From Gammaproteobacteria bacterium (lineage in GTDB: Bacteria; Pseudomonadota; Gammaproteobacteria; JBCCGL01): a stretch of DNA of 64,000 nt. The number at the start of each line of letters is the position of its first letter. Within the stretch, counting starts at the first letter, position 1. The stretch spans positions 3,744,001-3,808,000 of the forward strand of contig OZ255836.1 of assembly GCA_965277715.1 (NCBI GenBank), written 5' to 3'. Position numbers and translations under genes: made by a program. Under the pieces are notes generated by a model that worked only from the letters and a program-made list of their open reading frames with translations, ran no database searches and was not told the DNA's origin. Of this stretch, positions 1-64,000 are shown in pieces.

Positions 1-1
1 T

Positions 2-214
2 AATCAAAAAGGCGATGGGCAATATGTATTGTGGTCGTTTACACCAGATGAGCATCCGGCCCACCCAGCGGTGATACGTAGGTTTATCGTTAAAAAGGAC
101 AATGAGTTGTTTATTCAGATGAGTGCATTATGCGAGGCGAATAAGTTTGATTGCGATAGCCTTGTCGAGGCATTTGAGAAGATCAATGAAACGATCCGCA
201 ATAAGGCGAAATAG
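2..214 (+). CDS. Hypothetical protein, 5'-truncated by the window edge
   Basis: Frame is open from base 2 (NQKGDGQYVLWSFTPDEHPAHP...) to TAG at 214. Confidence 0.6.
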   Translation, partial: NQKGDGQYVLWSFTPDEHPAHPAVIRRFIVKKDNELFIQMSALCEANKFDCDSLVEAFEKINETIRNKAK

Positions 215-228
215 TACGGCAGGCTATG

Positions 229-1068
229 TTAAACAGCCGCTTTTTCCACGATGCTAAAATCTTTGTCGTGGCTTAATGCAGGGATCATCTGACGTACCTG
301 GTTGACTTTATCCAGATCGAGGTCGGCGTAGATGATGCCTGGTTGCGCACCGCCATCGGCCAGGATTTCACCCCAGGGATCAACAATCAGTGAGTGCCCG
401 TAGGATTGTCGCTTGCCGAGGTGTGTACCGCATTGATTGGTGGCGATTACAAAGCTACCGGTTTCGATGGCGCGGGCGCGCACCAGTATATGCCAGTGCG
501 CCTTGCCGGTTGTCTGGGTAAAGGCAGCGGGGATGGTGAGTATTTTTGCACCCTGCTGGGCGAGGGTGCGGTATAGCGCGGCAAAACGTAGGTCGTAACA
601 AATCGATAAACCGATTTTGCCCCACTGGGTGTCAACCAATACCGCTTTATCGCCAGCACGCAAGGCGTCAGATTCTTTGTAATATTCGCCATTTTTTAGC
701 TGCACATCGAACATGTGCAATTTGTCGTAACGGGCGGTGATCTCACCACTTTTGTCGATGTAGTAGGCGCGGTTAACATCTTTGCCGCTATCGGTTTTTA
801 TCATCAGCGAACCGATGGTGATGGGTACTGCGTATTTTTGTGCCGTTTCACGAAACATCGCGAGCCCTGGGTCGTCGGCTTCCTGGTAAGTGCTATTGGC
901 AATGCGCGTGTTATCCGGTTCGATCAACGTGCAGGTTTCGGCGGTGGTAATAAGTACTGCGCCCGCGTTAGCGGCCTGCTCACAGTGTGTTTTAAGCCAG
1001 GCGATATTGGCGGCAATATCGCGGGTGGCGGTGTTTTGTAGGCAGGCAACTTTGAATGGTGATGGCAT
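229..1068 (-). CDS. Carbon-nitrogen hydrolase (Nit1/deaminated glutathione amidase-like)
   Basis: Nitrilase-superfamily motifs: E in TAET, YDKLHMFDV, ICYDLRF, ARAIE, YGHSLIVDPWG. Confidence 0.9.
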   Translation of the reverse strand: MPSPFKVACLQNTATRDIAANIAWLKTHCEQAANAGAVLITTAETCTLIEPDNTRIANSTYQEADDPGLAMFRETAQKYAVPITIGSLMIKTDSGKDVNRAYYIDKSGEITARYDKLHMFDVQLKNGEYYKESDALRAGDKAVLVDTQWGKIGLSICYDLRFAALYRTLAQQGAKILTIPAAFTQTTGKAHWHILVRARAIETGSFVIATNQCGTHLGKRQSYGHSLIVDPWGEILADGGAQPGIIYADLDLDKVNQVRQMIPALSHDKDFSIVEKAAV

Positions 1069-1155
1069 GGTGTTTTGTGTATATAGGTATTGTGTATCGA
1101 GTGTTCAGATAACTCTAACCCGGTAGTATTCAGCGCTGCAAATAATTTCTGGATT

Positions 1156-1225
1156 AATTGCTTAACCTAGACCCCATGTATTGACTTGTGTGCAAGTTAA
1201 TACATGGGGTCTAGGTTAAGCAATT
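1156..1225. repeat. 70-bp extragenic palindrome (REP/MITE-like)
   Basis: 33-bp arms aattgcttaacctagaccccatgtattgacttg / caagttaatacatggggtctaggttaagcaatt with one G-T mismatch and a 4-nt loop; related copy at 12490-12529. Confidence 0.85.
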
Positions 1226-1401
1226 CTATTATCGATGGTGCTGCATCTCCCAATTCGAGCAGTAATACCGCCGGTATTGCTCGATTTTGGCGGTTGACCC
1301 CGGCTGCTTTTGGAAAGTGAATTTACACAGTTCACCCCTTACACTTTAGTCTTCATTAACCGATACTATCAACTTGTCAATCACTCACAACGGAGCAGTC
1401 A

Positions 1402-2178
1402 ATGGAAAACCAACAAATGAGCTTTCAAGATATCAAAGATCTTTTTATTGAAACAGACAAGCGCCTGGACAGGCGCATCGCCGAGATAGAGGCGCGTGCG
1501 GCTGAACGCCGTGCAGAAGAAGATAGGCGCAGAGCTGAAGAGCGAGCTGAAGAGAATAAGCATAGGATCGAAGAGGATAGGCGCAGAGCTGAAGAGCGAG
1601 CCGAAGAGAATAAGCGCAGGACCGAAGAGGGTAAGCGCAGGACCGAAGAGGGTAAGCGCAGGGCCGAAGAGAAGGCTAAAGAAAGGGCGCAGGAGAAGGC
1701 CGAGATGAAACAGGAGCGCAAGGATTCGCGGCGGCGTATGCGTGAACTGGAAGATTTATTTGTCGGTCAGTGGGGAAAGCTAATGGAATCGCTGGTCGAA
1801 GGTGATTTAACCCATTTGCTGAATACGCGTGGTATCGCGGTAAACCATAATCAAACGCGCTGTAAAGGGTGTTATCAGGGGCAGAATTACGAATTCGATA
1901 TTATCGCGGTTAATGGCAGTGAAGTTGTTGTGGTTGAGGTAAAGACTTCACTCAAGCCCGAGCACGTTAAACAGTTTATCAGTAACCTGAAACACATCAA
2001 ACAGTGGATGACTGAGTATGCGGATAAACAAATTTATGGTGCGGTCGCCTGGTTGCGTGAAGATTCCCAGGCATCGATGATGGCGCAAAAACAAGGGCTG
2101 TTTTCGATTCGCGCAACAGGCAATTCCGCCAGTATTGTAAACACTGTCGATTTCAAACCGGTTGAGCACGCCATATAA
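1402..2178 (+). CDS. Coiled-coil plus PD-(D/E)XK-like domain protein (DUF3782-like)
   Basis: Charged repetitive N-terminus, then QWGKLMESLV, EFDIIAVNG, VVVEVK, IYGAVAWL. Confidence 0.75.
   Translation: MENQQMSFQDIKDLFIETDKRLDRRIAEIEARAAERRAEEDRRRAEERAEENKHRIEEDRRRAEERAEENKRRTEEGKRRTEEGKRRAEEKAKERAQEKAEMKQERKDSRRRMRELEDLFVGQWGKLMESLVEGDLTHLLNTRGIAVNHNQTRCKGCYQGQNYEFDIIAVNGSEVVVVEVKTSLKPEHVKQFISNLKHIKQWMTEYADKQIYGAVAWLREDSQASMMAQKQGLFSIRATGNSASIVNTVDFKPVEHAI
1516..1665 (+). repeat. In-frame tandem repeats (2x54 bp followed by 2x21 bp)
   Basis: 54-bp units start at 1516 and 1570; gaagagggtaagcgcagg(a/g)cc units at 1624 and 1645. Confidence 0.9.
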
Positions 2179-2209
2179 CTATTCAGAAAGCACTGTATTT
2201 GTAGTGTTT

Positions 2210-3451
2210 TCATACAGTGTCGTAGTGCGTTTGCTCTGATAGACACCCCAACATCGCATTCAATAAACCCGGCGCTGCATCCAGTTGATAAAACTGAAAA
2301 CCGTCTATAGCCGCAGTGTGTCCCGGTTCACCACGAAAGGCAGGTGAGGGAAAAGTTTGACTGCCAAGACCCAGGCGGTAAACGCCTTGCGGGGTGATGG
2401 GTTGGGTGGTATCGACCTGGTGCCCGTCAATACGGACAGGTGGGTCGTCGGCACTAAAACCGGTGCATTGAAAGATGACGGCCGCATCGTCGAGCGGTGC
2501 TTTTATCGATTCGATGGATTTGATTAACTGCAGGCGGGCACGTGTTTCTATGCCATCACGGATACGCAGGTACAGGTGTTTTGCATCCTTGCGCAAGCCA
2601 CCGTTGCGGTGGAGTAGGTTTGTCGTTGTGCAGAGGTCACGCACCGGGTCGTAGGGGTAATCGACGGCTTTGGCATTGTCTGTCGTCAGGCGTAGTTTGA
2701 TGGCGTCTCGCCGGTGGTAAACCGTGATGGGTGTGTGGGGTAGATACGCGCTCAATTGTGGGTGTTGAAGGAGTAATCCAAGCACTGAAAATGCGCTGTG
2801 TGAGGCGCCAATAATCGCCACGGGGTGTTTGCTTTTGAGTAATTTCACAACCCGTTCAAGCGCCGATAGTCGGATTAATGCCTCGGAAAAAACCGTTTTC
2901 TGCTGCCAGTTTTGCAGCTCAGGCAGTAAGTGTTCGCGGGCGCCCGTACAAATCAACACCGTGCGACTGCGGGCAATGGCAAGGTTGTTTTTGTCAAAGC
3001 TGGTGAATATACCGTGTTCCCCCTCAATACGTGTGACTGCTGTATTCAGCTTGAGCCGTTCTGCCAATTGCCGGGTAATAACACCGGCTATTGGTTGCAG
3101 CAGATCGTTTGCCACGCGCTGTAGCGGAATAAGAGTATTACCTGGCGGGCAGGCGCTATTAAAGCGTTTGGCAATATCGGCAAAGGCGCCACGGGGTGAT
3201 ATACCACTGGTTAAGTCCAGCCAGTGGGTATTGGCGTTTATGGCGTAATGTGCGAGCGAACCACCGAGCTGCTTGTCCCGTTCGATCATAACGGTGTTGC
3301 GGGCTAGATGTGAGGCGGTTTTACCCGGCTCTACCAAAGAGTGTAGTGCAGCATCTAACGACACAAAGAAACTGAGCGCCGCTGCGCCACCACCGATAAT
3401 CTGACAGTCGTAAATAGTATCGGTGAACCCACTATTGCTTTTATTGTCCAC
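2210..3451 (-). CDS. FAD/NAD(P)-dependent oxidoreductase, uncharacterised family
   Basis: IIGGGAAA FAD motif, CTGA, second Rossmann motif AIIGASHSA, CTGF. Confidence 0.7.
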   Translation of the reverse strand: MDNKSNSGFTDTIYDCQIIGGGAAALSFFVSLDAALHSLVEPGKTASHLARNTVMIERDKQLGGSLAHYAINANTHWLDLTSGISPRGAFADIAKRFNSACPPGNTLIPLQRVANDLLQPIAGVITRQLAERLKLNTAVTRIEGEHGIFTSFDKNNLAIARSRTVLICTGAREHLLPELQNWQQKTVFSEALIRLSALERVVKLLKSKHPVAIIGASHSAFSVLGLLLQHPQLSAYLPHTPITVYHRRDAIKLRLTTDNAKAVDYPYDPVRDLCTTTNLLHRNGGLRKDAKHLYLRIRDGIETRARLQLIKSIESIKAPLDDAAVIFQCTGFSADDPPVRIDGHQVDTTQPITPQGVYRLGLGSQTFPSPAFRGEPGHTAAIDGFQFYQLDAAPGLLNAMLGCLSEQTHYDTV

Positions 3452-3479
3452 TGAAAATACCCGATTTGATGCCTGTAGA

Positions 3480-4481
3480 TTGTTTATTAACCGCTACTTT
3501 GTTCGATACAAAATACCCATCACGCTGTTATCGATGTTGTTGTCGTTCCCGGCGTGTGCTGATGACCAGCTTACCCGTATCGATATTGCCGATCCAGTGC
3601 GTTACTGGGAGGATAACGGGTTTGTCGAGATGCATGCGCCGATCCGCCCTTCGGTTGTTGCGGGTAAAACAGCGCAAACAAAAATCTTTCTCTACGTGCC
3701 AGCAGATCAACTGATCCAAACACAGTACCATGAGCAAACCCAGCGCTATACGTTGAAATTCCCCCCTGGCTCTGTCGCTGACCGCGTATCTTTTCGTCTG
3801 TACAAGACCAACACAGATAATATTGGCCAGACAATAGATGACGTGCGCGGCACACGATGGGGGCGTACCGGGCGCGAGTATTTTCATGTTTACCGGCCCA
3901 CTGGCGTGGCGCCCGATACGCCGTTACTCGGGTATGAATGGCCGCGTGATAACCCAGCAATGGTCGAGGCGGCGACGCATACCCTGACCGCGCAGGTGGC
4001 CAAAGCACCGCAACCGATTGTCGGCGGCTTACCGAGTAAAAGCAATGTGCGTCGGTTTCGCTCGTTGAATAATTGTGCTGCTTGCCATATCGCTAACAAA
4101 CCGGTTGCGGTGACGGGCAATGCACGCCTGCCGCCCTGGCCTACCGATGCCAGTGGTTTATACGTGCCCTCGATGGTATTACTCGACCGTGCGCCACTCT
4201 CCAATACGGGCAGCTTTCACGACCCCAATGTCAATGATGCATATATCTCGGCCAGTTGTGGTGATAGCGCAGCGCGCATACGTTCGGCCTACTATGCCGA
4301 TTGGTTTCACTGCACAAACAACGCGATGCCGATAGGGGTTCGCGATATGCGTGGTGGTTTGCGCGGCGATGATCGTTACACGCGGGCAGTGTGTGATTCG
4401 CGGCGCTATTTATATGCACGGCTCGACCAGACAGGTCGGCAGGTATTTGCCGAATCATTCAGAGTGTGCGGTATTGTTTAG
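3480..4481 (+). CDS. Secreted putative monoheme cytochrome c protein
   Basis: Signal-peptide-like N-terminus ending PACA-DD; single CAACH heme motif; start uncertain (TTG 3480 chosen; ORF open from 3423). Confidence 0.6.
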   Translation: MFINRYFVRYKIPITLLSMLLSFPACADDQLTRIDIADPVRYWEDNGFVEMHAPIRPSVVAGKTAQTKIFLYVPADQLIQTQYHEQTQRYTLKFPPGSVADRVSFRLYKTNTDNIGQTIDDVRGTRWGRTGREYFHVYRPTGVAPDTPLLGYEWPRDNPAMVEAATHTLTAQVAKAPQPIVGGLPSKSNVRRFRSLNNCAACHIANKPVAVTGNARLPPWPTDASGLYVPSMVLLDRAPLSNTGSFHDPNVNDAYISASCGDSAARIRSAYYADWFHCTNNAMPIGVRDMRGGLRGDDRYTRAVCDSRRYLYARLDQTGRQVFAESFRVCGIV

Positions 4482-4623
4482 CTGCTTGATATTTCCCGAA
4501 TTTTGAGTTGATTAGCATATAAGCGGTACAACCCGATGCATCAGCAATTGGCATCAGCCTACTTTCCACCTGTAAAGCGTAAAGAAAACCCCCAAAACAT
4601 TGCGAGTGAAACCGCATAACACC

Positions 4624-5700
4624 CTACACTCCCCCTGCACCAATAGCCTGCAAAATAGTATTTTGATAAGCAAACACACCAGGCGTGCCCCCACTGTGCA
4701 AAAACACAATCGTCTTGTCAGCACCTTGTGTACGCGCCCGTTCGATAAACCCAGCCATCACTTTACCGGTATAGGTAGGGTCAAGCACCAGCCCTTCCTT
4801 GCGAGCCGCCATCAAAATCGCCTGCATAGTCTGGTCGTTGACCTGGCCATATCCGGGGGCGAGAAAAGCGTCATCGACCAACACATCCTCCTCACTGACA
4901 GGGTTGTCCAGGTGCAACAACTCAGCAATTTCCTGGCAGCGTTTGAAAATGCGAGCGTGTTGCGCCTGCGCATCGCGACGCACACAAACACCCTGCACGC
5001 CAATCGTTGAACCCAACGCACGCAAACCAAAGAGAATGCCACCGTGAGTATTGCCACTACCCGAACCGACAACAACCTCATCGACCTGTAAATTCTGCTG
5101 CGCGAATTGCTGCAATAATTCCTGTGCGGCGACGACATAACCGAGCGCACCCAACGGCCTGTGATTAGGTGCCAGAGGAATGATGTAAGTTTTCTTTCCC
5201 TGTGATTTTTCCAGTTGTGCGGCTATCTCGCGCAGTTTTCGATCTGCGCCAAACTCATCTTCGCCCTCATCGTAGGTGTAGAGCGTTGCACCAAACAATT
5301 TATCCAGCAGAACATTGCCAGATTCATGGTACAGAGGGTCTGTTTTGTCGACGCGTTCTTCGAGCTGGATATGACATGCCATACCCAGTTTGGCGGCAGC
5401 GGCGGCGGCCAGCCGGACAAAGTTGGATTGTACGGCACCGGTAATCAGCACCGTGTTGGCGCCTTCGGCGATGGCCTCGCCAAAATAAAATTCCAATTGG
5501 CGGACTTTATTGCCGCCAAAAGCGAGCACAGTGCAATCGTCACGCTTGACGAACAGTTGGCCCGCGTTACAAATTTTAGCTATATTACGCATGGGTTCCA
5601 GTGGCGTATTGCCAGGAAAAAGTGGAACGCGGGGAATTGTGGGCAAGCAACCAAATTGGTCGGGGTATTCAAAATGTGGGTGCATAGGGAGTCCTGGCAA
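4624..5700 (-). CDS. dcyD: D-cysteine desulfhydrase/ACC deaminase family PLP enzyme
   Basis: TPLE, KRDD..GGNKVRQLE, QSN, LDPTYTGK, FLHSGG. Confidence 0.85.
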   Translation of the reverse strand: MPGLPMHPHFEYPDQFGCLPTIPRVPLFPGNTPLEPMRNIAKICNAGQLFVKRDDCTVLAFGGNKVRQLEFYFGEAIAEGANTVLITGAVQSNFVRLAAAAAAKLGMACHIQLEERVDKTDPLYHESGNVLLDKLFGATLYTYDEGEDEFGADRKLREIAAQLEKSQGKKTYIIPLAPNHRPLGALGYVVAAQELLQQFAQQNLQVDEVVVGSGSGNTHGGILFGLRALGSTIGVQGVCVRRDAQAQHARIFKRCQEIAELLHLDNPVSEEDVLVDDAFLAPGYGQVNDQTMQAILMAARKEGLVLDPTYTGKVMAGFIERARTQGADKTIVFLHSGGTPGVFAYQNTILQAIGAGGV

Positions 5701-5922
5701 AATATAGAGAACACGGGTATCCCGCGCCAGTGTATTCTACGCATACAAAACCGTTGCGTTATGGGAATATTGGCCCATTTCTGGCTTAAATAAGCAGTGA
5801 ACGGTTTGCCCATTGTGGGCACTGGGCCACCTATGCATGTTACTAGAGGGTGTTTTGCCACAGGCAGAGGGTTTTAATTTTTAAATTAAAGCGTGTGTGT
5901 TTTCCTATAGTTAGATTTTGTT

Positions 5923-6888
5923 ATGCACAGTGATACTTTATCAATAGAGACGAATATATCCAGAATGAATATTGTCAATGTGATGCTAAAAATCGTCCTG
6001 TCACTGACTTTAGTTTCTGCACTGATTTCGCCAGTACAGGCGCAGCAGGCAGGTGATGCTGAAAATTTAATTAAGAAAAGAATCACTGATTTGCAGGGCT
6101 ATTGGCAGGCATCTGATCTGGCAGGTGTGCTTTCACTGTATCAGCCGAGACAGTCACCGGTGGCGGCACTGAGTTATTCTGAATGGAAAGCAGACATTAA
6201 AGCACAACTAGACGCACGCACCCGGCTGGCATTTATTTTCTATGACTTCTTTCCTTATGATTGCACCGTGGATGGCCATCATTGTATGCGGGCGAGGGTA
6301 CAGCGCCTGGTTAACAACAAGGTGGTGGGTGTTGGTTATAAAGCCTACGAATGGCAGCAGCTTGGGGGTGATTGGTACATTGTTCGTGAATCTGGTGAAG
6401 TTAGGGGTGAGGTGCAACCCAAACCAAAACAGGTTAGTGTTGATAACGCTGAGCCGAAAGCGGTGCAGCCGCCCTCACCAGAACAGAAACAACCCCAGCA
6501 GGCGGTAACTGAAGTGGTCAAAGTGCCTGTAGCAGAGGTGGTGATTGTGCCCCCAGTCACCGGTGAGGTTACTGGCGGGACCACCACTGACCCGGTTGCC
6601 GGTCAGGCGTGTGACCTTCTGGGTGATGGTGTCGATTATGTATACGGTGTTCAGCTAGGTGTTTTCGGTGCATTGGCATCGGCGATTAAAGTGGCGGCCG
6701 CAGCGGGTGGTGGCAGTAAGATTTACCAGCGGGCTTCCGGTAACTATGTTGTCTTCTCGGGTGGTTTTGCAGGCAGTAATGAGGCCAAAGTCTGGCTGCA
6801 AACGCTTCGTAGAAACTACGATATTGACGTTGGTTCTTTTGTGGCCAAGATTCAACGCACCGATATTCAGCGACCGATTTGTAACTAA
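5923..6888 (+). CDS. Secreted NTF2-like plus Pro/Val linker plus SPOR-domain protein
   Basis: Signal peptide; WQ..D..LSLY...WYIVRE segment; C-terminal YGVQLGVF...GGF. Confidence 0.6.
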   Translation: MHSDTLSIETNISRMNIVNVMLKIVLSLTLVSALISPVQAQQAGDAENLIKKRITDLQGYWQASDLAGVLSLYQPRQSPVAALSYSEWKADIKAQLDARTRLAFIFYDFFPYDCTVDGHHCMRARVQRLVNNKVVGVGYKAYEWQQLGGDWYIVRESGEVRGEVQPKPKQVSVDNAEPKAVQPPSPEQKQPQQAVTEVVKVPVAEVVIVPPVTGEVTGGTTTDPVAGQACDLLGDGVDYVYGVQLGVFGALASAIKVAAAAGGGSKIYQRASGNYVVFSGGFAGSNEAKVWLQTLRRNYDIDVGSFVAKIQRTDIQRPICN

Positions 6889-6967
6889 CGGATAGCTTAA
6901 CTGGACAGTTTATACCGCGTTAATCGCTATCAATAATCGGGCGGTTGTTACTGCACCCAGTAATATC

Positions 6968-7249
6968 TGATGTGTCAATACTTTATCGGGCACATGTTTA
7001 AGCGACCTTTATTAGATAGTTCATAATCTACGGGTGACAAATAGCCATTAGCGGAATGTAACCGCTGGCGGTTGTAAAAAACTTCAATATATTCAAAAGT
7101 TGTTGCAATTGTTTGATCCTTTTTCAAGGCTAACTTAACCGCTGATGCTCGAAATTCTACGGTATAGGGCTTTTTCCCGTTCATTTTCGGTTCCTCTGGT
7201 AAGCTCGGTTTACTTTAAGTGAGGTGCCCAGATTAGTGTGGCCACGTCA
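6968..7249 (-). mobile_element. Internally deleted IS3-family mini-element (282 bp)
   Basis: TG...CA ends; the 7249 end resembles the IS3 left end at 57890; ORF fuses orfA start (KPYTVEFRASAVKL) to orfB end (FEYIEVFYNRQRLHS). Confidence 0.85.
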
Positions 7250-7356
7250 AGATCCAGCAGAGGAGAAAAAAGGGTGAGTGGTTAGCAATAGATTTTACGC
7301 TATAGTACCGCCCGGTACAGCCACCTCAACGCCATTGTCTATCTACCACCACACCC

Positions 7357-7824
7357 ATGCCAAACAAACGCCTGCTCATCGTCGCCCATGTGCCCTCGAC
7401 CAACACTCACGCTATGGCGCAATCCGCTTTGCGCGGCGCGCAACACCCGGATACAGGCAATGTCGAGGTCATCCACATACCCCCCCTTGAGGCAGTGGCT
7501 ACTGATGTATTGCAATGCGATGCTATCCTACTCGGCACGACCGAGAATTTTGGTTACATGAGCGGGGCGATGAAAGATTTTTTCGACCGCATTTACTACC
7601 CCTGCCTGGAACACACCGAGGCCCTGCCATTTGCGCTGTATATCCGTGCCGGGCTGGATGGCACCGGCACACAAACCGCGGTTACCAAAATCACCAGCGG
7701 GTTAAAATGGAAATCGGTACAGGCAACACTGTTGTGCCGTGGTGAATTCCAACCGGCCTTTCTCGACCAGGCGGAAACACTCGGCATGTCGATGGCGGCC
7801 GGTCTGGATGCAGGTATTTTTTAA
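7357..7824 (+). CDS. Flavodoxin family protein
   Basis: PSTNT, GTTENFGYMSGAMKDFFDR. Confidence 0.85.
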   Translation: MPNKRLLIVAHVPSTNTHAMAQSALRGAQHPDTGNVEVIHIPPLEAVATDVLQCDAILLGTTENFGYMSGAMKDFFDRIYYPCLEHTEALPFALYIRAGLDGTGTQTAVTKITSGLKWKSVQATLLCRGEFQPAFLDQAETLGMSMAAGLDAGIF

Positions 7825-7855
7825 CCTATAATTAACTTAGGTTTCACCCGCTCCC

Positions 7856-9592
7856 ATGCTCAATAAAATCATCCTGCGCAACGCCGACGAAGACAACTGG
7901 CTGTGTTTTTCCAGGCCTGTTGACGTGTTTGATATACATACGCTGGGCGCTGTGCTGCCAACACTTGAGCGCATCGAGCAGCGGGTTAATGATGACGCTT
8001 TGTACGCCGCTGGGTTTATCAGCTACGAAGCTGCACCCGCTTTCGACCCCGCCTGTACGGTGAAGCACGACGCCGGATTCCCACTCCTACGCTTTGGTTT
8101 ATTCGACTCAGTAGAGGTAATTACCCAGCTTGATGATGCCGCCCCCTTAAACCCACTCAGTTGGCAGATGGATAGCGCGCCAGCCTACTACCGCAAGAAA
8201 ATCGACCAGATTAAAACGCACATCCACGCGGGCGATACCTATCAGGTTAACTACACCGTCCGCCAATACGCTGAGGCGGTCAACTCGGCCTGGTCGCTAT
8301 TCTGCCAGTTAGGTACAGACAGCCCCTACGCCGCGTATATCGATTGTGACGACTGGGCAATTTGCAGCGCTTCACCGGAACTGTTTTTTCAACTGGATGG
8401 CAACGCACTTCACTCACGACCGATGAAAGGCACCGCTGCACGTGGCGCCAGCCTGCGCGAAGATGAGGAGCAAAAAAGCTGGCTGCGCAACTCGCAAAAA
8501 AACCGTGCCGAAAATGTCATGATCGTCGATATGATCCGCAACGACATTGGCCGTGTCGCGGTACCGGGCAGCGTTACCGCAGCGCATTTGTTCCGCGTTG
8601 AAACCTACCCCACAGTGTTACAAATGACATCCACGGTGAGCGCGCAAACCCATAGCAGTGTTACGCAGATTATGCAGGCGCTGTTTCCCTGCGCCTCGAT
8701 CACCGGCGCGCCCAAGGTAAACACCATGCGGTTAATCACCGCGCTGGAGGATTCACCACGGCGTATCTACACCGGCGCTATCGGCTATATCGGCCCACAA
8801 CGAAAAGCGCGGTTCAGCGTTGCGATCCGCACGGCGCTGGTCAACCGGCGCACTGGGCAGGCCTGTTATGGCAGCGGTGGTGGTATTGTCTGGGATTCCA
8901 ATGCCAGTGAAGAGCTGGCAGAAATTGCCACGAAATCCCATATATTGGGCAGGCCGGGGCAGCGGGATTATTTTCGCCTTATCGAATCCCTGTTATGGAC
9001 GGGCAGTGGCTACTTTTTACTGGAGCGGCATATTACACGTATGCTCAATTCGGCGATGCATTTCGCCTTTACCGGGCGTGAAGCTGCCATCCGCCAGAAA
9101 CTCGACGCGTTGCAGGCAAAGCTGCCCAACTGCCACTGCAAAGTGCGCCTATTGCTTGCTGAAGATGGCGCGCTAAGCGCTGAATACGCCGTCATCGACA
9201 AAACCGACACAGCCATAAAAACCGCCAGACTATCGCCTTTTTCAGTCGATGAAAACAGTATCTGGCTGAGGCATAAAACCACCATAAGAACACTCTATGA
9301 CGAGGCGCTTGCCGCTTGCGAAGGGGCCGACCAGGTATTACTGTACGACAGGCAGGGTTTGCTAACAGAATCGGCAACCGCCAATATCGCCATCAAGGTA
9401 GCGGGGCGTTGGCTGACGCCATCACCAGGCGGCTTATTACCCGGTACGTTTCGCGCTGAAATGATCGCCAGAGGCGAATTGACCGAGACCGACATCCCCC
9501 AGCTATCGTTGGTCGATGCCGATGAAATCCGCCTGCTAAATTCGGTGCGTGAATGGATACCCGTTAAATTGCTAAGAGCTGTCAAACCATAA
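7856..9592 (+). CDS. pabB: Aminodeoxychorismate synthase component I fused to ADC lyase (PabB-PabC)
   Basis: YQVNYT, SASPELF, PMKGT, NRAENVMIVDMIRND, SITGAPK; C-terminal class IV PLP domain (HKTT, TESATAN, LLPGTFR). Confidence 0.9.
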   Translation: MLNKIILRNADEDNWLCFSRPVDVFDIHTLGAVLPTLERIEQRVNDDALYAAGFISYEAAPAFDPACTVKHDAGFPLLRFGLFDSVEVITQLDDAAPLNPLSWQMDSAPAYYRKKIDQIKTHIHAGDTYQVNYTVRQYAEAVNSAWSLFCQLGTDSPYAAYIDCDDWAICSASPELFFQLDGNALHSRPMKGTAARGASLREDEEQKSWLRNSQKNRAENVMIVDMIRNDIGRVAVPGSVTAAHLFRVETYPTVLQMTSTVSAQTHSSVTQIMQALFPCASITGAPKVNTMRLITALEDSPRRIYTGAIGYIGPQRKARFSVAIRTALVNRRTGQACYGSGGGIVWDSNASEELAEIATKSHILGRPGQRDYFRLIESLLWTGSGYFLLERHITRMLNSAMHFAFTGREAAIRQKLDALQAKLPNCHCKVRLLLAEDGALSAEYAVIDKTDTAIKTARLSPFSVDENSIWLRHKTTIRTLYDEALAACEGADQVLLYDRQGLLTESATANIAIKVAGRWLTPSPGGLLPGTFRAEMIARGELTETDIPQLSLVDADEIRLLNSVREWIPVKLLRAVKP

Positions 9593-9599
9593 TGAATAG

Positions 9600-10076
9600 G
9601 TGAGCTGTATGAATGATGATCATCAAATATCCACGTCTAATAGTGATCAGGCCACTGTTGAATACGTTGGTTTTTGGTTGCGTGTCTTAGCCAGCCTGTT
9701 CGATACCCTGTTAATCATCATCATGCTGGTGCCTATTATCATCGGCGTGTCCAGTCTGCTCGGCTTGTCCTATGTAGCGTTTGTGTACGAGACAAGCACC
9801 CTATCGATTATTGTGCAGTATGTACTGCCTGCTATCGTGGTGATTCTGTTTTGGGTGGTGAAATCGGCGACGCCGGGAAAGTCGCTGATCGGCGCTAAAA
9901 TTGTCGATGCAGACAGCGGCACCCAGCCCTCTACCGGGCAGTTCGTCGGTCGTTATCTGGGGTACTATATTGCAACAATACCGTTGTTTCTGGGGCTGTT
10001 GTGGGTCGGCTGGGATAGAAGAAAACAAGGTTGGCACGATAAACTCGCGGGCACGGTTGTCGTGCGTGGCAAATAA
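9600..10076 (+). CDS. RDD family membrane protein
   Basis: GFWLRVLASLFD, ATPGK, KQGWHDKLAGTVVV. Confidence 0.9.
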   Translation: MSCMNDDHQISTSNSDQATVEYVGFWLRVLASLFDTLLIIIMLVPIIIGVSSLLGLSYVAFVYETSTLSIIVQYVLPAIVVILFWVVKSATPGKSLIGAKIVDADSGTQPSTGQFVGRYLGYYIATIPLFLGLLWVGWDRRKQGWHDKLAGTVVVRGK

Positions 10077-10115
10077 CATTGTATTAAAACGGAAACGGGT
10101 ATAACTGAGCCGAGT

Positions 10116-10883
10116 GTGATGACTAAATTAAGTGTCAATCTGAATAAAATTGCCTTGCTGCGCAATTCGCGTGGTCGCGACTTTCCTAATGTCGTGGCGT
10201 TTGCCAAAAAATTTATCGGCCTGGGAGTGCACGGCATCACCATCCACCCACGCCCGGACGAACGCCATATCCACCGCCGTGATGCCTACGATCTGGCCGA
10301 CTGTTTAATCAATTACCCCGGTGTTGAACTCAATATAGAAGGCTACCCCACAGAAGATTTTCTGCGCCTTATTGAAGACACCCAACCAGACCAATGCACC
10401 CTGGTGCCCGATGCTGAAAATCAACTCACCTCCGATCACGGCTGGGATCTGCTTACCCACGGTGACGGTTTGCGCGATACCCTGTCACGCATTAAAGAAG
10501 CAGGTGTGCGCTGCGCCACTTTTCTCGACCCGGATTGCGCCCAGGTTGAGTGTGCCGCCGCTATCGGTGTCGACCGTATCGAGCTATACACCGAAGCTTA
10601 CGCCAGCGCTTTTGAGCAAGACCCGACAAATAGCGGCCACTACAAAACCCTGTTACAGGGCTATGCCAACGCCAGCGCGTTAGCGCGTCAGTTGGGTGTC
10701 GGTGTCAACGCGGGCCATGATCTCGATCTACACAACCTGCCAGCCTTCCTCAGTATTGGCGGCGTTCTCGAAGTTTCGATAGGCCATGTATTGACGGTGG
10801 AGTGCATCGAACAGGGCATGGCCAATGTGGTGCGGCAATATTTACACATTTGTGCCGAGTCGTCAGATACGTCAGCCCTGTAA
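10116..10883 (+). CDS. pdxJ: Pyridoxine 5'-phosphate synthase
   Basis: LSVNLNKIALLRNSR, GITIHPRPDERHI, NAGHDL, EVSIGH. Confidence 0.95.
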   Translation: MMTKLSVNLNKIALLRNSRGRDFPNVVAFAKKFIGLGVHGITIHPRPDERHIHRRDAYDLADCLINYPGVELNIEGYPTEDFLRLIEDTQPDQCTLVPDAENQLTSDHGWDLLTHGDGLRDTLSRIKEAGVRCATFLDPDCAQVECAAAIGVDRIELYTEAYASAFEQDPTNSGHYKTLLQGYANASALARQLGVGVNAGHDLDLHNLPAFLSIGGVLEVSIGHVLTVECIEQGMANVVRQYLHICAESSDTSAL

Positions 10884-10943
10884 ATGAACGGTACAATAAT
10901 GTCCTGCATAAAAATATATACATAAGTAATAAGCTGATTCACC

Positions 10944-11486
10944 ATGCCCTTTTTTCTGACCGCCAAACATTGGCAGCTTTTTCTGTTACTCGCTATTCCG
11001 CTGGTGACGTTTCGATTTTTTGGCGCTGGTTTTTCAGTGTTGCAACAGGGCCTAATGTTATTTTTATTTGTCGCCGTCATGGCGGGTTGGTTGTACTCGG
11101 TGGGAATGGCGGCCAATAATAAACTGGTGTCGGCGCTGAAGATGAACACCGTGTTGTTTAAACTGAGCTTGGCACTGCCCGTGTTGTATATGTCGATAGT
11201 ATTTTTTGTCGTGCTGGTGCCGCTGAGTCAGCATGGGCAAAGCTTTCGGCCACCCCAGTGGACAGTGCCGGTGCATTTTTTGGCATTGGCTGGGTTTGCC
11301 TATGCATTGTGGTTTTGCGCCCGCCAATTTGTCAGCCTGCAAAAAGACCGAAGAGCGGCGTATATTGAATTTGCCTTTCCGTTGCTGGGGTTTTGGTTTG
11401 GTTTGCTTGGTGTATGGTTTTTGCAACCTAAGATCAACCAGTTGTTAGGCGGCTCACCCAGTGCACAGCCACCCTCTGATTCATAA
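10944..11486 (+). CDS. Hypothetical membrane protein
   Basis: Several hydrophobic helices; AKHWQLF...GVWFLQPKIN. Confidence 0.75.
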   Translation: MPFFLTAKHWQLFLLLAIPLVTFRFFGAGFSVLQQGLMLFLFVAVMAGWLYSVGMAANNKLVSALKMNTVLFKLSLALPVLYMSIVFFVVLVPLSQHGQSFRPPQWTVPVHFLALAGFAYALWFCARQFVSLQKDRRAAYIEFAFPLLGFWFGLLGVWFLQPKINQLLGGSPSAQPPSDS

Positions 11487-11788
11487 TTAAATGCGGGGGC
11501 ATATTTTATTTTTTACGTTTACTTTTTTAAATGTTTAATCAAGGAGTGGCACAGTGGTAAATCAAATACTGACCGGCAAAAACGGCGATAGTGGGGTAGG
11601 CATTCGCCGGGATGAAGAACGAATCAACGCAATCCACTTGCAGCACACATTTTATCGGGCTAGGCTAATGTGTGGTGTCGTAACATTTCGGTTGGATTAT
11701 GTTTGCAAGTGCCAATCAATCAGGTACGCCGCTTAATATCTCAAATACTTGATTTACTCATAGCTCCGTTTACAGAGGAATAATACAG

Positions 11789-12454
11789 ATGAAATTTTCG
11801 CGCACCATCAAAGTGATATTGTTGCGTTTAGGGCTGGGGCTTTGCTGCCTGATAACCGCCCCGGCGCACACCGCCGAATTCGCCATTGGCGCCAATCTTA
11901 GTACCTTGGGGGCTGGTGTTTCGGCCACCCTCGGGTTGAATGATGAACTCAACGCACGTGTGGCCTACAACCGCTTTACCGAGAGCGACGAGACCACCTC
12001 GAATGGGATTGCCTACAATGTTGATCTGGAGCTAGAGGGTACGTCACTGCTGCTGGATTGGTATGCATTCGGCGGTACTTTTCGCTTTACTGGCGGCATT
12101 GTCGCCCATACCAGCGATATTGTAGGGGTGGCGAGGACAACTGGCTCGGTGAATATTGGCGGTACAACTTTCACATCAGCACAGGTCGGCACGCTGCGTG
12201 GAGTGGTCGATTTCCCCAGCGCTGCCCCCTACCTTGGCATCGGTTGGGGCAACCCAGTGTCGGGTGAGGCCGGGTTGAGTTTTGCCGCCGATATTGGCGT
12301 CTTCTACATCGGTTCGGCAGATTTCGATTTGAATTCCAGCTCTGGACTGGTGCCGGAAGCTAATATCGTCGCCGAGGAAAGAGAGGTAGAAAACGATCTG
12401 GATGATCTTAATTTCTACCCTGTGCTGAGAGTTGGATTGGCCTACCATTTTTAA
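11789..12454 (+). CDS. Outer-membrane beta-barrel protein
   Basis: Signal peptide, STLGAG, APYLGIGWG, C-terminal VGLAYHF beta-signal. Confidence 0.8.
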   Translation: MKFSRTIKVILLRLGLGLCCLITAPAHTAEFAIGANLSTLGAGVSATLGLNDELNARVAYNRFTESDETTSNGIAYNVDLELEGTSLLLDWYAFGGTFRFTGGIVAHTSDIVGVARTTGSVNIGGTTFTSAQVGTLRGVVDFPSAAPYLGIGWGNPVSGEAGLSFAADIGVFYIGSADFDLNSSSGLVPEANIVAEEREVENDLDDLNFYPVLRVGLAYHF

Positions 12455-12489
12455 CCCTTAGTCGGCTTCCCTTCGGGTGTATTTTCTAT

Positions 12490-12529
12490 ACCCCGTGTAT
12501 TTACTCGTATGCAAGTTGATACACGGGGT
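12490..12529. repeat. Degenerate copy of the 1156-1225 palindrome core
   Basis: accccgtgtatttactcgtatgcaagttgatacacggggt versus accccatgtattgacttgtgtgcaagttaatacatggggt. Confidence 0.75.
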
Positions 12530-12548
12530 CCGGGTTTAAACTAAACAA

Positions 12549-13010
12549 ATGACGAAAATACGCCAGGCCAGGGCCGAAGATACCCCACAGATTGTGCAGT
12601 TACTGCAAATCAATGAGTTGCCAATCAGTGATATAGCCGCACCTGAAATTGATTTTCAGGTGCTGGCATTAGCGGGTGCAGTAGTGGCCTGCGGGGCTTT
12701 GGAACGGCTCGATAACGCCTGCCTGTTGCGCTCGCTGGCAGTCGATCAGGCGCACCGCAAAAAAGGCTACGCCAGCCAACTCTGTGGACACTTGATACAG
12801 CGCGCCACAACCCAGGGTTATGGGGATATATTTCTGTTAACCACTGACGCTGCCGGGTATTTCACCCGACACGGCTTCGCCCGTACCGACCGGCACAGGG
12901 CGCCACAGGTTATCCAGCAATCCCGCCAGTTTAGCCAGTTATGTCCAGGCTCGGCGGTAGTGATGAAGTGCTGTCAGGGTATCGATAAATATACCGCTTC
13001 CCCGGTTTAG
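12549..13010 (+). CDS. GNAT N-acetyltransferase (ArsN2-like)
   Basis: LLRSLAV...RKKGY, LLTTDA..YF, FSQLCPGSA. Confidence 0.8.
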   Translation: MTKIRQARAEDTPQIVQLLQINELPISDIAAPEIDFQVLALAGAVVACGALERLDNACLLRSLAVDQAHRKKGYASQLCGHLIQRATTQGYGDIFLLTTDAAGYFTRHGFARTDRHRAPQVIQQSRQFSQLCPGSAVVMKCCQGIDKYTASPV

Positions 13011-13276
13011 TGCACTTCTTCGCCTCCCTGGCTTTTCATTCTGTTCAGCAGTTTAATGACTTCGACCAGATTGGCCTGTAATTTTTCGTAGCCAACAACA
13101 TCGCCCACCGTCATCAGGTCCAGCAGGCTATTGTTGGTGCGGCTCTGTACCGATTGCTCCAGAAAGCTTATGGCGTCCTTGACAGCGGTGGGCGGGTTTT
13201 CGATTTTTTGTAGCATTCTCAGTGCTTGTAGTACTTCATTCAACATGGAGAGAGTCTCTTGGGTCGGTTTTGTCAT
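13007..13276 (-). CDS. Hypothetical helical protein
   Basis: 89-aa ORF with natural composition in an otherwise empty interval. Confidence 0.6.
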   Translation of the reverse strand: MTKPTQETLSMLNEVLQALRMLQKIENPPTAVKDAISFLEQSVQSRTNNSLLDLMTVGDVVGYEKLQANLVEVIKLLNRMKSQGGEEVH

Positions 13277-13620
13277 AGTGTTTGTTAAAGAAAAATTGTT
13301 TATGTGAATCTATCATTATCGTATTACCTGTACGGTGTAACTGGATATTACTTCCTGCCAGGCACTATAATATTAGCTGCCTTGCCCCACTATTTATAAA
13401 ATAAATAAATTTTCATTTTAAATCAACTACTTAAAAAATATTCTGAAACTATAATTCACGTGTTTTCACTCTTCTATCCGCAGGTAGATGCAGACTTTAC
13501 CTGGCATGGCGCCTCTGTAAATACGGTATATACCCCCACTCAGCCTGTTTATCGTCTATGGTTACCACACCCCCTTCACGCATTGTTTGATCCAGTCATT
13601 TATCTGGGGAGTGATCTGTA

Positions 13621-14994
13621 ATGAAAATCATTGTACTTGGCGCCGGGCAGGTAGGTTCCAGCGTCGCGCAAAGCCTGCTGCGGGAAAACAACGATGTCAC
13701 CGTCGTCGATACCGATACGGATGTGCTGCAAGACCTACAGGACAGGCTGGATCTACGCACCGTTGTCGGTGTGGCATCCCACCCTGGTGTGTTGCGTAGC
13801 GCCGGGGTGGAAGACGCCGATATGATTATCGCCGCGACCAATAGCGATGAAGTCAATATGGTCGCCTGCCAAATTGCCTATACACTGTTTCACACACCCA
13901 CCAAAATTGCCCGCCTGCGCGCTCAGGAATACATGCAGGAGCAAGACCTTTTTTGTAACCAGGCAACCCCTATCGACGTTGTTATCAGCCCGGAACGGCT
14001 GGTGACCAACCATATTCAGCGCATCATCGAAAACCCTGGCGCCCTACAAGTGCTCGACTTTGCCGATGGCAAGGTGCGCCTGGTTGCGGTGCAGGCTTAT
14101 TACGGAGGCCCGCTGGTAGGCCACCAGATCCGCGAATTGCGCGAGCACATTCCCAACGTCGATACCCGTGTGGCGGCCATCTATCGCGAGGGCCAGGCCA
14201 TCACCCCCACCGGTGACACCACCGTGCAGGCTGACGATGAAGTTTTCTTCGTCGCCTCGCGTAAACACACGGCAGTAGTGATGAGCGAGATGCGCCGTCG
14301 CGACAAACCCATCAAGCGCATCATGATCGCCGGGGGGGGCAATATCGGCAAGTCACTGGCTGAAGCATTGGAAGACGACTACAAAGTCAAACTGATCGAG
14401 ACCAACCCCAGGCGCGCCGAACAACTGGCCGAGTCACTGGACAACACGCTGGTATTGCACGGCGATGCCGCCGATCAGGAGCTGCTGATCGAGGAAAACA
14501 TCGACGATATGGATTTCTTCTGCGCGCTCACCAATGATGATGAGGCCAACATCCTCTCGGCAATGCTGGCCAAGCGCATGGGTGCCAATAAAGTCATGTC
14601 CCTGATTAACCGGCCCGCCTACGTCGACCTGGTTGAGAGCAACATCATCGATATCGCCATCTCCCCCCAGCAAATTACCATCGGCGCCCTGCTCACCCAT
14701 GTGCGGCGTGGCGATGTGGTCGCGGTGCACGCTTTACGGCGTGGTGCTGCCGAGGCACTGGAGGCCATTGCCCACGGTGACAGCAGTACCTCCGCCATCG
14801 TCGGTAAACGCATCGACCAGATTGAGCTGCCGGACAACGCATCTATCGGCGCACTTGTGCGCAATGGCGAGGTCTTCATCGCCCACGACGACCTGATTAT
14901 TGAAGCTGAAGACCATATGATTCTGTTTCTGGGCGACAAAAGCCAGATACCCGATGTGGAAAAATTATTCCAGGTCGGCATCACCTTTATATAA
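13621..14994 (+). CDS. trkA: Trk potassium uptake NAD-binding subunit
   Basis: [12 protein letters not shown]; second RCK domain [10 protein letters not shown]. Confidence 0.97.
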
Positions 14995-15008
14995 ACCACA
15001 CAGCCCCT

Positions 15009-16457
15009 ATGCAATTCACTGTTATCCAGCGCGTTCTCGGCATCTTGCTGACCTTGTTCAGCACCGCGTTGCTCCCGCCACTGTTGATGTCGATATACTT
15101 TAATGACGGTGCTGCCGGGGCTTTTCTAAACGCCTTTTTATTAATTCTGTTCTGCGGGCTGCTGCTTACCTGGCCGGTATACAAAGTGAGAAAACCCCTG
15201 CGCCTGCGGGACGGTTTTGTCGTGGTGGTGATGTTCTGGACAGTGCTGGGCGTGGCCGGTGGCCTGCCACTCTACTTCAGTGAATCCCTGACACTGAGTC
15301 TAATGCAGGCGATATTTGAGTCTTTATCCGGACTCACCACTACAGGCGCCACCGTCATCACCGGGCTGGAAGCCCTGCCTGCCTCGCTGCTATTTTACCG
15401 CCAGGAACTGCAATGGCTCGGCGGTATGGGCATCATCGTATTGGCGGTGGCCATCCTGCCTATGCTCGGTATTGGCGGTATGCAACTCTACCGCGCCGAG
15501 GCTTCCGGCCCACAAAAAGACAGCAAAATGACCCCGCGCATCGCCGAGACCGCCAAGGCACTGTGGTATATCTACCTGGCGCTGACGGTCGCCTGCGCAC
15601 TCGCTTACTACCTGGCGGGTATGAATCTGTTCGATGCCATCGCCCACGCCTTTTCAACCGTTGCCATCGGTGGTTTCTCAACCCACGATGCCAGCATCGG
15701 TTACTTCAACAGTACCGCCATCGAAATGGTCGCGGTGGTTTTTATGCTGCTCTCCGGAGTCAACTTTGCCCTGCACTTTGCCGCCGTGCGCAAGCGCAGC
15801 CTGCACCCCTACCACCAAGACACCGAATTCTCTGCCTACCTGTTATTCCTCGGTTGCATCGCACTGGTTTCGCTGGGTTACCTCTACCTGTCAAACATCT
15901 ACAGCTTTAGCGATTCAGTCACACGCGGCCTGTTTCAAGCGGTATCGATTGGCACCACCACCGGCTTTACTACCGCCGAGTACTTCAATTGGCCGGGGTT
16001 CCTCCCCGTATTATTGTTGTTCGCCAGCTTTGTCGGCGGCTGTGCCGGGTCGACCGGTGGTGGCATGAAGGTGATTCGCGTGCTACTGCTGTTCAAACAG
16101 GGGCAGCGCGAGCTAACCCGCCTGGTACACCCCAACGCACACATCCTCGTTAAAATCGGTAAAAAACGCGTGAGTAAACGCACTATCGACGTCGTTTGGG
16201 GCTTCTTCGCCGCTTATGTGGCACTGTTCAGCTTCATGTTACTACTGCTGATGGCCTCTGGCCTCGATCAAATCACCGCCTTCTCAGCCGTTGCTGCCTG
16301 CCTTAACAACCTTGGCCCGGGCCTGGGCCAGGTCGGTGCCAACTACGCCACGCTGGACGCCTTTCCACTCCTTATACTGAACATTGCCATGCTGCTTGGT
16401 CGGCTGGAAATATTCACCCTATTAGTACTGTTTACCCCTGCGTTTTGGGATAAATAA
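15009..16457 (+). CDS. trkH: Trk potassium uptake membrane protein
   Basis: SGLTTTGAT, QWLGGMG, GGCAGSTGGGMK, LGRLEIF. Confidence 0.97.
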   Translation: MQFTVIQRVLGILLTLFSTALLPPLLMSIYFNDGAAGAFLNAFLLILFCGLLLTWPVYKVRKPLRLRDGFVVVVMFWTVLGVAGGLPLYFSESLTLSLMQAIFESLSGLTTTGATVITGLEALPASLLFYRQELQWLGGMGIIVLAVAILPMLGIGGMQLYRAEASGPQKDSKMTPRIAETAKALWYIYLALTVACALAYYLAGMNLFDAIAHAFSTVAIGGFSTHDASIGYFNSTAIEMVAVVFMLLSGVNFALHFAAVRKRSLHPYHQDTEFSAYLLFLGCIALVSLGYLYLSNIYSFSDSVTRGLFQAVSIGTTTGFTTAEYFNWPGFLPVLLLFASFVGGCAGSTGGGMKVIRVLLLFKQGQRELTRLVHPNAHILVKIGKKRVSKRTIDVVWGFFAAYVALFSFMLLLLMASGLDQITAFSAVAACLNNLGPGLGQVGANYATLDAFPLLILNIAMLLGRLEIFTLLVLFTPAFWDK

Positions 16458-16477
16458 GCGGTGTTTCCCCCGTATCC

Positions 16478-17452
16478 ATGAAAGACACATCGAGGAACAG
16501 CGTACCCAGTGCACAGCAAAAAACGCCCTTTCGCGCCACCCTGCTACACCCCCGTTACTGGAAAAAGTGGAGTGTCATCGCCGTATTAAGCCTGCTCAAC
16601 TTACTGCCCTTCAGCGTGCTCGATGCGCTCGGTACGGCCATCGGTTCACTGTGCTACCGTTACTACCACAAACACCGCCGGGTGGTGCGGCTCAACATCG
16701 ACCGCTGTTTTCCTGCGTTGAGTGATGACGAAAAAAACCACCTGATAAAAACCCACTTCACCGCTTACACACAATCATTGCTGATGCTACCGCTTTTGTG
16801 GTGGGGGCGTGGTGATACGCTCGCCCACCGGGTGACACTTGATAACCGCTCGGTGCTGGATGCCGCACTCGCCAGGGGGCCGGTTATCATCCTCTCTTGC
16901 CACAGCGTTATGCTCAACTACGGTGGCTCTGCCATCGCCTGGCAATACTCGGCAGTCTCCATGTACCGCCGTTTCAAAAACCCCCTGGACGAATGGCTGA
17001 TCCTGCGCGCCCGCAGCCGCTTCAACAACCACCTGGTTGCACGGGGCAGCTCCCTGCGTACCCTTATCCGCCTTACCCGCAGCGGCACCCCCTGCTACCA
17101 TATGCCAGACCAGGACCTGGGTGCAGAAGGCGCCGTATTTGCCCCCTTCTTCGGCCAGCCCAAAGCCACCCTCACCGCCATGGCCAAACTGACACGGGCC
17201 ACACAGGCCAGTGTTGTGCCCTGTTACCCCTACTACCTTGGCAAAGGCCGTTTTAAAGTGCAGTTTCTGCCCGCTATAAACAACTATCCGGGGGATGATG
17301 AAGTGCACAATGCACACATAATCAACCAAACCTTAGAGACCTTAATCCGTCTCCAGCCCGCTCAGTATTTGTGGAAATTACACCTGTTTAAAACAGGCGA
17401 AGATGCTCGGGCAAACCCCTACGACCCCCCTATAGATAAACACATCACATGA
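16478..17452 (+). CDS. Lipid A biosynthesis lauroyl/myristoyl acyltransferase (LpxL/LpxM family)
   Basis: LHPRYW, PDQD, FAPFFG, PAQYLW...FKT. Confidence 0.85.
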   Translation: MKDTSRNSVPSAQQKTPFRATLLHPRYWKKWSVIAVLSLLNLLPFSVLDALGTAIGSLCYRYYHKHRRVVRLNIDRCFPALSDDEKNHLIKTHFTAYTQSLLMLPLLWWGRGDTLAHRVTLDNRSVLDAALARGPVIILSCHSVMLNYGGSAIAWQYSAVSMYRRFKNPLDEWLILRARSRFNNHLVARGSSLRTLIRLTRSGTPCYHMPDQDLGAEGAVFAPFFGQPKATLTAMAKLTRATQASVVPCYPYYLGKGRFKVQFLPAINNYPGDDEVHNAHIINQTLETLIRLQPAQYLWKLHLFKTGEDARANPYDPPIDKHIT

Positions 17453-17958
17453 CCACCACCAGCAAACTGACGTTGGCACCGGAGGCGAAAAGATTGCGCT
17501 GGCTGTTGCTGCTGGCCGCTGGCTTTTTTCTGTTTGGCATCGCCACCCCGATGATCACCGTTTCCACCTTCATCATCGTTGAAAATGCCTTCTCGGTACT
17601 TTCCGGCGTATTTGAGCTGCTGAAAAACGGGCAAATACTACTGTTTATCATCGTCACTGCCTTTAGCCTTGTCTTGCCGGTTATAAAAATCTGGCTGCTG
17701 TATAACATCCTCTCCAGCCGCCATCCCACCAGCGCAAAAATCCAGCGTTACCTGCACTTAATGCATGAATACGGGCGCTGGGCCATGCTGGATGTGATGG
17801 TGGTGGCGGTATTGATCACGACTGTTAAGCTCGGCGTCATCGCCAGTGTCGAAGTGCACGTTGGCCTTTTCCTGTTTGCGACAGCCGTGTTGCTGATTTC
17901 ATTTATCACCCACAGAGTCGTGCGATTGACCCGTGTACCTGCACCTATCGAAACGTGA
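17449..17958 (+). CDS. Paraquat-inducible protein A family (single domain)
   Basis: FSLVLPVIK, GRWAMLDV. Confidence 0.8.
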   Translation: MTTTSKLTLAPEAKRLRWLLLLAAGFFLFGIATPMITVSTFIIVENAFSVLSGVFELLKNGQILLFIIVTAFSLVLPVIKIWLLYNILSSRHPTSAKIQRYLHLMHEYGRWAMLDVMVVAVLITTVKLGVIASVEVHVGLFLFATAVLLISFITHRVVRLTRVPAPIET

Positions 17959-18037
17959 TTTTTTGGTTGCGTTAACTTTGCGTGTCGATTTGGTTTGGCA
18001 GGCAAACTGTACGCTATCATTATTACTACTTCAAAAC

Positions 18038-18961
18038 TCACGAAACAAATAACAAAACAACAATCCCAGCCGCCACCAGGCCTGTTCCCACTGCCTCCAT
18101 AAAACGCACTTTTTCTTTAAAAAATAATGTGGTTGCCACAAACGTAAAAATCAATTCAACCTGCCCTAATGCACGCACATAACCCGCATTTTGCAGGGTA
18201 AATGCGCTAAACCAGGCAATAGATGCCAACGCCCCGCTCAAACCAACCGCCCCGGCCCAGCGCCAATTGCGGATTACCCGCGCTATTTCTCCAGGCTCTT
18301 TAAAAACAATATACACCCCCATCAAAACACACTGTAAAACTAAACTGACAAATAACGTATAAGCGGCTGCCATAACAAACTGATCAGAATCCAGTGATAG
18401 CGACGCCCCCCGAAAAAAGACCACCGATCCCCCCAGCCACATAGCACACAATAAACCAATGGCAGTTGATCGGTGTTTTAACCCACTGATTAATGAAGTG
18501 AATGCTAATTTTTCCCGGCCAATACTCAATGCAATTAAACCCGAGGCGCTAATGGCGATGGCGAGCACAGCCAGGCCACTTAAATGATCACCCAGTAAAA
18601 TGGCGCCAAACAATGCGACCATCACCACTTCCAGCTTTGAATAAGTAGTGCCGACGGCAAAACTTTTAAACGAAAACATCCACAACAAAAACACCGTAAA
18701 TAAAATCTGGCACAGACCGCCGAGTGCGCAAAACAGTAAAAAACGCCTATTGGGTTGCGGGTATTCATACGCACCCCACGTATGCAACAACCACATGTAA
18801 ATACCGGCAATGGGCACAGCATAGATAAACCGTGCATAGGCTGCACCGTTGGTTGAAAGCCGCCCTTTGAGGTGTTTTTGTAATGCCGAGCGCAGGTTTT
18901 GAAAAAACGCAGCGGCAATGGTGATGGGAATCCAGAGCTCAAACATTTGTAGTCGATTCAA
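18038..18961 (-). CDS. DMT/EamA family transporter
   Basis: About 10 TM helices; AAFFQNLRSALQK, VRALGQVEL. Confidence 0.85.
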   Translation of the reverse strand: MNRLQMFELWIPITIAAAFFQNLRSALQKHLKGRLSTNGAAYARFIYAVPIAGIYMWLLHTWGAYEYPQPNRRFLLFCALGGLCQILFTVFLLWMFSFKSFAVGTTYSKLEVVMVALFGAILLGDHLSGLAVLAIAISASGLIALSIGREKLAFTSLISGLKHRSTAIGLLCAMWLGGSVVFFRGASLSLDSDQFVMAAAYTLFVSLVLQCVLMGVYIVFKEPGEIARVIRNWRWAGAVGLSGALASIAWFSAFTLQNAGYVRALGQVELIFTFVATTLFFKEKVRFMEAVGTGLVAAGIVVLLFVS

Positions 18962-18965
18962 CGAA

Positions 18966-19793
18966 TTAATTCAGATTAAACCCCTGCTTGCGGATATAGG
19001 CACCAAAATCAGTGCGCATGGGCAAGGCGTATTGCCGGGCATGGTCTTCTGACCAGCCGTAATCCTCACTTATGCCGAAGTGGTCGGTGAGTCTTTGTGC
19101 TGCATCCGGTGTCTTGTCCTGTTGCCCGCGTTGCCTGTCGTAGCGCTTTACGGTGTCCAGTAGCTGGCTGTCGTCGTAGTGGTTTTTATGTACGGTGACC
19201 TGATTTGGCAGGCGCATACTGACGGGGGTTGTTTGCGCTGGCCAGCCAAGGCATAAAGCCGCGACGGGAAACACATACGAGGGCAGTTTTAATTGTTCAG
19301 AAAGCGTGTGGATACTGTCTCTCACCTGGCTGATTGGGCAGCAACCGAGACCGTGTGATTCGGCGGCGAGAATAAACGTTTGCATGGCGATGGCGGCATC
19401 GACAGTGGTGTTCATAAAGGTATCTAGGTGGTCATTGCGAAACGGGTGTTGGCGCAATTCACTGACTCGGCGCATACGCCGGTTATCACCACACCACACC
19501 ATAAACACAGGTGCTTCGGCAATCCAGTGGGTGGCGCTGTTATTCGTGGCGATTTGTCGTTGCAGGCTCCGGTCTTCGATATGGATAACGCTGACCTGCT
19601 GAAGGTCTGATTTTGATGGAGCGGAAAAAGCCACCGCAAACAGCGCCTCCAGCGTGGCATCAGATACCTTGCGGCCACTGAACTGCCGACACGAGGCACG
19701 CGCCAGAATAGTGCGCATCGTATCGTTCAGCAGAGCGCTTGCAGCGTCAGACAGTGGCTGTGCATAGCGGTGGGCTGCGGTAGTGTTGTTCAT
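18966..19793 (-). CDS. NADPH-dependent nitroreductase (NfsA/FRP-like)
   Basis: RASCRQF, SAPSKSDLQQ, AAESHGLGCCPI, RLP. Confidence 0.88.
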   Translation of the reverse strand: MNNTTAAHRYAQPLSDAASALLNDTMRTILARASCRQFSGRKVSDATLEALFAVAFSAPSKSDLQQVSVIHIEDRSLQRQIATNNSATHWIAEAPVFMVWCGDNRRMRRVSELRQHPFRNDHLDTFMNTTVDAAIAMQTFILAAESHGLGCCPISQVRDSIHTLSEQLKLPSYVFPVAALCLGWPAQTTPVSMRLPNQVTVHKNHYDDSQLLDTVKRYDRQRGQQDKTPDAAQRLTDHFGISEDYGWSEDHARQYALPMRTDFGAYIRKQGFNLN

Positions 19794-19872
19794 TCAATTG
19801 TGCGCCGTTATTAATAAATTGCGAAAAACCGCATTTTTAAGCTGCTTTACTATAGCGCCTTAAACACTCCCG

Positions 19873-21132
19873 CTACGATTCAACTGGATTGTTAGGGCTA
19901 TCATCCTGGGTTAAAGGGTCTGGGTTAAAGGGTGCATCAATCGCACCGCTTGGTTGGGTAAACCAGCGAGGCCCCTGCCCGGTGATATAAGCATGATCTT
20001 CCAGGCGCACACCAAACTCCCCGTAACTGCATATCATCGGCTCGATGGAAAAACACATGCCCGGTGTCAGTGGCAGTGTGTTACCTCTGACAATATAGGG
20101 GTGTTCGTGCACGTCCAGGCCGACGCCGTGACCTGTGCGGTGTGGCAGGCCGGGCACCTGGTAGCCTGGCCCATAACCGGCGGCGGTGATCACCTGGCGC
20201 GCTGCATCGTCAGGGGCAGAGCAGGGCGCGCCGACTTGTGCCGCTTCAAAAGCGGCCACCTGGGCGGCTTTTTCCAATGCCCAGATCTCCCGCTGCCGGT
20301 CAGTGGCTTCACCAAAAACATAGCTGCGGGTAATGTCTGAGTTATAGCCGTGCAGGGTGGCACCGGTATCGATCAGTACCATGTCCCCCTCGTTGAGGGT
20401 TTGTGGGTAGGGCACGCCGTGCGGGTAGGCGGTGGCTTCGCCAAACAAGACGATCTTGAAGGTTGAGCGGCCATCCATCCCACAGGCGATATGTGCCTCG
20501 TCGAGAAACGCCTGTACTTCGCGGGTGTCGATGCCGGGATAGAGCATGGCCGCCGCCGCCTGTTGCACGTTGAGGGTGATAGCCTTGGCCTGGGTGAGCA
20601 GTGCCAGCTCGGCGGGGGACTTGATTCTGCGGCATTCGGCAATCAATGACTCTGCGCTGATAATGGTGAGGGCAGGGTTGGCTGTTTGCAGGCGGCTTGC
20701 GCTGAAAAAAGGGGTTTGATCGTCGATTGCCAGGGTGGCGCGTGCGCCGTTTGCACATTTCAATACGGCGTTTGCAACGGCGTCTGTTGGGCTTTCGTGT
20801 TCTTCCCAAAGGATAAAATCGCCTTCAATAACAAGGCCAGCGCGGGTTTTTTGTTCTTCAAATGCAGGGCAAATGTAGAGTAATTCCCCACTAATCGAAA
20901 TGATTGCGCCGTGCAGCCGTTCACTGGAGTGGCACTGCAGGCCGGTGAAGTAGCGCAGGCTGCTGGTGGCATCGAGATACAGTGCGTCGATGCCTGCACT
21001 TTTCATTAACTCGCGCACTTTATGCAGGCGCACGCCGTATTCATCGACACTGATCGGGGTGGCCTGATCGCGTGTTGAGGTGAATCGGGCGCGCTCTTTT
21101 TCGCTGTTTGAACTACCTATGCCAAGTGTCAT
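19873..21132 (-). CDS. Xaa-Pro peptidase (M24 family)
   Basis: IDTG, SDITR, HRTGHGVGLDVHE, SIEP, GVRLED. Confidence 0.92.
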   Translation of the reverse strand: MTLGIGSSNSEKERARFTSTRDQATPISVDEYGVRLHKVRELMKSAGIDALYLDATSSLRYFTGLQCHSSERLHGAIISISGELLYICPAFEEQKTRAGLVIEGDFILWEEHESPTDAVANAVLKCANGARATLAIDDQTPFFSASRLQTANPALTIISAESLIAECRRIKSPAELALLTQAKAITLNVQQAAAAMLYPGIDTREVQAFLDEAHIACGMDGRSTFKIVLFGEATAYPHGVPYPQTLNEGDMVLIDTGATLHGYNSDITRSYVFGEATDRQREIWALEKAAQVAAFEAAQVGAPCSAPDDAARQVITAAGYGPGYQVPGLPHRTGHGVGLDVHEHPYIVRGNTLPLTPGMCFSIEPMICSYGEFGVRLEDHAYITGQGPRWFTQPSGAIDAPFNPDPLTQDDSPNNPVES

Positions 21133-21162
21133 TTTTATCTCGCAGGGAATGCCCGTTGTATA

Positions 21163-21214
21163 CCTATTGTCTGGGCTTATTATCCGGGTTTATTGCCTGG
21201 ATTTATTGTCCGGG
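21163..21214. repeat. Four degenerate 13-bp tandem direct repeats in a divergent promoter region
   Basis: cctattgtctggg cttattatccggg tttattgcctgga tttattgtccggg. Confidence 0.75.
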
Positions 21215-21391
21215 CCGGACTATACATGAAATGTTATATTTTTTTAAAAGTCTGTATAGTTATCCCAGGCTAACCGTAATATTCATCAGATTCTGATGAA
21301 ACTGATAAGCAACGGAAGGTCGGCTGTACAATTTCATTCGCTATAGACATTCACCAATACCCAGAATTATTTACGCTGTGGAGGCATCATA

Positions 21392-22972
21392 ATGAAAACC
21401 AGATTGATTGCGGCAACTGCTGCGGCTCTGCTCGCGGGCACCGCGCAGGCAAAAACGCTCGTTTTTTGCTCGGAGGGCTCACCCGAAGGGTTTACACCCG
21501 CACTGTATACAGCAGGTACAACGTTTGACGCCTCTTCGCGTCAGATCTTTAACAAACTGGTCGAGTTCGACAACGGCACCACCAATATCATCCCCGGCCT
21601 GGCCGAGAGCTGGCAGGTTTCAGACGACGGCCTGGAATATACGTTTACCCTACGCAAAGGGGTTAAATGGCACACGACCAAAGACTTTACCCCCAGCCGG
21701 GATTTTAATGCCGACGACGTATTGTTTTCGTTTAACCGGCAGTTTTTGAAAGATAACCCGTTTCACAGTGTATCAGGGGGGACCTATGAGTACTTCAACG
21801 GCATGTCGATGCCCGATCTGTTGAAAAAAGTGGAAAAAGTTGACGAACATACCGTTAAGTTTGTTTTAAACCGGCCTGAAGCACCGATGATCGCCAACCT
21901 GGCGATGGATTTTGCCTCAATTCATTCGGCGGAGTACGCGGACAATATGGCCGCCGCCGGTACACTGGATAAATTTGACCAGAACCCGGTTGGCACCGGC
22001 CCTTTTCAAATGGTTGCCTATCAAAAAGACGCCTTTATCCGCTACAAGGCACACCCGGACTACTGGCGCGGTAAAGCGGCTATCGATGACCTGGTGTTTG
22101 CCATTACCCCGGATGCCTCGGTGCGCTACCAGAAGCTAAAAGCGGGTGAATGCCATGTAATGCCTTATCCCAACCCCGCTGATATCAGTGCAATGCGCGA
22201 AGATGCGGCGGTTAACTTACTCAGCCAGGAAGGGCTGAATGTGGGCTACCTGGCCTATAACAGCAAAGTGGCACCGTTCGATAACCCGAAAGTCCGCAAA
22301 GCGCTGAACCAGGCGATCAATAAAAACGCGATTATCGATGCCGTCTTTCAGGGCGCTGGAAAAGTGGCCAAAAACCCGATTCCGCCGACTATCTGGTCGT
22401 ATAACGAAGCCACCGTTGACGATAGCTACGACCCGGTCGCCGCCAAAGCGGCACTGACCGCAGAGGGCGTCAGCGACCTGAAAATGAAAGTGTGGGCAAT
22501 GCCGGTACAGCGCCCTTACAACCCCAATGCACGGCGTATGGCCGAGCTGATCCAGGCGGACTTTGGCAAAGTGGGTGTCGATGTGGAAATCATCTCCTAT
22601 GAATGGGGTGAGTACCTCAAACGCTCCAAAGACCTCGATCGCGATGGCGCGGTACTACTAGGCTGGACGGGTGATAACGGTGACCCGGATAACTTCCTGG
22701 CGGTACTGCTCGGTTGTGATGGCGTGGGTGGTTCAAACCGTGCGCAATGGTGTCATCAACCGTTTGAAGACCTGATCCAGAAGGCCAAAGTGGTTTCAGA
22801 CCCGGCTGAGCGCACCGCGCTTTACGAACAGGCGCAAACGGTCTTCAAAGAGCAGGCGCCGTGGGCGACGATTGCACACTCGGTGGTATTTAAGCCGATT
22901 CGCAAAGAAGTCACCGGGTTTAAAATTGATCCGTTTGGTGGGCACGTTTTCTACGGTGTCGATCTAAAATAA
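21392..22972 (+). CDS. dppA: Dipeptide ABC transporter substrate-binding protein
   Basis: KTLVFCSEGSPEGF, GLAESW, AMPVQRPYNPN, GWTGDNGDPDNF. Confidence 0.95.
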   Translation: MKTRLIAATAAALLAGTAQAKTLVFCSEGSPEGFTPALYTAGTTFDASSRQIFNKLVEFDNGTTNIIPGLAESWQVSDDGLEYTFTLRKGVKWHTTKDFTPSRDFNADDVLFSFNRQFLKDNPFHSVSGGTYEYFNGMSMPDLLKKVEKVDEHTVKFVLNRPEAPMIANLAMDFASIHSAEYADNMAAAGTLDKFDQNPVGTGPFQMVAYQKDAFIRYKAHPDYWRGKAAIDDLVFAITPDASVRYQKLKAGECHVMPYPNPADISAMREDAAVNLLSQEGLNVGYLAYNSKVAPFDNPKVRKALNQAINKNAIIDAVFQGAGKVAKNPIPPTIWSYNEATVDDSYDPVAAKAALTAEGVSDLKMKVWAMPVQRPYNPNARRMAELIQADFGKVGVDVEIISYEWGEYLKRSKDLDRDGAVLLGWTGDNGDPDNFLAVLLGCDGVGGSNRAQWCHQPFEDLIQKAKVVSDPAERTALYEQAQTVFKEQAPWATIAHSVVFKPIRKEVTGFKIDPFGGHVFYGVDLK

Positions 22973-22987
22973 CTGTCTTTCTGTTAC

Positions 22988-23012
22988 GCCCCTTGCGCAC
23001 TGCGCAAGGGGC
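22988..23012 (+). other. Intercistronic stem-loop after dppA
   Basis: gccccttgcgca-c-tgcgcaaggggc perfect inverted repeat. Confidence 0.7.
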
Positions 23013-23040
23013 TTTATTGGCGCACAACCTGCCTGCCTGA

Positions 23041-24051
23041 ATGTTCAAATTCTTACTTAATAAACTGGCGTTGATAATACCGACGTTTATCGGCGTTACC
23101 ATCGCCGCTTTTGCCTTTATCCGCCTGCTACCGGGCGATCCTATTTTATTGTTGGCCGGTGAACGTGGCGTCAGTGCTGAGCGCCGTGCAGAGCTTGAAT
23201 CTGTATTTGGATTTGACCGGCCATTGTGGGAGCAGTACTTTCGTTTTCTCGGTGATTTATTGCACGGTGATCTCGGCGTTTCCATCGTCACCAAAACCCC
23301 CGTGCTCGAAGAGTTTCTGGCGCGCTTTCCCGCCACGGTCGAACTGTCGGTGATCGCGATGATTTTTGCCACGCTGATCGGTTTGCCTGCGGGCATTATC
23401 GCCGCAGTACGGCGTGGCTCAATGTTTGATCACACCGTGATGGGTATTTCACTCACCGGTTACTCCATGCCGATTTTCTGGTGGGGCCTGCTACTGATTA
23501 TTTTTTTCTCCGGCACGTTGGGCTGGACACCCGTTTCCGGGCGTATGTCATTTCTATTCTTTTTTGAACCGGTCACCGGGTTTATGTTGATCGACTCATT
23601 GCTCGCCGATCAGGCGGGTGCGTTTAAATCGGCGGTGTCGCATTTAATCCTGCCTTCAGTGGTGCTCGGCACCATTCCCCTGGCGGTAATCGCCCGGCAA
23701 ACCCGCTCTTCCATGCTGGAAGTCTTGAACGAAGACTATGTGCGTACAGCGCGGGCCAAAGGCTTATCACCGTTTCGCGTGGTCGCTGTGCACGCATTGC
23801 GCAATGCCCTGATAACGGTGATCACGGTAATTGGTTTACAGGTGGGGGTGTTGATGGCCGGGGCGATACTGACCGAAACTATTTTTGCCTGGCCCGGTAT
23901 CGGTAAATGGATGATTGATTCTATTTTTCGCCGCGACTACCCGGCTGTGCAGGGTGGTTTATTACTGATTGCCTCGATTGTGATGGTGGTCAATTTACTC
24001 GTCGATCTGACCTATGGCCTGGTCAATCCACGCATTCGGCGGGAATCCTGA
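23041..24051 (+). CDS. dppB: Dipeptide ABC permease
   Basis: LPGDP, YVRTARAKGL, HALRNA. Confidence 0.95.
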   Translation: MFKFLLNKLALIIPTFIGVTIAAFAFIRLLPGDPILLLAGERGVSAERRAELESVFGFDRPLWEQYFRFLGDLLHGDLGVSIVTKTPVLEEFLARFPATVELSVIAMIFATLIGLPAGIIAAVRRGSMFDHTVMGISLTGYSMPIFWWGLLLIIFFSGTLGWTPVSGRMSFLFFFEPVTGFMLIDSLLADQAGAFKSAVSHLILPSVVLGTIPLAVIARQTRSSMLEVLNEDYVRTARAKGLSPFRVVAVHALRNALITVITVIGLQVGVLMAGAILTETIFAWPGIGKWMIDSIFRRDYPAVQGGLLLIASIVMVVNLLVDLTYGLVNPRIRRES

Positions 24052-24953
24052 TGGCAGCCTCGACAGCAGATACCCTGGCGGTGGGCACTTTTGGTCACAG
24101 TGTGCGCGAGTTTTGGCGTTATTTCCGGGAAAACCCGGGGGCTGTGGCGGGCCTGTATTTTCTATTGATCGTATTCTTCCTGGCCTTGTTTGCCGATGTG
24201 ATTGCACCCTACGACCCCACCGAGCAAAACCGTGATGCTTTATTGCAAGCGCCTGTCTGGCAGGAGGGGGGGAGTTGGGATTATATCCTCGGCTCTGATG
24301 CGGTGGGCCGGGATCTGTTGTCGCGCATAATTTATGGGGCGCGCTTTTCGCTGTTTATCGGCGCGGTAGTGGTCACCCTGTCGATGGGTGCCGGGATTAT
24401 GCTGGGGCTGCTCGCCGGTTATTTTCGTGGCCGTATGGAAACGGTGATTATGCGGGTGATGGATGTGATTCTGGCGTTTCCCAGTTTACTGTTGGCGCTG
24501 GGTCTGGTGGCTATTTTAGGCCCGGCGATGATCAATGCGATGATTGCCATTGCCATCGTGTTATTGCCGCATTTTGTGCGCCTGACACGCGCCAACGTGA
24601 TTATCGAAAAAGACAAGGAATACGTTATCGCCAGCCGCCTCGCCGGGGCAGGTCACAGCCGCCTGATGATTAACACCATTTTGCCAAACTGCATGGCACC
24701 ACTGATTGTGCAGGCGACATTATCATTCTCAACCGCGATTCTGGACGCCGCCGCGCTCGGTTTTCTCGGTATGGGCGCGCAGCCCCCCACCCCGGAATGG
24801 GGCGCGATGCTCGCCGAAGCACGCGAGTTCATCCTGCGCGCTTGGTGGGTGGTGACGTTTCCCGGTTTGGCTATTCTGCTCACCGTATTATCGATCAACC
24901 TAATGGGGGATGGGTTGCGTGATGCCCTCGACCCAAAAATGAAGCGTTCCTGA
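24051..24953 (+). CDS. dppC: Dipeptide ABC permease
   Basis: LGSDAVGRD, PPTPEWG, GDGLRDALDP. Confidence 0.95.
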   Translation: MAASTADTLAVGTFGHSVREFWRYFRENPGAVAGLYFLLIVFFLALFADVIAPYDPTEQNRDALLQAPVWQEGGSWDYILGSDAVGRDLLSRIIYGARFSLFIGAVVVTLSMGAGIMLGLLAGYFRGRMETVIMRVMDVILAFPSLLLALGLVAILGPAMINAMIAIAIVLLPHFVRLTRANVIIEKDKEYVIASRLAGAGHSRLMINTILPNCMAPLIVQATLSFSTAILDAAALGFLGMGAQPPTPEWGAMLAEAREFILRAWWVVTFPGLAILLTVLSINLMGDGLRDALDPKMKRS

Positions 24954-24956
24954 AAC

Positions 24957-25994
24957 ATGGCACTGTTATCGATAAAAAACCTCAGCGTGCGCTTTAAAAC
25001 CGCCAGTGGTTTATTCAGTGCGGTAGAGAATGTATCGCTCGATGTGGAAAGCGGTGAAGTAGTGGCGATTGTGGGCGAATCGGGCTCAGGCAAATCGGTG
25101 GCGATGTTGGCACTGATGGGGCTATTGCCGTGGACAGCCCAGGTTACCGCTGATGCCATGTTGTTCGATGGTGTAGCGTTAAACACACTACCGGCAAAAG
25201 CCCGCCGCGCTTTAAACGGTGGGGCAATGTCGATGATATTTCAGGAGCCGATGACCAGCCTGAACCCGTGTTTTACGGTTGGCGCTCAAATTGATGAAAT
25301 GATCCGTATCCATCAGGGTGGTAATCGCAAACAGCGTAAACAACATACCCTCGACTTACTGGCGCAAGTGGGCATTCCCGATCCTAAAAAACGTTACGGT
25401 GACTACCCGCACCAAATGTCTGGTGGTATGAGTCAACGGGTGATGATCGCGATGGCGATAGCCTGCTCGCCGCGTTTGTTAATTGCCGATGAGCCGACCA
25501 CTGCGCTCGATGTCACCATCCAGGCGCAAATCCTCGACCTGTTATTGTCATTGCAAACCAGCCACGATATGGCGTTGATTCTGATCACCCACGATATGGG
25601 CGTGGTCGCCGAGACAGCCCACCGTGTTGCCGTGCAGTACGCAGGCCAGCAGGTGGAGATGCAGCCGGTGGTAGACTTATTCGATCGGCCACGCCACCCC
25701 TATACCGCCGCGTTATTATCCGCATTGCCGGAGCGGGCGGGGAGTGACGCCCGCCTGCCGACGATTCCGGGAGTAGTACCGGGGCAGTTTGATCGCCCCC
25801 AGGGGTGTTTATTTAATCCGCGATGCGCCTTTGCCGATGTGCAGTGTCGGGATACCCACCCGCAGGTGGCTGAGGGCGATACAACCCTGGCACTGTGCCA
25901 CTACCCATTGGTTGATGGCGTACTGAGTCGTGGCGCATCAGGTGATAGCGTATTGGAGCAGGCGGTAAAGGAGGCACAATGCGCGGCGAAGTGA
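24957..25994 (+). CDS. dppD: Dipeptide ABC ATP-binding protein
   Basis: [25 protein letters not shown]-terminal Cys motif. Confidence 0.95.
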
Positions 25995-26953
25995 TCTTGC
26001 GGGCGCACCAGCTAACCCGTTATTACACCATCAAAAGAGGCATATTTAGTGGCAGTGCAACGGTTAAAGCACTGAACGGCGCTACTTTTTCAGTGCGTGC
26101 AGGTGAAACACTCGCGGTTGTTGGCGAGAGCGGTTGTGGAAAATCGACGCTGGCGCGTGTGCTTACCATGATAGAACCGCCCAGCAGCGGTTCATTGGAA
26201 ATTGAAGGTCAACTGATAACCCTGGTCGATGGCAAGCCGCCCAGCGCCTTGCGTGAACGCGTGCAAATTGTTTTTCAAAACCCCTACGGCTCGTTAAACC
26301 CACGCAAAACGGTTGCGGCCATGCTTGAAGAGCCACTTAAACTAAACACCACCCTCGATACCACACAACGACGCACAGCGGCGCAGGATATGCTGGCCAA
26401 AGTGGGTTTGCGGCCAGAGCATATAGACCGTTATCCGCATATGTTTTCTGGTGGCCAGCGCCAGCGCATTGCGATTGCACGCGCTTTGATGCTGCGCCCG
26501 AAGCTACTGATCCTCGATGAGCCGGTCTCTGCGCTCGATCTCTCCATTCAGGCACAGATACTGAACTTATTGAGTGATTTGCAGGATGAATTTGGCCTTG
26601 CGTATATCTTTATTTCGCACGACCTGTCCGTGGTGCGCCGCATCGCCGACGATATCATCGTCATGTATTTTGGTAAGCCGGTTGAGTCCGGGTCGGCTCA
26701 AGCTATCTTTACCCATCCCAAACACCCTTACACACAAGCCCTGTTTTCCGCGACGCCGATTGCTGACCCCAAACAGCGCAAGCAGCGAATCCAACTGACC
26801 GGGGAGCCGCCATCACCCCTGGCACCGCCGCCGGGGTGCGCTTTTGCACCGCGCTGCCCGCGTGGCCAGGATAACTGTCGGCAATCAGAACCCACGCTGG
26901 AACCAATAGGTGATGCAACGGTTGCCTGCTGGTATCCGGTTAAAGTGTCCTGA
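25979..26953 (+). CDS. dppF: Dipeptide ABC ATP-binding protein
   Basis: GESGCGKST, YPHMFSGGQRQR. Confidence 0.93.
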   Translation: MRGEVILRAHQLTRYYTIKRGIFSGSATVKALNGATFSVRAGETLAVVGESGCGKSTLARVLTMIEPPSSGSLEIEGQLITLVDGKPPSALRERVQIVFQNPYGSLNPRKTVAAMLEEPLKLNTTLDTTQRRTAAQDMLAKVGLRPEHIDRYPHMFSGGQRQRIAIARALMLRPKLLILDEPVSALDLSIQAQILNLLSDLQDEFGLAYIFISHDLSVVRRIADDIIVMYFGKPVESGSAQAIFTHPKHPYTQALFSATPIADPKQRKQRIQLTGEPPSPLAPPPGCAFAPRCPRGQDNCRQSEPTLEPIGDATVACWYPVKVS

Positions 26954-26965
26954 AGCTCTCTGTCT

Positions 26966-27403
26966 ATGTCGTACCACTTGGCACAGCTCAATATTGCAAA
27001 GATGAAATACGCGATTGAGTCAGCGGAAATGGCAGACTTTGTCGCCAACCTGGATAGAATAAATACACTTGCGGAATCATCGCCGGGTTTTGTCTGGCGT
27101 TTGCAGACAGCGGCGGGTGATGCAACCGGCATCCGTGTTTTTGGTGACGATATCCTGGTTAACATGAGCGTGTGGGTGGATGTTGAATCACTGCACAACT
27201 ATACCTACCGCACGGCGCATACCGAGATAATGCGCCAGCGGAAAGCGTGGTTTCAACGCATGGATGAGGCTTATAGCGTGTTGTGGTGGGTGCCCTGTGG
27301 GCAGATGCCCACACTTGATGAAGCGAAGCAAAGATTGGAACAGTTGAACAGTGACGGGCCAACTGCACGGGCGTTTACATTTAAAAAGGTTTTTTCAGTT
27401 TAA
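26966..27403 (+). CDS. DUF3291 domain protein
   Basis: YHLAQLNIA, SPGFVWR, NMSVW, GPTARAFTFK. Confidence 0.88.
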   Translation: MSYHLAQLNIAKMKYAIESAEMADFVANLDRINTLAESSPGFVWRLQTAAGDATGIRVFGDDILVNMSVWVDVESLHNYTYRTAHTEIMRQRKAWFQRMDEAYSVLWWVPCGQMPTLDEAKQRLEQLNSDGPTARAFTFKKVFSV

Positions 27404-27540
27404 ACCAAGGTTCACCCGGTACAGTAGGTAGTAGAAAAAGGACATTATTTAGATGCCAACGACAGCGGAGGTATCTCCTAAAAGCGCTTTAGATTCAGTG
27501 CATTAGGTGGTCGCAGTAGATTCAACTGAGGAATTTAGGA

Positions 27541-27686
27541 TAATAGCGCCGTTCAATAGATGTCTCTGTCTTTAATGTTCTTTCGGACTCTACCATCGCT
27601 ATACCTGTCAAACCGGCCCACTCGCTCAACATAGGCAGCTTGTTAACAGACCTGGTAAACCAGCAGCGCCTTATTTCTTTGCGATT
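27541..27686 (-). pseudogene. ISAs1-family transposase fragment
   Basis: Minus frame reads RKEIRRCWFTRSVNKLPMLSEWAGLTGIAMVESERTLKTETSIERRYY, typical of ISAs1/H-repeat transposases. Confidence 0.7.
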
Positions 27687-27852
27687 CCTTTTCTTTATTG
27701 GTATCTGAAAGCTGAGGCTTGTGGTCTAAAGATGTGCCGATAAACTGCAATGAGCTGGAGATAAACTGTAGGGTATCAATGGGGTTGTCTTCGAGTACAG
27801 CTAGAATGGAGTGTTTGATTTCGTGTTGGTTTGGTTGGGTGATAGTGGGCAT
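27643..27852 (-). pseudogene. Small protein behind a structured leader, 3' end replaced by ISAs1 debris
   Basis: Good SD (aagagg); the C-terminal codons are out-of-frame ISAs1 sequence. Confidence 0.5.
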
Positions 27853-27859
27853 AACGACT

Positions 27860-28100
27860 TCCTCTTGATGATGGTATTTACACCGCCACTAAAGGTTGTG
27901 ATCCCCAGTGGTGGTAGATTGGATCGGGTCACAACAACCGCTCAAGAGACAACGGCCCATCCAAAGGTTTCCCAAAGGATAGCCCAATCCAACCTACCAT
28001 AGAGGCAGGTAGAACTTGACCAGAAGTGCAATGCACTTTTAGTCATTCTCTGATAAGCGGGGTTGTGAGGCCCGGCGTCGGATTTTGCTAACGCCGATAC
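27860..28100. ncRNA. ptaRNA1/type I TA-like structured leader and antisense RNA locus
   Basis: Long stem 27911-27929/27982-28000; anti-SD tcaagag 27942-27948 complementary to ctcttga 27862-27868; ggttgtga repeated at 27894 and 28061. Confidence 0.55.
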
Positions 28101-28128
28101 AGAATAACGCGGTATATAGCGTTGTCAA
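28101..28128 (-). promoter_or_regulatory. Sigma70-like promoter for the 27852 ORF leader
   Basis: TTGACA-N16-TATTCT on the minus strand. Confidence 0.55.
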
Positions 28129-28153
28129 CAGACCGTATTGATCGAATGTAATT

Positions 28154-28245
28154 TAACTATGCTTTGGTCTGGTTCACTGGATTAAGCGACAAGTACAAAT
28201 GGCTTACTGGCGGCAGTGGCGCAAGCCACTTACGATCTTGGTAGG
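28154..28245 (+). pseudogene. Group II intron RT/maturase (X-domain) fragment
   Basis: LCFGLVHWIKRQVQMAYWRQWRKPLT resembles the LDxWIRRRxRMxYWxQWRK thumb motif. Confidence 0.65.
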
Positions 28246-28402
28246 TATGGAGTTAGGCGGGCTATACTATCAAATCCCGGCTTTCACCCTGTTTCATAAT
28301 GTCGTACACCAGACTAAAAAATGCCGATATATTCTGTGGGTCTTTTGGCCGTGGATATGGTCTGAATGGAGCAGTGAACCTGAGTTTTTTTAAAGAAACG
28401 GT

Positions 28403-28432
28403 TTGTCAGGCAATGACTCAATGCCCTATACT
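28403..28432 (+). promoter_or_regulatory. Sigma70-like promoter for the DUF3800-associated RNA
   Basis: TTGTCA-N18-TATACT immediately 5' of the hairpins. Confidence 0.55.
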
Positions 28433-28438
28433 ACGAGC

Positions 28439-28505
28439 AAGTGGATTGGGAGTACCCGATCGGCGTCTAGGCTCTGATGTAACCATCGGAGCCTTTCGCT
28501 TTTCT
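28439..28505 (+). ncRNA. Candidate DUF3800-associated small RNA
   Basis: Hairpin gattggg-agta-cccgatc, hairpin aggctctgatg-taac-catcggagcct, then U-rich ttcgcttttct; ends about 25 nt from the DUF3800 stop codon, convergent. Confidence 0.65.
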
Positions 28506-28530
28506 GGGGTTTGTATTGATTGTATCGAGA

Positions 28531-29292
28531 TCAAGGGAAGCATTTCAGTCCATATCCATCGTAACTACTCGCTGAATTCTCACTGCCGTTTTTACGGTAA
28601 AGTTTCCTCTCCAGAATTTCAAATGCTCTATTCTTTTGTTCAGGCCGAATGACGTGTAAACCAATGGGTCTGGCCACCAAATCCGCCAACTGTAAACCGC
28701 AAGAATTGGTTTTCTTATCAGCGAAAATCAATTCAAAAAACCAGCGTTGATTTCGGCGGTTATGATCGTCACAAACATGGCGAAATTCCAGTTCCAGCTC
28801 GTCGTCTTCTTTTTTACCACGGTTCTCTACCACAATATGAGTCAGTAAGCGGTGCTGGTTTTTTTCCTGTAGTAAAGAATACAAATTCTCCAGGCAAAAT
28901 TGAAGCGCAATGTGGTAGGGGTTTTGAGGGCTTTGGTATGTACCCGCCAAACGCCGCTTATCAATCGCCACACTGATAATGGCAAAGTTATGCCGCTCTA
29001 TAATATTGCCTAGTTCCTCCATAAAGGCTTTCTTGATCTCGCGGTTAAGAAAATTGAAACCGTTTTTCTCTTTGCGAATATCGTGCTCGTGCAGCACCAA
29101 CATATCGTGACCAAAATGGCGAAATTTGAATTGTGTTAAAGCTGTGCTGATAGACTCGGCATAGTGTTGTTTATGAAAAACACAAAAGGCCAGCACAAAT
29201 ACCGGGTATTCCAGATTAATACTCGACAGACTATGGTCGCCGCTCTCGTCAACATAGACAATGTAGTTACTCCATTGATGGTCAGTGCTCAT
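28531..29292 (-). CDS. DUF3800 domain protein (RNase H-like fold)
   Basis: N-terminal YIVYVDESGD, PVFVLAF, LHEHDIR, C-terminal GLQLADLVARPIG. Confidence 0.85.
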   Translation of the reverse strand: MSTDHQWSNYIVYVDESGDHSLSSINLEYPVFVLAFCVFHKQHYAESISTALTQFKFRHFGHDMLVLHEHDIRKEKNGFNFLNREIKKAFMEELGNIIERHNFAIISVAIDKRRLAGTYQSPQNPYHIALQFCLENLYSLLQEKNQHRLLTHIVVENRGKKEDDELELEFRHVCDDHNRRNQRWFFELIFADKKTNSCGLQLADLVARPIGLHVIRPEQKNRAFEILERKLYRKNGSENSASSYDGYGLKCFP

Positions 29293-29477
29293 ACAGCCAT
29301 TTTCTTATAGTTTCTAACATCGATTTTGCCGGTGACCGCACTGATTAGGGCAGTTTGGTGTTAATGGTTTACGTAATTGGATCAAACATTACTATCCTGA
29401 GTGAAGTACCTATCCCTGTGCAAACCCTCATGTAGGGTGTTGTTGGGGTAGGAAGCTAGATATCACCAGTTACTCGA

Positions 29478-29937
29478 TTAGGTCATTATTAATTTAGGTG
29501 TATCTTTTTGATCTTCTGGAACACTATGCGGATACGTTTTCTCAATTGAGGTTCCCAATATTTCATGCACAGCCTTTTGCACATTCTCAATAGCTTGAGG
29601 TGCCACAGCTAGACCTCCTAAGATTGTCGATACGATCACCAAACCACCAACAATTTTTTTCCATTTAGGAGTTTTTTCGGCTAGCTCCAGTCTAATATCT
29701 TCTAGATACTCAATAACTTTGGCTCTTGTCTCTGGGCCAACATCAGGTGAGGATGAAACAATGTTCAATGTGTTTTCGATATAAAGGTTGATTGACTCAA
29801 TGTCTATATTAGCTGGTTTAAACACCTCATCATCGCTAAGTTGTTTGGCCTCATACATATCCTTAACCTCTTTCGCTAGAGGAATAAGTCGGTTTAAACC
29901 AACTAATATCTGAGATAACGATACATCAAAATCTTTG
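29478..29937 (-). pseudogene. 5'-truncated AT-rich hypothetical gene
   Basis: The first 27 or so codons of the 180-aa ORF come from a GC-richer structured element; the rest is AT-rich with a hydrophobic helix (WKKIVGGLVIVSTILGGLAV). Confidence 0.45.
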
Positions 29938-30070
29938 GACGTGACGCTCGACAGCGGGTAAGGTGTGGCGTCAGTAGGAAGTTGCCCGTCGTGTCGCCTG
30001 TTTACGACCAACATAGGCATGGACTAATAGGAGGAAGTGCCTCCCAAGTGCCGGAGTTCATTATAATCTC
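29938..30070 (-). mobile_element. Probable orphan IS110-family left non-coding end
   Basis: Starts gagatTATAATg; stems ggagg/cctcc and tgacgc/gcgtca; recognised from memory of IS110 left ends, not verified by search. Confidence 0.45.
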
Positions 30071-30101
30071 AAAAACGGGAATAACACCGAGCTATTTTCG
30101 T

Positions 30102-30374
30102 CTACGCTGTTGGCCGTAAGCTGTCACCCGCTATGTTATTGATTAAAGCGTATTCCGCAACCCGCACGGGCCGTTCAATGGCAAAATGCTTTCGGTGAAG
30201 TTTAATCCGTTCTATTTCGTGCAAGGTATCCGCTGTTAAATAACTCTCTCCACATTGCGTACAGTTGACTACGGGCACATTTTCAATGACGAGAAGTTGA
30301 TCGTCCTTACCATAGCTTCGGGATGTTTTTCGAACGGTTGCACCTTCTTCCCCACAAAGATCACAAACAATCAT
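30102..30374 (-). CDS. YgiT/MqsA-type zinc-finger antitoxin (no HTH)
   Basis: MIVCDLCG...VIENVPVVNCTQCGESY. Confidence 0.85.
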   Translation of the reverse strand: MIVCDLCGEEGATVRKTSRSYGKDDQLLVIENVPVVNCTQCGESYLTADTLHEIERIKLHRKHFAIERPVRVAEYALINNIAGDSLRPTA

Positions 30375-30381
30375 CAATTCT

Positions 30382-30666
30382 TTATTCATCTTCAAATACC
30401 GTAATAATAATAGCTTTACCCGTAGGGCCAAATTTGGTTATTACTACCACTTGTCTACCATCGATAGCATTTCCCCTTACCACGTATTTCCATTCCCCGG
30501 ATTTTTTGTCCTTTTGTCTTTCTACAATATCTCCATTAAGTACTGCTCTTTCCAGGTCGAAGATCGATAAATCGTCTTCTTCCAACTCTTCAACCGCGTG
30601 TACAGAAACCACATACTGGTTATGCCGGATACAATCCAGTAGCTTCTTTAAAATACGTAGATACAC
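30382..30666 (-). CDS. DUF4258 family toxin (RelE/MqsR-like)
   Basis: YVVSVHAVEE, AVLNGDIVE, KYVVRG, IITVF; directly upstream of the YgiT finger gene. Confidence 0.85.
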   Translation of the reverse strand: MYLRILKKLLDCIRHNQYVVSVHAVEELEEDDLSIFDLERAVLNGDIVERQKDKKSGEWKYVVRGNAIDGRQVVVITKFGPTGKAIIITVFEDE

Positions 30667-30855
30667 GTTCGTTGCTTCATTCTATACCATGAGTTTAGCA
30701 CCTGAAACATATTTACCAGACGCTTCATATTCACCCGTTACGTTCTGCGCATTATACCAACACCTTGTTCAAGTGAAAATTTTCTATCGTCGATGACCGA
30801 TAAATGGATAATCTATAGTACTCCCAGCGGTAACTAAGTTCTGCATAAATGATGT

Positions 30856-30883
30856 CGAAGAGGCTGGAAACCCAGCCTCTTCG
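30856..30883. terminator. Stem-loop after the primase remnant
   Basis: cgaagaggctgg-aaac-ccagcctcttcg. Confidence 0.55.
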
Positions 30884-30886
30884 CGT

Positions 30887-31222
30887 TCAGTGAGTAGTTT
30901 CTGCAAATCCCATCTTCCCGTAAAGATTAAGCACATCATTCCAGTCCCAGCTCTTTATGTTGGCCGTCATGGCCAAAGGTGGCAACAACACCTTCACCGT
31001 TATACCGTTTTCCTCAGCGCGGGTTTTTAGCACACCCGCTGCATTCAGTCCGGCATCGTTATGATCCAAATCTGCCCAAATAGGTGTCGGCTTTAACGTA
31101 ATCCCTCGACTTCGTAAATACTGCCGAGCTGGTTGGCACTTTGTGTGATATAGCGGTAGCGTTTCGCGCCAGGTACGATTCAAACGCCGTATCAACGCCC
31201 GGTCATCTACCGGTGATGACAC
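30887..31222 (-). pseudogene. Internally deleted phage/plasmid toprim primase fragment
   Basis: PARQYLRSRGI joined directly to IWADLD..AGLNAA...DWNDVL. Confidence 0.7.
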
Positions 31223-31225
31223 TTT

Positions 31226-32034
31226 GAAGCGTACTGACTACCCCGGTCAGTATGCCATAGCAACCTGGTTTTGGGTTTGCGTTGCCAAATAGCCATCATT
31301 AATGCTTCATTCACCAGGCTGGCTCTCATGTGTGATTTGATCGACCAGCCCACGATTTGGCGAGAGAACAGATCAATGACCACCGCCAGGTAAAGCCATC
31401 CTTGTGATGTCCAAAGATACGTGATATCACCGACATAACAACGATCAGGCTGTCCGGTGGTAAACGTTCTATTTAGAAGGTTAGGGGCAATGGGATTGGA
31501 ATGTTTTGAGTCTGTCGTCGCTTTGAACTTGCGTTTGGTAAGGCAGCAAAGCCCTGCCTGTACCAGTAAACGCCCTATTCGGCGACGACTGATACGAAGG
31601 CCTTCATTGGCAAATAAGCGTTGTAAACGTCGCGTACCCTAAGTACCTCGTCCCTGTTCAAAAAAACGCTTAGACGCTCTGTCAGACGCTGGTTTTCCTG
31701 ACTACGTACCGTGACACCTTGTTTTAACCAGGAGTAATAACCCCTACTGGAAACGTCCATAAAGCGACAAAGAGGTCGAACACCGTAGGTTGACTGATGT
31801 TGTGGTCTCCAGGCGTACTTCACTTTGTTCTCTGGCAAAGTACGCGGCCGCTTTTTTTAATAAATCCCGTTCCTCCTTCAAACGAATAGTTTCTTTTTTC
31901 AACCGTTTGGGTTCATCATACAAGTGTTCATTGGTTCGTCCATGACCACCCGTACCGGGTCGGTTCTATTTGCTAATCCAGGTAGGCAAAGTATTCTCAT
32001 TCACGCCCAGTTCACGTGCTGTTGTTGCAATAGT
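31226..32034 (-). mobile_element. Degenerate IS3-family element (orfA/orfB with frameshifts)
   Basis: ARELGVNENTL, KYAW..YGVRPLC, YVGDITYLWTSQGWLYLAVVIDLFSRQIVGW, HTDRGSQYAS; DNA similar to 58050-58350. Confidence 0.85.
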
Positions 32035-32145
32035 CGTGTAAAACTGCATTTTATACCGACGAGTTCGTCATGGTTAAATTTGGTTGAACGTTTTTTTGGC
32101 ACGAAAAAATATTCTTTTTCATAGCGATGTTTAGGACACTACAAT
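32035..32145 (+). pseudogene. IS630-family transposase 3' fragment
   Basis: RVKLHFIPTSSSWLNLVERFF, followed by an IS630-like end ttaggacactaca. Confidence 0.65.
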
Positions 32146-32239
32146 ATAAATCCTGAAAGAAAAATAAGCAGGTTTGCTTGATTTTTATATAAATCCCTAC
32201 TAAAGAATCATGATAACTAAACTAATAGGGGGATTAAAA

Positions 32240-34300
32240 ATGGTGAAACAAAACCACCAGGACAAGATAAATACAGGCCGTCGGGATTTCCTGGCTACCG
32301 CAGGTAGCATGGCACTTATGGCTGCCTTTCCACTCGTTCCTAGAGCAGCCATATCGGCCACGCACGGGGAACAAGCGCCTGCCGGGGCTAAGGTTCACCG
32401 CGTTGGGGTTTATCCTGCCATTGGTATCAGCCGTGTAGGCGGTAGCGATGATTATTTTCTTGCCCCTGAAGTGCCTGGTTTGCCACCCAAACCAGAAGGT
32501 GGCTTTAAAGACGGCACCGAAAAAATCAAGAAACAGGCGCAGCGATTCAGGGTCTACGCATTCGACGACCAGGACCGTATTATTGGTGAGATAACCGATA
32601 AACATAAAAAAACAAAAATTGAATGGCGTGTGCATTTAGCCAATACCAAAGCGGCATGGTATGGATTCAATAATCCACTGGATAATGGTCCAGCCGCCCC
32701 AGGGCTTCCTGGACAAAAAAGAAACCAATACTTTGTCTCTGATGAAGAGCGAGAGAAAATGCTCGTAATTAATGGTGGTGAGAAGACTATTTCAGGTCGT
32801 CACACCAATAAGCATGGCGAAGACGAGAATTACGCATTTTCCGGGACGTTTTGGGATAAGCAAACTGTCAAACTGGGGAAATTGATTACCGACCGAAAGG
32901 GGCGGTTAATTGTTGTTCCGCCAAATGGCATCTCCGAGAGCCCAAATAATACCGCGATTACCAGTTTTTCTGATAACGACGGCTGGCACGATGATTGGTG
33001 TGATGGCCCCGTTCAGGCAAGTGTTACATTTGAGGATGGTACAAAGATGGAAGCCGACACTGCCTGGATAGCGTGTATCGGGCCAAATTTTGCACCGGAA
33101 ATTCCGCCTGTCACAACCTTATACGATGTTATTTCTGATATGAATGTAACCGAAGGCTGGACGCCGGAAGTGGCGCCGCCTATCTCTTTTCGCAAGCATA
33201 TTTATCCCATATTTCACCGCCTTGCGCTAATGAAATGGGTAAGCTCAGCCGCCAATTTGCGCCAGGGTTGGTTAGATGTCGGTGATTTTTCTGATCCGGC
33301 CTATCTGAAAAAAATCGCCGATCCAAGTAAGAAAAACCTTCCCTTTAGGGAGGCTCTGTTTAAGAAATTTCGCAACCCCTACAATCACAGTCCTACTGCC
33401 TATCTGGATGAAAGATTAAAAATGCCGATGATGTTGGGCGATGGCATTAATTATGATGGCAGCCCGTTACAGTGGTTTCAATTCCCCAAGCAACAATATC
33501 AATTCTTACGCTATTGGGCTGAAGGGCGATTTACTGATGATATGGATGATGATAAAGCCAACAACATTAACGGGATTGACGATATTGATATAACGCTACA
33601 GCCAAATGCACTGACCGAAGCGGCGCTAGAACCCTGCTCGGGAGGCGCTTTCCATCCAGGTGTGGAACTAACCTATTATTTGAAAATTCCACAGATGTAC
33701 GCACGCGCTTATAACAAAAAGTCTGAAGCGTTTCGATTGGCCCACCACAAACGTGGCAAACTGGTGCAGAGTGTTGGTCGATTACTCACACTTGATAAGG
33801 CTCTTGAAGGCAATCCGGCCTTGGGTGTTACCCCGCCTCTAGGCCCTCAATGGGCAGGTGACCTGACTCGCTGGATGGGGCTTCCCTGGCAATGTGATGC
33901 CTTCAGCTGTCAACAGGTTCTGGTACAGGCAGATTTTCCAACGGCGGTGTGGTGGCCTGCACTCCTGCCCATCGATGTACTGCCAGAAGAAAATTATAAT
34001 CAATTAATGAGCGATAAACTCAAGGCGCCAGAGCGCGTAAAGTTCTACGAAAATCGCGTCGACTGGAAGCGCGGTGTCGCAGGTATCGGCTACCACGCCA
34101 ACGCCAGTTATTGGGACGGCATCACCAATATGATTGCGCTATGGGAAAGAATGGGCTTTGTGGTTAAACGCGAAGGGCCTGAATCTGCAGGCAAAGGCAA
34201 AATGGCCGCTGTACCAAAAGAAATGTATGTTGAAGTAGGCCGTGGAAATGTCGAGTACCGGTTCAAGTGGAAACCGTCCATGGGAGATCTACCAAACTGA
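32240..34300 (+). CDS. goxA: Tat-exported LodA/GoxA family CTQ-dependent oxidase (glycine oxidase-like)
   Basis: GRRDFL Tat motif; YPAIGISRVG, KKQAQRFRVY, HLANTKAAWY, NDGWHDD, GGAFHPG, PWQCDAFSC-x13-WWP. Confidence 0.85.
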   Translation: MVKQNHQDKINTGRRDFLATAGSMALMAAFPLVPRAAISATHGEQAPAGAKVHRVGVYPAIGISRVGGSDDYFLAPEVPGLPPKPEGGFKDGTEKIKKQAQRFRVYAFDDQDRIIGEITDKHKKTKIEWRVHLANTKAAWYGFNNPLDNGPAAPGLPGQKRNQYFVSDEEREKMLVINGGEKTISGRHTNKHGEDENYAFSGTFWDKQTVKLGKLITDRKGRLIVVPPNGISESPNNTAITSFSDNDGWHDDWCDGPVQASVTFEDGTKMEADTAWIACIGPNFAPEIPPVTTLYDVISDMNVTEGWTPEVAPPISFRKHIYPIFHRLALMKWVSSAANLRQGWLDVGDFSDPAYLKKIADPSKKNLPFREALFKKFRNPYNHSPTAYLDERLKMPMMLGDGINYDGSPLQWFQFPKQQYQFLRYWAEGRFTDDMDDDKANNINGIDDIDITLQPNALTEAALEPCSGGAFHPGVELTYYLKIPQMYARAYNKKSEAFRLAHHKRGKLVQSVGRLLTLDKALEGNPALGVTPPLGPQWAGDLTRWMGLPWQCDAFSCQQVLVQADFPTAVWWPALLPIDVLPEENYNQLMSDKLKAPERVKFYENRVDWKRGVAGIGYHANASYWDGITNMIALWERMGFVVKREGPESAGKGKMAAVPKEMYVEVGRGNVEYRFKWKPSMGDLPN

Positions 34301-35397
34301 ACAGCAACATCCACGAGGTGGTTGTTATTGGAGGGGGTATCGCCGCCACTTGTGCGGTGGTATCACTTGCACAGGCCGGGATTAAAAGTCTTTGGTTAAG
34401 CCCCGCTTTCGTTGATCAGCAACACCGGGTAGGCGAATCACTTGCGCCAGCGGCCAATACTCTGTTGGCCGGGTTAGGCTTGTCGGGGTTACTGGATAAG
34501 CCCGCACACCGCCATTCCAACTCGCTGTTTTCAGCCTGGGGACAGGCACTTTTGGTTGAGCGCAATGCGGCTATTCACCTGGAAGGTGCGGGGCATGTCA
34601 TCGACCGCAATCAATTTGAAAAAGATTTGTATCAACGCGCCAGCGAGGTATGCGCACAATTTATTGAGGGAAATGTAAAAAGCTATTCAGTTGAGTCAGG
34701 TGTCTGGCATTTACTCACCGAACAATCGGTAAAAATTCGCAGCCGTTTTTTAATCGATGCAACCGGGCGTGCGCAAAAGATTGGTAAATCTTTTTCGACA
34801 TCCCATACACAGGATCACCTGATCGCTGCGTACTGCTTTCTTAAGCAAAGAAAAAATAGCCAGGTACACGTTACACCTGCCACCCTTATTGAAACTGTCG
34901 AAACCGGGTGGTGGTATGCTTCACTGCTCTCCAGTGGAGAGCTCACGCTTAATTACTACACTGATCCCGATTTAATACCGAAAAAAATTACGACCAGCCT
35001 TGAAAATTGGTTGGCACTAATTGCTCAAACACAGCATATAGCCTATTGGCTGGATGATGCAGAGTTTACCGTTGATTCACCAGCAAAAATAAGCAGTGCC
35101 GCCAGCCGCTGGTTAACACCTGCCGCTGGTATAGAGCAGAAAGCCGCCTGGGCGGCTATCGGCGATGCGGCAGCTTCCTTTGATCCACTGTCTGCGCATG
35201 GTATGACAACAGCATTATGGGCGGCAACGCGTATGCCAGAATTAGTGAAAAAAGCGCACGTACAGGACTATCAGCCTTTGCACGATTATGCCGATGCTGT
35301 CGATAAAGGCGTTCGAGCGTTTCTCGACCAACGAAAAACCATGTACCAGCAGGAAACCCGATATGCGCAAGCCCCTTTCTGGGTGCGGCGTCAATAG
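34267..35397 (+). CDS. goxB: LodB/GoxB flavoprotein for CTQ biosynthesis
   Basis: VIGGGIA, VGESLAP, IDATGR, GWWY, IGDAAASFDPLSAHG; coupled to the LodA-like gene. Confidence 0.85.
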   Translation: METVHGRSTKLNSNIHEVVVIGGGIAATCAVVSLAQAGIKSLWLSPAFVDQQHRVGESLAPAANTLLAGLGLSGLLDKPAHRHSNSLFSAWGQALLVERNAAIHLEGAGHVIDRNQFEKDLYQRASEVCAQFIEGNVKSYSVESGVWHLLTEQSVKIRSRFLIDATGRAQKIGKSFSTSHTQDHLIAAYCFLKQRKNSQVHVTPATLIETVETGWWYASLLSSGELTLNYYTDPDLIPKKITTSLENWLALIAQTQHIAYWLDDAEFTVDSPAKISSAASRWLTPAAGIEQKAAWAAIGDAAASFDPLSAHGMTTALWAATRMPELVKKAHVQDYQPLHDYADAVDKGVRAFLDQRKTMYQQETRYAQAPFWVRRQ

Positions 35398-35678
35398 TGT
35401 TTTTGTGATTGTATGAGGGCGGTTGGTTTTTAGCAAAAAAGTGACGCGTTGCTCTTGCCGGGTTAAATCAATTTTCTTCTGTTCCAATAGTTGCTGGATC
35501 AGTGTTCTTATCAGAAAAAATGCGTATGAATTTTTCTAAAACGGCAAATCAGTTCGCGCATTTTATGGGTTGAACTGCACTCGCCCTATTCGCCACGGCT
35601 TTATGTGATTAGTGCTATACGTAATAATAACGTCCCTGGTAGAATGTCTTGTTAACCATCAGCTTAGGAGTTGGAAGT

Positions 35679-36548
35679 ATGAAAATAGAAGCAATGATTG
35701 TTTTGGCAGTAACCGTATTATTGCCCGTGCACGCTAATACAAAAGAGAGCAATCACGACGCATATGAAGCGGTCCCTGATAAAGTTATATCTGAACAAAG
35801 AGCCAAGCTCGCAGCCGCGACAAAAGGCAAAGGGTTTGGCCCTCAATCCCCTCGGGATATTGATGCAGTGGCAGGCAGTAACACACGATTGTTTAGCGCT
35901 GCACCGTCATCTACAGAAATGAATCTTTGCAATATCCATTTTCACAAAAGTGCTGAGCATAAAGGCGGCGAGTTTACAAAATATGCAGGTAATGGCGATG
36001 GACACGGGTTCCAAAGTGGCTATGAGTATTCAGGTAAATTGAGTGCTTCAGAGCTTAAGCCAGTAGAGCAGGGTATTTGCCCAGGCAAGCACGGTGCTTT
36101 AAATGCGGGGGATACTATCGAAGCTCACTATGTCTACTCAACCGCTCAGGTTAAACCAGGCCCTACACTGGGTTCGTGCCTAAGCGATGCGATCAATAAC
36201 CCTCAGTTGCGCGTAGAAGCACAAGTGTATGTTTTAGTGAATGATAAAAAAGCCCTTAATTTCGGCGACTTAGCCCAATACGGAAAAAAGAATGGTTTAT
36301 ATCAGGCAGTGAATATACCAGGCAATACAGGTACACCTATCCAGTATGCCGGGTCTACTACAGGCCCGGGTTACAATGAAAAAGGTTCTCCATTTCAAGT
36401 GACGTGGCGTGTGCGGCCTAATGTAGCCAAAGTGAATCTTGAAAGTGTTGGCAAATGGTGTGAAGGCAATGTATTTGATGAAGATCACGCGCATGGTGTA
36501 AGAAATCTTGTTATCAACCTTGATCTTCTTTCAAAAATTGACCATTAA
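35679..36548 (+). CDS. Secreted delta-class carbonic anhydrase
   Basis: Signal peptide; GPQSPRDID, NLCNIHFHKSAEHK, DTIEAHYVYS, YAGSTTG, EDHAHGVR. Confidence 0.8.
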   Translation: MKIEAMIVLAVTVLLPVHANTKESNHDAYEAVPDKVISEQRAKLAAATKGKGFGPQSPRDIDAVAGSNTRLFSAAPSSTEMNLCNIHFHKSAEHKGGEFTKYAGNGDGHGFQSGYEYSGKLSASELKPVEQGICPGKHGALNAGDTIEAHYVYSTAQVKPGPTLGSCLSDAINNPQLRVEAQVYVLVNDKKALNFGDLAQYGKKNGLYQAVNIPGNTGTPIQYAGSTTGPGYNEKGSPFQVTWRVRPNVAKVNLESVGKWCEGNVFDEDHAHGVRNLVINLDLLSKIDH

Positions 36549-36602
36549 GTGATAGCCAATATGCTCTTACATACATAGGCACTAACGAGGGAAATTTATT
36601 CG

Positions 36603-36635
36603 GGCCACCCAAGGTTTCACCAGATTTGGGTGGCC
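36603..36635. terminator. Stem-loop downstream of delta-CA
   Basis: ggccacccaa / ttgggtggcc inverted repeat. Confidence 0.5.
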
Positions 36636-36770
36636 TGGTAAACTAAAAAGGATAAGCACTATAAAAAGCAGCACAAGCGCAATCTGACAATGGAAAATAA
36701 TATTCAGAGTCGCTGAGTTTTGTTTTAGTGAAAATTATTTTTTCAGGAAAAGCAAAAATAACCTACTGTG

Positions 36771-36905
36771 ACTAGTGCAATCAGGCACCTCGGGCCTGTT
36801 GGCGATACCAGCGCGAATGGGGTTGGGATCGACATAGATCATATTGACCAATCACGATTCTTCAGAGTGCAGTGCTTGTGATTTAAACCGTTGCCACACA
36901 AACCA
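36771..36905 (-). pseudogene. REP-associated tyrosine transposase (RAYT/Y1) fragment
   Basis: WQRFKSQALHSEES*LVNMIYVDPNPIRAGIANRPEVPDCTS matches the RFKSQAL...YVDLNPIRAG motif. Confidence 0.7.
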
Positions 36906-36962
36906 CCACACAGTGATACACTGCGCGCCGACAAACCAGGCCCGTTCGATACGCGAATCCAC

Positions 36963-38540
36963 TTGAGCAATAACACACACAATCCCCCTAAAGGCGGCCT
37001 GGTACGCTCTGGCATGGTTGTCAGTGCAATGACTTTTCTCTCGCGGATTCTCGGTTTTGTCCGCGATCAGGTGTTTGCCATTGTGTTCGGTGCCGGGCCG
37101 CTGACGGATGCGTTTGTGGTCGCTTTTAAAATCCCCAACTTTTTCCGGCGCCTGTTTGGCGAGGGGGCGTTTGCCCAGGCGTTTGTGCCGGTTTTCACTG
37201 AATACAAAGAAAAGCGCGATGCCGCTGCACTGCGCGATTTGGCCGCGCATATCTCCGGCACGCTGGGCGGTGTGTTGCTCTTGATTACCACCGTTGGTGT
37301 CGCTGCCGCGCCGCTGTTGATTATGTTATTCGCCCCTGGGTTTGTCGATGATGCTGCGCGTTATGATCTGGCTGTCGATATGCTGCGCTTGACCTTTCCC
37401 TATTTACTGTTTATTTCACTGGTCGCCTATGCCGGTGGGATTTTGAACAGCCACGGGAAATTTGCGATACCTGCGGTTACACCGGTGTTGCTGAATGTCT
37501 GCCTGATTACTGCCACTGTATCGTTTGCCGACCGCACCGAGCCGCCGATTATGGCGGTGGCATTTGGGGTGTTTGTCGCCGGGTTGGTGCAGCTACTGTT
37601 TCAACTGCCGTTTTTAATGCAGTTAAAACTGTTGCCACGGCCACGCTGGCAGTGGCAACACAGTGGTGTGCAGAGGATTTTCAAGCTGATGTTGCCCGCT
37701 ATCTTTGGCTCTTCCGTGGCACAAATCAGTGTGTTGCTGGATACGGTGCTGGCCTCGTTTTTAATCACAGGCAGCGTTTCCTGGCTGTATTTCTCTGATC
37801 GTTTGGTGGAGTTCCCACTGGGTATATTTGGTGTGGCGCTGGCCACAGTGATATTGCCGAGGCTGTCACAACAACACACACAATCAGCGACGGCGGCATT
37901 CAATCACACGCTGGATAATGCCCTGCGGTTGGGGCTGTTGATCAGCCTGCCCTCGGCGCTTGGGCTGCTGGTGCTCGCTGTACCGATGCTGACTACGCTG
38001 TTTCAATACGGCGCTTTTTCCGCACACGATACGTTAATGTCCTCGCTTAGCTTAATGGCGTACTCACTGGCACTGCCGGCCTTTGTGTTAATTAAAATTT
38101 TTGCGCCCGGGTTTTTTGCCCGCCAGGATACCGCCACGCCGGTGAGGATTGGCGTGAAAGCACTGTTGATAAAAATGCTGTTGAGTGTGGCGATTGTTGT
38201 GCCGATGGTTGTGTACAACTACGCGGCACCCCATGTTGGCCTGGCGCTGTCGACCACACTGTTTGCCTGGATTCACGCCGCTATGCTGTACAAAGGGCTG
38301 TGCGCTCACGCGGTGTATGCACCGGGTGCTGGCTGGGGGCGTTTCTCGGTACAGATTGGCGTGGCGCTGCTGTCGATGGGATTGGTGTTGTACAGTGTGT
38401 TGCCTGACCCGGATTATTGGTCGGCCGCCGTTTATTGGCAGCGTGCGCTCAGTCTTATAGGGATTATCGGCGCTGCCGGGTGTCTATACGCGGCTGTTCT
38501 GTATTTGATGGGCTTGCGTCCACGCCACTTCACACACTAA
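36963..38540 (+). CDS. murJ: Lipid II flippase
   Basis: LSRILGFVRD, FKIPNFFRRLFGEGAF, DRLVEFPLG; start uncertain. Confidence 0.95.
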   Translation: MSNNTHNPPKGGLVRSGMVVSAMTFLSRILGFVRDQVFAIVFGAGPLTDAFVVAFKIPNFFRRLFGEGAFAQAFVPVFTEYKEKRDAAALRDLAAHISGTLGGVLLLITTVGVAAAPLLIMLFAPGFVDDAARYDLAVDMLRLTFPYLLFISLVAYAGGILNSHGKFAIPAVTPVLLNVCLITATVSFADRTEPPIMAVAFGVFVAGLVQLLFQLPFLMQLKLLPRPRWQWQHSGVQRIFKLMLPAIFGSSVAQISVLLDTVLASFLITGSVSWLYFSDRLVEFPLGIFGVALATVILPRLSQQHTQSATAAFNHTLDNALRLGLLISLPSALGLLVLAVPMLTTLFQYGAFSAHDTLMSSLSLMAYSLALPAFVLIKIFAPGFFARQDTATPVRIGVKALLIKMLLSVAIVVPMVVYNYAAPHVGLALSTTLFAWIHAAMLYKGLCAHAVYAPGAGWGRFSVQIGVALLSMGLVLYSVLPDPDYWSAAVYWQRALSLIGIIGAAGCLYAAVLYLMGLRPRHFTH

Positions 38541-38551
38541 TCTCTACCCCT

Positions 38552-39490
38552 ATGGAACTGATTCGCGGAACCCACAACCTACGCGCCCACCACCGTGGCT
38601 GTGTGGTAACTATTGGCAATTTCGACGGGGTGCACCACGGTCACTGTGCCGTGCTCGACGGCCTGAAAAAACGGGCCAACGCACTGTGTGTACCCACCTG
38701 TGTGATGACTTTTGAGCCACTGCCGCTGGAATATTTTGCACGTGACAAAGCCCCTGTGCGCTTAATGGGGTTTCGCAGCAAATACCAGCGTTTGCAGGCA
38801 CTAGGTATTGACCGTTTGTTCGTATTAGCATTTAACCACCGTTTGGCCAACAGCTCGGCGGAGGATTTTATTAACGAGATATTGGTCGATGGGCTGGGCG
38901 TCCAGCATATTGTTATCGGTGACGATTTTCGCTTTGGCCATCAACGGCGTGGCGATTTCGCTATGCTGCAAGCACACGGTGATGTCCATCACTTCAGTGT
39001 CGAGCCAACCGGTACTTACCGTCAGGATGCGCAGCGCATTAGCAGCACGCGCATTCGCGAGGTATTGTCGCAGGGTGACCTGGCATTGGCGACCCGGCTA
39101 CTCGGTGAGCCGTTTAGTATTGAAGGCCGGGTGATTCACGGTGACAAACGGGGCCGCACGATAGGTTACCCCACGGCGAATGTTCACCTGCACCGCCAGC
39201 ATATGCCGTTGCAGGGGGTTTTTGTGGTCGAGGCGGTCTGTGCTGATGGCCGGCGTTATAAGGGCATGGCCAATCTTGGCACCCGCCCCACTATCGACGA
39301 TAGCGAACGGGTTTCTCTGGAAGTGAATCTATTCGATTTTGCCGGGGATATTTATGGCCAGCGGCTGCGGGTCATTTTTTACCACTACATTCGGGGCATC
39401 CTAAAATACGATTCGCTCGAAGCCCTGACCGGAGCCATCGCTGAGGATGAACGTATATCGCGGCGTTTTTTTGCTGAACAAGCCCATTAG
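38552..39490 (+). CDS. ribF: Riboflavin kinase/FAD synthetase
   Basis: TIGNFDGVHHGH, GDDFRFG, ISSTRIR, GRTIGYPTAN, GTRPT. Confidence 0.97.
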   Translation: MELIRGTHNLRAHHRGCVVTIGNFDGVHHGHCAVLDGLKKRANALCVPTCVMTFEPLPLEYFARDKAPVRLMGFRSKYQRLQALGIDRLFVLAFNHRLANSSAEDFINEILVDGLGVQHIVIGDDFRFGHQRRGDFAMLQAHGDVHHFSVEPTGTYRQDAQRISSTRIREVLSQGDLALATRLLGEPFSIEGRVIHGDKRGRTIGYPTANVHLHRQHMPLQGVFVVEAVCADGRRYKGMANLGTRPTIDDSERVSLEVNLFDFAGDIYGQRLRVIFYHYIRGILKYDSLEALTGAIAEDERISRRFFAEQAH

Positions 39491-39570
39491 ATACGTCGCA
39501 GCCAACGCAAAACGCGTCGCTGATACGGGCTTGTCTGTACACTGTTCTCACTTACACTTTTAGCTTCACG

Positions 39571-39750
39571 CGATGGTTCTGGCGGGTTTTAAACCTGTCA
39601 GGTAAATGGGAATCTGCACAGTGTGCCAATACTGAAGCAGAGCTGCCCCCGCAACTGTAAACGGCGAGTTGTTAGCGAATAGCCACTGGTGTTCTGTACA
39701 CCGGGAAGGGCGTTAGCGATAAAGACCCGCAGCCAGGAAACCAGCCATCG
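39571..39750 (+). promoter_or_regulatory. Cobalamin riboswitch
   Basis: P1 cgatgg/ccatcg; aatgggaa; ctgcccccgcaactgtaa; gccactg...cgggaagg; B12-box agccaggaaaccagccat. Confidence 0.92.
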
Positions 39751-39847
39751 GCTTTCAATCCACATTAAGGGTGCCGAAAACGTTGCGCGTGCAGGTGTTT
39801 TCCAACCCTTCTATTGTACGACCGGGGTGTGTCGTCGAGGTAAGCTT

Positions 39848-40177
39848 ATGACTGCGTTTAAACTGTATCGAAATCTGTTTATGCACCCAAACTGTGATGC
39901 CCAAAAAATTATCTATTACGCGCTGACCAGTGACGACTTGCACCAGCATGCGCCACGGCAGATTTTAATGTCGTGGATTATGGATTTACCCCAAAATCTC
40001 GACCCGGCGGCGGCGGCCAAAACACTGATCGAAACCTATACGCAGCACCCCGGTTTGGTGCAGGGCGAAGCGCAAAAGGAATTGTTGACGCTGCTGTATG
40101 AGGTCAGTGTTTCAGACCCCAAAAAACAGAAACGCGGGCATGCTTCGGGGCGCAGGCGGCGAAGCTGGCGCAGTTAA
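39848..40177 (+). CDS. Hypothetical protein (109 aa) behind the B12 riboswitch
   Basis: SD gaggt then ATG 39848; helical; Arg-rich tail GRRRRSWRS. Confidence 0.75.
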   Translation: MTAFKLYRNLFMHPNCDAQKIIYYALTSDDLHQHAPRQILMSWIMDLPQNLDPAAAAKTLIETYTQHPGLVQGEAQKELLTLLYEVSVSDPKKQKRGHASGRRRRSWRS

Positions 40178-41374
40178 ATGTTAACCATCGCCGACCTGGA
40201 TCAGCACCTCAGTAACCACGGTAATTTTTGTTTAATCGATTGGTTGCTGCTCGACGGTATTTTGGCGTACAGCGACTATGAAGCCTGGCGCTACGTCCAA
40301 CGCGATCACCTCGATACCTGCCTGGCATTGAAAAAAGGCCAACTGAATACCTTGTTTATCGATGCGAGCACACACTGCCAGTCTCTGGGTTTAGTTGCAG
40401 AAACACAGACGCTTTACCCCTGGGACAAGCAACGGGAAACACCGCTTAGCGCCAGTAGTAGCCGTACAAAGCATCGGCAGTTGACACAGAAATGGCTACC
40501 GGGAAAAGCGGCACCACAGTTAGATTTGTTTATCGATAATGCTGCCGCTATCGCAGAAAACCATTTGCGTGAAGCATTAATAAACCGGCAGTGGGAGAGT
40601 ACCGAGCACTATCTGAATAAAATGGCCGCCCTGAACCCGATGCAGTCGACGCTGGGGGCTTATCAGGGGTTGGTCAGTTATGCTCAACACATGGCGGCGT
40701 GCCCTGATGTGGCCGCAGAGGCTGTGCAAACGGAGTTGTCCGGTCTGGAAAATGAAGTGGAACCGTTGGCGCGTGAGGTGCTCGGTCAGCAGGCGAGGGA
40801 TTTTCTCAGCGTTGCCTGGCGCCGCCTTGCACGGGGCATGAGCGCATCACCTGCCGACCCGGACATAGCGCATAAACACCCGAGTTACGCGCTAATGAAA
40901 ATCCCCGACTGGCAGGCGCTGCAACACTGCCTGCTCGCCGATACGGCGCTTTACCGCCATCCGGTATTGCTCGCACGCCTGGCAACCAGCTATAGCGCCA
41001 CCCGACAAGACCGCAAAGCCCTGCTGCTTTGGTGCCTGGTAGCGGATGGCTTTCCAGAGCAACTGCCCGAACTGCTCGAACAGCACACGCAACAGGCCAT
41101 TTATACGCTGTGGGAAGACTTTCAGGCACTGTTTGAGTACCGGGAGGGGGGCGAGGTGTTGTTTGCCGCGTATGTGGTATTAAAACGCCCCGCGCTGCTT
41201 GCTGTGGGTCACTCGTTTCAGTCGTTGCAACACAATGCCTCTCAGGCGGCTATTGATCTGGCCTTGTGTCGGCAGCAAAACAAGGACGAGATAGCCGCGA
41301 GAGAGGCATTGAAAGCCGCCAGCCCGGTGTTGTTGTCGTCCTATCTAAAAGATCACGGGTCGCCTGCCCATTAG
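40178..41374 (+). CDS. Hypothetical helical protein with a QLDLF motif
   Basis: TAA-ATG coupling to the upstream gene; YSDYEAWR; PQLDLF. Confidence 0.8.
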   Translation: MLTIADLDQHLSNHGNFCLIDWLLLDGILAYSDYEAWRYVQRDHLDTCLALKKGQLNTLFIDASTHCQSLGLVAETQTLYPWDKQRETPLSASSSRTKHRQLTQKWLPGKAAPQLDLFIDNAAAIAENHLREALINRQWESTEHYLNKMAALNPMQSTLGAYQGLVSYAQHMAACPDVAAEAVQTELSGLENEVEPLAREVLGQQARDFLSVAWRRLARGMSASPADPDIAHKHPSYALMKIPDWQALQHCLLADTALYRHPVLLARLATSYSATRQDRKALLLWCLVADGFPEQLPELLEQHTQQAIYTLWEDFQALFEYREGGEVLFAAYVVLKRPALLAVGHSFQSLQHNASQAAIDLALCRQQNKDEIAAREALKAASPVLLSSYLKDHGSPAH

Positions 41375-41418
41375 CCCGACGGTTAAGTTAAGGGTTTTAC
41401 TATAACGGTAGATAAGCT

Positions 41419-41796
41419 ATGCCCCATCTCACACTCGAATACACCAATAACCTCGATTTACCGGCTGACACTAACGCGGTGTTGCTTGCGCTACACCAAG
41501 TACTGCAAGACGTTGGGGGAATTAATATTGCCAACTGTAAAAGCCGTCTCTATCCGCTGGCGCACTTTTTCATTGCCGATAATCAGCGCGATGAGGGGTT
41601 TGTTCATCTCGATATTGTCTTTGTGCGTGGCCGCAGTGATGCGGTAAAAGCGCAGATCAGCCAGCAGTGCCTGGACATTCTCAAGGCGGCATTTTTACCG
41701 ATGGCGCAAATACCGGTGCAAATTACGGTTAATGTGGGTGATATACCGCTGGAAATGTATAGCAAATACCCGGAGGGGACGTTGACTGTGCAGTGA
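41419..41796 (+). CDS. 5-carboxymethyl-2-hydroxymuconate isomerase family tautomerase
   Basis: MPHLTLEYTNNL (catalytic Pro1), KSR, FVHL, GRS. Confidence 0.85.
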   Translation: MPHLTLEYTNNLDLPADTNAVLLALHQVLQDVGGINIANCKSRLYPLAHFFIADNQRDEGFVHLDIVFVRGRSDAVKAQISQQCLDILKAAFLPMAQIPVQITVNVGDIPLEMYSKYPEGTLTVQ

Positions 41797-41846
41797 TTCT
41801 ACAGGGTAAAAATGCGACTCTTTATTTAGGTTGAATAACTGACTTA

Positions 41847-41918
41847 GGAGCGTGCACGAAATAAATTAAGGTAGATCGACACATTTGCAAACCCCGGAAG
41901 TTATTTCGTACACGTTTC
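41847..41918. mobile_element. 72-bp micro-MITE with IS5-like ends
   Basis: 18-bp TIRs (15/18 match) ggagcgtgcacgaaataa / ttatttcgtacacgtttc, flanked by TTA direct repeats. Confidence 0.55.
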
Positions 41919-41992
41919 TTAGTAGTTGTACGGATAAACACTAAAAACACCGACTAAAAGTACATGCTATGGTTTTTTGTGGGCAATTTTCA

Positions 41993-42994
41993 TCAGGTTT
42001 TTTCGTCATAAAATGTCGGACAATAAGTCAACAACCAGTGTTTAAATTGACTCAATGCCGGGTGGTTTAGGCGCCTCTGTAGTAAGCGAATGACTCTTGG
42101 CAGGTGTTGTAAGTAATGGTTTTTCCCGTCGCGTTGGCTCAACCGCACAAACAGACCCGCGACTCGGGTGTGCCGCTGTGCGGCGAGAATAGCGCAGTCT
42201 GTTGTAAAGTCATTCAGGTTGCCGGTGGCTTGGCTGTTTGCCTGGTAGCGCTGTATACATTCCGCAAAAATACCGGATGGAATATCACGCCGGGCATCCT
42301 CTAAAACGGACATTAAATCATAGGCCGCAGGGCCAATGGTGGCGTCCTGAAAGTCCAGCAGACCACAGCGTTGTACACCACTGCGGTTTTCTAACAGCAT
42401 GGCATTGTCGATGTGAAAGTCGCGCAGTACCAATACGTCGGTACTGGCGCTAAGCTGCTGTAGGGCAAATTGCCACGCGGTTATGTAATCGTCCCGTGCC
42501 GTTTTTTTATCGGTTTTCTGTATTAAAGGGTAATACCATTCGTAGAAAACCAGCGTTTCCTCAAGTAAGGTAGTTTCCCGTCGGGGTAGGTCGATGTGCT
42601 TTGCATTGTCAGGGTGGTTGTGCAGGGCCAGTAGGCAGTCAGTGGCCAGTAGGTAGAGTGTGCGTTCGTCATATTGTCTGGCCAGTAGGCGGGTAAAGGT
42701 TTGGTCGCCAAAGTCTTCGAGGATGATAAATCCTTTTTTAGGTTCGATATGGTAAATACGGGGTGCGCTTAAGCCCAGCTTTAGTAAGTGTTCGGCAATA
42801 TTTGCAAAGGATGTGACCGATTCTTTATCCGGTGGTGCGTCCATTAGTAATGCGGGTTTTGGCCCGCCCTGTAAGCGGAAATACTGACGGTGGGAGGCAT
42901 CCTGGGCAAATGCGCGCAGTGCGGTGTTTGCCCAGGGGGTGGTGTTTAGGAATTGTGTGCGTTGTTGTTTGCGTGAGGGGAGGTGGGTTGTCAT
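41993..42994 (-). CDS. amgK: APH-family phosphotransferase, AmgK-like (MurNAc/GlcNAc kinase)
   Basis: DASHRQYFR, LMDAPP, LEDFGD, RDFHIDN, LDFQDA..GPAAYDLMS. Confidence 0.8.
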   Translation of the reverse strand: MTTHLPSRKQQRTQFLNTTPWANTALRAFAQDASHRQYFRLQGGPKPALLMDAPPDKESVTSFANIAEHLLKLGLSAPRIYHIEPKKGFIILEDFGDQTFTRLLARQYDERTLYLLATDCLLALHNHPDNAKHIDLPRRETTLLEETLVFYEWYYPLIQKTDKKTARDDYITAWQFALQQLSASTDVLVLRDFHIDNAMLLENRSGVQRCGLLDFQDATIGPAAYDLMSVLEDARRDIPSGIFAECIQRYQANSQATGNLNDFTTDCAILAAQRHTRVAGLFVRLSQRDGKNHYLQHLPRVIRLLQRRLNHPALSQFKHWLLTYCPTFYDEKT

Positions 42995-43304
42995 GGTGTG
43001 CCCAGTGCGGAATTTAGGTTTAACAGTAGTAGAAAGTATTACTACTAGGTCGTCAATTTTGAATTGATGATTTTGTGGGTAGCGTTAGGGTGTTATGGGG
43101 TTTCGCTCACGCCCCTTACCCACGCCCTGTGGGCAAGAAGTAACCAAAAATGTGCTTGGGCTACACTTTATAGTAGAGATAATAGAGGTGTTTAAACCCA
43201 GTGCGCTAAAGACCCGCGTTTTTATTGGCATTTTCTAGGCGCACTGCAAGTGACATTTAACCAGGTTCAAATATCACCTCTATCTATCAGGTAAGCTTAA
43301 AGTT

Positions 43305-43961
43305 ATGAGTAGAAACGATGATAAATACCGTTTTTCCGCCAGTGAAAAACCTTCATTACCCTTGGTCCCGGTGCCGCTGATTGAAGCGCGTGATGATACG
43401 GTGAAGGCGTATGGCTGTCTGGTCGACGATCCTTCTGCATTCTCTATCGAGATTGTTCGGTGGCCCGCACAGGGTTGGCGCCCGGTCGACGATGGTACAG
43501 GGGATGAAGGGGGTTTTGTCGAAGGTGTGTTCCACGGTGAGTGGCAGGGGGATGTGTTGATGGGGCACAATGAGGCTGTGGATGGCCATTATGTGCTGGG
43601 CTGGAGTTGTGACCCACAGCGAGCGCAAGCCGACCATGCGTCGGTGGCGCGTGAGCAGGTATTGCTCTGGCATTTAAATTACCATCCAGATGGCGGGCAG
43701 TTATTTTTCCCACTGGATAAGCAGCCGTTTGTGGTGCCGGTGGCGTTGCCTGGTGATGATCTCAAGCCGGAGCAGGTTGTGGCGTTTTGGTGCGATGGCA
43801 GCCGGGGGTTGTATATCCACCCGAATATCTGGCACGAAGGAATTTTTCCTGTGGGGGATAAGCAGCGGTTTCTCGACCGGCAGGGTAAGGTGCACGCACG
43901 GGTAAGCTGTGACCTTGCAGAGGAGTTTGGGGTTTATTTATCTGTGCCGTTGATGCTGTGA
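43305..43961 (+). CDS. Ureidoglycolate lyase-like protein
   Basis: NYHPDGGQLFFP, GLYIHPNIWH cupin-like motifs. Confidence 0.7.
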   Translation: MSRNDDKYRFSASEKPSLPLVPVPLIEARDDTVKAYGCLVDDPSAFSIEIVRWPAQGWRPVDDGTGDEGGFVEGVFHGEWQGDVLMGHNEAVDGHYVLGWSCDPQRAQADHASVAREQVLLWHLNYHPDGGQLFFPLDKQPFVVPVALPGDDLKPEQVVAFWCDGSRGLYIHPNIWHEGIFPVGDKQRFLDRQGKVHARVSCDLAEEFGVYLSVPLML

Positions 43962-43978
43962 CGTAGAGGATCAGACGA

Positions 43979-45157
43979 CTATGGTGATACTGCCAGTGAG
44001 TAGCCCCGCAGCCGCTGGGAGAATTCCTGGAGTGCCTGGATACCGCTTTCCTCGGCACGTAGGCACCAGTCCTGTAAATCCTGGTGCAGTTTTTCCTGGC
44101 TGGCACCGGCGCGCTCCCATATCGCCTGCAAACTATGGCGGAACTCATATACCGTTTTTAATGGGTCGCTGGCATTGAGTGCTGTGCTTAACCGGCGGCG
44201 CTGCACGCCGTCCATCAAACCATCAAAGCAAATCAGTGCACGGCGGGCGCTTTTCAGTTTGCGCCCGAGCCGCTTGTCTGCCTGAGCCACTTCCGCCCGG
44301 TGGACGGGTTTTATCACCCGGTTGGCGTAGTGCGCCATCAGGTGCATACGGCTGCGAAAAACCGCTTTGACAGTGTCCATGTCGATGGCCGATTTGTTAC
44401 CGTCAATAATGGGTTTTGGGGCGATGCGCCGGACAGCCGCCAGTTTGCAGGCGCGCAGTAAACAAATATAAAACCAACCCAAATCAAATTCCCAACGGCG
44501 CGAAGACAGGCGCGCAGAGCTGGGGTAGGCGTGGTGGTTGTTGTGCAGCTCCTCGCCACAGATCAGTATCGCCCAGGGCACTACATTGGTGGAGGCGTCG
44601 TCGGTTTCGTAGTTTCTATAACCCCAGAAATGGCCAATGCCATTGATAACACCGGCCGCGAGCAGCGGAATGCAGAGCATTTGTACAGCAAATACGGTCA
44701 GCCCAATCGGGCCAAACAGGGCGATGTCGATCAATGCCATGATGACAATACCGCCGTATTTTCGTGGGGCGTAGAGGTGCTTTTCTATCCAGTCATTGGG
44801 TGTATCATGGCCATATTTTTCCAGCGTATGTTTGTTGCGGGCCTCGTTTCGATACAGCTCAACGCCCTCCAATAATACCTGGCGCAGGCCATATACCACG
44901 GGGCTGTGTGGGTCGTCTTCCACTTCGCAGCAGGCGTGGTGTTTGCGGTGTACAGCAACCCATTCGATGGTGCGCATTGAGGTGGTTAGCCACAGCCAAA
45001 ACCGGAAGAAGTGGCTTACTATCGGGTGGAGGGCCAGGGCTCTATGTGCCTGGCAGCGGTGTAGGTAAATAGTGACTGAGGCAAGGGTAATGTGGCACAT
45101 CACGAGGGTAATGAGGGCGACTGACCATAGGGACAAATCCAGTAAACCAGTGAGCAT
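43979..45157 (-). CDS. desA: Delta-9 acyl-lipid desaturase (DesA-type)
   Basis: His boxes HRCQAH, HRKHH, HNNHH; EFDLGW. Confidence 0.88.
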   Translation of the reverse strand: MLTGLLDLSLWSVALITLVMCHITLASVTIYLHRCQAHRALALHPIVSHFFRFWLWLTTSMRTIEWVAVHRKHHACCEVEDDPHSPVVYGLRQVLLEGVELYRNEARNKHTLEKYGHDTPNDWIEKHLYAPRKYGGIVIMALIDIALFGPIGLTVFAVQMLCIPLLAAGVINGIGHFWGYRNYETDDASTNVVPWAILICGEELHNNHHAYPSSARLSSRRWEFDLGWFYICLLRACKLAAVRRIAPKPIIDGNKSAIDMDTVKAVFRSRMHLMAHYANRVIKPVHRAEVAQADKRLGRKLKSARRALICFDGLMDGVQRRRLSTALNASDPLKTVYEFRHSLQAIWERAGASQEKLHQDLQDWCLRAEESGIQALQEFSQRLRGYSLAVSP

Positions 45158-45267
45158 TACGATAATGCCTCTCTATCAAAAACCATAAATAATTAAGTGT
45201 CCCGGCGTAGCTAAGGCGAGGTACTATAGGTCATCGGCCTGATAGCGTCCATACTTGATAGCAGGTT

Positions 45268-46101
45268 TTGGTACGGCTACACTCGCTGCCGGTAACGGTC
45301 ATTTGGTTTATCTTGAATTATTCATCATCGCAGACAATACCGCTGTTAGCGGCGCGGGGTATCAGTCGTCGCTTTGCCAATACGGTTGCCGTACATGAGG
45401 TTGACATTCATCTGGCGTGTGGTGATGTTGTCGGTTTTCTGGGGCTGAATGGCGCGGGCAAAACCACCACTTTGCGCATGTTGTGCGGTACATTGGCGGC
45501 GGACAGCGGCGAGATTTTTATCGATGGCTTTGATGTGCGCCGCGAACCTCAGGCAGCGCGTGCACGGCTGGGTTTTTTACCCGATACCCCGCCACTTTAC
45601 CCAGAGCTCAGTGTCGATGAGTTTCTACGCTATTGCGCCAGGTTACGTCGGCTGCCCAAAGCGCATATCACCGATAGTGTTGAACGCGTCAAACAGCAAA
45701 CCGGGCTTGAATCACGGGGCCGACAACGCATTGCCGGGTTGTCACGGGGGTATCAGCAACGGCTCGGTATCGCCCAGGCCATTATCCACCAGCCCACCGT
45801 GGTGGTACTGGATGAACCCACCAACGGCCTGGATCCGCGCCAGATTGAAGAGATTCGCACCCTGATTGCGGCGTTGAGCGGGCACGCTGCTGTATTGCTT
45901 TCCACGCACCTGCTGGCGGAGGTCTATGCGGTGTGTAATCGTGTGCTGATTATCCACAAGGGTGTTATTGCGTATCAATCTACGCTGGATGCGTTATCCG
46001 GGCCGGATGCGCTGGCGCAGACGTTCTTCCGTATTACCGGGGAGACGGCCGGGGTAGAGACAGCCGGGGTAGAGGCGACCAAGCCAGAGGCAAGCAGGTA
46101 A
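45268..46101 (+). CDS. ABC transporter ATP-binding protein (GldA-like)
   Basis: GLNGAGKTT, LSRGYQQR, LDEPTNGLDP; start uncertain. Confidence 0.9.
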   Translation: MVRLHSLPVTVIWFILNYSSSQTIPLLAARGISRRFANTVAVHEVDIHLACGDVVGFLGLNGAGKTTTLRMLCGTLAADSGEIFIDGFDVRREPQAARARLGFLPDTPPLYPELSVDEFLRYCARLRRLPKAHITDSVERVKQQTGLESRGRQRIAGLSRGYQQRLGIAQAIIHQPTVVVLDEPTNGLDPRQIEEIRTLIAALSGHAAVLLSTHLLAEVYAVCNRVLIIHKGVIAYQSTLDALSGPDALAQTFFRITGETAGVETAGVEATKPEASR

Positions 46102-46850
46102 TGATTCTCACGATTACCCAAAAAGAATGGAAAACCCTGTTTCGATCACCGTTGAGCTGGGTGGCGCTGGCGGTGATACAAATTGTATTTGCCTGGTTAT
46201 ACCTGTTGGCATTGGAGGGGTGGTTGCAAATACAGGCACAACGCGCCCTGCAGGGTGGCAGCCAGGGGCTTACCGACTGGCTTATCGATCAATGCTTTGC
46301 CCCGGCCAGCACGGTATTGATGGCGGTGGCCCCCCTGTTGACGATGCGGCTGCTGGCTGATGAGCGGCGCACCAGTGGTATCGAGCTATTGTTGTCTTCA
46401 CCTGTGGCGCCGGGGCATATTGTTTTGGGAAAGTTCCTGGCGGCGCTGGGTATCTACGCCGTGTTGTTGTTACAGCTTGCTGCCTTACAACTGGTATTGC
46501 TGCCATTTATTGCGATTGATCTGGGTGCACTCGGTACAGCGTTACTAGGCTTGCTGTTATTTTGCGCCGCCTGCTGTGCTATTGGGGTGTATTTTTCGTG
46601 CCTTACCCGGCAGTCATCGGTTGCTGCGCTGGGCAGTTTTGGGGTGTTGTTTTTGCTGTGGGTGGCCGGTATTTCGGCGGGCGCGCCCGTGTCTAATAGT
46701 GTGTTCACCTATTTATCGATTGCGGGGCATCTCGATGCTTTTTTAAACGGATTGCTCGATTCTGCCGATGTCTTCTATTACCTGTTGGTGTGCGCTGTAT
46801 TTTTGAGTATGGCAGTCCGCCACGTCGATAATCTGCGGATGCAGCCGTAA
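46101..46850 (+). CDS. ABC-2 permease (GldF-like)
   Basis: KEWKTLFRSP, PLLTMRLLADERR..ELLLSSP, VLGKF. Confidence 0.88.
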   Translation: MILTITQKEWKTLFRSPLSWVALAVIQIVFAWLYLLALEGWLQIQAQRALQGGSQGLTDWLIDQCFAPASTVLMAVAPLLTMRLLADERRTSGIELLLSSPVAPGHIVLGKFLAALGIYAVLLLQLAALQLVLLPFIAIDLGALGTALLGLLLFCAACCAIGVYFSCLTRQSSVAALGSFGVLFLLWVAGISAGAPVSNSVFTYLSIAGHLDAFLNGLLDSADVFYYLLVCAVFLSMAVRHVDNLRMQP

Positions 46851-48184
46851 TGGCGCCCACGGTGATACGGTTAAAAAGTGTCTTGTTTGTCGGTGCTTTG
46901 TTGTTGCTTGCGGCATTGTTGGCCTGGTTAAGCGTGAATCACTCTGTACAGATCGATACGACCGCGCAGGCCAGGCACTCGCTGTCGGTGGCTTCAGTGC
47001 GTGTTGTGCAATCGCTGGATGGCGCGCTGCGTATCGATGCCTGGCTGGAACCGAATGCACAGGCAAAACGCCAGATTGTGCGTATGATCGATCGCTATCA
47101 GCAACACAAAGCAGATATTGCGCTGCATTTTATCAATCCGGTGACTTCACCTGCGCAGGCACGCGAAAAAGGTATTTATGCGGGGGGGGAGTTGATTCTA
47201 CACTGGCGGGGGCGCGAGCAGCGGTTGCGGTCAATCAGCGAAAAAACCATTACTTATGCGCTGATGCGTTTGTTGCGTGAAAGTCAACCGATAGTCCGTT
47301 TTGTCAGTGGGCACCTGGAACGGCAGCCGGATTCAGCCGCCCGCCAGGGCTATCAGCAATTTACCCGGCACTTGCGCACGCTTGGTTTTCGCGTGGAAAC
47401 ACTGAGCCTGATCAACACCCCGGTGGTGCCAGCCGATACCGATGTGCTGGTGATTGCGGCAGCGGCGGGAGGGTATTTTCCCGGCGAGTCGGCCAGTGTT
47501 GTTAACTACCTGGAGAGTGGTGGCAATCTGTTGTGGTTGCTGGAGCCGGGCTTGCCCAATGCCCCTGTCGAGCTTGCCGCAACGCTGGGGCTATCGGTAT
47601 TGCCAGGGGTGATTGTCGATGTGGCCAGCCAACAGTTGGCGGTCGATACACCTGATTTTGCGGTTATTGACCACTACCCGGTGCACCCGGCGTTACCCGA
47701 ACGCCTGCCAACCACCTTATTTCCACAGGCGGTGGGCTTGTCTTTTCCGGCGGTATTTGGCTGGCAGTTGCAGCCACTGCTGGTGACCAGTGAAAAGAGT
47801 TGGAACGAGACTGGCCAGATTGCCGGAAAGATCAGCTACAACCCGGATAGCGAAGAGCGGGCGGGGCCATTGCTACTCGGCGCGACACTGCAACGCCAGC
47901 GCGGGGTGCGTGAGCAGCGTGTGGCGGTCATCGGGGATGCCGATTTTTTGGCCAATAGCTGGCTGGGTAATGGTGGTAATTTGTACCTTGGCCAACAGTT
48001 ATACAACTGGCTGGGTGGGCATCAGCCGTTGCCGGTGATTGCGCCTGTACAGGCGGCCGATGCGCAACTGATCCTGCCGGGGTTCGCGATCGGTGCATTG
48101 GGTTTTGGGTTTCTTGTTATTTTACCGGGCGTTTATCTATTGTTGGCATTTCTGTGTTGGCGCAGAGGTCTGCTGTGTGGTTAA
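46850..48184 (+). CDS. GldG family ABC auxiliary protein
   Basis: DTTAQARHSLS, FVSGHLE, GGNLLWLLEP, VIGDADF. Confidence 0.85.
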   Translation: MAPTVIRLKSVLFVGALLLLAALLAWLSVNHSVQIDTTAQARHSLSVASVRVVQSLDGALRIDAWLEPNAQAKRQIVRMIDRYQQHKADIALHFINPVTSPAQAREKGIYAGGELILHWRGREQRLRSISEKTITYALMRLLRESQPIVRFVSGHLERQPDSAARQGYQQFTRHLRTLGFRVETLSLINTPVVPADTDVLVIAAAAGGYFPGESASVVNYLESGGNLLWLLEPGLPNAPVELAATLGLSVLPGVIVDVASQQLAVDTPDFAVIDHYPVHPALPERLPTTLFPQAVGLSFPAVFGWQLQPLLVTSEKSWNETGQIAGKISYNPDSEERAGPLLLGATLQRQRGVREQRVAVIGDADFLANSWLGNGGNLYLGQQLYNWLGGHQPLPVIAPVQAADAQLILPGFAIGALGFGFLVILPGVYLLLAFLCWRRGLLCG

Positions 48185-48378
48185 GCGCTGGCAAACCGTC
48201 AATATAAGGTAGACGACGCGCTAGGCTAAAGTTTCCAGCACCATAGACGTTAACGTATACAAGGCATTTGTTTAATAACAGGCACTATTTGAACCTATGC
48301 AATTACATGTGACTCTTAAATTTTTTGTAAAAATATAAATAGACAGCTATAGCATAACCACTCCCACCCGTTTACAGG

Positions 48379-51342
48379 TTGAAGCATAACGTGATGACTA
48401 ATACCGCTGAGGGTACGCAGCCTGAGCCAATTAACCATGAACCGATTACTCAGGCAATCAATGCGCTGGGTAGTTACCACCGCTACTTTACTGAAACCGA
48501 TCAGGCGAATCAGTTGGTTGAGTGGGTGTATCGCGAAACGGGGTTCAGCAAAGGCATAGTGCGGGCTGCTGTCAAGCGCATTGCACTGTTTGTACTGGCT
48601 GGGCAAATAAAAGAGAGCGAACAGCAGGCTGAAGCGGCGGCGGGTCTGTTCGCGAAGCTACCGCATTACCATGCATACCTCTGGTTTGCTCACGCGTTGC
48701 TGGATGTGCTCAATGCTAAAGCGGATACCAACACAGCGCTGGATAAGGTGCTACAAGTACCTACCGTGCAAGACTTGGCGGCACTTGATGAAACGCAAAC
48801 GCACTGGGGGCGGTTAAGTCCTGAAACACAGGGCCTGGCACAATTACTGATGGTGCAAAGCCGCGAAGTAGCAAGCCAGCAGCAATTGCAACAACAATTT
48901 ATTGAGGTGATGAAACACCTGCATGCTATCCCGGAGCTGGAAACAACCGAGCACCGCAGAGCACGTTGTGCAGGGGTTGTACCGGGTAGTATGTTGTGGC
49001 TTAACCATGCCGGTCAGCAAACCCAATGCCTTGGCCGCAGTGATTTTATTCAACAGTTAGCCACTTTTTTCTATAAACAGCCCACCTTTAGCTGGTGGGT
49101 TATCACTGGGGCTGGCGGCGTCGGCAAACGGCGGGTTGTTTTTGAAACATTGCAACAGCTACCTTTTGTGTGGTGTAGCGGTTTCCTGCTTAAACAGCAA
49201 TTTAATGCCGACACTGACTGGTCACAGTGGCGGCCTGGCAACCCGACTGTGATTGTTATTGAGGGTGCGGAGGAACACCCACAGGCTATTGCCAATATGA
49301 TTGATCAATTGCACAGCAATCAGGGTGTGTATAACTTTCCGGTACGGTTATTGTTATTGGCACGCCAGGCCGAGGGGCAGTCGTGGTGGAAAAGTTTGGT
49401 GGGGACAATCCCCGGTAGTCAATTGCGTAAACAGTGCCTTTATAAGGGCACCTCTCATACTATATTGCCGCTCAATCAATTTGGGCAAAAGCAGTTATTG
49501 AAAAACCTGCTTCAGGTGCTTGGCAGTAATAGCGAGCTGCCCGCCAGTGACCACCCGTTTTGGTCGCACCTGAATGTCATCAGTGTGGGCAAGCCATTGT
49601 TGGTTGGCATGGTAGCGATTGCTATTGAACAACAGGGGTTTGATGTGGTTGGCGATTATTCCCAGGAGGATTTATTGCAGTATTTACTGGAAAATGAAAA
49701 ACGTCGCTGGGCACCCCAATTAGGCGAGGTGGCCAACAGTGATCAGGCAATGCAAAAGTTTTATCATTTTATAATGATTAACCATATCGCCAGAGAGGTG
49801 TTTACCGACCCTACCAAGATTGAACGCCAGAGTGCTTTATTACTTGCCACTCAAATCGGCAGTAGCGATAAGGTGCTGGGTTATTACTGGAAAAAGGCGG
49901 CTGAAATACGCTTTAACGAGATAGAGGCAGATATTTTTACTGAGTTTTTCGCCTGTGTGCAATGGCGGCAAACCACTGATTCCGGCGCATTAACCATAAA
50001 ACACTACCGCACAGCTGCGTATCTATTGCACCCAGTGAATACCCGTGCATTTATTGTGCAGATGGCGGTGGATTTTCCTGCCGATACCGGTGCTCTTCAC
50101 TGGGTTGATGAACTGCTGGCATTCGTTGCAGACAATACTATGCGCAGCGAAATGGCGCATATTCATCAGGCTGTTTTTGATGTGGTGGGGCAATTATATT
50201 TGCACGGTGAATACAATGTGGCGCTGGATTGGCTGAAACGGGTTACCACAGTGGAAGATCAACATCTGCGTGCACGTGCACTGAACCAGTGTGGCATGCA
50301 AAATCAGCATTTGGGTAATACTGATACCGCATTAGCGGTTTATCAGCAATCTCTGGCACTGTACCGGGAGAGCAGTGACAAATTAAGCGAGGTGCAGGTA
50401 TTAAGCAATATTGCACACTTGTTTGAATCGTGTAAAGACTACGCCAATGCGATGGATTACCGGCAGCAGTTATACGCCCTCCACCAGGAAATAGGTGATA
50501 AGACGGGTGAGGCAACCGCATTGGATATGATGGCAGGCATAGCGCATATCTGCGGTGACTATGATACTGCGCTGAATCACCTTGAACACGCATTGAACCT
50601 TAAACAGGCAGTGGGGGATAAGCGCAGTATAGATAATACCACCAAAGGCATTCTGCGACTCCTGCGGGCACAAGGCGGCCACGATGCGGTGTTGAAATAC
50701 CTGAACCAACAACTTGAGAGTAAGCGGGCGAGTGGTGATAAGGCGGGTGAAAGCGATGTGCTCACTTATTTATCGCACGCCCATAAAGCGCACAGCAATA
50801 ACGGCACAGCGCTGGATTATATGAAGCAGGTGCTGAGTATTAAACAGGCCATTGGCGATAAAGTCGGCGAGGGTATTGTATTGAATGAAATCGCCACGGC
50901 GGAACATGCGCTTGGCAGCCATCACCGTGCGTTGGATTACTTGCGACAGGCATGGGTTATAAAGCGTGAAACAGGCGATAAGGCAGGTGAAGGCACTGTA
51001 CTGAACAATCTCTCTCAAATTCACGATGCACTTGGTGATCGTGCGACAGCGCTGAAGTATTTGCAACAATCGCTGAAGCTCCAGGGACAGGTCGGTGATT
51101 GGAGCGGTATGTGCCCAACGCTGTTTAATATTGGCCTTAATTATTGGCAGGATAATGAACAACAAAAAGCGATGGCAAACTGGTTGGAGATGTATGGCAT
51201 TGCAACAAATATTCATCAAACGCAGGCAATCCAGACACTGGAAAAACTGAGCAATCAACTGGGTTTGAAAGGGGGCTTAGCTAAGTGGGAGGAACTCTGG
51301 AAGGCCAAGGTAGAGAATATTATGGATAAACCGCCTGAATAA
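48379..51342 (+). CDS. STAND-like P-loop domain plus TPR-repeat protein
   Basis: LGR..., VITGAGGVGKRR, TVIVIEGAE, PVRLLLLAR, GKPL; about 8 40-aa TPRs of the AL.Y.QQ.L.I...GDK.GE type. Confidence 0.8.
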   Translation: MKHNVMTNTAEGTQPEPINHEPITQAINALGSYHRYFTETDQANQLVEWVYRETGFSKGIVRAAVKRIALFVLAGQIKESEQQAEAAAGLFAKLPHYHAYLWFAHALLDVLNAKADTNTALDKVLQVPTVQDLAALDETQTHWGRLSPETQGLAQLLMVQSREVASQQQLQQQFIEVMKHLHAIPELETTEHRRARCAGVVPGSMLWLNHAGQQTQCLGRSDFIQQLATFFYKQPTFSWWVITGAGGVGKRRVVFETLQQLPFVWCSGFLLKQQFNADTDWSQWRPGNPTVIVIEGAEEHPQAIANMIDQLHSNQGVYNFPVRLLLLARQAEGQSWWKSLVGTIPGSQLRKQCLYKGTSHTILPLNQFGQKQLLKNLLQVLGSNSELPASDHPFWSHLNVISVGKPLLVGMVAIAIEQQGFDVVGDYSQEDLLQYLLENEKRRWAPQLGEVANSDQAMQKFYHFIMINHIAREVFTDPTKIERQSALLLATQIGSSDKVLGYYWKKAAEIRFNEIEADIFTEFFACVQWRQTTDSGALTIKHYRTAAYLLHPVNTRAFIVQMAVDFPADTGALHWVDELLAFVADNTMRSEMAHIHQAVFDVVGQLYLHGEYNVALDWLKRVTTVEDQHLRARALNQCGMQNQHLGNTDTALAVYQQSLALYRESSDKLSEVQVLSNIAHLFESCKDYANAMDYRQQLYALHQEIGDKTGEATALDMMAGIAHICGDYDTALNHLEHALNLKQAVGDKRSIDNTTKGILRLLRAQGGHDAVLKYLNQQLESKRASGDKAGESDVLTYLSHAHKAHSNNGTALDYMKQVLSIKQAIGDKVGEGIVLNEIATAEHALGSHHRALDYLRQAWVIKRETGDKAGEGTVLNNLSQIHDALGDRATALKYLQQSLKLQGQVGDWSGMCPTLFNIGLNYWQDNEQQKAMANWLEMYGIATNIHQTQAIQTLEKLSNQLGLKGGLAKWEELWKAKVENIMDKPPE

Positions 51343-51386
51343 ACTGACTGAATAAACCAACTGAATAAACCAACTGAATAAATCAT
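51322..51386. repeat. Five 13-bp tandem repeats spanning the stop codon
   Basis: atggataaaccgc ctgaataaactga ctgaataaaccaa ctgaataaaccaa ctgaataaatcat. Confidence 0.85.
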
Positions 51387-51418
51387 TTGGGTGAGCGTTT
51401 GAGAGCAGTTCCCGGTAT

Positions 51419-51868
51419 TCACCCTTCACCCCGGTACTCGGCGGCTTCGATCCATCCCATGTGGCCAAAACCGGCAATATAGCGCACCTGTTCAACATGG
51501 AGCCTGAAGAAATGAAAATCACCCAATGACAAATACTGGGCGGCATTTGGGTGCCGCTCAAGATAAATGTGCTGGATAGTGGTGTCACTGTCTGTCTGTA
51601 TTGCTCTCCCCAGTAGTGTAACGCGTGGTTGGCTGAGCACTTCGCGGGTGTGTAGGCTGGGCGCAATGAGCACTGAGGCGCGTGCGTTGCGTTGCAGGTA
51701 GCTACGGTGTTCGGCCAGTTGGCTTAGCAGCATAATAATATCGCCATTGTCTGCGGCAGCAATTTCAACAACCGACCCATAAGGTGTGCCGTCGTCACTG
51801 AGCGATGACAACACAGCACTGCTGGCCTGCCCGGCGAGTGCGCGTGCCATGTTGGCGAGTGTTGTCAT
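51419..51868 (-). CDS. HugZ/pyridoxamine 5'-phosphate oxidase-like protein
   Basis: GTPYGSVV, LSQLAEH, PRVTLLG, YIAGFG. Confidence 0.85.
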   Translation of the reverse strand: MTTLANMARALAGQASSAVLSSLSDDGTPYGSVVEIAAADNGDIIMLLSQLAEHRSYLQRNARASVLIAPSLHTREVLSQPRVTLLGRAIQTDSDTTIQHIYLERHPNAAQYLSLGDFHFFRLHVEQVRYIAGFGHMGWIEAAEYRGEG

Positions 51869-53292
51869 GTTAAATTCAACTCATTGATTTTTCGGCTTAA
51901 GGTATTCCTGCCCCAGCCAATTAATTTAGCGGCGTTTTGCCGGTTGTTGTGGGTTTTTTGCAAAGCGCACTCGATCAGTGTTTTTTCAAAGATCGGTAGT
52001 GCTTCGGCGAGCAGGGGCGTGTCATCTCTGGCAATCGCTCGTTTTAACCAACACTGCAGTGGGTATTGCCAGCTTTCATCATCGGTATTGCCCACTGCCT
52101 GGTGAAGCTCTTCTGGTAGGTCGCTAATGTTAATGCTATCCCCCAGTGCCATTGCCGTCAGCCATCGACACAGGTTTTCCAGTTGCCGGACGTTCCCTGG
52201 CCACGGCAGTGTCTGCAGGTGAGAGACCATTTCACTGTTTGCCTGCTTGGGTTCGGTATTTAACTCACTGGCAGCCTGTGTGAGAAAAAAATTCAACAGG
52301 GCGGGAATATCTTCGCGGCGTTCGCGCAGTGGCGGTACGTTGATACGGATAACATTGAGCCGGTGGTATAAATCCTCACGAAACTGCTGCCGGGAAACGC
52401 GTGCTTCCAGGTCGCGATGTGTGGCGGCGATAATACGCACATCCACGGTTACCGGGGTGTGCCCACCCACACGGTAAAATTGACCCTCGGCGAGTACCCG
52501 CAGCAATCGGGTTTGTAGGTTCTCGGACATATCACCGATTTCATCGAGAAACAACGTGCCGCCGTTGGCTTGCTCAAAACGTCCGTGGCGCATTGCGTGC
52601 GCGCCGGTAAACGCCCCTTTTTCGTGGCCAAATAATTCGGATTCGATTAAATCGTGGGGGATAGCGGCGACATTCAGTGCGATAAAGGACTGTTGCGCAC
52701 GCGGGCTATGGCGGTGTAGTGCACGCGCAATAAGTTCTTTACCGACACCGGATTCGCCATTGATCAACACGGTCATCGTGGTGCGTGTAAGCCGCCCGAT
52801 AGCGCGGAAAACCTGCTGCATGGCCGGTGCCTCACCAATCAGTTCGGGGGGGTTGGTGTGTGTTGCGCCTGAATTTTTCGCCAAGAGGGTTTTTGCTGTA
52901 CCCGGTGGTGTGGATTGGGCTGTGTGCCACTCGCAGGCTCTGGCGCTGACACTGAGCACGGCATCGATATCAAACGGTTTTGGTAAATACTCGAAAGCAC
53001 CACCCTGGTAGGCCGAGACAGCACTGTCGAGATCGGCGTGTGCGGTGATAATAATTACTGGAATATCCGGGTAGCGCTGGCGAAATGCATCCAGAAACAC
53101 CAACCCGGATTCACCGGGCATACGAATATCGCTGATGATCGCCTGTGGTGGTGGCGATTCTGCCATTGCCAGCCGTGCGCTGTGGGTGTCGGCAAAGCAG
53201 CGCACCTGGTATTGTGCCTTTTGCAGCGCCCGTTGCAACACCCAGCGGATAGAATCGTCGTCGTCGATAACCCAAATTAAATAATGGGGCAT
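51865..53292 (-). CDS. ntrC: Nitrogen regulator NR(I)
   Basis: IWVIDDDDSIRWVL, GESGVGKE, ELFGHEKGAFTGA, GWGRNTL. Confidence 0.97.
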   Translation of the reverse strand: MPHYLIWVIDDDDSIRWVLQRALQKAQYQVRCFADTHSARLAMAESPPPQAIISDIRMPGESGLVFLDAFRQRYPDIPVIIITAHADLDSAVSAYQGGAFEYLPKPFDIDAVLSVSARACEWHTAQSTPPGTAKTLLAKNSGATHTNPPELIGEAPAMQQVFRAIGRLTRTTMTVLINGESGVGKELIARALHRHSPRAQQSFIALNVAAIPHDLIESELFGHEKGAFTGAHAMRHGRFEQANGGTLFLDEIGDMSENLQTRLLRVLAEGQFYRVGGHTPVTVDVRIIAATHRDLEARVSRQQFREDLYHRLNVIRINVPPLRERREDIPALLNFFLTQAASELNTEPKQANSEMVSHLQTLPWPGNVRQLENLCRWLTAMALGDSINISDLPEELHQAVGNTDDESWQYPLQCWLKRAIARDDTPLLAEALPIFEKTLIECALQKTHNNRQNAAKLIGWGRNTLSRKINELNLT

Positions 53293-54434
53293 TATGGCAC
53301 CTGGTCACTATCTGACAGTGGTAGATAAACGGTAAAAACAGTGCGGCCCGGTTCGTTTACCGCTTCTATCAAACCGTTTAACTGGCCAGCCAGGCGCTGT
53401 GCAATAGAGAGTCCCAGGCCGTTACCGCCATTGCGTGCGCTGACCATCGGGTAAAACAATGTGGCATAAACGGATGCGGGAATGCCTGGGCCATCGTCGA
53501 TAATATGTACAGCGGCCACGAGTTTGTGCATTACCGAGCGGATGGTAAAGGCCCGCTGTATACGGGTTTTAAAGGTGATGGTACCCTCCTCACCGATCGC
53601 CTGTACGGCGTTGCGTGTAATATTTAAAAAGAGTTGCACCAGCCAGTCCCGCTCTGCCCATAGATGCGGGATACTGGGGTCGTAATCGGCCTGAAATATA
53701 ATGCTGTTATCGGTTTCTGCGCAGACCAGTGTTTTAACATATTCAAGTGTTTCATGGATATTGACTTCACTGCGTTGCGCCCACGTGCCAGGCCCTAATA
53801 GCCGGTCGAGCAATGCCTGTAAGCGATCAGCTTCGCCGACGATAATACGTGTGTACTCCAGTAGTGCTTTGTCTGGCAGCTCACTTTCCAGTAGCTGTGC
53901 GGCGCCGCGCAAGCCACCCAGTGGGTTTCTAATCTCGTGAGCCAGTTCGTGTAATAGTGTGTCAGATGCCTGTTGTTGAACCAACAGCGCCTGCTCACGG
54001 CTCAGGCGGGCGTGGTGCCCGCTATCCGTCAGTTCAAACAGTGCCCATTGGCGGTTATTACCTGTGTAATCATCCGGGTAATTATCTGGATTTATGGCAT
54101 TACCTGGGCCATAGGTCACTGAACAATCGATCAATAACTCCCGCCGGTCATGCGGTAGTGTTACACGAACCTCGCGTTCAACATAGCACTGTGATGTGCC
54201 CATGTGGTGCATCAATCGGGTTTCAAATGCCGTGGGAAAACGCAGATAGTCGAATAGCGGCACACCCCGTAATTTATTGTCACTGGCTGAAACCAATTGT
54301 TCGGCTGCACTATTGGCGAACGTAATACGCAACTGCCCGTCAGCCAGGAATACCGCCGTATTCATGTTGTTAAGTAGCTGATCAGTGGGAAACGGTATGT
54401 GTGCACTAACTTGGGGCATGGCGGCATTATGCAC
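53292..54434 (-). CDS. ntrB: Nitrogen regulation sensor kinase NR(II)
   Basis: PAS domain; AHEIRNPLGGLRGAAQLL, DYDPSIP, DDGPGI, GLGLSIA; true start may be 54419. Confidence 0.95.
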   Translation of the reverse strand: MHNAAMPQVSAHIPFPTDQLLNNMNTAVFLADGQLRITFANSAAEQLVSASDNKLRGVPLFDYLRFPTAFETRLMHHMGTSQCYVEREVRVTLPHDRRELLIDCSVTYGPGNAINPDNYPDDYTGNNRQWALFELTDSGHHARLSREQALLVQQQASDTLLHELAHEIRNPLGGLRGAAQLLESELPDKALLEYTRIIVGEADRLQALLDRLLGPGTWAQRSEVNIHETLEYVKTLVCAETDNSIIFQADYDPSIPHLWAERDWLVQLFLNITRNAVQAIGEEGTITFKTRIQRAFTIRSVMHKLVAAVHIIDDGPGIPASVYATLFYPMVSARNGGNGLGLSIAQRLAGQLNGLIEAVNEPGRTVFTVYLPLSDSDQVP

Positions 54435-54446
54435 TAATAGTGTGCA
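54402..54446. promoter_or_regulatory. Two NtrC boxes at the ntrB start
   Basis: tgcactaacttggggca (54402-54418) and tgcactaatagtgtgca (54430-54446) fit TGCAC-N7-GTGCA. Confidence 0.75.
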
Positions 54447-54666
54447 TAGTTTGGCTCAATATGTGCGAACTGTTAATTAAATTGATTTAATGGTATTGAA
54501 CCTAAACCTGATTAATTGAATCTACTGGGTCAATCAGGTTAAAAGATCGAACAAGTGAGTAGCGTTGCGTATATTTCACACTCGATGAACTATCTCTACT
54601 GTACAATCAGTTGCATACACAGAGTACGTTTAATCCAATTTATTTGTACCAAGGGAAACAAATCAT

Positions 54667-55572
54667 ATGAGTGACGGGCAGGGGCGAAAACGGATAATAA
54701 CCACACTGATGTTTGCCGACATCTGTGCCAGTACACGCTTGTATGAAACACTGGGTGATGATCAGGCGCAGCGCAAGATCAGCGAGGCCATACAGGTTAT
54801 CCGACGGGTGATCGAGGCCTATCAGGGGCAGGTCATAAAAGAAATTGGCGATGAGGTAATGGCCACTTTTCCCGGCGCGATAGATGCGCTGAATTGTGCA
54901 ACCCAGTTCTCAGAGCCACTGGCCAGTATGGGCTTACAGCTAAAAATTGGCATACACAGTGGCGAGATGATCGAGCAGAATAACGATATGTTCGGTGATG
55001 TAGTCAACACAGCCGCACGCATTGTTTCGTTAGCCTCCCCTAAACAGATTTTACTCTCCAGCAATACGGCTATCGAATTACCTGCCGAGGTTTTATCTTC
55101 ATTGAGAAACCTGCCGCCCTTATCAGTCAAAGGAAAGTCCTCGCTCATCGAGCTTTATGAGCACATTGCGGGTGATGAAACTGACCTGACCATGGCCATT
55201 ATGGGTGAGGAGTATGATGACCTGGTGAGCCATAACGTGGATAGTTTAACGCTGCGTTGGCCACATGGCAGTATGGTACTGAATCGTGAAACGACAGAAT
55301 TAGTTATTGGCCGGGATCCCGCCCATTCCATTTGTCTGCTATCGCCAGTGGTATCGCGTAGCCATGCATGTATTGAGCGCCAGGGTGATGATTGGTATAT
55401 CAGTGATCAGAGTACCAACGGTACACTGGTGACGGAAGATGGCTATCAGCCACACCTGCTCAGGCGCGAGCGCCATCAGTTAAGAAAAGGCGGTACGCTG
55501 AACCTGACCCCGACTGACCCCGATAACAATGTCACCACGATTCACTACCAGTTAGGCGCAGAAACAGAGTAG
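54667..55572 (+). CDS. Class III adenylate cyclase with C-terminal FHA domain
   Basis: FADICAST, KEIGDEVM, GDVVNTAAR; FHA motifs IGRD, VSRSHA, STNGT. Confidence 0.88.
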   Translation: MSDGQGRKRIITTLMFADICASTRLYETLGDDQAQRKISEAIQVIRRVIEAYQGQVIKEIGDEVMATFPGAIDALNCATQFSEPLASMGLQLKIGIHSGEMIEQNNDMFGDVVNTAARIVSLASPKQILLSSNTAIELPAEVLSSLRNLPPLSVKGKSSLIELYEHIAGDETDLTMAIMGEEYDDLVSHNVDSLTLRWPHGSMVLNRETTELVIGRDPAHSICLLSPVVSRSHACIERQGDDWYISDQSTNGTLVTEDGYQPHLLRRERHQLRKGGTLNLTPTDPDNNVTTIHYQLGAETE

Positions 55573-55601
55573 CCCCCAACGACTCGTTCCTGGCGCCTTC
55601 T

Positions 55602-56147
55602 TCAGGGCGAGCCTGCATTATTAACCCGCAATAAATGAAATTGTACGCTGTCTGCCTCGGCCAGCTTATGTCCGTCTGCGTTTTCAATATGGGCTGCCAG
55701 TGTGTGTGTGCCGCGCGGTATATTGTTCAGTGGAATATGTGTGTTAACACCGCGTGCGATCTCCCGGCCATCCAGTGTAACGACTAGCAAGGTGTTTTTA
55801 CCGTCAATTGCGGGTGCAAGCGATAAGGTGATGGTGAGGTTGCCCGCGTTATTGCGAATTGCCTGGTCGTGTTGTGGGTAGCTGAATGCCAGGGTATAAA
55901 GCGGCTCACTGGGCGGTGTTTTATTAACGGGGGCTTGCGTGTTGGCTGGGGGTGTGAATGCCGGTAGGGTGTTGATGGGGGGAAGTGCGATTTCCTCGTC
56001 ATCTTTATCCAGAGGGGCATCAGAAAATACGGTGTTACCGTCGGCATCCAGTGACTTGTAAATAGCCGAAGTGGCCGGTAATGATGTGATTGCCAAAGCC
56101 AATAAAAGGGTGGCGAGTGTTTTTCGTAATGGCATATAAAACCGCAT
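55602..56147 (-). CDS. DUF4124 domain secreted protein
   Basis: Signal peptide, IYKSLDADGNTVFSDAP, Ig-like RGTHTL; usual position after glnA. Confidence 0.85.
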   Translation of the reverse strand: MRFYMPLRKTLATLLLALAITSLPATSAIYKSLDADGNTVFSDAPLDKDDEEIALPPINTLPAFTPPANTQAPVNKTPPSEPLYTLAFSYPQHDQAIRNNAGNLTITLSLAPAIDGKNTLLVVTLDGREIARGVNTHIPLNNIPRGTHTLAAHIENADGHKLAEADSVQFHLLRVNNAGSP

Positions 56148-56194
56148 ATGAAAATAATAGCGTGTTGCGATTGATTGGCCAATTGTAATATCGA

Positions 56195-56222
56195 GGTTGG
56201 GGTGCGTTACTTCACCCCAACC
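56195..56222 (-). terminator. Stem-loop after glnA
   Basis: ggttggggtg / caccccaacc. Confidence 0.6.
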
Positions 56223-56235
56223 GTATTAAAGCCGA

Positions 56236-57645
56236 CTACAAGCTGTAGTACATATCAAACTCGGCCGGATGGGTTGCCATGCGTATGCGGGTGACATCAT
56301 GCATTTTCAGTGCGATATAGGCATCGATCATGTCGTCGGTAAATACGCTGCCCGCCTTCAGGAAGCCACGGTCTGCATCCAGTGCTTCCAGTGCCTGATC
56401 CAGTGAATAGCACACCTGTGGGATTTGTGCCTCTTCTTCAGGGGGGAGGTCGTACAAATCCTTATCCATCGCATCGCCTGGGTGAATTTGGTTTTGAATG
56501 CCATCAAGCCCGGCCATCATCAATGAGGCAAAGGTAAAATAAGGGTTGCCGGTTGGGTCGGGGAAACGCACTTCGATGCGCCGCGCTTTAGGGCTTGCAA
56601 CCCAGGGAATACGAATCGACGCCGAGCGGTTGCACGCTGAATAAGCCAGCATCACAGGTGCTTCAAAGCCAGGCACCAGGCGCTTGTAACTATTGGTCGA
56701 GGCATTCGTAAACGCGTTGATTGCATGTGCATGTTTAATAATACCACCGATATAAAATAAAGCGGTTTCAGAGAGACCGCCATACAAATCACCCGAGAAT
56801 AGGTTTTCGCCGTTCTTTACCAGTGATTGGTGTACATGCATACCGCTGCCGTTGTCACCGACGATAGGTTTTGGCATAAAAGTGGCGGTTTTACCGTAAG
56901 CGTGCGCAACATTCTGGATCACGTATTTCATGATTTGGTTCTTATCGGCACGGCGTACCAGTGTATCGAATTTAGTGCCGATTTCGCATTGACCGGCGGT
57001 GCCCACTTCGTGGTGGTGGACCTCGACCTCGACACCCATTTCTTCCATCGTCAGGCACATTGCAGCGCGCAGATCGTGGAGTGAATCGACCGGTGGTACA
57101 GGAAAATACCCGCCTTTTACACCGGGTCGGTGGCCGGTATTGCCCTCATCGTACCGCTTGCCGGTATTCCAGGCTGCTTCGCTGGAGTCGATGCTATAAC
57201 CCGCGCCGCTGATGTCGTTGTTAAAACGCACATCATCAAATACAAAAAACTCAGGCTCCGGGCCAAAATAAGCTGCATCGGCAATACCCGTGGACTGCAA
57301 ATACGCCTCGGCGCGCTTTGCCACAGTGCGGGGGGCGCGTTCGTAGCCCTGCATGGTGCCAGGCTCGATAATGTCACAGCTAATGTTGAGCGTGGCCTCA
57401 TCGGTAAACGGGTCGAGTACGGCGGTGTCGGTATCAGGCATCAGAATCATATCGGAGGCGTTAATCCCCTTCCAACCAGCGATTGACGAGCCATCGAACA
57501 TTTTGCCGTCTTCAAATGTTGCATTGTCAACGGTACTGGCCGGAATCGATACGTGCTGTTCCTTACCAAGGGTGTCGGTAAAGCGGAAATCGACGAATTT
57601 AACATCGTGTTCCTGAAGGGTTTTAAGGACATCGTTGACGGACAT
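56236..57645 (-). CDS. glnA: Glutamine synthetase type I
   Basis: [38 protein letters not shown], adenylylation site DLYDLP. Confidence 0.98.
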
Positions 57646-57710
57646 AAGGTGGTTAGCTCCTGTTGTTTGATTGTTTGCCGTGTGGTCTTAGGGTTTTCGC
57701 CTAGTTGTTT

Positions 57711-57727
57711 AGCATCTACCGTGCCAA
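57711..57727 (-). promoter_or_regulatory. Sigma54 -24/-12 promoter of glnA
   Basis: TTGGCACGGTAGATGCT on the minus strand. Confidence 0.85.
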
Positions 57728-57776
57728 TATATAAATTCATATAAATCAGATAGATAGGGTGTGAGAGGTAATTGTT

Positions 57777-57824
57777 TGCACATTTTTTGTGCATTCCTGA
57801 TAAGGGGTGCACTATTATGGGGCG
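57777..57824. promoter_or_regulatory. NtrC enhancer (two boxes 31 bp apart)
   Basis: tgcacattttttgtgca (57777-57793) and tgcactattatggggcg (57808-57824). Confidence 0.85.
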
Positions 57825-57889
57825 TGGTACTTTTAGGTTTCACTCGCTACGAGTACCTAAACCCGTCAATAGAAGGTAGACGGTGTACT

Positions 57890-58357
57890 TGATGTGGCTA
57901 CACTAATTCGGACCTCTCACTTGAAGTAAACTGAGTTTACGCGAGGAAACGAAAATGAAAGAGAAGCAATCCTATACGGCTGATTTTAGAGAGTCAGCGG
58001 TTAAATTAGTCCTGAAAAACGACCAGCCTATAGCCGCGACCGCACGCGAACTGGAAGTAAACGAGAATACTTTGCATACCTGGATCAGCAAGTATAGCCA
58101 ACCGAAAGCGGATGGCAGTGGCCACAGCGATGAGCACTTATATGATGAACTCAAACGGTTGAAAAAAGAAAACGCGCGTTTGAAAGAGGAACGCGACCTG
58201 TTAAAAAAGGCGGCCGCGTACTTTGCCAAGGAACAGGCGTGAAGTACGCCTGGATACAGCAACATCAATCTGGCTATGGTGTTCGACCTCTTTGTCGCTT
58301 TATGGCGGTTTCCAGTAGCGGCTATTATGCGTGGTCAAAACAATGCACCACAGCACG
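57890..58357 (+). mobile_element. IS3-family element, left part; orfA (57955-58242) intact, orfB truncated
   Basis: TG left end; orfA YTADFRESAVKL...LKKAAAYFAK; A6G motif; GTGA overlap to KYAWIQ; cut by the IS4 end. Confidence 0.9.
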
Positions 58358-61243
58358 CAATGGCACTAAGTTAAGCCGCTTTAGCTTGCCAATATTCAGT
58401 TTTTAAAACGTTCCGTGGTCGAGTCATTAATGCCTGTGGTTTAGGTCGCCTTTTTACCACTCTTGGTTCAAATCTAAAAGGTCGATGAAGCACACGATCA
58501 TCCGCAATCGCTGCATATAAATAATCAAGATATTGCCGTCTTTTTTGTGCTGGACTCTGCCCACTACCAAGTGATGAAGTGCTTTGTCGGAGTGTTTGCA
58601 AAACACCTTTAAGACTTAGCCGATCAACCGGTGTGTCATGTCGGCATGAAGCGACACACATGATGTGCCTGATCGTGTTGTAAACAATCATGTGCATGAT
58701 GATTTCCTTACGAACCATATCAGGTGTTTTACAGCGTAATATATCCATACCCATGGTGGTTTTAATATTGCGAAAATACAGTTCCACATTCCAGCGCTGT
58801 GCATAGAGGTCGATAATTTCTATAGCGGGATATTGCTGAGCATCAAGTAGTGTCGTGATGATATAAAAATGGTTCGTCCTAAATCCTTTTCGTACAATAC
58901 TGACGTGTATTTGTCGTAAAGTTAAGGTCTTTGGAAGGTCGCTATGCTGCTCTTTTGTGTAACGGGTCGCTTTTGTGTGTTTAGGTTTTTGCCATTCGAT
59001 ATGAAGGTCATTATCGGCTATCTTCTTTTTGGCCTGGGAGGCAGTGCTGGGCGTTCTCCGCGCCAATGTAACGACACTGTCAACCGTTCGTCGAGAGAGG
59101 CAGTCAATATCGTAGAAGCTGCAAAAACCTTTATCACCTAAGAAAATGTCACCTTCATTGAAGGTATCCCATTGTTCTTCTAAAAGTCTTAGCTCATGAC
59201 TTTTTTTATTTCCTAGTGCATAGCTCAGAATTAAACCGCTATAAAGATTAAAACAAGCTAAAAGCCGTGCTTGAGGAAATCCGCATCCCTGTTTTTGTGA
59301 TTTCGGTTGTGGGTAAGTTTGTTGATTCGCGGGCGTATCGGGCATGGATAGGCCTGTCCCATCGGCAACGATAACCGGTCGACCTTGGAGCGCTTTGGGT
59401 TGAGGTGGCGATAATCGACACGTCCCTGAAAATACGTTTTTAAGATCGTCCATGGGTAGTTTTTTAGGTTCTTCCCCGATTATTGTGAAGCCACTGGTTC
59501 CCTATCCAGCTTTCCGCAGTAAAACAAAATACTCCGCCGGTAACTTTCAAACGAACGAAACCCTCTTGCATTCGATTTGACTGTCTGAATTTTTGAATTC
59601 AAACCCTCTGATACGGCATTACTTATTGTGTGCTTAAACCATGTCAATATGTTCGGCATGTGCGTTTTTATCATCTTGGCCACTTTCTTTATGCTGTCCA
59701 ATCGGCACCGAATTGCCCACGCATACCATGCGCTAAAGAAACGCTTTGCCCAACCCGCTGTCTTATACGTCCAAAAATCACGAAACAGTTCTTTTATCGC
59801 CCAGGCTCGGGCTGTCAATAACTGATCATGCTTGAGTGACTCAAAGTGCTCGGCTGCTTTGTTAGACAAATTTTCTTCATTTTTTAACCAGTGATAACGA
59901 CTCTTTTTCAATCGAGTATCACCCTGTGACAAAAGGTCTCTATGTTCGTCACGACGGACCTGATCCACCGCCTTATTCAGGTGTTGGCTAATAGGAAAAC
60001 GGTCGTGAACAATCGCACTGTCTGACAGTTTTACCTCAACGGCATTAATGAACGCAGGCCACCTATCAATAGCGACAGCTTTCACCTGTTCTCGCTGGTT
60101 ATCCGTCAGCGCAACCTCCAACGCCTCCTCACAAGCTGCCTGGGTGCGATCTTTCACTCCATCCAATACTCGCCCTCCATCGATATCATTGATGAGCGTC
60201 ACATAGTCATGCCCTTTACGGTGGGACTTCTCATCAATACCCAGGTACTCAATTGTCACCAATTCCCGACGCGAAAGTCCCCGTTCGACAGCGCGGGCTT
60301 TGATGGCTTCCACTGCGTTCCAGCTAAGTCCCAGTAACTTACGCGCCTCTTCGACGCTACGTGAGGCTTGCAACACCCTGATGGAAAATAATTCAAACAA
60401 CAACGTAAAACGACTGCGCTTGCTTGCCCAGGGTAACATCATACTTTTAACACCATGCTCCAGACAATTTACTCGGGGAATGCGACTGTGTAGGCGCGTT
60501 TCAAACTGCATAATATCCAGGTGTCTCCAGGATCGCTCTTGTGAACGGTGATCATAGAACGGACTCACTTCGCCACAGTGCGAGCAAGGGCCGTGGTTGC
60601 CGCTAAACGCCAACGAAATGGATACTTTTAACCCTGAAGGGTCTAAATCAACTGATGTCACTGACCAGTCATCTGTCAGGCATAGGAGCTGGCTGTAGTG
60701 TTCTTCAAGGCTCGATAGCACCGGAGTCTCTCAATAGCAAAGGAGGATGAAATACTATAACCTCACACAAACCGGGGAAGAACCGTTTTTTACGTGCTTG
60801 GCAATAGGCGGAGGTGGATGATGAAGGTATGGGAATGCCTTGGTTGTGGGCGACATTTTGCAGTTGTCTAACGACTTCTTTACAGCCACCATCGGCGTTC
60901 ATTATTTGTGAAAAAAACAACCAGAAAGTATTTTCTTTACTGAAAATACGTCGACGACTATTCACACCAAAATCATTCGGTTTAAGAATATTCGTGGGTA
61001 TAATATCGCCAAGAAAAACAGGTAGTTCACTCAGTGATTTGTGACGTATTTTTGCTATCTTATCGTGCAAGATTTGAATGGCTGAACGGGGTGTTTTGCG
61101 GAGTGTTTGGATGTTGAATCCGGGTAGAAATAAGGTTGTATTTTTCATACAAAATTATAACATTTCAGCCTTTTTTATTGGGTTTATTACAGTTATTTTT
61201 TCGTTTATTTTACCCGCTAAAACCGCTTAACTTAGTGCCATTG
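58358..61243 (-). mobile_element. IS4-family element interrupted by ISL3
   Basis: 19-bp TIRs caatggcactaagttaagc; transposase halves 61148-60785 and 59458-58371 rejoin in frame (CQARKK-LPMDDL); YAQRWNVE motif. Confidence 0.92.
59467..60784 (-). mobile_element. ISL3-family element with full-length transposase ORF (59480-60721)
   Basis: TIRs ggttcttccccg; 8-bp target duplication GTTTTTTA; CSHC zinc finger, LGIDE, SEGLNSKI..ARGFR. Confidence 0.95.
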
Positions 61244-61271
61244 GTCTATCACCCTTTTTGTCATAAAAAGA

Positions 61272-61329
61272 GGTTCCTCCCCGGTTTGTGTGAGGTTATA
61301 GTATTTCATCCCCCCTTTGCTATTGAGAG
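61272..61329 (+). mobile_element. Orphan ISL3 left end (about 58 bp)
   Basis: Near-identical inverted copy of 60727-60784. Confidence 0.85.
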
Positions 61330-62870
61330 CATGGGTGTACCACTAGAATCCTACCAGGAAGCTAATAACGCAATGAATAACACCTGAAAAGAGCCGCCAT
61401 AAGCTACAAATAGTATTTTTTATAAAATTTGTACTGTTTTTTTTATAAACCGATAACACGCTTTATAATTCATAAAATAAATAAAATTATCCAAAAAAAC
61501 ACTTGCATTCACCAGCAGAATTTTTTTTAAAATACCCATTTAATATCTGATTAAATGGGCAAATTGAATATGAACGAAATGATGACCGTTGAAGAATATA
61601 TCACCGAACACTGTAAAATAAGTATGGAAAAAGCAATTGCTGCTGAACGCTTCCCTTTATGGAAAAGATCATGCGATTCCATTGATGACGTAGCTTTTTC
61701 TCGACATGGGTTACTTCACTGTATAAGTCTTGTACATAGTGGTCGTCACTATCTACAGGTTACGGATGAAATATACGACGAGACAATTTGTCATTCAAGC
61801 TATTTTAACGCATTGAAGTCGACAAGACGGATGAAGATGATGCAAGCCATGGAAAAGCAAAGCTATCAACTGCAAAGTGAGAAATTATCTTCTTTGGACA
61901 TTGATTATTTAAAACAATTTCCTGAACTTGAAGAATATCGAGTAGAAGCAGCTGATGGTCATTTTATACAGCATGCTTGTCACACAGAGAAAAATCGTCA
62001 GGGCAACGTCTTCGCAGCAGGCTTTATTCATGCCTTGAACCTCAGAAATGGACTTCTAAGACCACTTTGTGTCGTGACTAACGGTACTGAACGGCACCAG
62101 GAAATACCCGCGTTACGTTCTTATATTGAACAACGTTGTGGCGAAAAAGAGACTTGGCAAAAGCATCTCTATATATACGATAAGGCGGTGACTGATTATG
62201 CATGGTGGGAAAAGCAAAAACAGCATCAGAATTTTATGATTTCAGTACTCAAAGAAAATGCGGTTGCAACTTTTGTCAACTCTATACCCTATGACCAGGG
62301 TAGTGAAATTAATACAGGGGTTGAAGGCTATAGTGTATATAAAAATAAAAAGGTCCAATTTCATATTGTTAAATACCGCGACCCAGAAACAGGTCAATTA
62401 CATCAATTTATTTCAACGCTACCAGAGTCAATTAACCCAGGCACTATTGCTATGCTCTATTACAAGCGTTGGACGATAGAAAAATCATTCAACAATAGCA
62501 AAAGTGATTTCACCGAAAGAAAAGCCTGGTCTTCAAACCTGAATGCGCTGAACAGTCAAATGCGTTTTACTGCCATGGCCTATAATATCATGCGTATTTT
62601 TGAAGAAATATCAAAAACAAAGAACCTGGAATGTATTCATCCATCTGATAAAAAATACACTAAAATGCTTGATAAGAGACAACAAATTGCCCAGAAAAAA
62701 GGCAGCTTTGTTAATCCATTGTTTTTTTACGCTAGAATTACCCGTATATGCTCATTCACCATCCGCTCTCTGCAAAATGCAATAATGACAAGAAAGTCCC
62801 TTAGAACTATTATGCATAGCTTAGTGAGGCATTTAAAACCTCGACAGCCAGGAATTTTGAAACACTGATG
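61330..62870 (+). mobile_element. IS4-superfamily element with intact DDE transposase (61555-62868)
   Basis: AADGHF, IYDKA, YYKRWTIEKSFNNSK (Y-2-R-3-E-6-K); imperfect CAT...ATG ends; AT-rich. Confidence 0.82.
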
Positions 62871-62886
62871 TAACTTAGTGCCATTG
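62871..62886. mobile_element. Orphan 16-bp IS4 terminal repeat
   Basis: taacttagtgccattg, identical to 61228-61243. Confidence 0.85.
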
Positions 62887-63216
62887 GGTGATAGCCACAC
62901 CGTTAGTATTAACTAGGTTGGCGGTAATCGTTGTACTGGCCCCAGCTGCCAAACTGGTTTGGGTTGCTGCCAGCGCGCCTGCAGTAAAGTCGGCACCTGA
63001 GCCATTACCGATTCGTAATGTGGTTGTCCCTGAGGTAGGTGTCCCTGCTACTAGGGTAGTTGATCCTGTGTTGTTATCACTGAATCCACCCGTGCCACCG
63101 CCGCCACCACAAGCAGTTAGGCATAACATCAAAAAAAACAGTGCGGTGTAACGCAAAGCAGCAGTGGTATCGGTCAATACGGTCTTCAGATTGACCTTGA
63201 TTGGGTAGGTTATCAT
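62887..63216 (-). pseudogene. Ig-like (invasin/Big-1 type) lipoprotein truncated by the IS end
   Basis: Lipobox LTAC-GGGGG, Thr/Gly-rich, TSLAAGASTTITANLVN; runs into the IS4 TIR. Confidence 0.75.
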
Positions 63217-63340
63217 AGATTTATATGCCTCTATAGCGAGCGCGTTCCTGAGTTTCCGTGCAGTGTGCCAGTTTTAATAATTAAAATGAAGTACTATTTA
63301 TAGTCTATTGGTATTTATAGGTTTTTTTATATTTTTTCTA

Positions 63341-63963
63341 GGGCCTGTTGACGTTTCACATGGGTAACCAAAGAAAGGAGCATGCCAAGGCGAGCATGCT
63401 CCGATAGTTCCGCTTCAACTTATCATATCGGGTGGCAATCGCTCGAAAATGCTTCAATCGAGCAAACACATTTTTCAACCAGGCGTCGGTATTTGTATAA
63501 ACACCAGTCGATATCCTCATCGCCTATTTTTGAGTTGCTTCGCCGTGGAATAACCGGAACTGACTTTTTCTGTCTAATCTGATGGCGTAACGCTTCGCTG
63601 TCATACCCTTTGTCAGCCACCACATACTCGCTTTTTGGCAAGGCATCAATCACTTCAGGAGCTGCTGTGGAGTCATTAACCTGCCCAGCAGTGATGTCAA
63701 ATAATACGGGCAACCCAAACCCATCTACAATCATGTGTATTTTCGTTGTTTTCCCGCCTCGTTGCCAATGGCTTGATTTTCACGCCCTCTAGCCCTGCGC
63801 TATGTTGGTGTGCCTTCACAATACTTCCATCAATAAATGCCCATTCTTGATCGGGTTCTTCGACAAGCGCATGGAAAATGTTCATTTTTATTGTTTTTCG
63901 TACATCCAATGATACGAATTTGCCTTTTGTTTCAAAAGCTTATAGCCAAACGTCAACAGGCCC
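63341..63963 (-). mobile_element. Degenerate IS5-family element (623 bp)
   Basis: 16-bp TIRs gggcctgttgacgttt, TA duplication; frameshifted IDGSIVKAHQHSAG, VADKGYDS, YKYRRLVE. Confidence 0.9.
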
Positions 63964-64000
63964 TAGCCATAGAGGGGTCTATTTTTTGGCTAATAAGCTT

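Follow-up and report, generated by a model that had tools for sequence, protein, structure and literature searches.

A cobalamin riboswitch with a conserved small-protein gene, joined in one gammaproteobacterial lineage to a gene of an SNF2-associated family

Results

Layout of the locus

The window analysed here is a 64-kb stretch of gammaproteobacterial DNA, and the locus of interest lies on its plus strand behind murJ and ribF. The upstream neighbour ribF (FAD synthetase/riboflavin kinase; 38417-39490, +; Pfam FAD_syn and Flavokinase) is listed from its longest start, and since its Pfam domain begins only at residue 57 the real start is probably later. In downstream direction follow, all on the same strand, a cobalamin riboswitch, a hairpin, a ribosome-binding site, the gene of a 109-aa protein (39848-40177, +), the gene of a 398-aa protein (40178-41374, +) and the gene of a CHMI-type tautomerase (41419-41796, +; PF02962, 66.7 bits), which starts 44 nt after the 398-aa gene and is possibly co-transcribed with it. 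The small protein has a predicted helical core and an Arg-rich tail; the larger one is predicted to consist of an N-terminal alpha/beta domain, a linker motif and a putatively TPR-like helical domain. An automatic list of open reading frames gives a longer, 162-aa version of the small ORF that starts inside the aptamer; the coordinates of the 109-aa version, as given in the initial annotation, are correct. Also the juncture of the two genes is as described there: the TAA of the small gene abuts the ATG of the 398-aa gene (TAAATG), with an intergenic distance of zero.

Single contigs from three studies run across this junction (38900 to about 41890); they carry 0, 13 and 23 substitutions but no indels, and hence the gene arrangement is not an assembly artefact. 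Both ORFs are, as judged by their homologues, genuine genes, because the small family has 15 relatives and the large family 137 related loci. Variants among populations amount to three synonymous and no non-synonymous changes in the small gene. In the 398-aa gene six synonymous and five non-synonymous changes are found, which indicates that this gene is not freely decaying.

The riboswitch and its expression platform

The aptamer (39557-39763, +) matches the full RF00174 model (positions 1-189) with 97.7 bits and an E-value of 3.8e-23, the gathering score being 31.5 bits. Its conserved core is present, with GCUGCCCCCGCAACUGUAA aligned to the RF00174 consensus, and the B12 box GCCACTG (39682-39688, +) falls on the model's conserved GCCACUG. 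The element is thus a genuine riboswitch of the canonical cobalamin type with predicted ligand binding, as had been claimed initially from a start at 39571, 14 nt inside the aptamer. It can be aligned with the aptamer of G644, which together with G593 is one of the two genomes that harbor the closest relatives of the small gene.

From the end of the aptamer to the ATG at 39848 there are 84 nt. The first part of this platform is a lineage-specific spacer (39764-39817, +), of which about 46 nt are absent from G644 according to the alignment. The spacer is followed by a hairpin, ACGAC-CGGGGTGT-GTCGT (39818-39835, +), that is part of the minimum free energy fold and has its arms at 39818-39822 and 39831-39835 and a CGGGG loop at 39823-39827. 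The Shine-Dalgarno sequence GAGG (39837-39840, +) lies 2 nt past the stem and 7 nt before the ATG, and therefore the stem next to the Shine-Dalgarno sequence that the initial annotation had pointed out does exist. The position of the Shine-Dalgarno sequence is kept in G644, G526, G795 and G924, and with G644 both the aptamer and the platform of hairpin, Shine-Dalgarno sequence and ATG are conserved. Among eight units of riboswitch and small gene, six have a hairpin with a CGGGG loop after the aptamer, and in five of the eight this hairpin is followed by GAGG or GGAG and then by the ATG.

The CGGGG loop is complementary to CCCCCG (39646-39651, +), the loop of a 2-bp mini-hairpin in the Rfam structure line of the aptamer. 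Kissing-loop cobalamin switches are known from the literature, including the direction of repression and the mechanism. From this precedent and the complementarity of the two loops, CGGGG and CCCCCG would be expected to form a kissing loop.

The small-protein family

The 15 relatives of the small protein share 66-83% identity with it, and over the 16 sequences the mean column identity is 79% with 44 invariant positions. Distant homologues retain a W-L-x-x-L-P...A-A core, and several of them lack the basic tail; these homologues are matched with no more than modest E-values of 2.5e-11 to 7e-6. A broad profile of the family, searched in 800 sampled genomes (399 + 401), found matches in 20 of them (8/399 and 12/401). 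Seven of these 20 matches, plus the window, have a same-strand cobalamin riboswitch of 83-135 bits directly upstream. The 13 matches without riboswitch comprise eight members of a distinct, glnE-linked subfamily, three that look spurious and two clear members (G593 and G734). Within the branch of the window, the riboswitch lies directly upstream and on the same strand in eight of ten clear members. The flanking genes of these cassettes vary from genome to genome and none is B12-related; in three of the four units of one genome sample the next gene is on the opposite strand. Since the switch is kept upstream of the small gene in 8/10 of the branch while the neighbourhoods are unrelated, comparative genomics identifies the small gene as the true and conserved target of the riboswitch. 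That the riboswitch is a relic of a deleted btuB can be ruled out, as switch and small gene have been kept together in eight lineages.

The small gene is elsewhere found as a standalone cassette or next to ileS, and no ileS remnant is present in the window. Further occurrences were sought in the order of G002, where 0/380 genomes have the family, and in JGI metagenomes, where 384 pattern matches yielded no confirmed member; the orders of G644 and of G593 each contain that single genome only.

No Pfam and no NCBIfam family matches the small protein or the 398-aa protein at E<=1, in line with the initial statement that neither belongs to the usual B12 regulon (BtuB/transport, Cob/Cbi, MetE, NrdAB). 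For distant members of the small family, 21-22 have no match in Pfam or NCBIfam and 11 more have none in Pfam. Foldseek against the PDB gave nothing significant for the small protein (best E 1.6), and in the ESM Atlas it falls in with unnamed clusters alone (0.89). Full-text literature searches found no paper on the small or on the 398-aa family. The structural model has a mean pLDDT of 69.4, with a helical core at 73-86, and predicts a soluble bundle of helices, to which a basic tail is often attached.

The short length, the lack of a known domain and the moderate confidence of the fold might also fit a leader or regulatory ORF that serves the riboswitch or the downstream gene and does not yield a functional protein. 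This is very improbable: the amino acid sequence is conserved over the 16 family members to the extent given above, the core is retained in distant homologues, the population variants are exclusively synonymous and the helical core is predicted at a pLDDT of 73-86.

The 398-aa protein family and its helicase neighbour

The 398-aa protein of the window matches nine relatives with E-values of 1e-102 to 3e-80 and 41-46% identity, and it keeps all 11 invariant columns of an 87-sequence alignment of the family. Across many gammaproteobacteria, with Pseudomaricurvus alcaniphilus and Aliikangiella coralliicola among the cultured carriers, the family accompanies an SNF2 helicase, whose gene lies directly upstream in 70 of 80 loci and often overlaps. 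The other ten loci include five at contig edges; of the remaining five, two are from genomes that have a full-length helicase orthologue at another site. All 12 partner helicases tested contain SNF2-rel_dom and Helicase_C. The initial suggestion that the 398-aa protein is tied to DNA transactions thus gains support from a near-constant helicase neighbour. In the 64-kb window itself there is no SNF2 homologue (best E 0.15), the upstream gene being the small, presumably B12-controlled gene, and a word-limited search of the 4.29-Mb contig gave no orthologue among its 25 matches. The usual helicase client may hence be absent from the organism, or merely unseen.

The partner helicase resembles helicases of defence systems (DpdE, ZorD, DrmD) in that its core strongly matches the PADLOC models for DpdE and ZorD (for example PDLC02842, 586-745 bits). 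Unlike in those proteins, the matches are limited to the helicase half of the partner. Against NCBIfam equivalogs it reaches 412-471 bits where the cut-offs of the best two models are 1100-1200, and all scores are far below the cut-off. Other Dpd or Zorya genes were not seen among the flanking ORFs, which were mapped and not annotated, and PADLOC contains no family for the small or the 398-aa protein. As the matches are confined to the helicase core, we reject the reading of the SNF2 pair as a defence system of the Dpd or Zorya type.

The model of the 398-aa protein is of high confidence (mean pLDDT 92.4, pTM 0.88). For the C-terminal domain the best fold match is a designed helical cage (Z 9.7, rmsd 4.0, 117 residues aligned), and generic TPR chains give Z 5.5-7.7, a range that is common for helical repeats. 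Foldseek against the PDB found nothing at E<=0.001; a wide fold search returned generic helical repeats only, covering residues 115-349 and not the N-terminal domain (1-108). The family profile has no match among PDB sequences at E<=1. Pfam TPR models do not match the window protein, and any single TPR-type model matches at most 4 of the 87 members. In the ESM Atlas the protein groups with its own family and with TPR-type clusters at 0.86.

Two genes probably brought together in one lineage

The initial annotation had proposed that the small and the 398-aa gene form a single conserved, functionally coupled and B12-repressed module. The juxtaposed stop and start codons, the lack of a terminator between the genes and the stability of the arrangement in the contigs of three studies would suit such a unit. 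Elsewhere, however, the genes do not co-occur. None of the 80 loci of the 398-aa family encodes the small protein or the tautomerase, none of the 12 loci scanned has a cobalamin riboswitch, and the large family is absent from G644 and G593 (0/2). The conserved contexts are separate as well: the large gene goes with SNF2, and the small one stands by itself as a cassette or neighbours ileS. A conserved two-gene module is accordingly hardly credible. The caveat that homologues might lack the riboswitch turned out to hold for the 398-aa gene and not for the small gene, which keeps its switch in eight lineages. Given that riboswitch and small gene are missing from the large-family loci and the large family from the two genomes, we regard the two families as independent on the evidence of their distribution.

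For the window this suggests that the B12 wiring of the 398-aa gene, predicted as it is, is peculiar to this lineage. No plus-strand terminator was found in 39300-42200 and no Shine-Dalgarno-like sequence precedes the ATG of the 398-aa gene. Because there is neither a terminator nor a recognisable ribosome-binding site of its own, the 398-aa gene is probably co-transcribed with the small gene and translationally coupled to it, and would hence be B12-repressed. It could be argued that the riboswitch controls the small gene alone, while a B12-insensitive promoter within or after the small gene drives both the 398-aa gene and that of the tautomerase. The cassette is monocistronic in most other genomes, the G644 small gene ends with a terminator-like hairpin, and a translational riboswitch need not reduce the downstream mRNA. 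We consider this unlikely: the terminator-like hairpin of G644 has been lost in the window, the missing Shine-Dalgarno sequence together with the zero intergenic distance points to a dependence on upstream translation, and a simple scan, which could miss weak or non-sigma-70 promoters, found no plus-strand promoter-like site between 39408 and 41986.

A clamp-type motif in the 398-aa family

The 398-aa protein contains PQLDLF (residues 113-118; 40514-40531, +), a linear motif of the clamp-binding type, with QLDLF at residues 114-118 (40517-40531). The consensus for binding the beta clamp is QL[SD]LF, and QMDLF and QLDLL are tolerated variants. The pattern P-Q-[LMF]-D-L-[FL] is found in 87/87 family sequences, with Q and D in all 87, L in 86 and F in 78 (L in the other nine). 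In the model, residues 109-120 have no secondary structure and the block 111-120, with a mean pLDDT of 56, is the sole low-confidence block. The motif noticed in the initial annotation is therefore conserved and placed in an exposed loop of the linker.

Co-folding was performed with the DnaN of G004 and residues 94-136 of that genome's own family member, thus not with the proteins of the window. The three runs gave ipSAE values of 0.60, 0.59 and 0.54, whereas the best of three controls, in which the clamp was replaced, reached 0.02. At least 96% of the contacts agree between runs and the pLDDT of the partner is at least 60. Of 157 solved complexes 116 attain the mark of the tool, as do 2 of 215 mismatches; scores of up to 0.60 belong to only 18 of the 157 and to both passing mismatches. 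This calibration holds only roughly here, as custom alignments were used. Since solved clamp-peptide complexes exist, the score may reflect learned likeness to them. Co-folding with the cognate DnaN thus lends weak support to a docking of the motif on the beta clamp.

Conservation extends past the pentapeptide, to D120 (84/87) and N128 (80/87), which leaves room for a different binding partner of the element. The loop might dock on the SNF2 helicase, with which the family is encoded in 70/80 loci, or on some other protein, and the clamp co-fold was a weak pass. We see this as a possibility of some weight, if not a probable one. It has against it that the motif fits the clamp consensus and its variants, that it sits in a disordered loop, that the co-fold score drops from 0.59 to 0.02 when the clamp is replaced, and that loci in which gene and helicase are apart (the window, L004 and L009) still have an intact motif.

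Discussion

We think it rather probable that two independent modules have been combined in this locus, in a chimera specific to the lineage. The first would be a self-contained B12 cassette, in which a cobalamin riboswitch and a hairpin precede the gene of a helical protein about 100 aa long. Upon cobalamin binding, the contact of the CGGGG and CCCCCG loops would hold the hairpin closed and make the ribosome-binding site inaccessible, so that the small protein would be produced only under B12 scarcity. We infer direction and mechanism of this control from the anatomy of the element and from known kissing-loop switches. The second module would be the 398-aa protein with its small N-terminal domain, flexible motif loop and putative TPR-like scaffold. 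Most likely it acts as an adaptor, in which the motif would dock on the beta sliding clamp and the scaffold would hold the helicase or another client. In the sponge-associated gammaproteobacterium a rearrangement would then have set the second module right behind the stop codon of the small gene.

A translational platform with an L5-L13 kissing loop has reportedly been described for the cobalamin riboswitches of the E. coli btuB leader and the env8 class. Like these, the riboswitch of the window has a full aptamer with B12 box and no terminator, and a G-rich hairpin loop that complements a C-rich aptamer loop and adjoins Shine-Dalgarno sequence and AUG. Two things are different. The regulated protein, about 100 residues long and unannotated, is neither a transporter nor an enzyme of biosynthesis nor a B12-independent isozyme, and the platform carries the extra spacer of about 46 nt. 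A riboswitch-controlled small-protein family of another phylum offers a further comparison. There, too, the riboswitch is the sole evident regulation, which suggests that the protein relays the ligand signal to other processes. Yet ligand and protein family are different, and that family is membrane-associated in contrast to the soluble helical protein predicted here.

Several partners of the beta clamp, such as Pol II, Pol IV, UmuC, Hda and MutS, carry a motif of the QL[SD]LF type. The 398-aa family shares with them a penta- or hexapeptide that follows this pattern and lies in a flexible stretch. In contrast to these proteins, its candidate motif lies within the chain, with a folded domain on either side, rather than at a terminus, and the protein looks like an adaptor without catalytic domain. 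In eukaryotes the SNF2-family fork remodellers ZRANB3 and HLTF are recruited to PCNA. The joining of an SNF2 ATPase to a sliding-clamp docking motif would be similar, by analogy only, but the motif would here be on a separate protein encoded beside the helicase.

Cobalamin riboswitches control some of the best-mapped regulons, and their known targets are transporters or enzymes. Here a family that lacks a Pfam or NCBIfam model follows such riboswitches as a self-standing cassette, in eight lineages or more. This makes it a candidate for a B12 response of a new kind, a riboswitch-controlled small protein. The analysis also defines a second uncharacterised family of predicted helical adaptors, which are encoded beside an SNF2 helicase and share an invariant motif of the clamp type. 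It offers a handle on the role of the poorly understood bacterial SNF2 enzymes. The window would further illustrate how a rearrangement can bring an unrelated gene under riboswitch control.

The host-associated bacterium of the window probably relies on external B12. A far-reaching reading, which we consider quite unlikely, is that the small protein is a dedicated messenger of B12 status acting in trans on other targets in the cell, that a clamp-docking adaptor has been wired to this signal, and that the 398-aa family is the first bacterial tether of SNF2 to the clamp. If true, the family would be a functional counterpart of PCNA-bound ZRANB3 and HLTF, and in a sponge symbiont the supply of B12 would exert direct control over an activity in replication or repair.

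Results

Scanning the full window against Rfam gave a full-model RF00174 match at 39557-39763 on the plus strand (97.7 bits, E 3.8e-23; gathering score 31.5), and this cobalamin riboswitch is a standard member of its family. It contains the B12 box GCCACTG (39682-39688, +) and is followed on the same strand by an ACGAC/GTCGT hairpin (39818-39835), a GAGG (39837-39840) and the ATG of the small gene at 39848. The 109-aa product of the small ORF (39848-40177, +) has GRRRRSWRS at its C-terminus, and the ATG of the 398-aa ORF (40178-41374, +) comes immediately after the TAA of the small ORF. The larger protein carries QLDLF at residues 114-118, and a CHMI-type tautomerase gene (PF02962 match) lies at 41419-41796 (+). 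All elements listed in the initial annotation, namely riboswitch, stem, SD, small gene, TAA-ATG junction, QLDLF and tautomerase, were found again in the sequence. Its claim that both proteins fall outside the usual B12 regulon families agrees with zero Pfam or NCBIfam matches for either at E<=1.

The small protein has 15 close relatives with 66-83% identity and 44 invariant positions; none was confirmed in JGI metagenomes, and 399 sampled genomes of the class held two carriers (G644 and G593). Searched in full with an HMM, 1.84 billion representatives gave 26 matches at E<=0.001, of which about 20 are proteins of 96-163 aa. Distant members have no Pfam or NCBIfam family and share D17, W43, A56 and A57 with a W-L-x-x-L-P...P-x-x-A-A core. 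Since some of them are without the basic tail, this tail is not a defining feature. The broad profile matched in 8/399 class-sample and 12/401 phylum-sample genomes. Rfam scans of the new loci revealed a same-strand cobalamin riboswitch directly upstream in six (G494, 91 bits; G526, 104; G462, 123; G673, 119; G795, 135; G924, 105). With G644, where the riboswitch (83.4 bits) lies 32 nt upstream, and the window, 8 of 21 loci are riboswitch-linked.

The 13 riboswitch-free loci divide into three groups. Eight form a subfamily of ~90 aa (DPKGLIRESYRIEG...FLDWALSLP...KRRGGWR) whose gene is the immediate downstream neighbor of the C-terminal half of glnE in 8/8 cases, on the same strand and often overlapping it, without riboswitch or Pfam family (loci L109-L114, L116 and L118; genomes G986, G1123, G947, G886, G866, G967, G1100 and G1097). 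Three profile matches seem spurious: two are interrupted by an in-frame stop and the third falls within a long ORF of at least 747 aa. The last two, G593 and G734, are clear members in which no riboswitch was found. With the glnE subfamily and the spurious matches set aside, 8/10 members of the window's branch are riboswitch-linked, and the small protein thus appears to be the conserved target of the cobalamin riboswitch. The units are flanked by ordinary housekeeping genes, different ones in each genome, and in 3 of the 4 units from the first Rfam scan of new loci the gene that follows is encoded on the opposite strand; riboswitch and small gene therefore form a self-contained cassette. In G795 (L107 2141-2192, +) a serC leader (RF00517, 57.2 bits) lies on the opposite strand ~120 nt from the cobalamin riboswitch, so that one intergenic region holds two divergent cis-regulatory RNAs. 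In G494 (L097 ~1470-1610) the ATG after the platform hairpin opens a frame of ~47 codons, while the homologous ORF starts at 1528 in another frame; this could be a MAG frameshift, a leader ORF or a different start.

A hairpin loop containing CGGGG stands directly 3' of the aptamer in 6/8 riboswitch units, and in 5/8 a GAGG or GGAG comes next, with an ATG no more than a few bases on. In the window, the CCCCCG loop of an aptamer mini-hairpin is at 39646-39651 and the CGGGG platform loop at 39823-39827. No plus-strand terminator was detected in window 39300-42200, and the aptamer-to-gene gaps, as short as 14-32 nt among the units, leave no space for one. The window platform has the layout of the kissing-loop translational OFF switch described for cobalamin riboswitches of the btuB and env8 types. 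Judged from this anatomy, bound cobalamin would hide the ribosome-binding site.

For the 398-aa protein, a word-seeded search gave 11 relatives (one at 99% identity, nine at 41-46%), and scanning one genome per species gave 137 related loci. The following counts use the 80 loci kept, which include Cellvibrionaceae, Kangiellaceae, Steroidobacteraceae, Nevskia, Sedimenticolaceae, Thiodiazotropha, Ferrovum and others. A SNF2 homologue is encoded upstream on the same strand in 70/80, immediately adjacent in 69 of these 70 and often overlapping the start codon of the 398-aa family gene. Five of the ten remaining loci have less than 850 nt of upstream DNA; in L004, L009, L065, L070 and L079 the SNF2 gene is truly missing upstream. 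Two of these five genomes encode a full-length helicase orthologue (45-46% identity) elsewhere; among the other three, one has partial helicase matches only and two have none at E<=1e-30. All 12 upstream partners scanned contain SNF2-rel_dom and Helicase_C, and 3/12 match a SWIM zinc finger. Their helicase core resembles both DpdE and ZorD; every score against NCBIfam equivalogs is far under the cut-off. The 64-kb window holds no SNF2 gene (best E 0.15).

The initial annotation had also proposed a B12-repressed module, and the idea of one conserved two-gene unit did not hold. The Rfam scan found a cobalamin riboswitch in 0/12 diverse 398-aa loci (~13 kb each), tblastn detected neither the small protein nor the tautomerase in any of the 80 loci, and the 398-aa family is absent from both G644 and G593. 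Conservation of the riboswitch upstream of homologues thus applies to the small gene and fails for its neighbor. The 398-aa protein is a member of a helicase-linked family and not of a B12 regulon.

The AlphaFold2 model of the 398-aa protein (87-sequence alignment; mean pLDDT 92.4, pTM 0.88) comprises an alpha/beta domain (residues 1-108), an unstructured stretch (109-120) and an all-helical domain (121-398); block 111-120 is its sole weak part (mean pLDDT 56). QLDLF lies in this loop, which is exposed in the model, and is conserved: Q114 and D116 occur in all 87 sequences, L117 in 86/87 and P113 in 81/87; position 118 is F in 78/87 and L in the remaining 9, and position 115 holds L, M or F. 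The beta-clamp-binding consensus is QL[SD]LF, a pattern that the loop motif of the family fits. Foldseek gave no match to the model at E<=0.001, and a profile search of PDB sequences with the family found none. The best VIA hit was a designed cage (Z 9.7); matches were generic helical repeats within residues 115-349, the range that the fold searches effectively cover. Any TPR-type Pfam model touches at most 4 of 87 members.

Clamp docking was modeled on a relative's cognate pair, both partners being encoded by the isolate genome G004: DnaN and residues 94-136 of the family member (motif PQFDLF). The co-folds reached ipSAE 0.60, 0.59 and 0.54 versus 0.00, 0.00 and 0.02 for controls and were graded 'weak support', with contacts agreeing at >=96% across runs and a partner pLDDT of 61-62. 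The pass mark is reached by 116/157 solved complexes and 2/215 mismatches, counts that hold only roughly here, as the co-folds were run on custom alignments; ipSAE values of 0.60 or lower comprise only 18/157 solved complexes plus both mismatches that passed. Likeness to solved clamp-peptide complexes could explain the pass. The 398-aa protein represents a new family, linked to SNF2 helicases, of probable adaptors that dock on the clamp.

The gene arrangement is real and not an artefact of assembly. In runs from three studies, several of these runs being labelled sponge metagenome, single contigs reach from ribF to the tautomerase gene, carrying 0, 13 and 23 substitutions but no indels. Synonymous and non-synonymous variants number 3 and 0 in the small gene, 6 and 5 in the 398-aa gene, 2 and 2 in ribF, and 2 and 0 in the tautomerase gene; the small and 398-aa genes both appear to be under purifying selection. 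At 41867-41921, between the tautomerase and a convergent APH-type kinase gene, lies a short element where contigs of all four runs break and summed contig depth rises about six-fold. It is single-copy in the window and probably a dispersed short repeat.

Between G644 and the window, both the aptamer and its hairpin-GAGG-ATG platform can be aligned, and the window has ~46 nt more between the two elements. At the end of the G644 small gene stands a terminator-like hairpin and its T-run, and ileS-lspA-ispH come next. In G593 (L084 6015-6356), where no riboswitch is detectable upstream even at E<=10, the small-gene stop overlaps the ileS start (ATGA), which suggests translational coupling to the isoleucyl-tRNA synthetase gene in that lineage. 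In the window, the 398-aa and tautomerase genes occupy the place of ileS-lspA-ispH, and no ileS remnant was found. Since ribF usually precedes ileS, the order ribF, riboswitch, small gene looks ancestral. The G644-type terminator-like element is missing at the small-gene end, the spacing to the 398-aa gene is zero and no SD-like sequence precedes its ATG, so that co-transcription and translational coupling of both genes are likely. A fatty-acid desaturase ORF at 43979-45154 (-) matches an ISL3 transposase fragment in residues 271-384, and the region 58371-63731 contains intact transposase genes of the ISL3 and IS4 types. These show IS activity nearby and are consistent with rearrangement at the locus.

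Elsewhere in the window, a C4 antisense RNA (RF01695, 27907-28004, -; 51.2 bits, gathering score 45), the phage immunity RNA of the P1/P7 type, lies beside a DUF3800 ORF (28531-29289, -) and several family-less ORFs; the region is possibly a prophage remnant. At 32210-35394 (+), a LodA-type L-lysine epsilon-oxidase gene and, downstream of it, the gene of its flavoprotein partner (weak Trp_halogenase-type match) form a predicted quinone-cofactor amino-acid oxidase pair.

Discussion

The observations of the initial annotation stand and its interpretation does so in part, without the single module. On comparative sequence grounds, the locus appears to join a conserved B12 cassette to a helicase-adaptor gene, a fusion specific to its lineage. 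The small protein would add a new member, so far unannotated, to the B12 regulon. In this it is comparable to small proteins under riboswitch control that have recently been reported for c-di-GMP (PMC13724677). Neither family is described in the main texts of the open full-text articles searched. The link from B12 to replication may have arisen by accident in a single lineage. With its natural rewiring and two families that are uncharacterised, the locus is worth bench tests.
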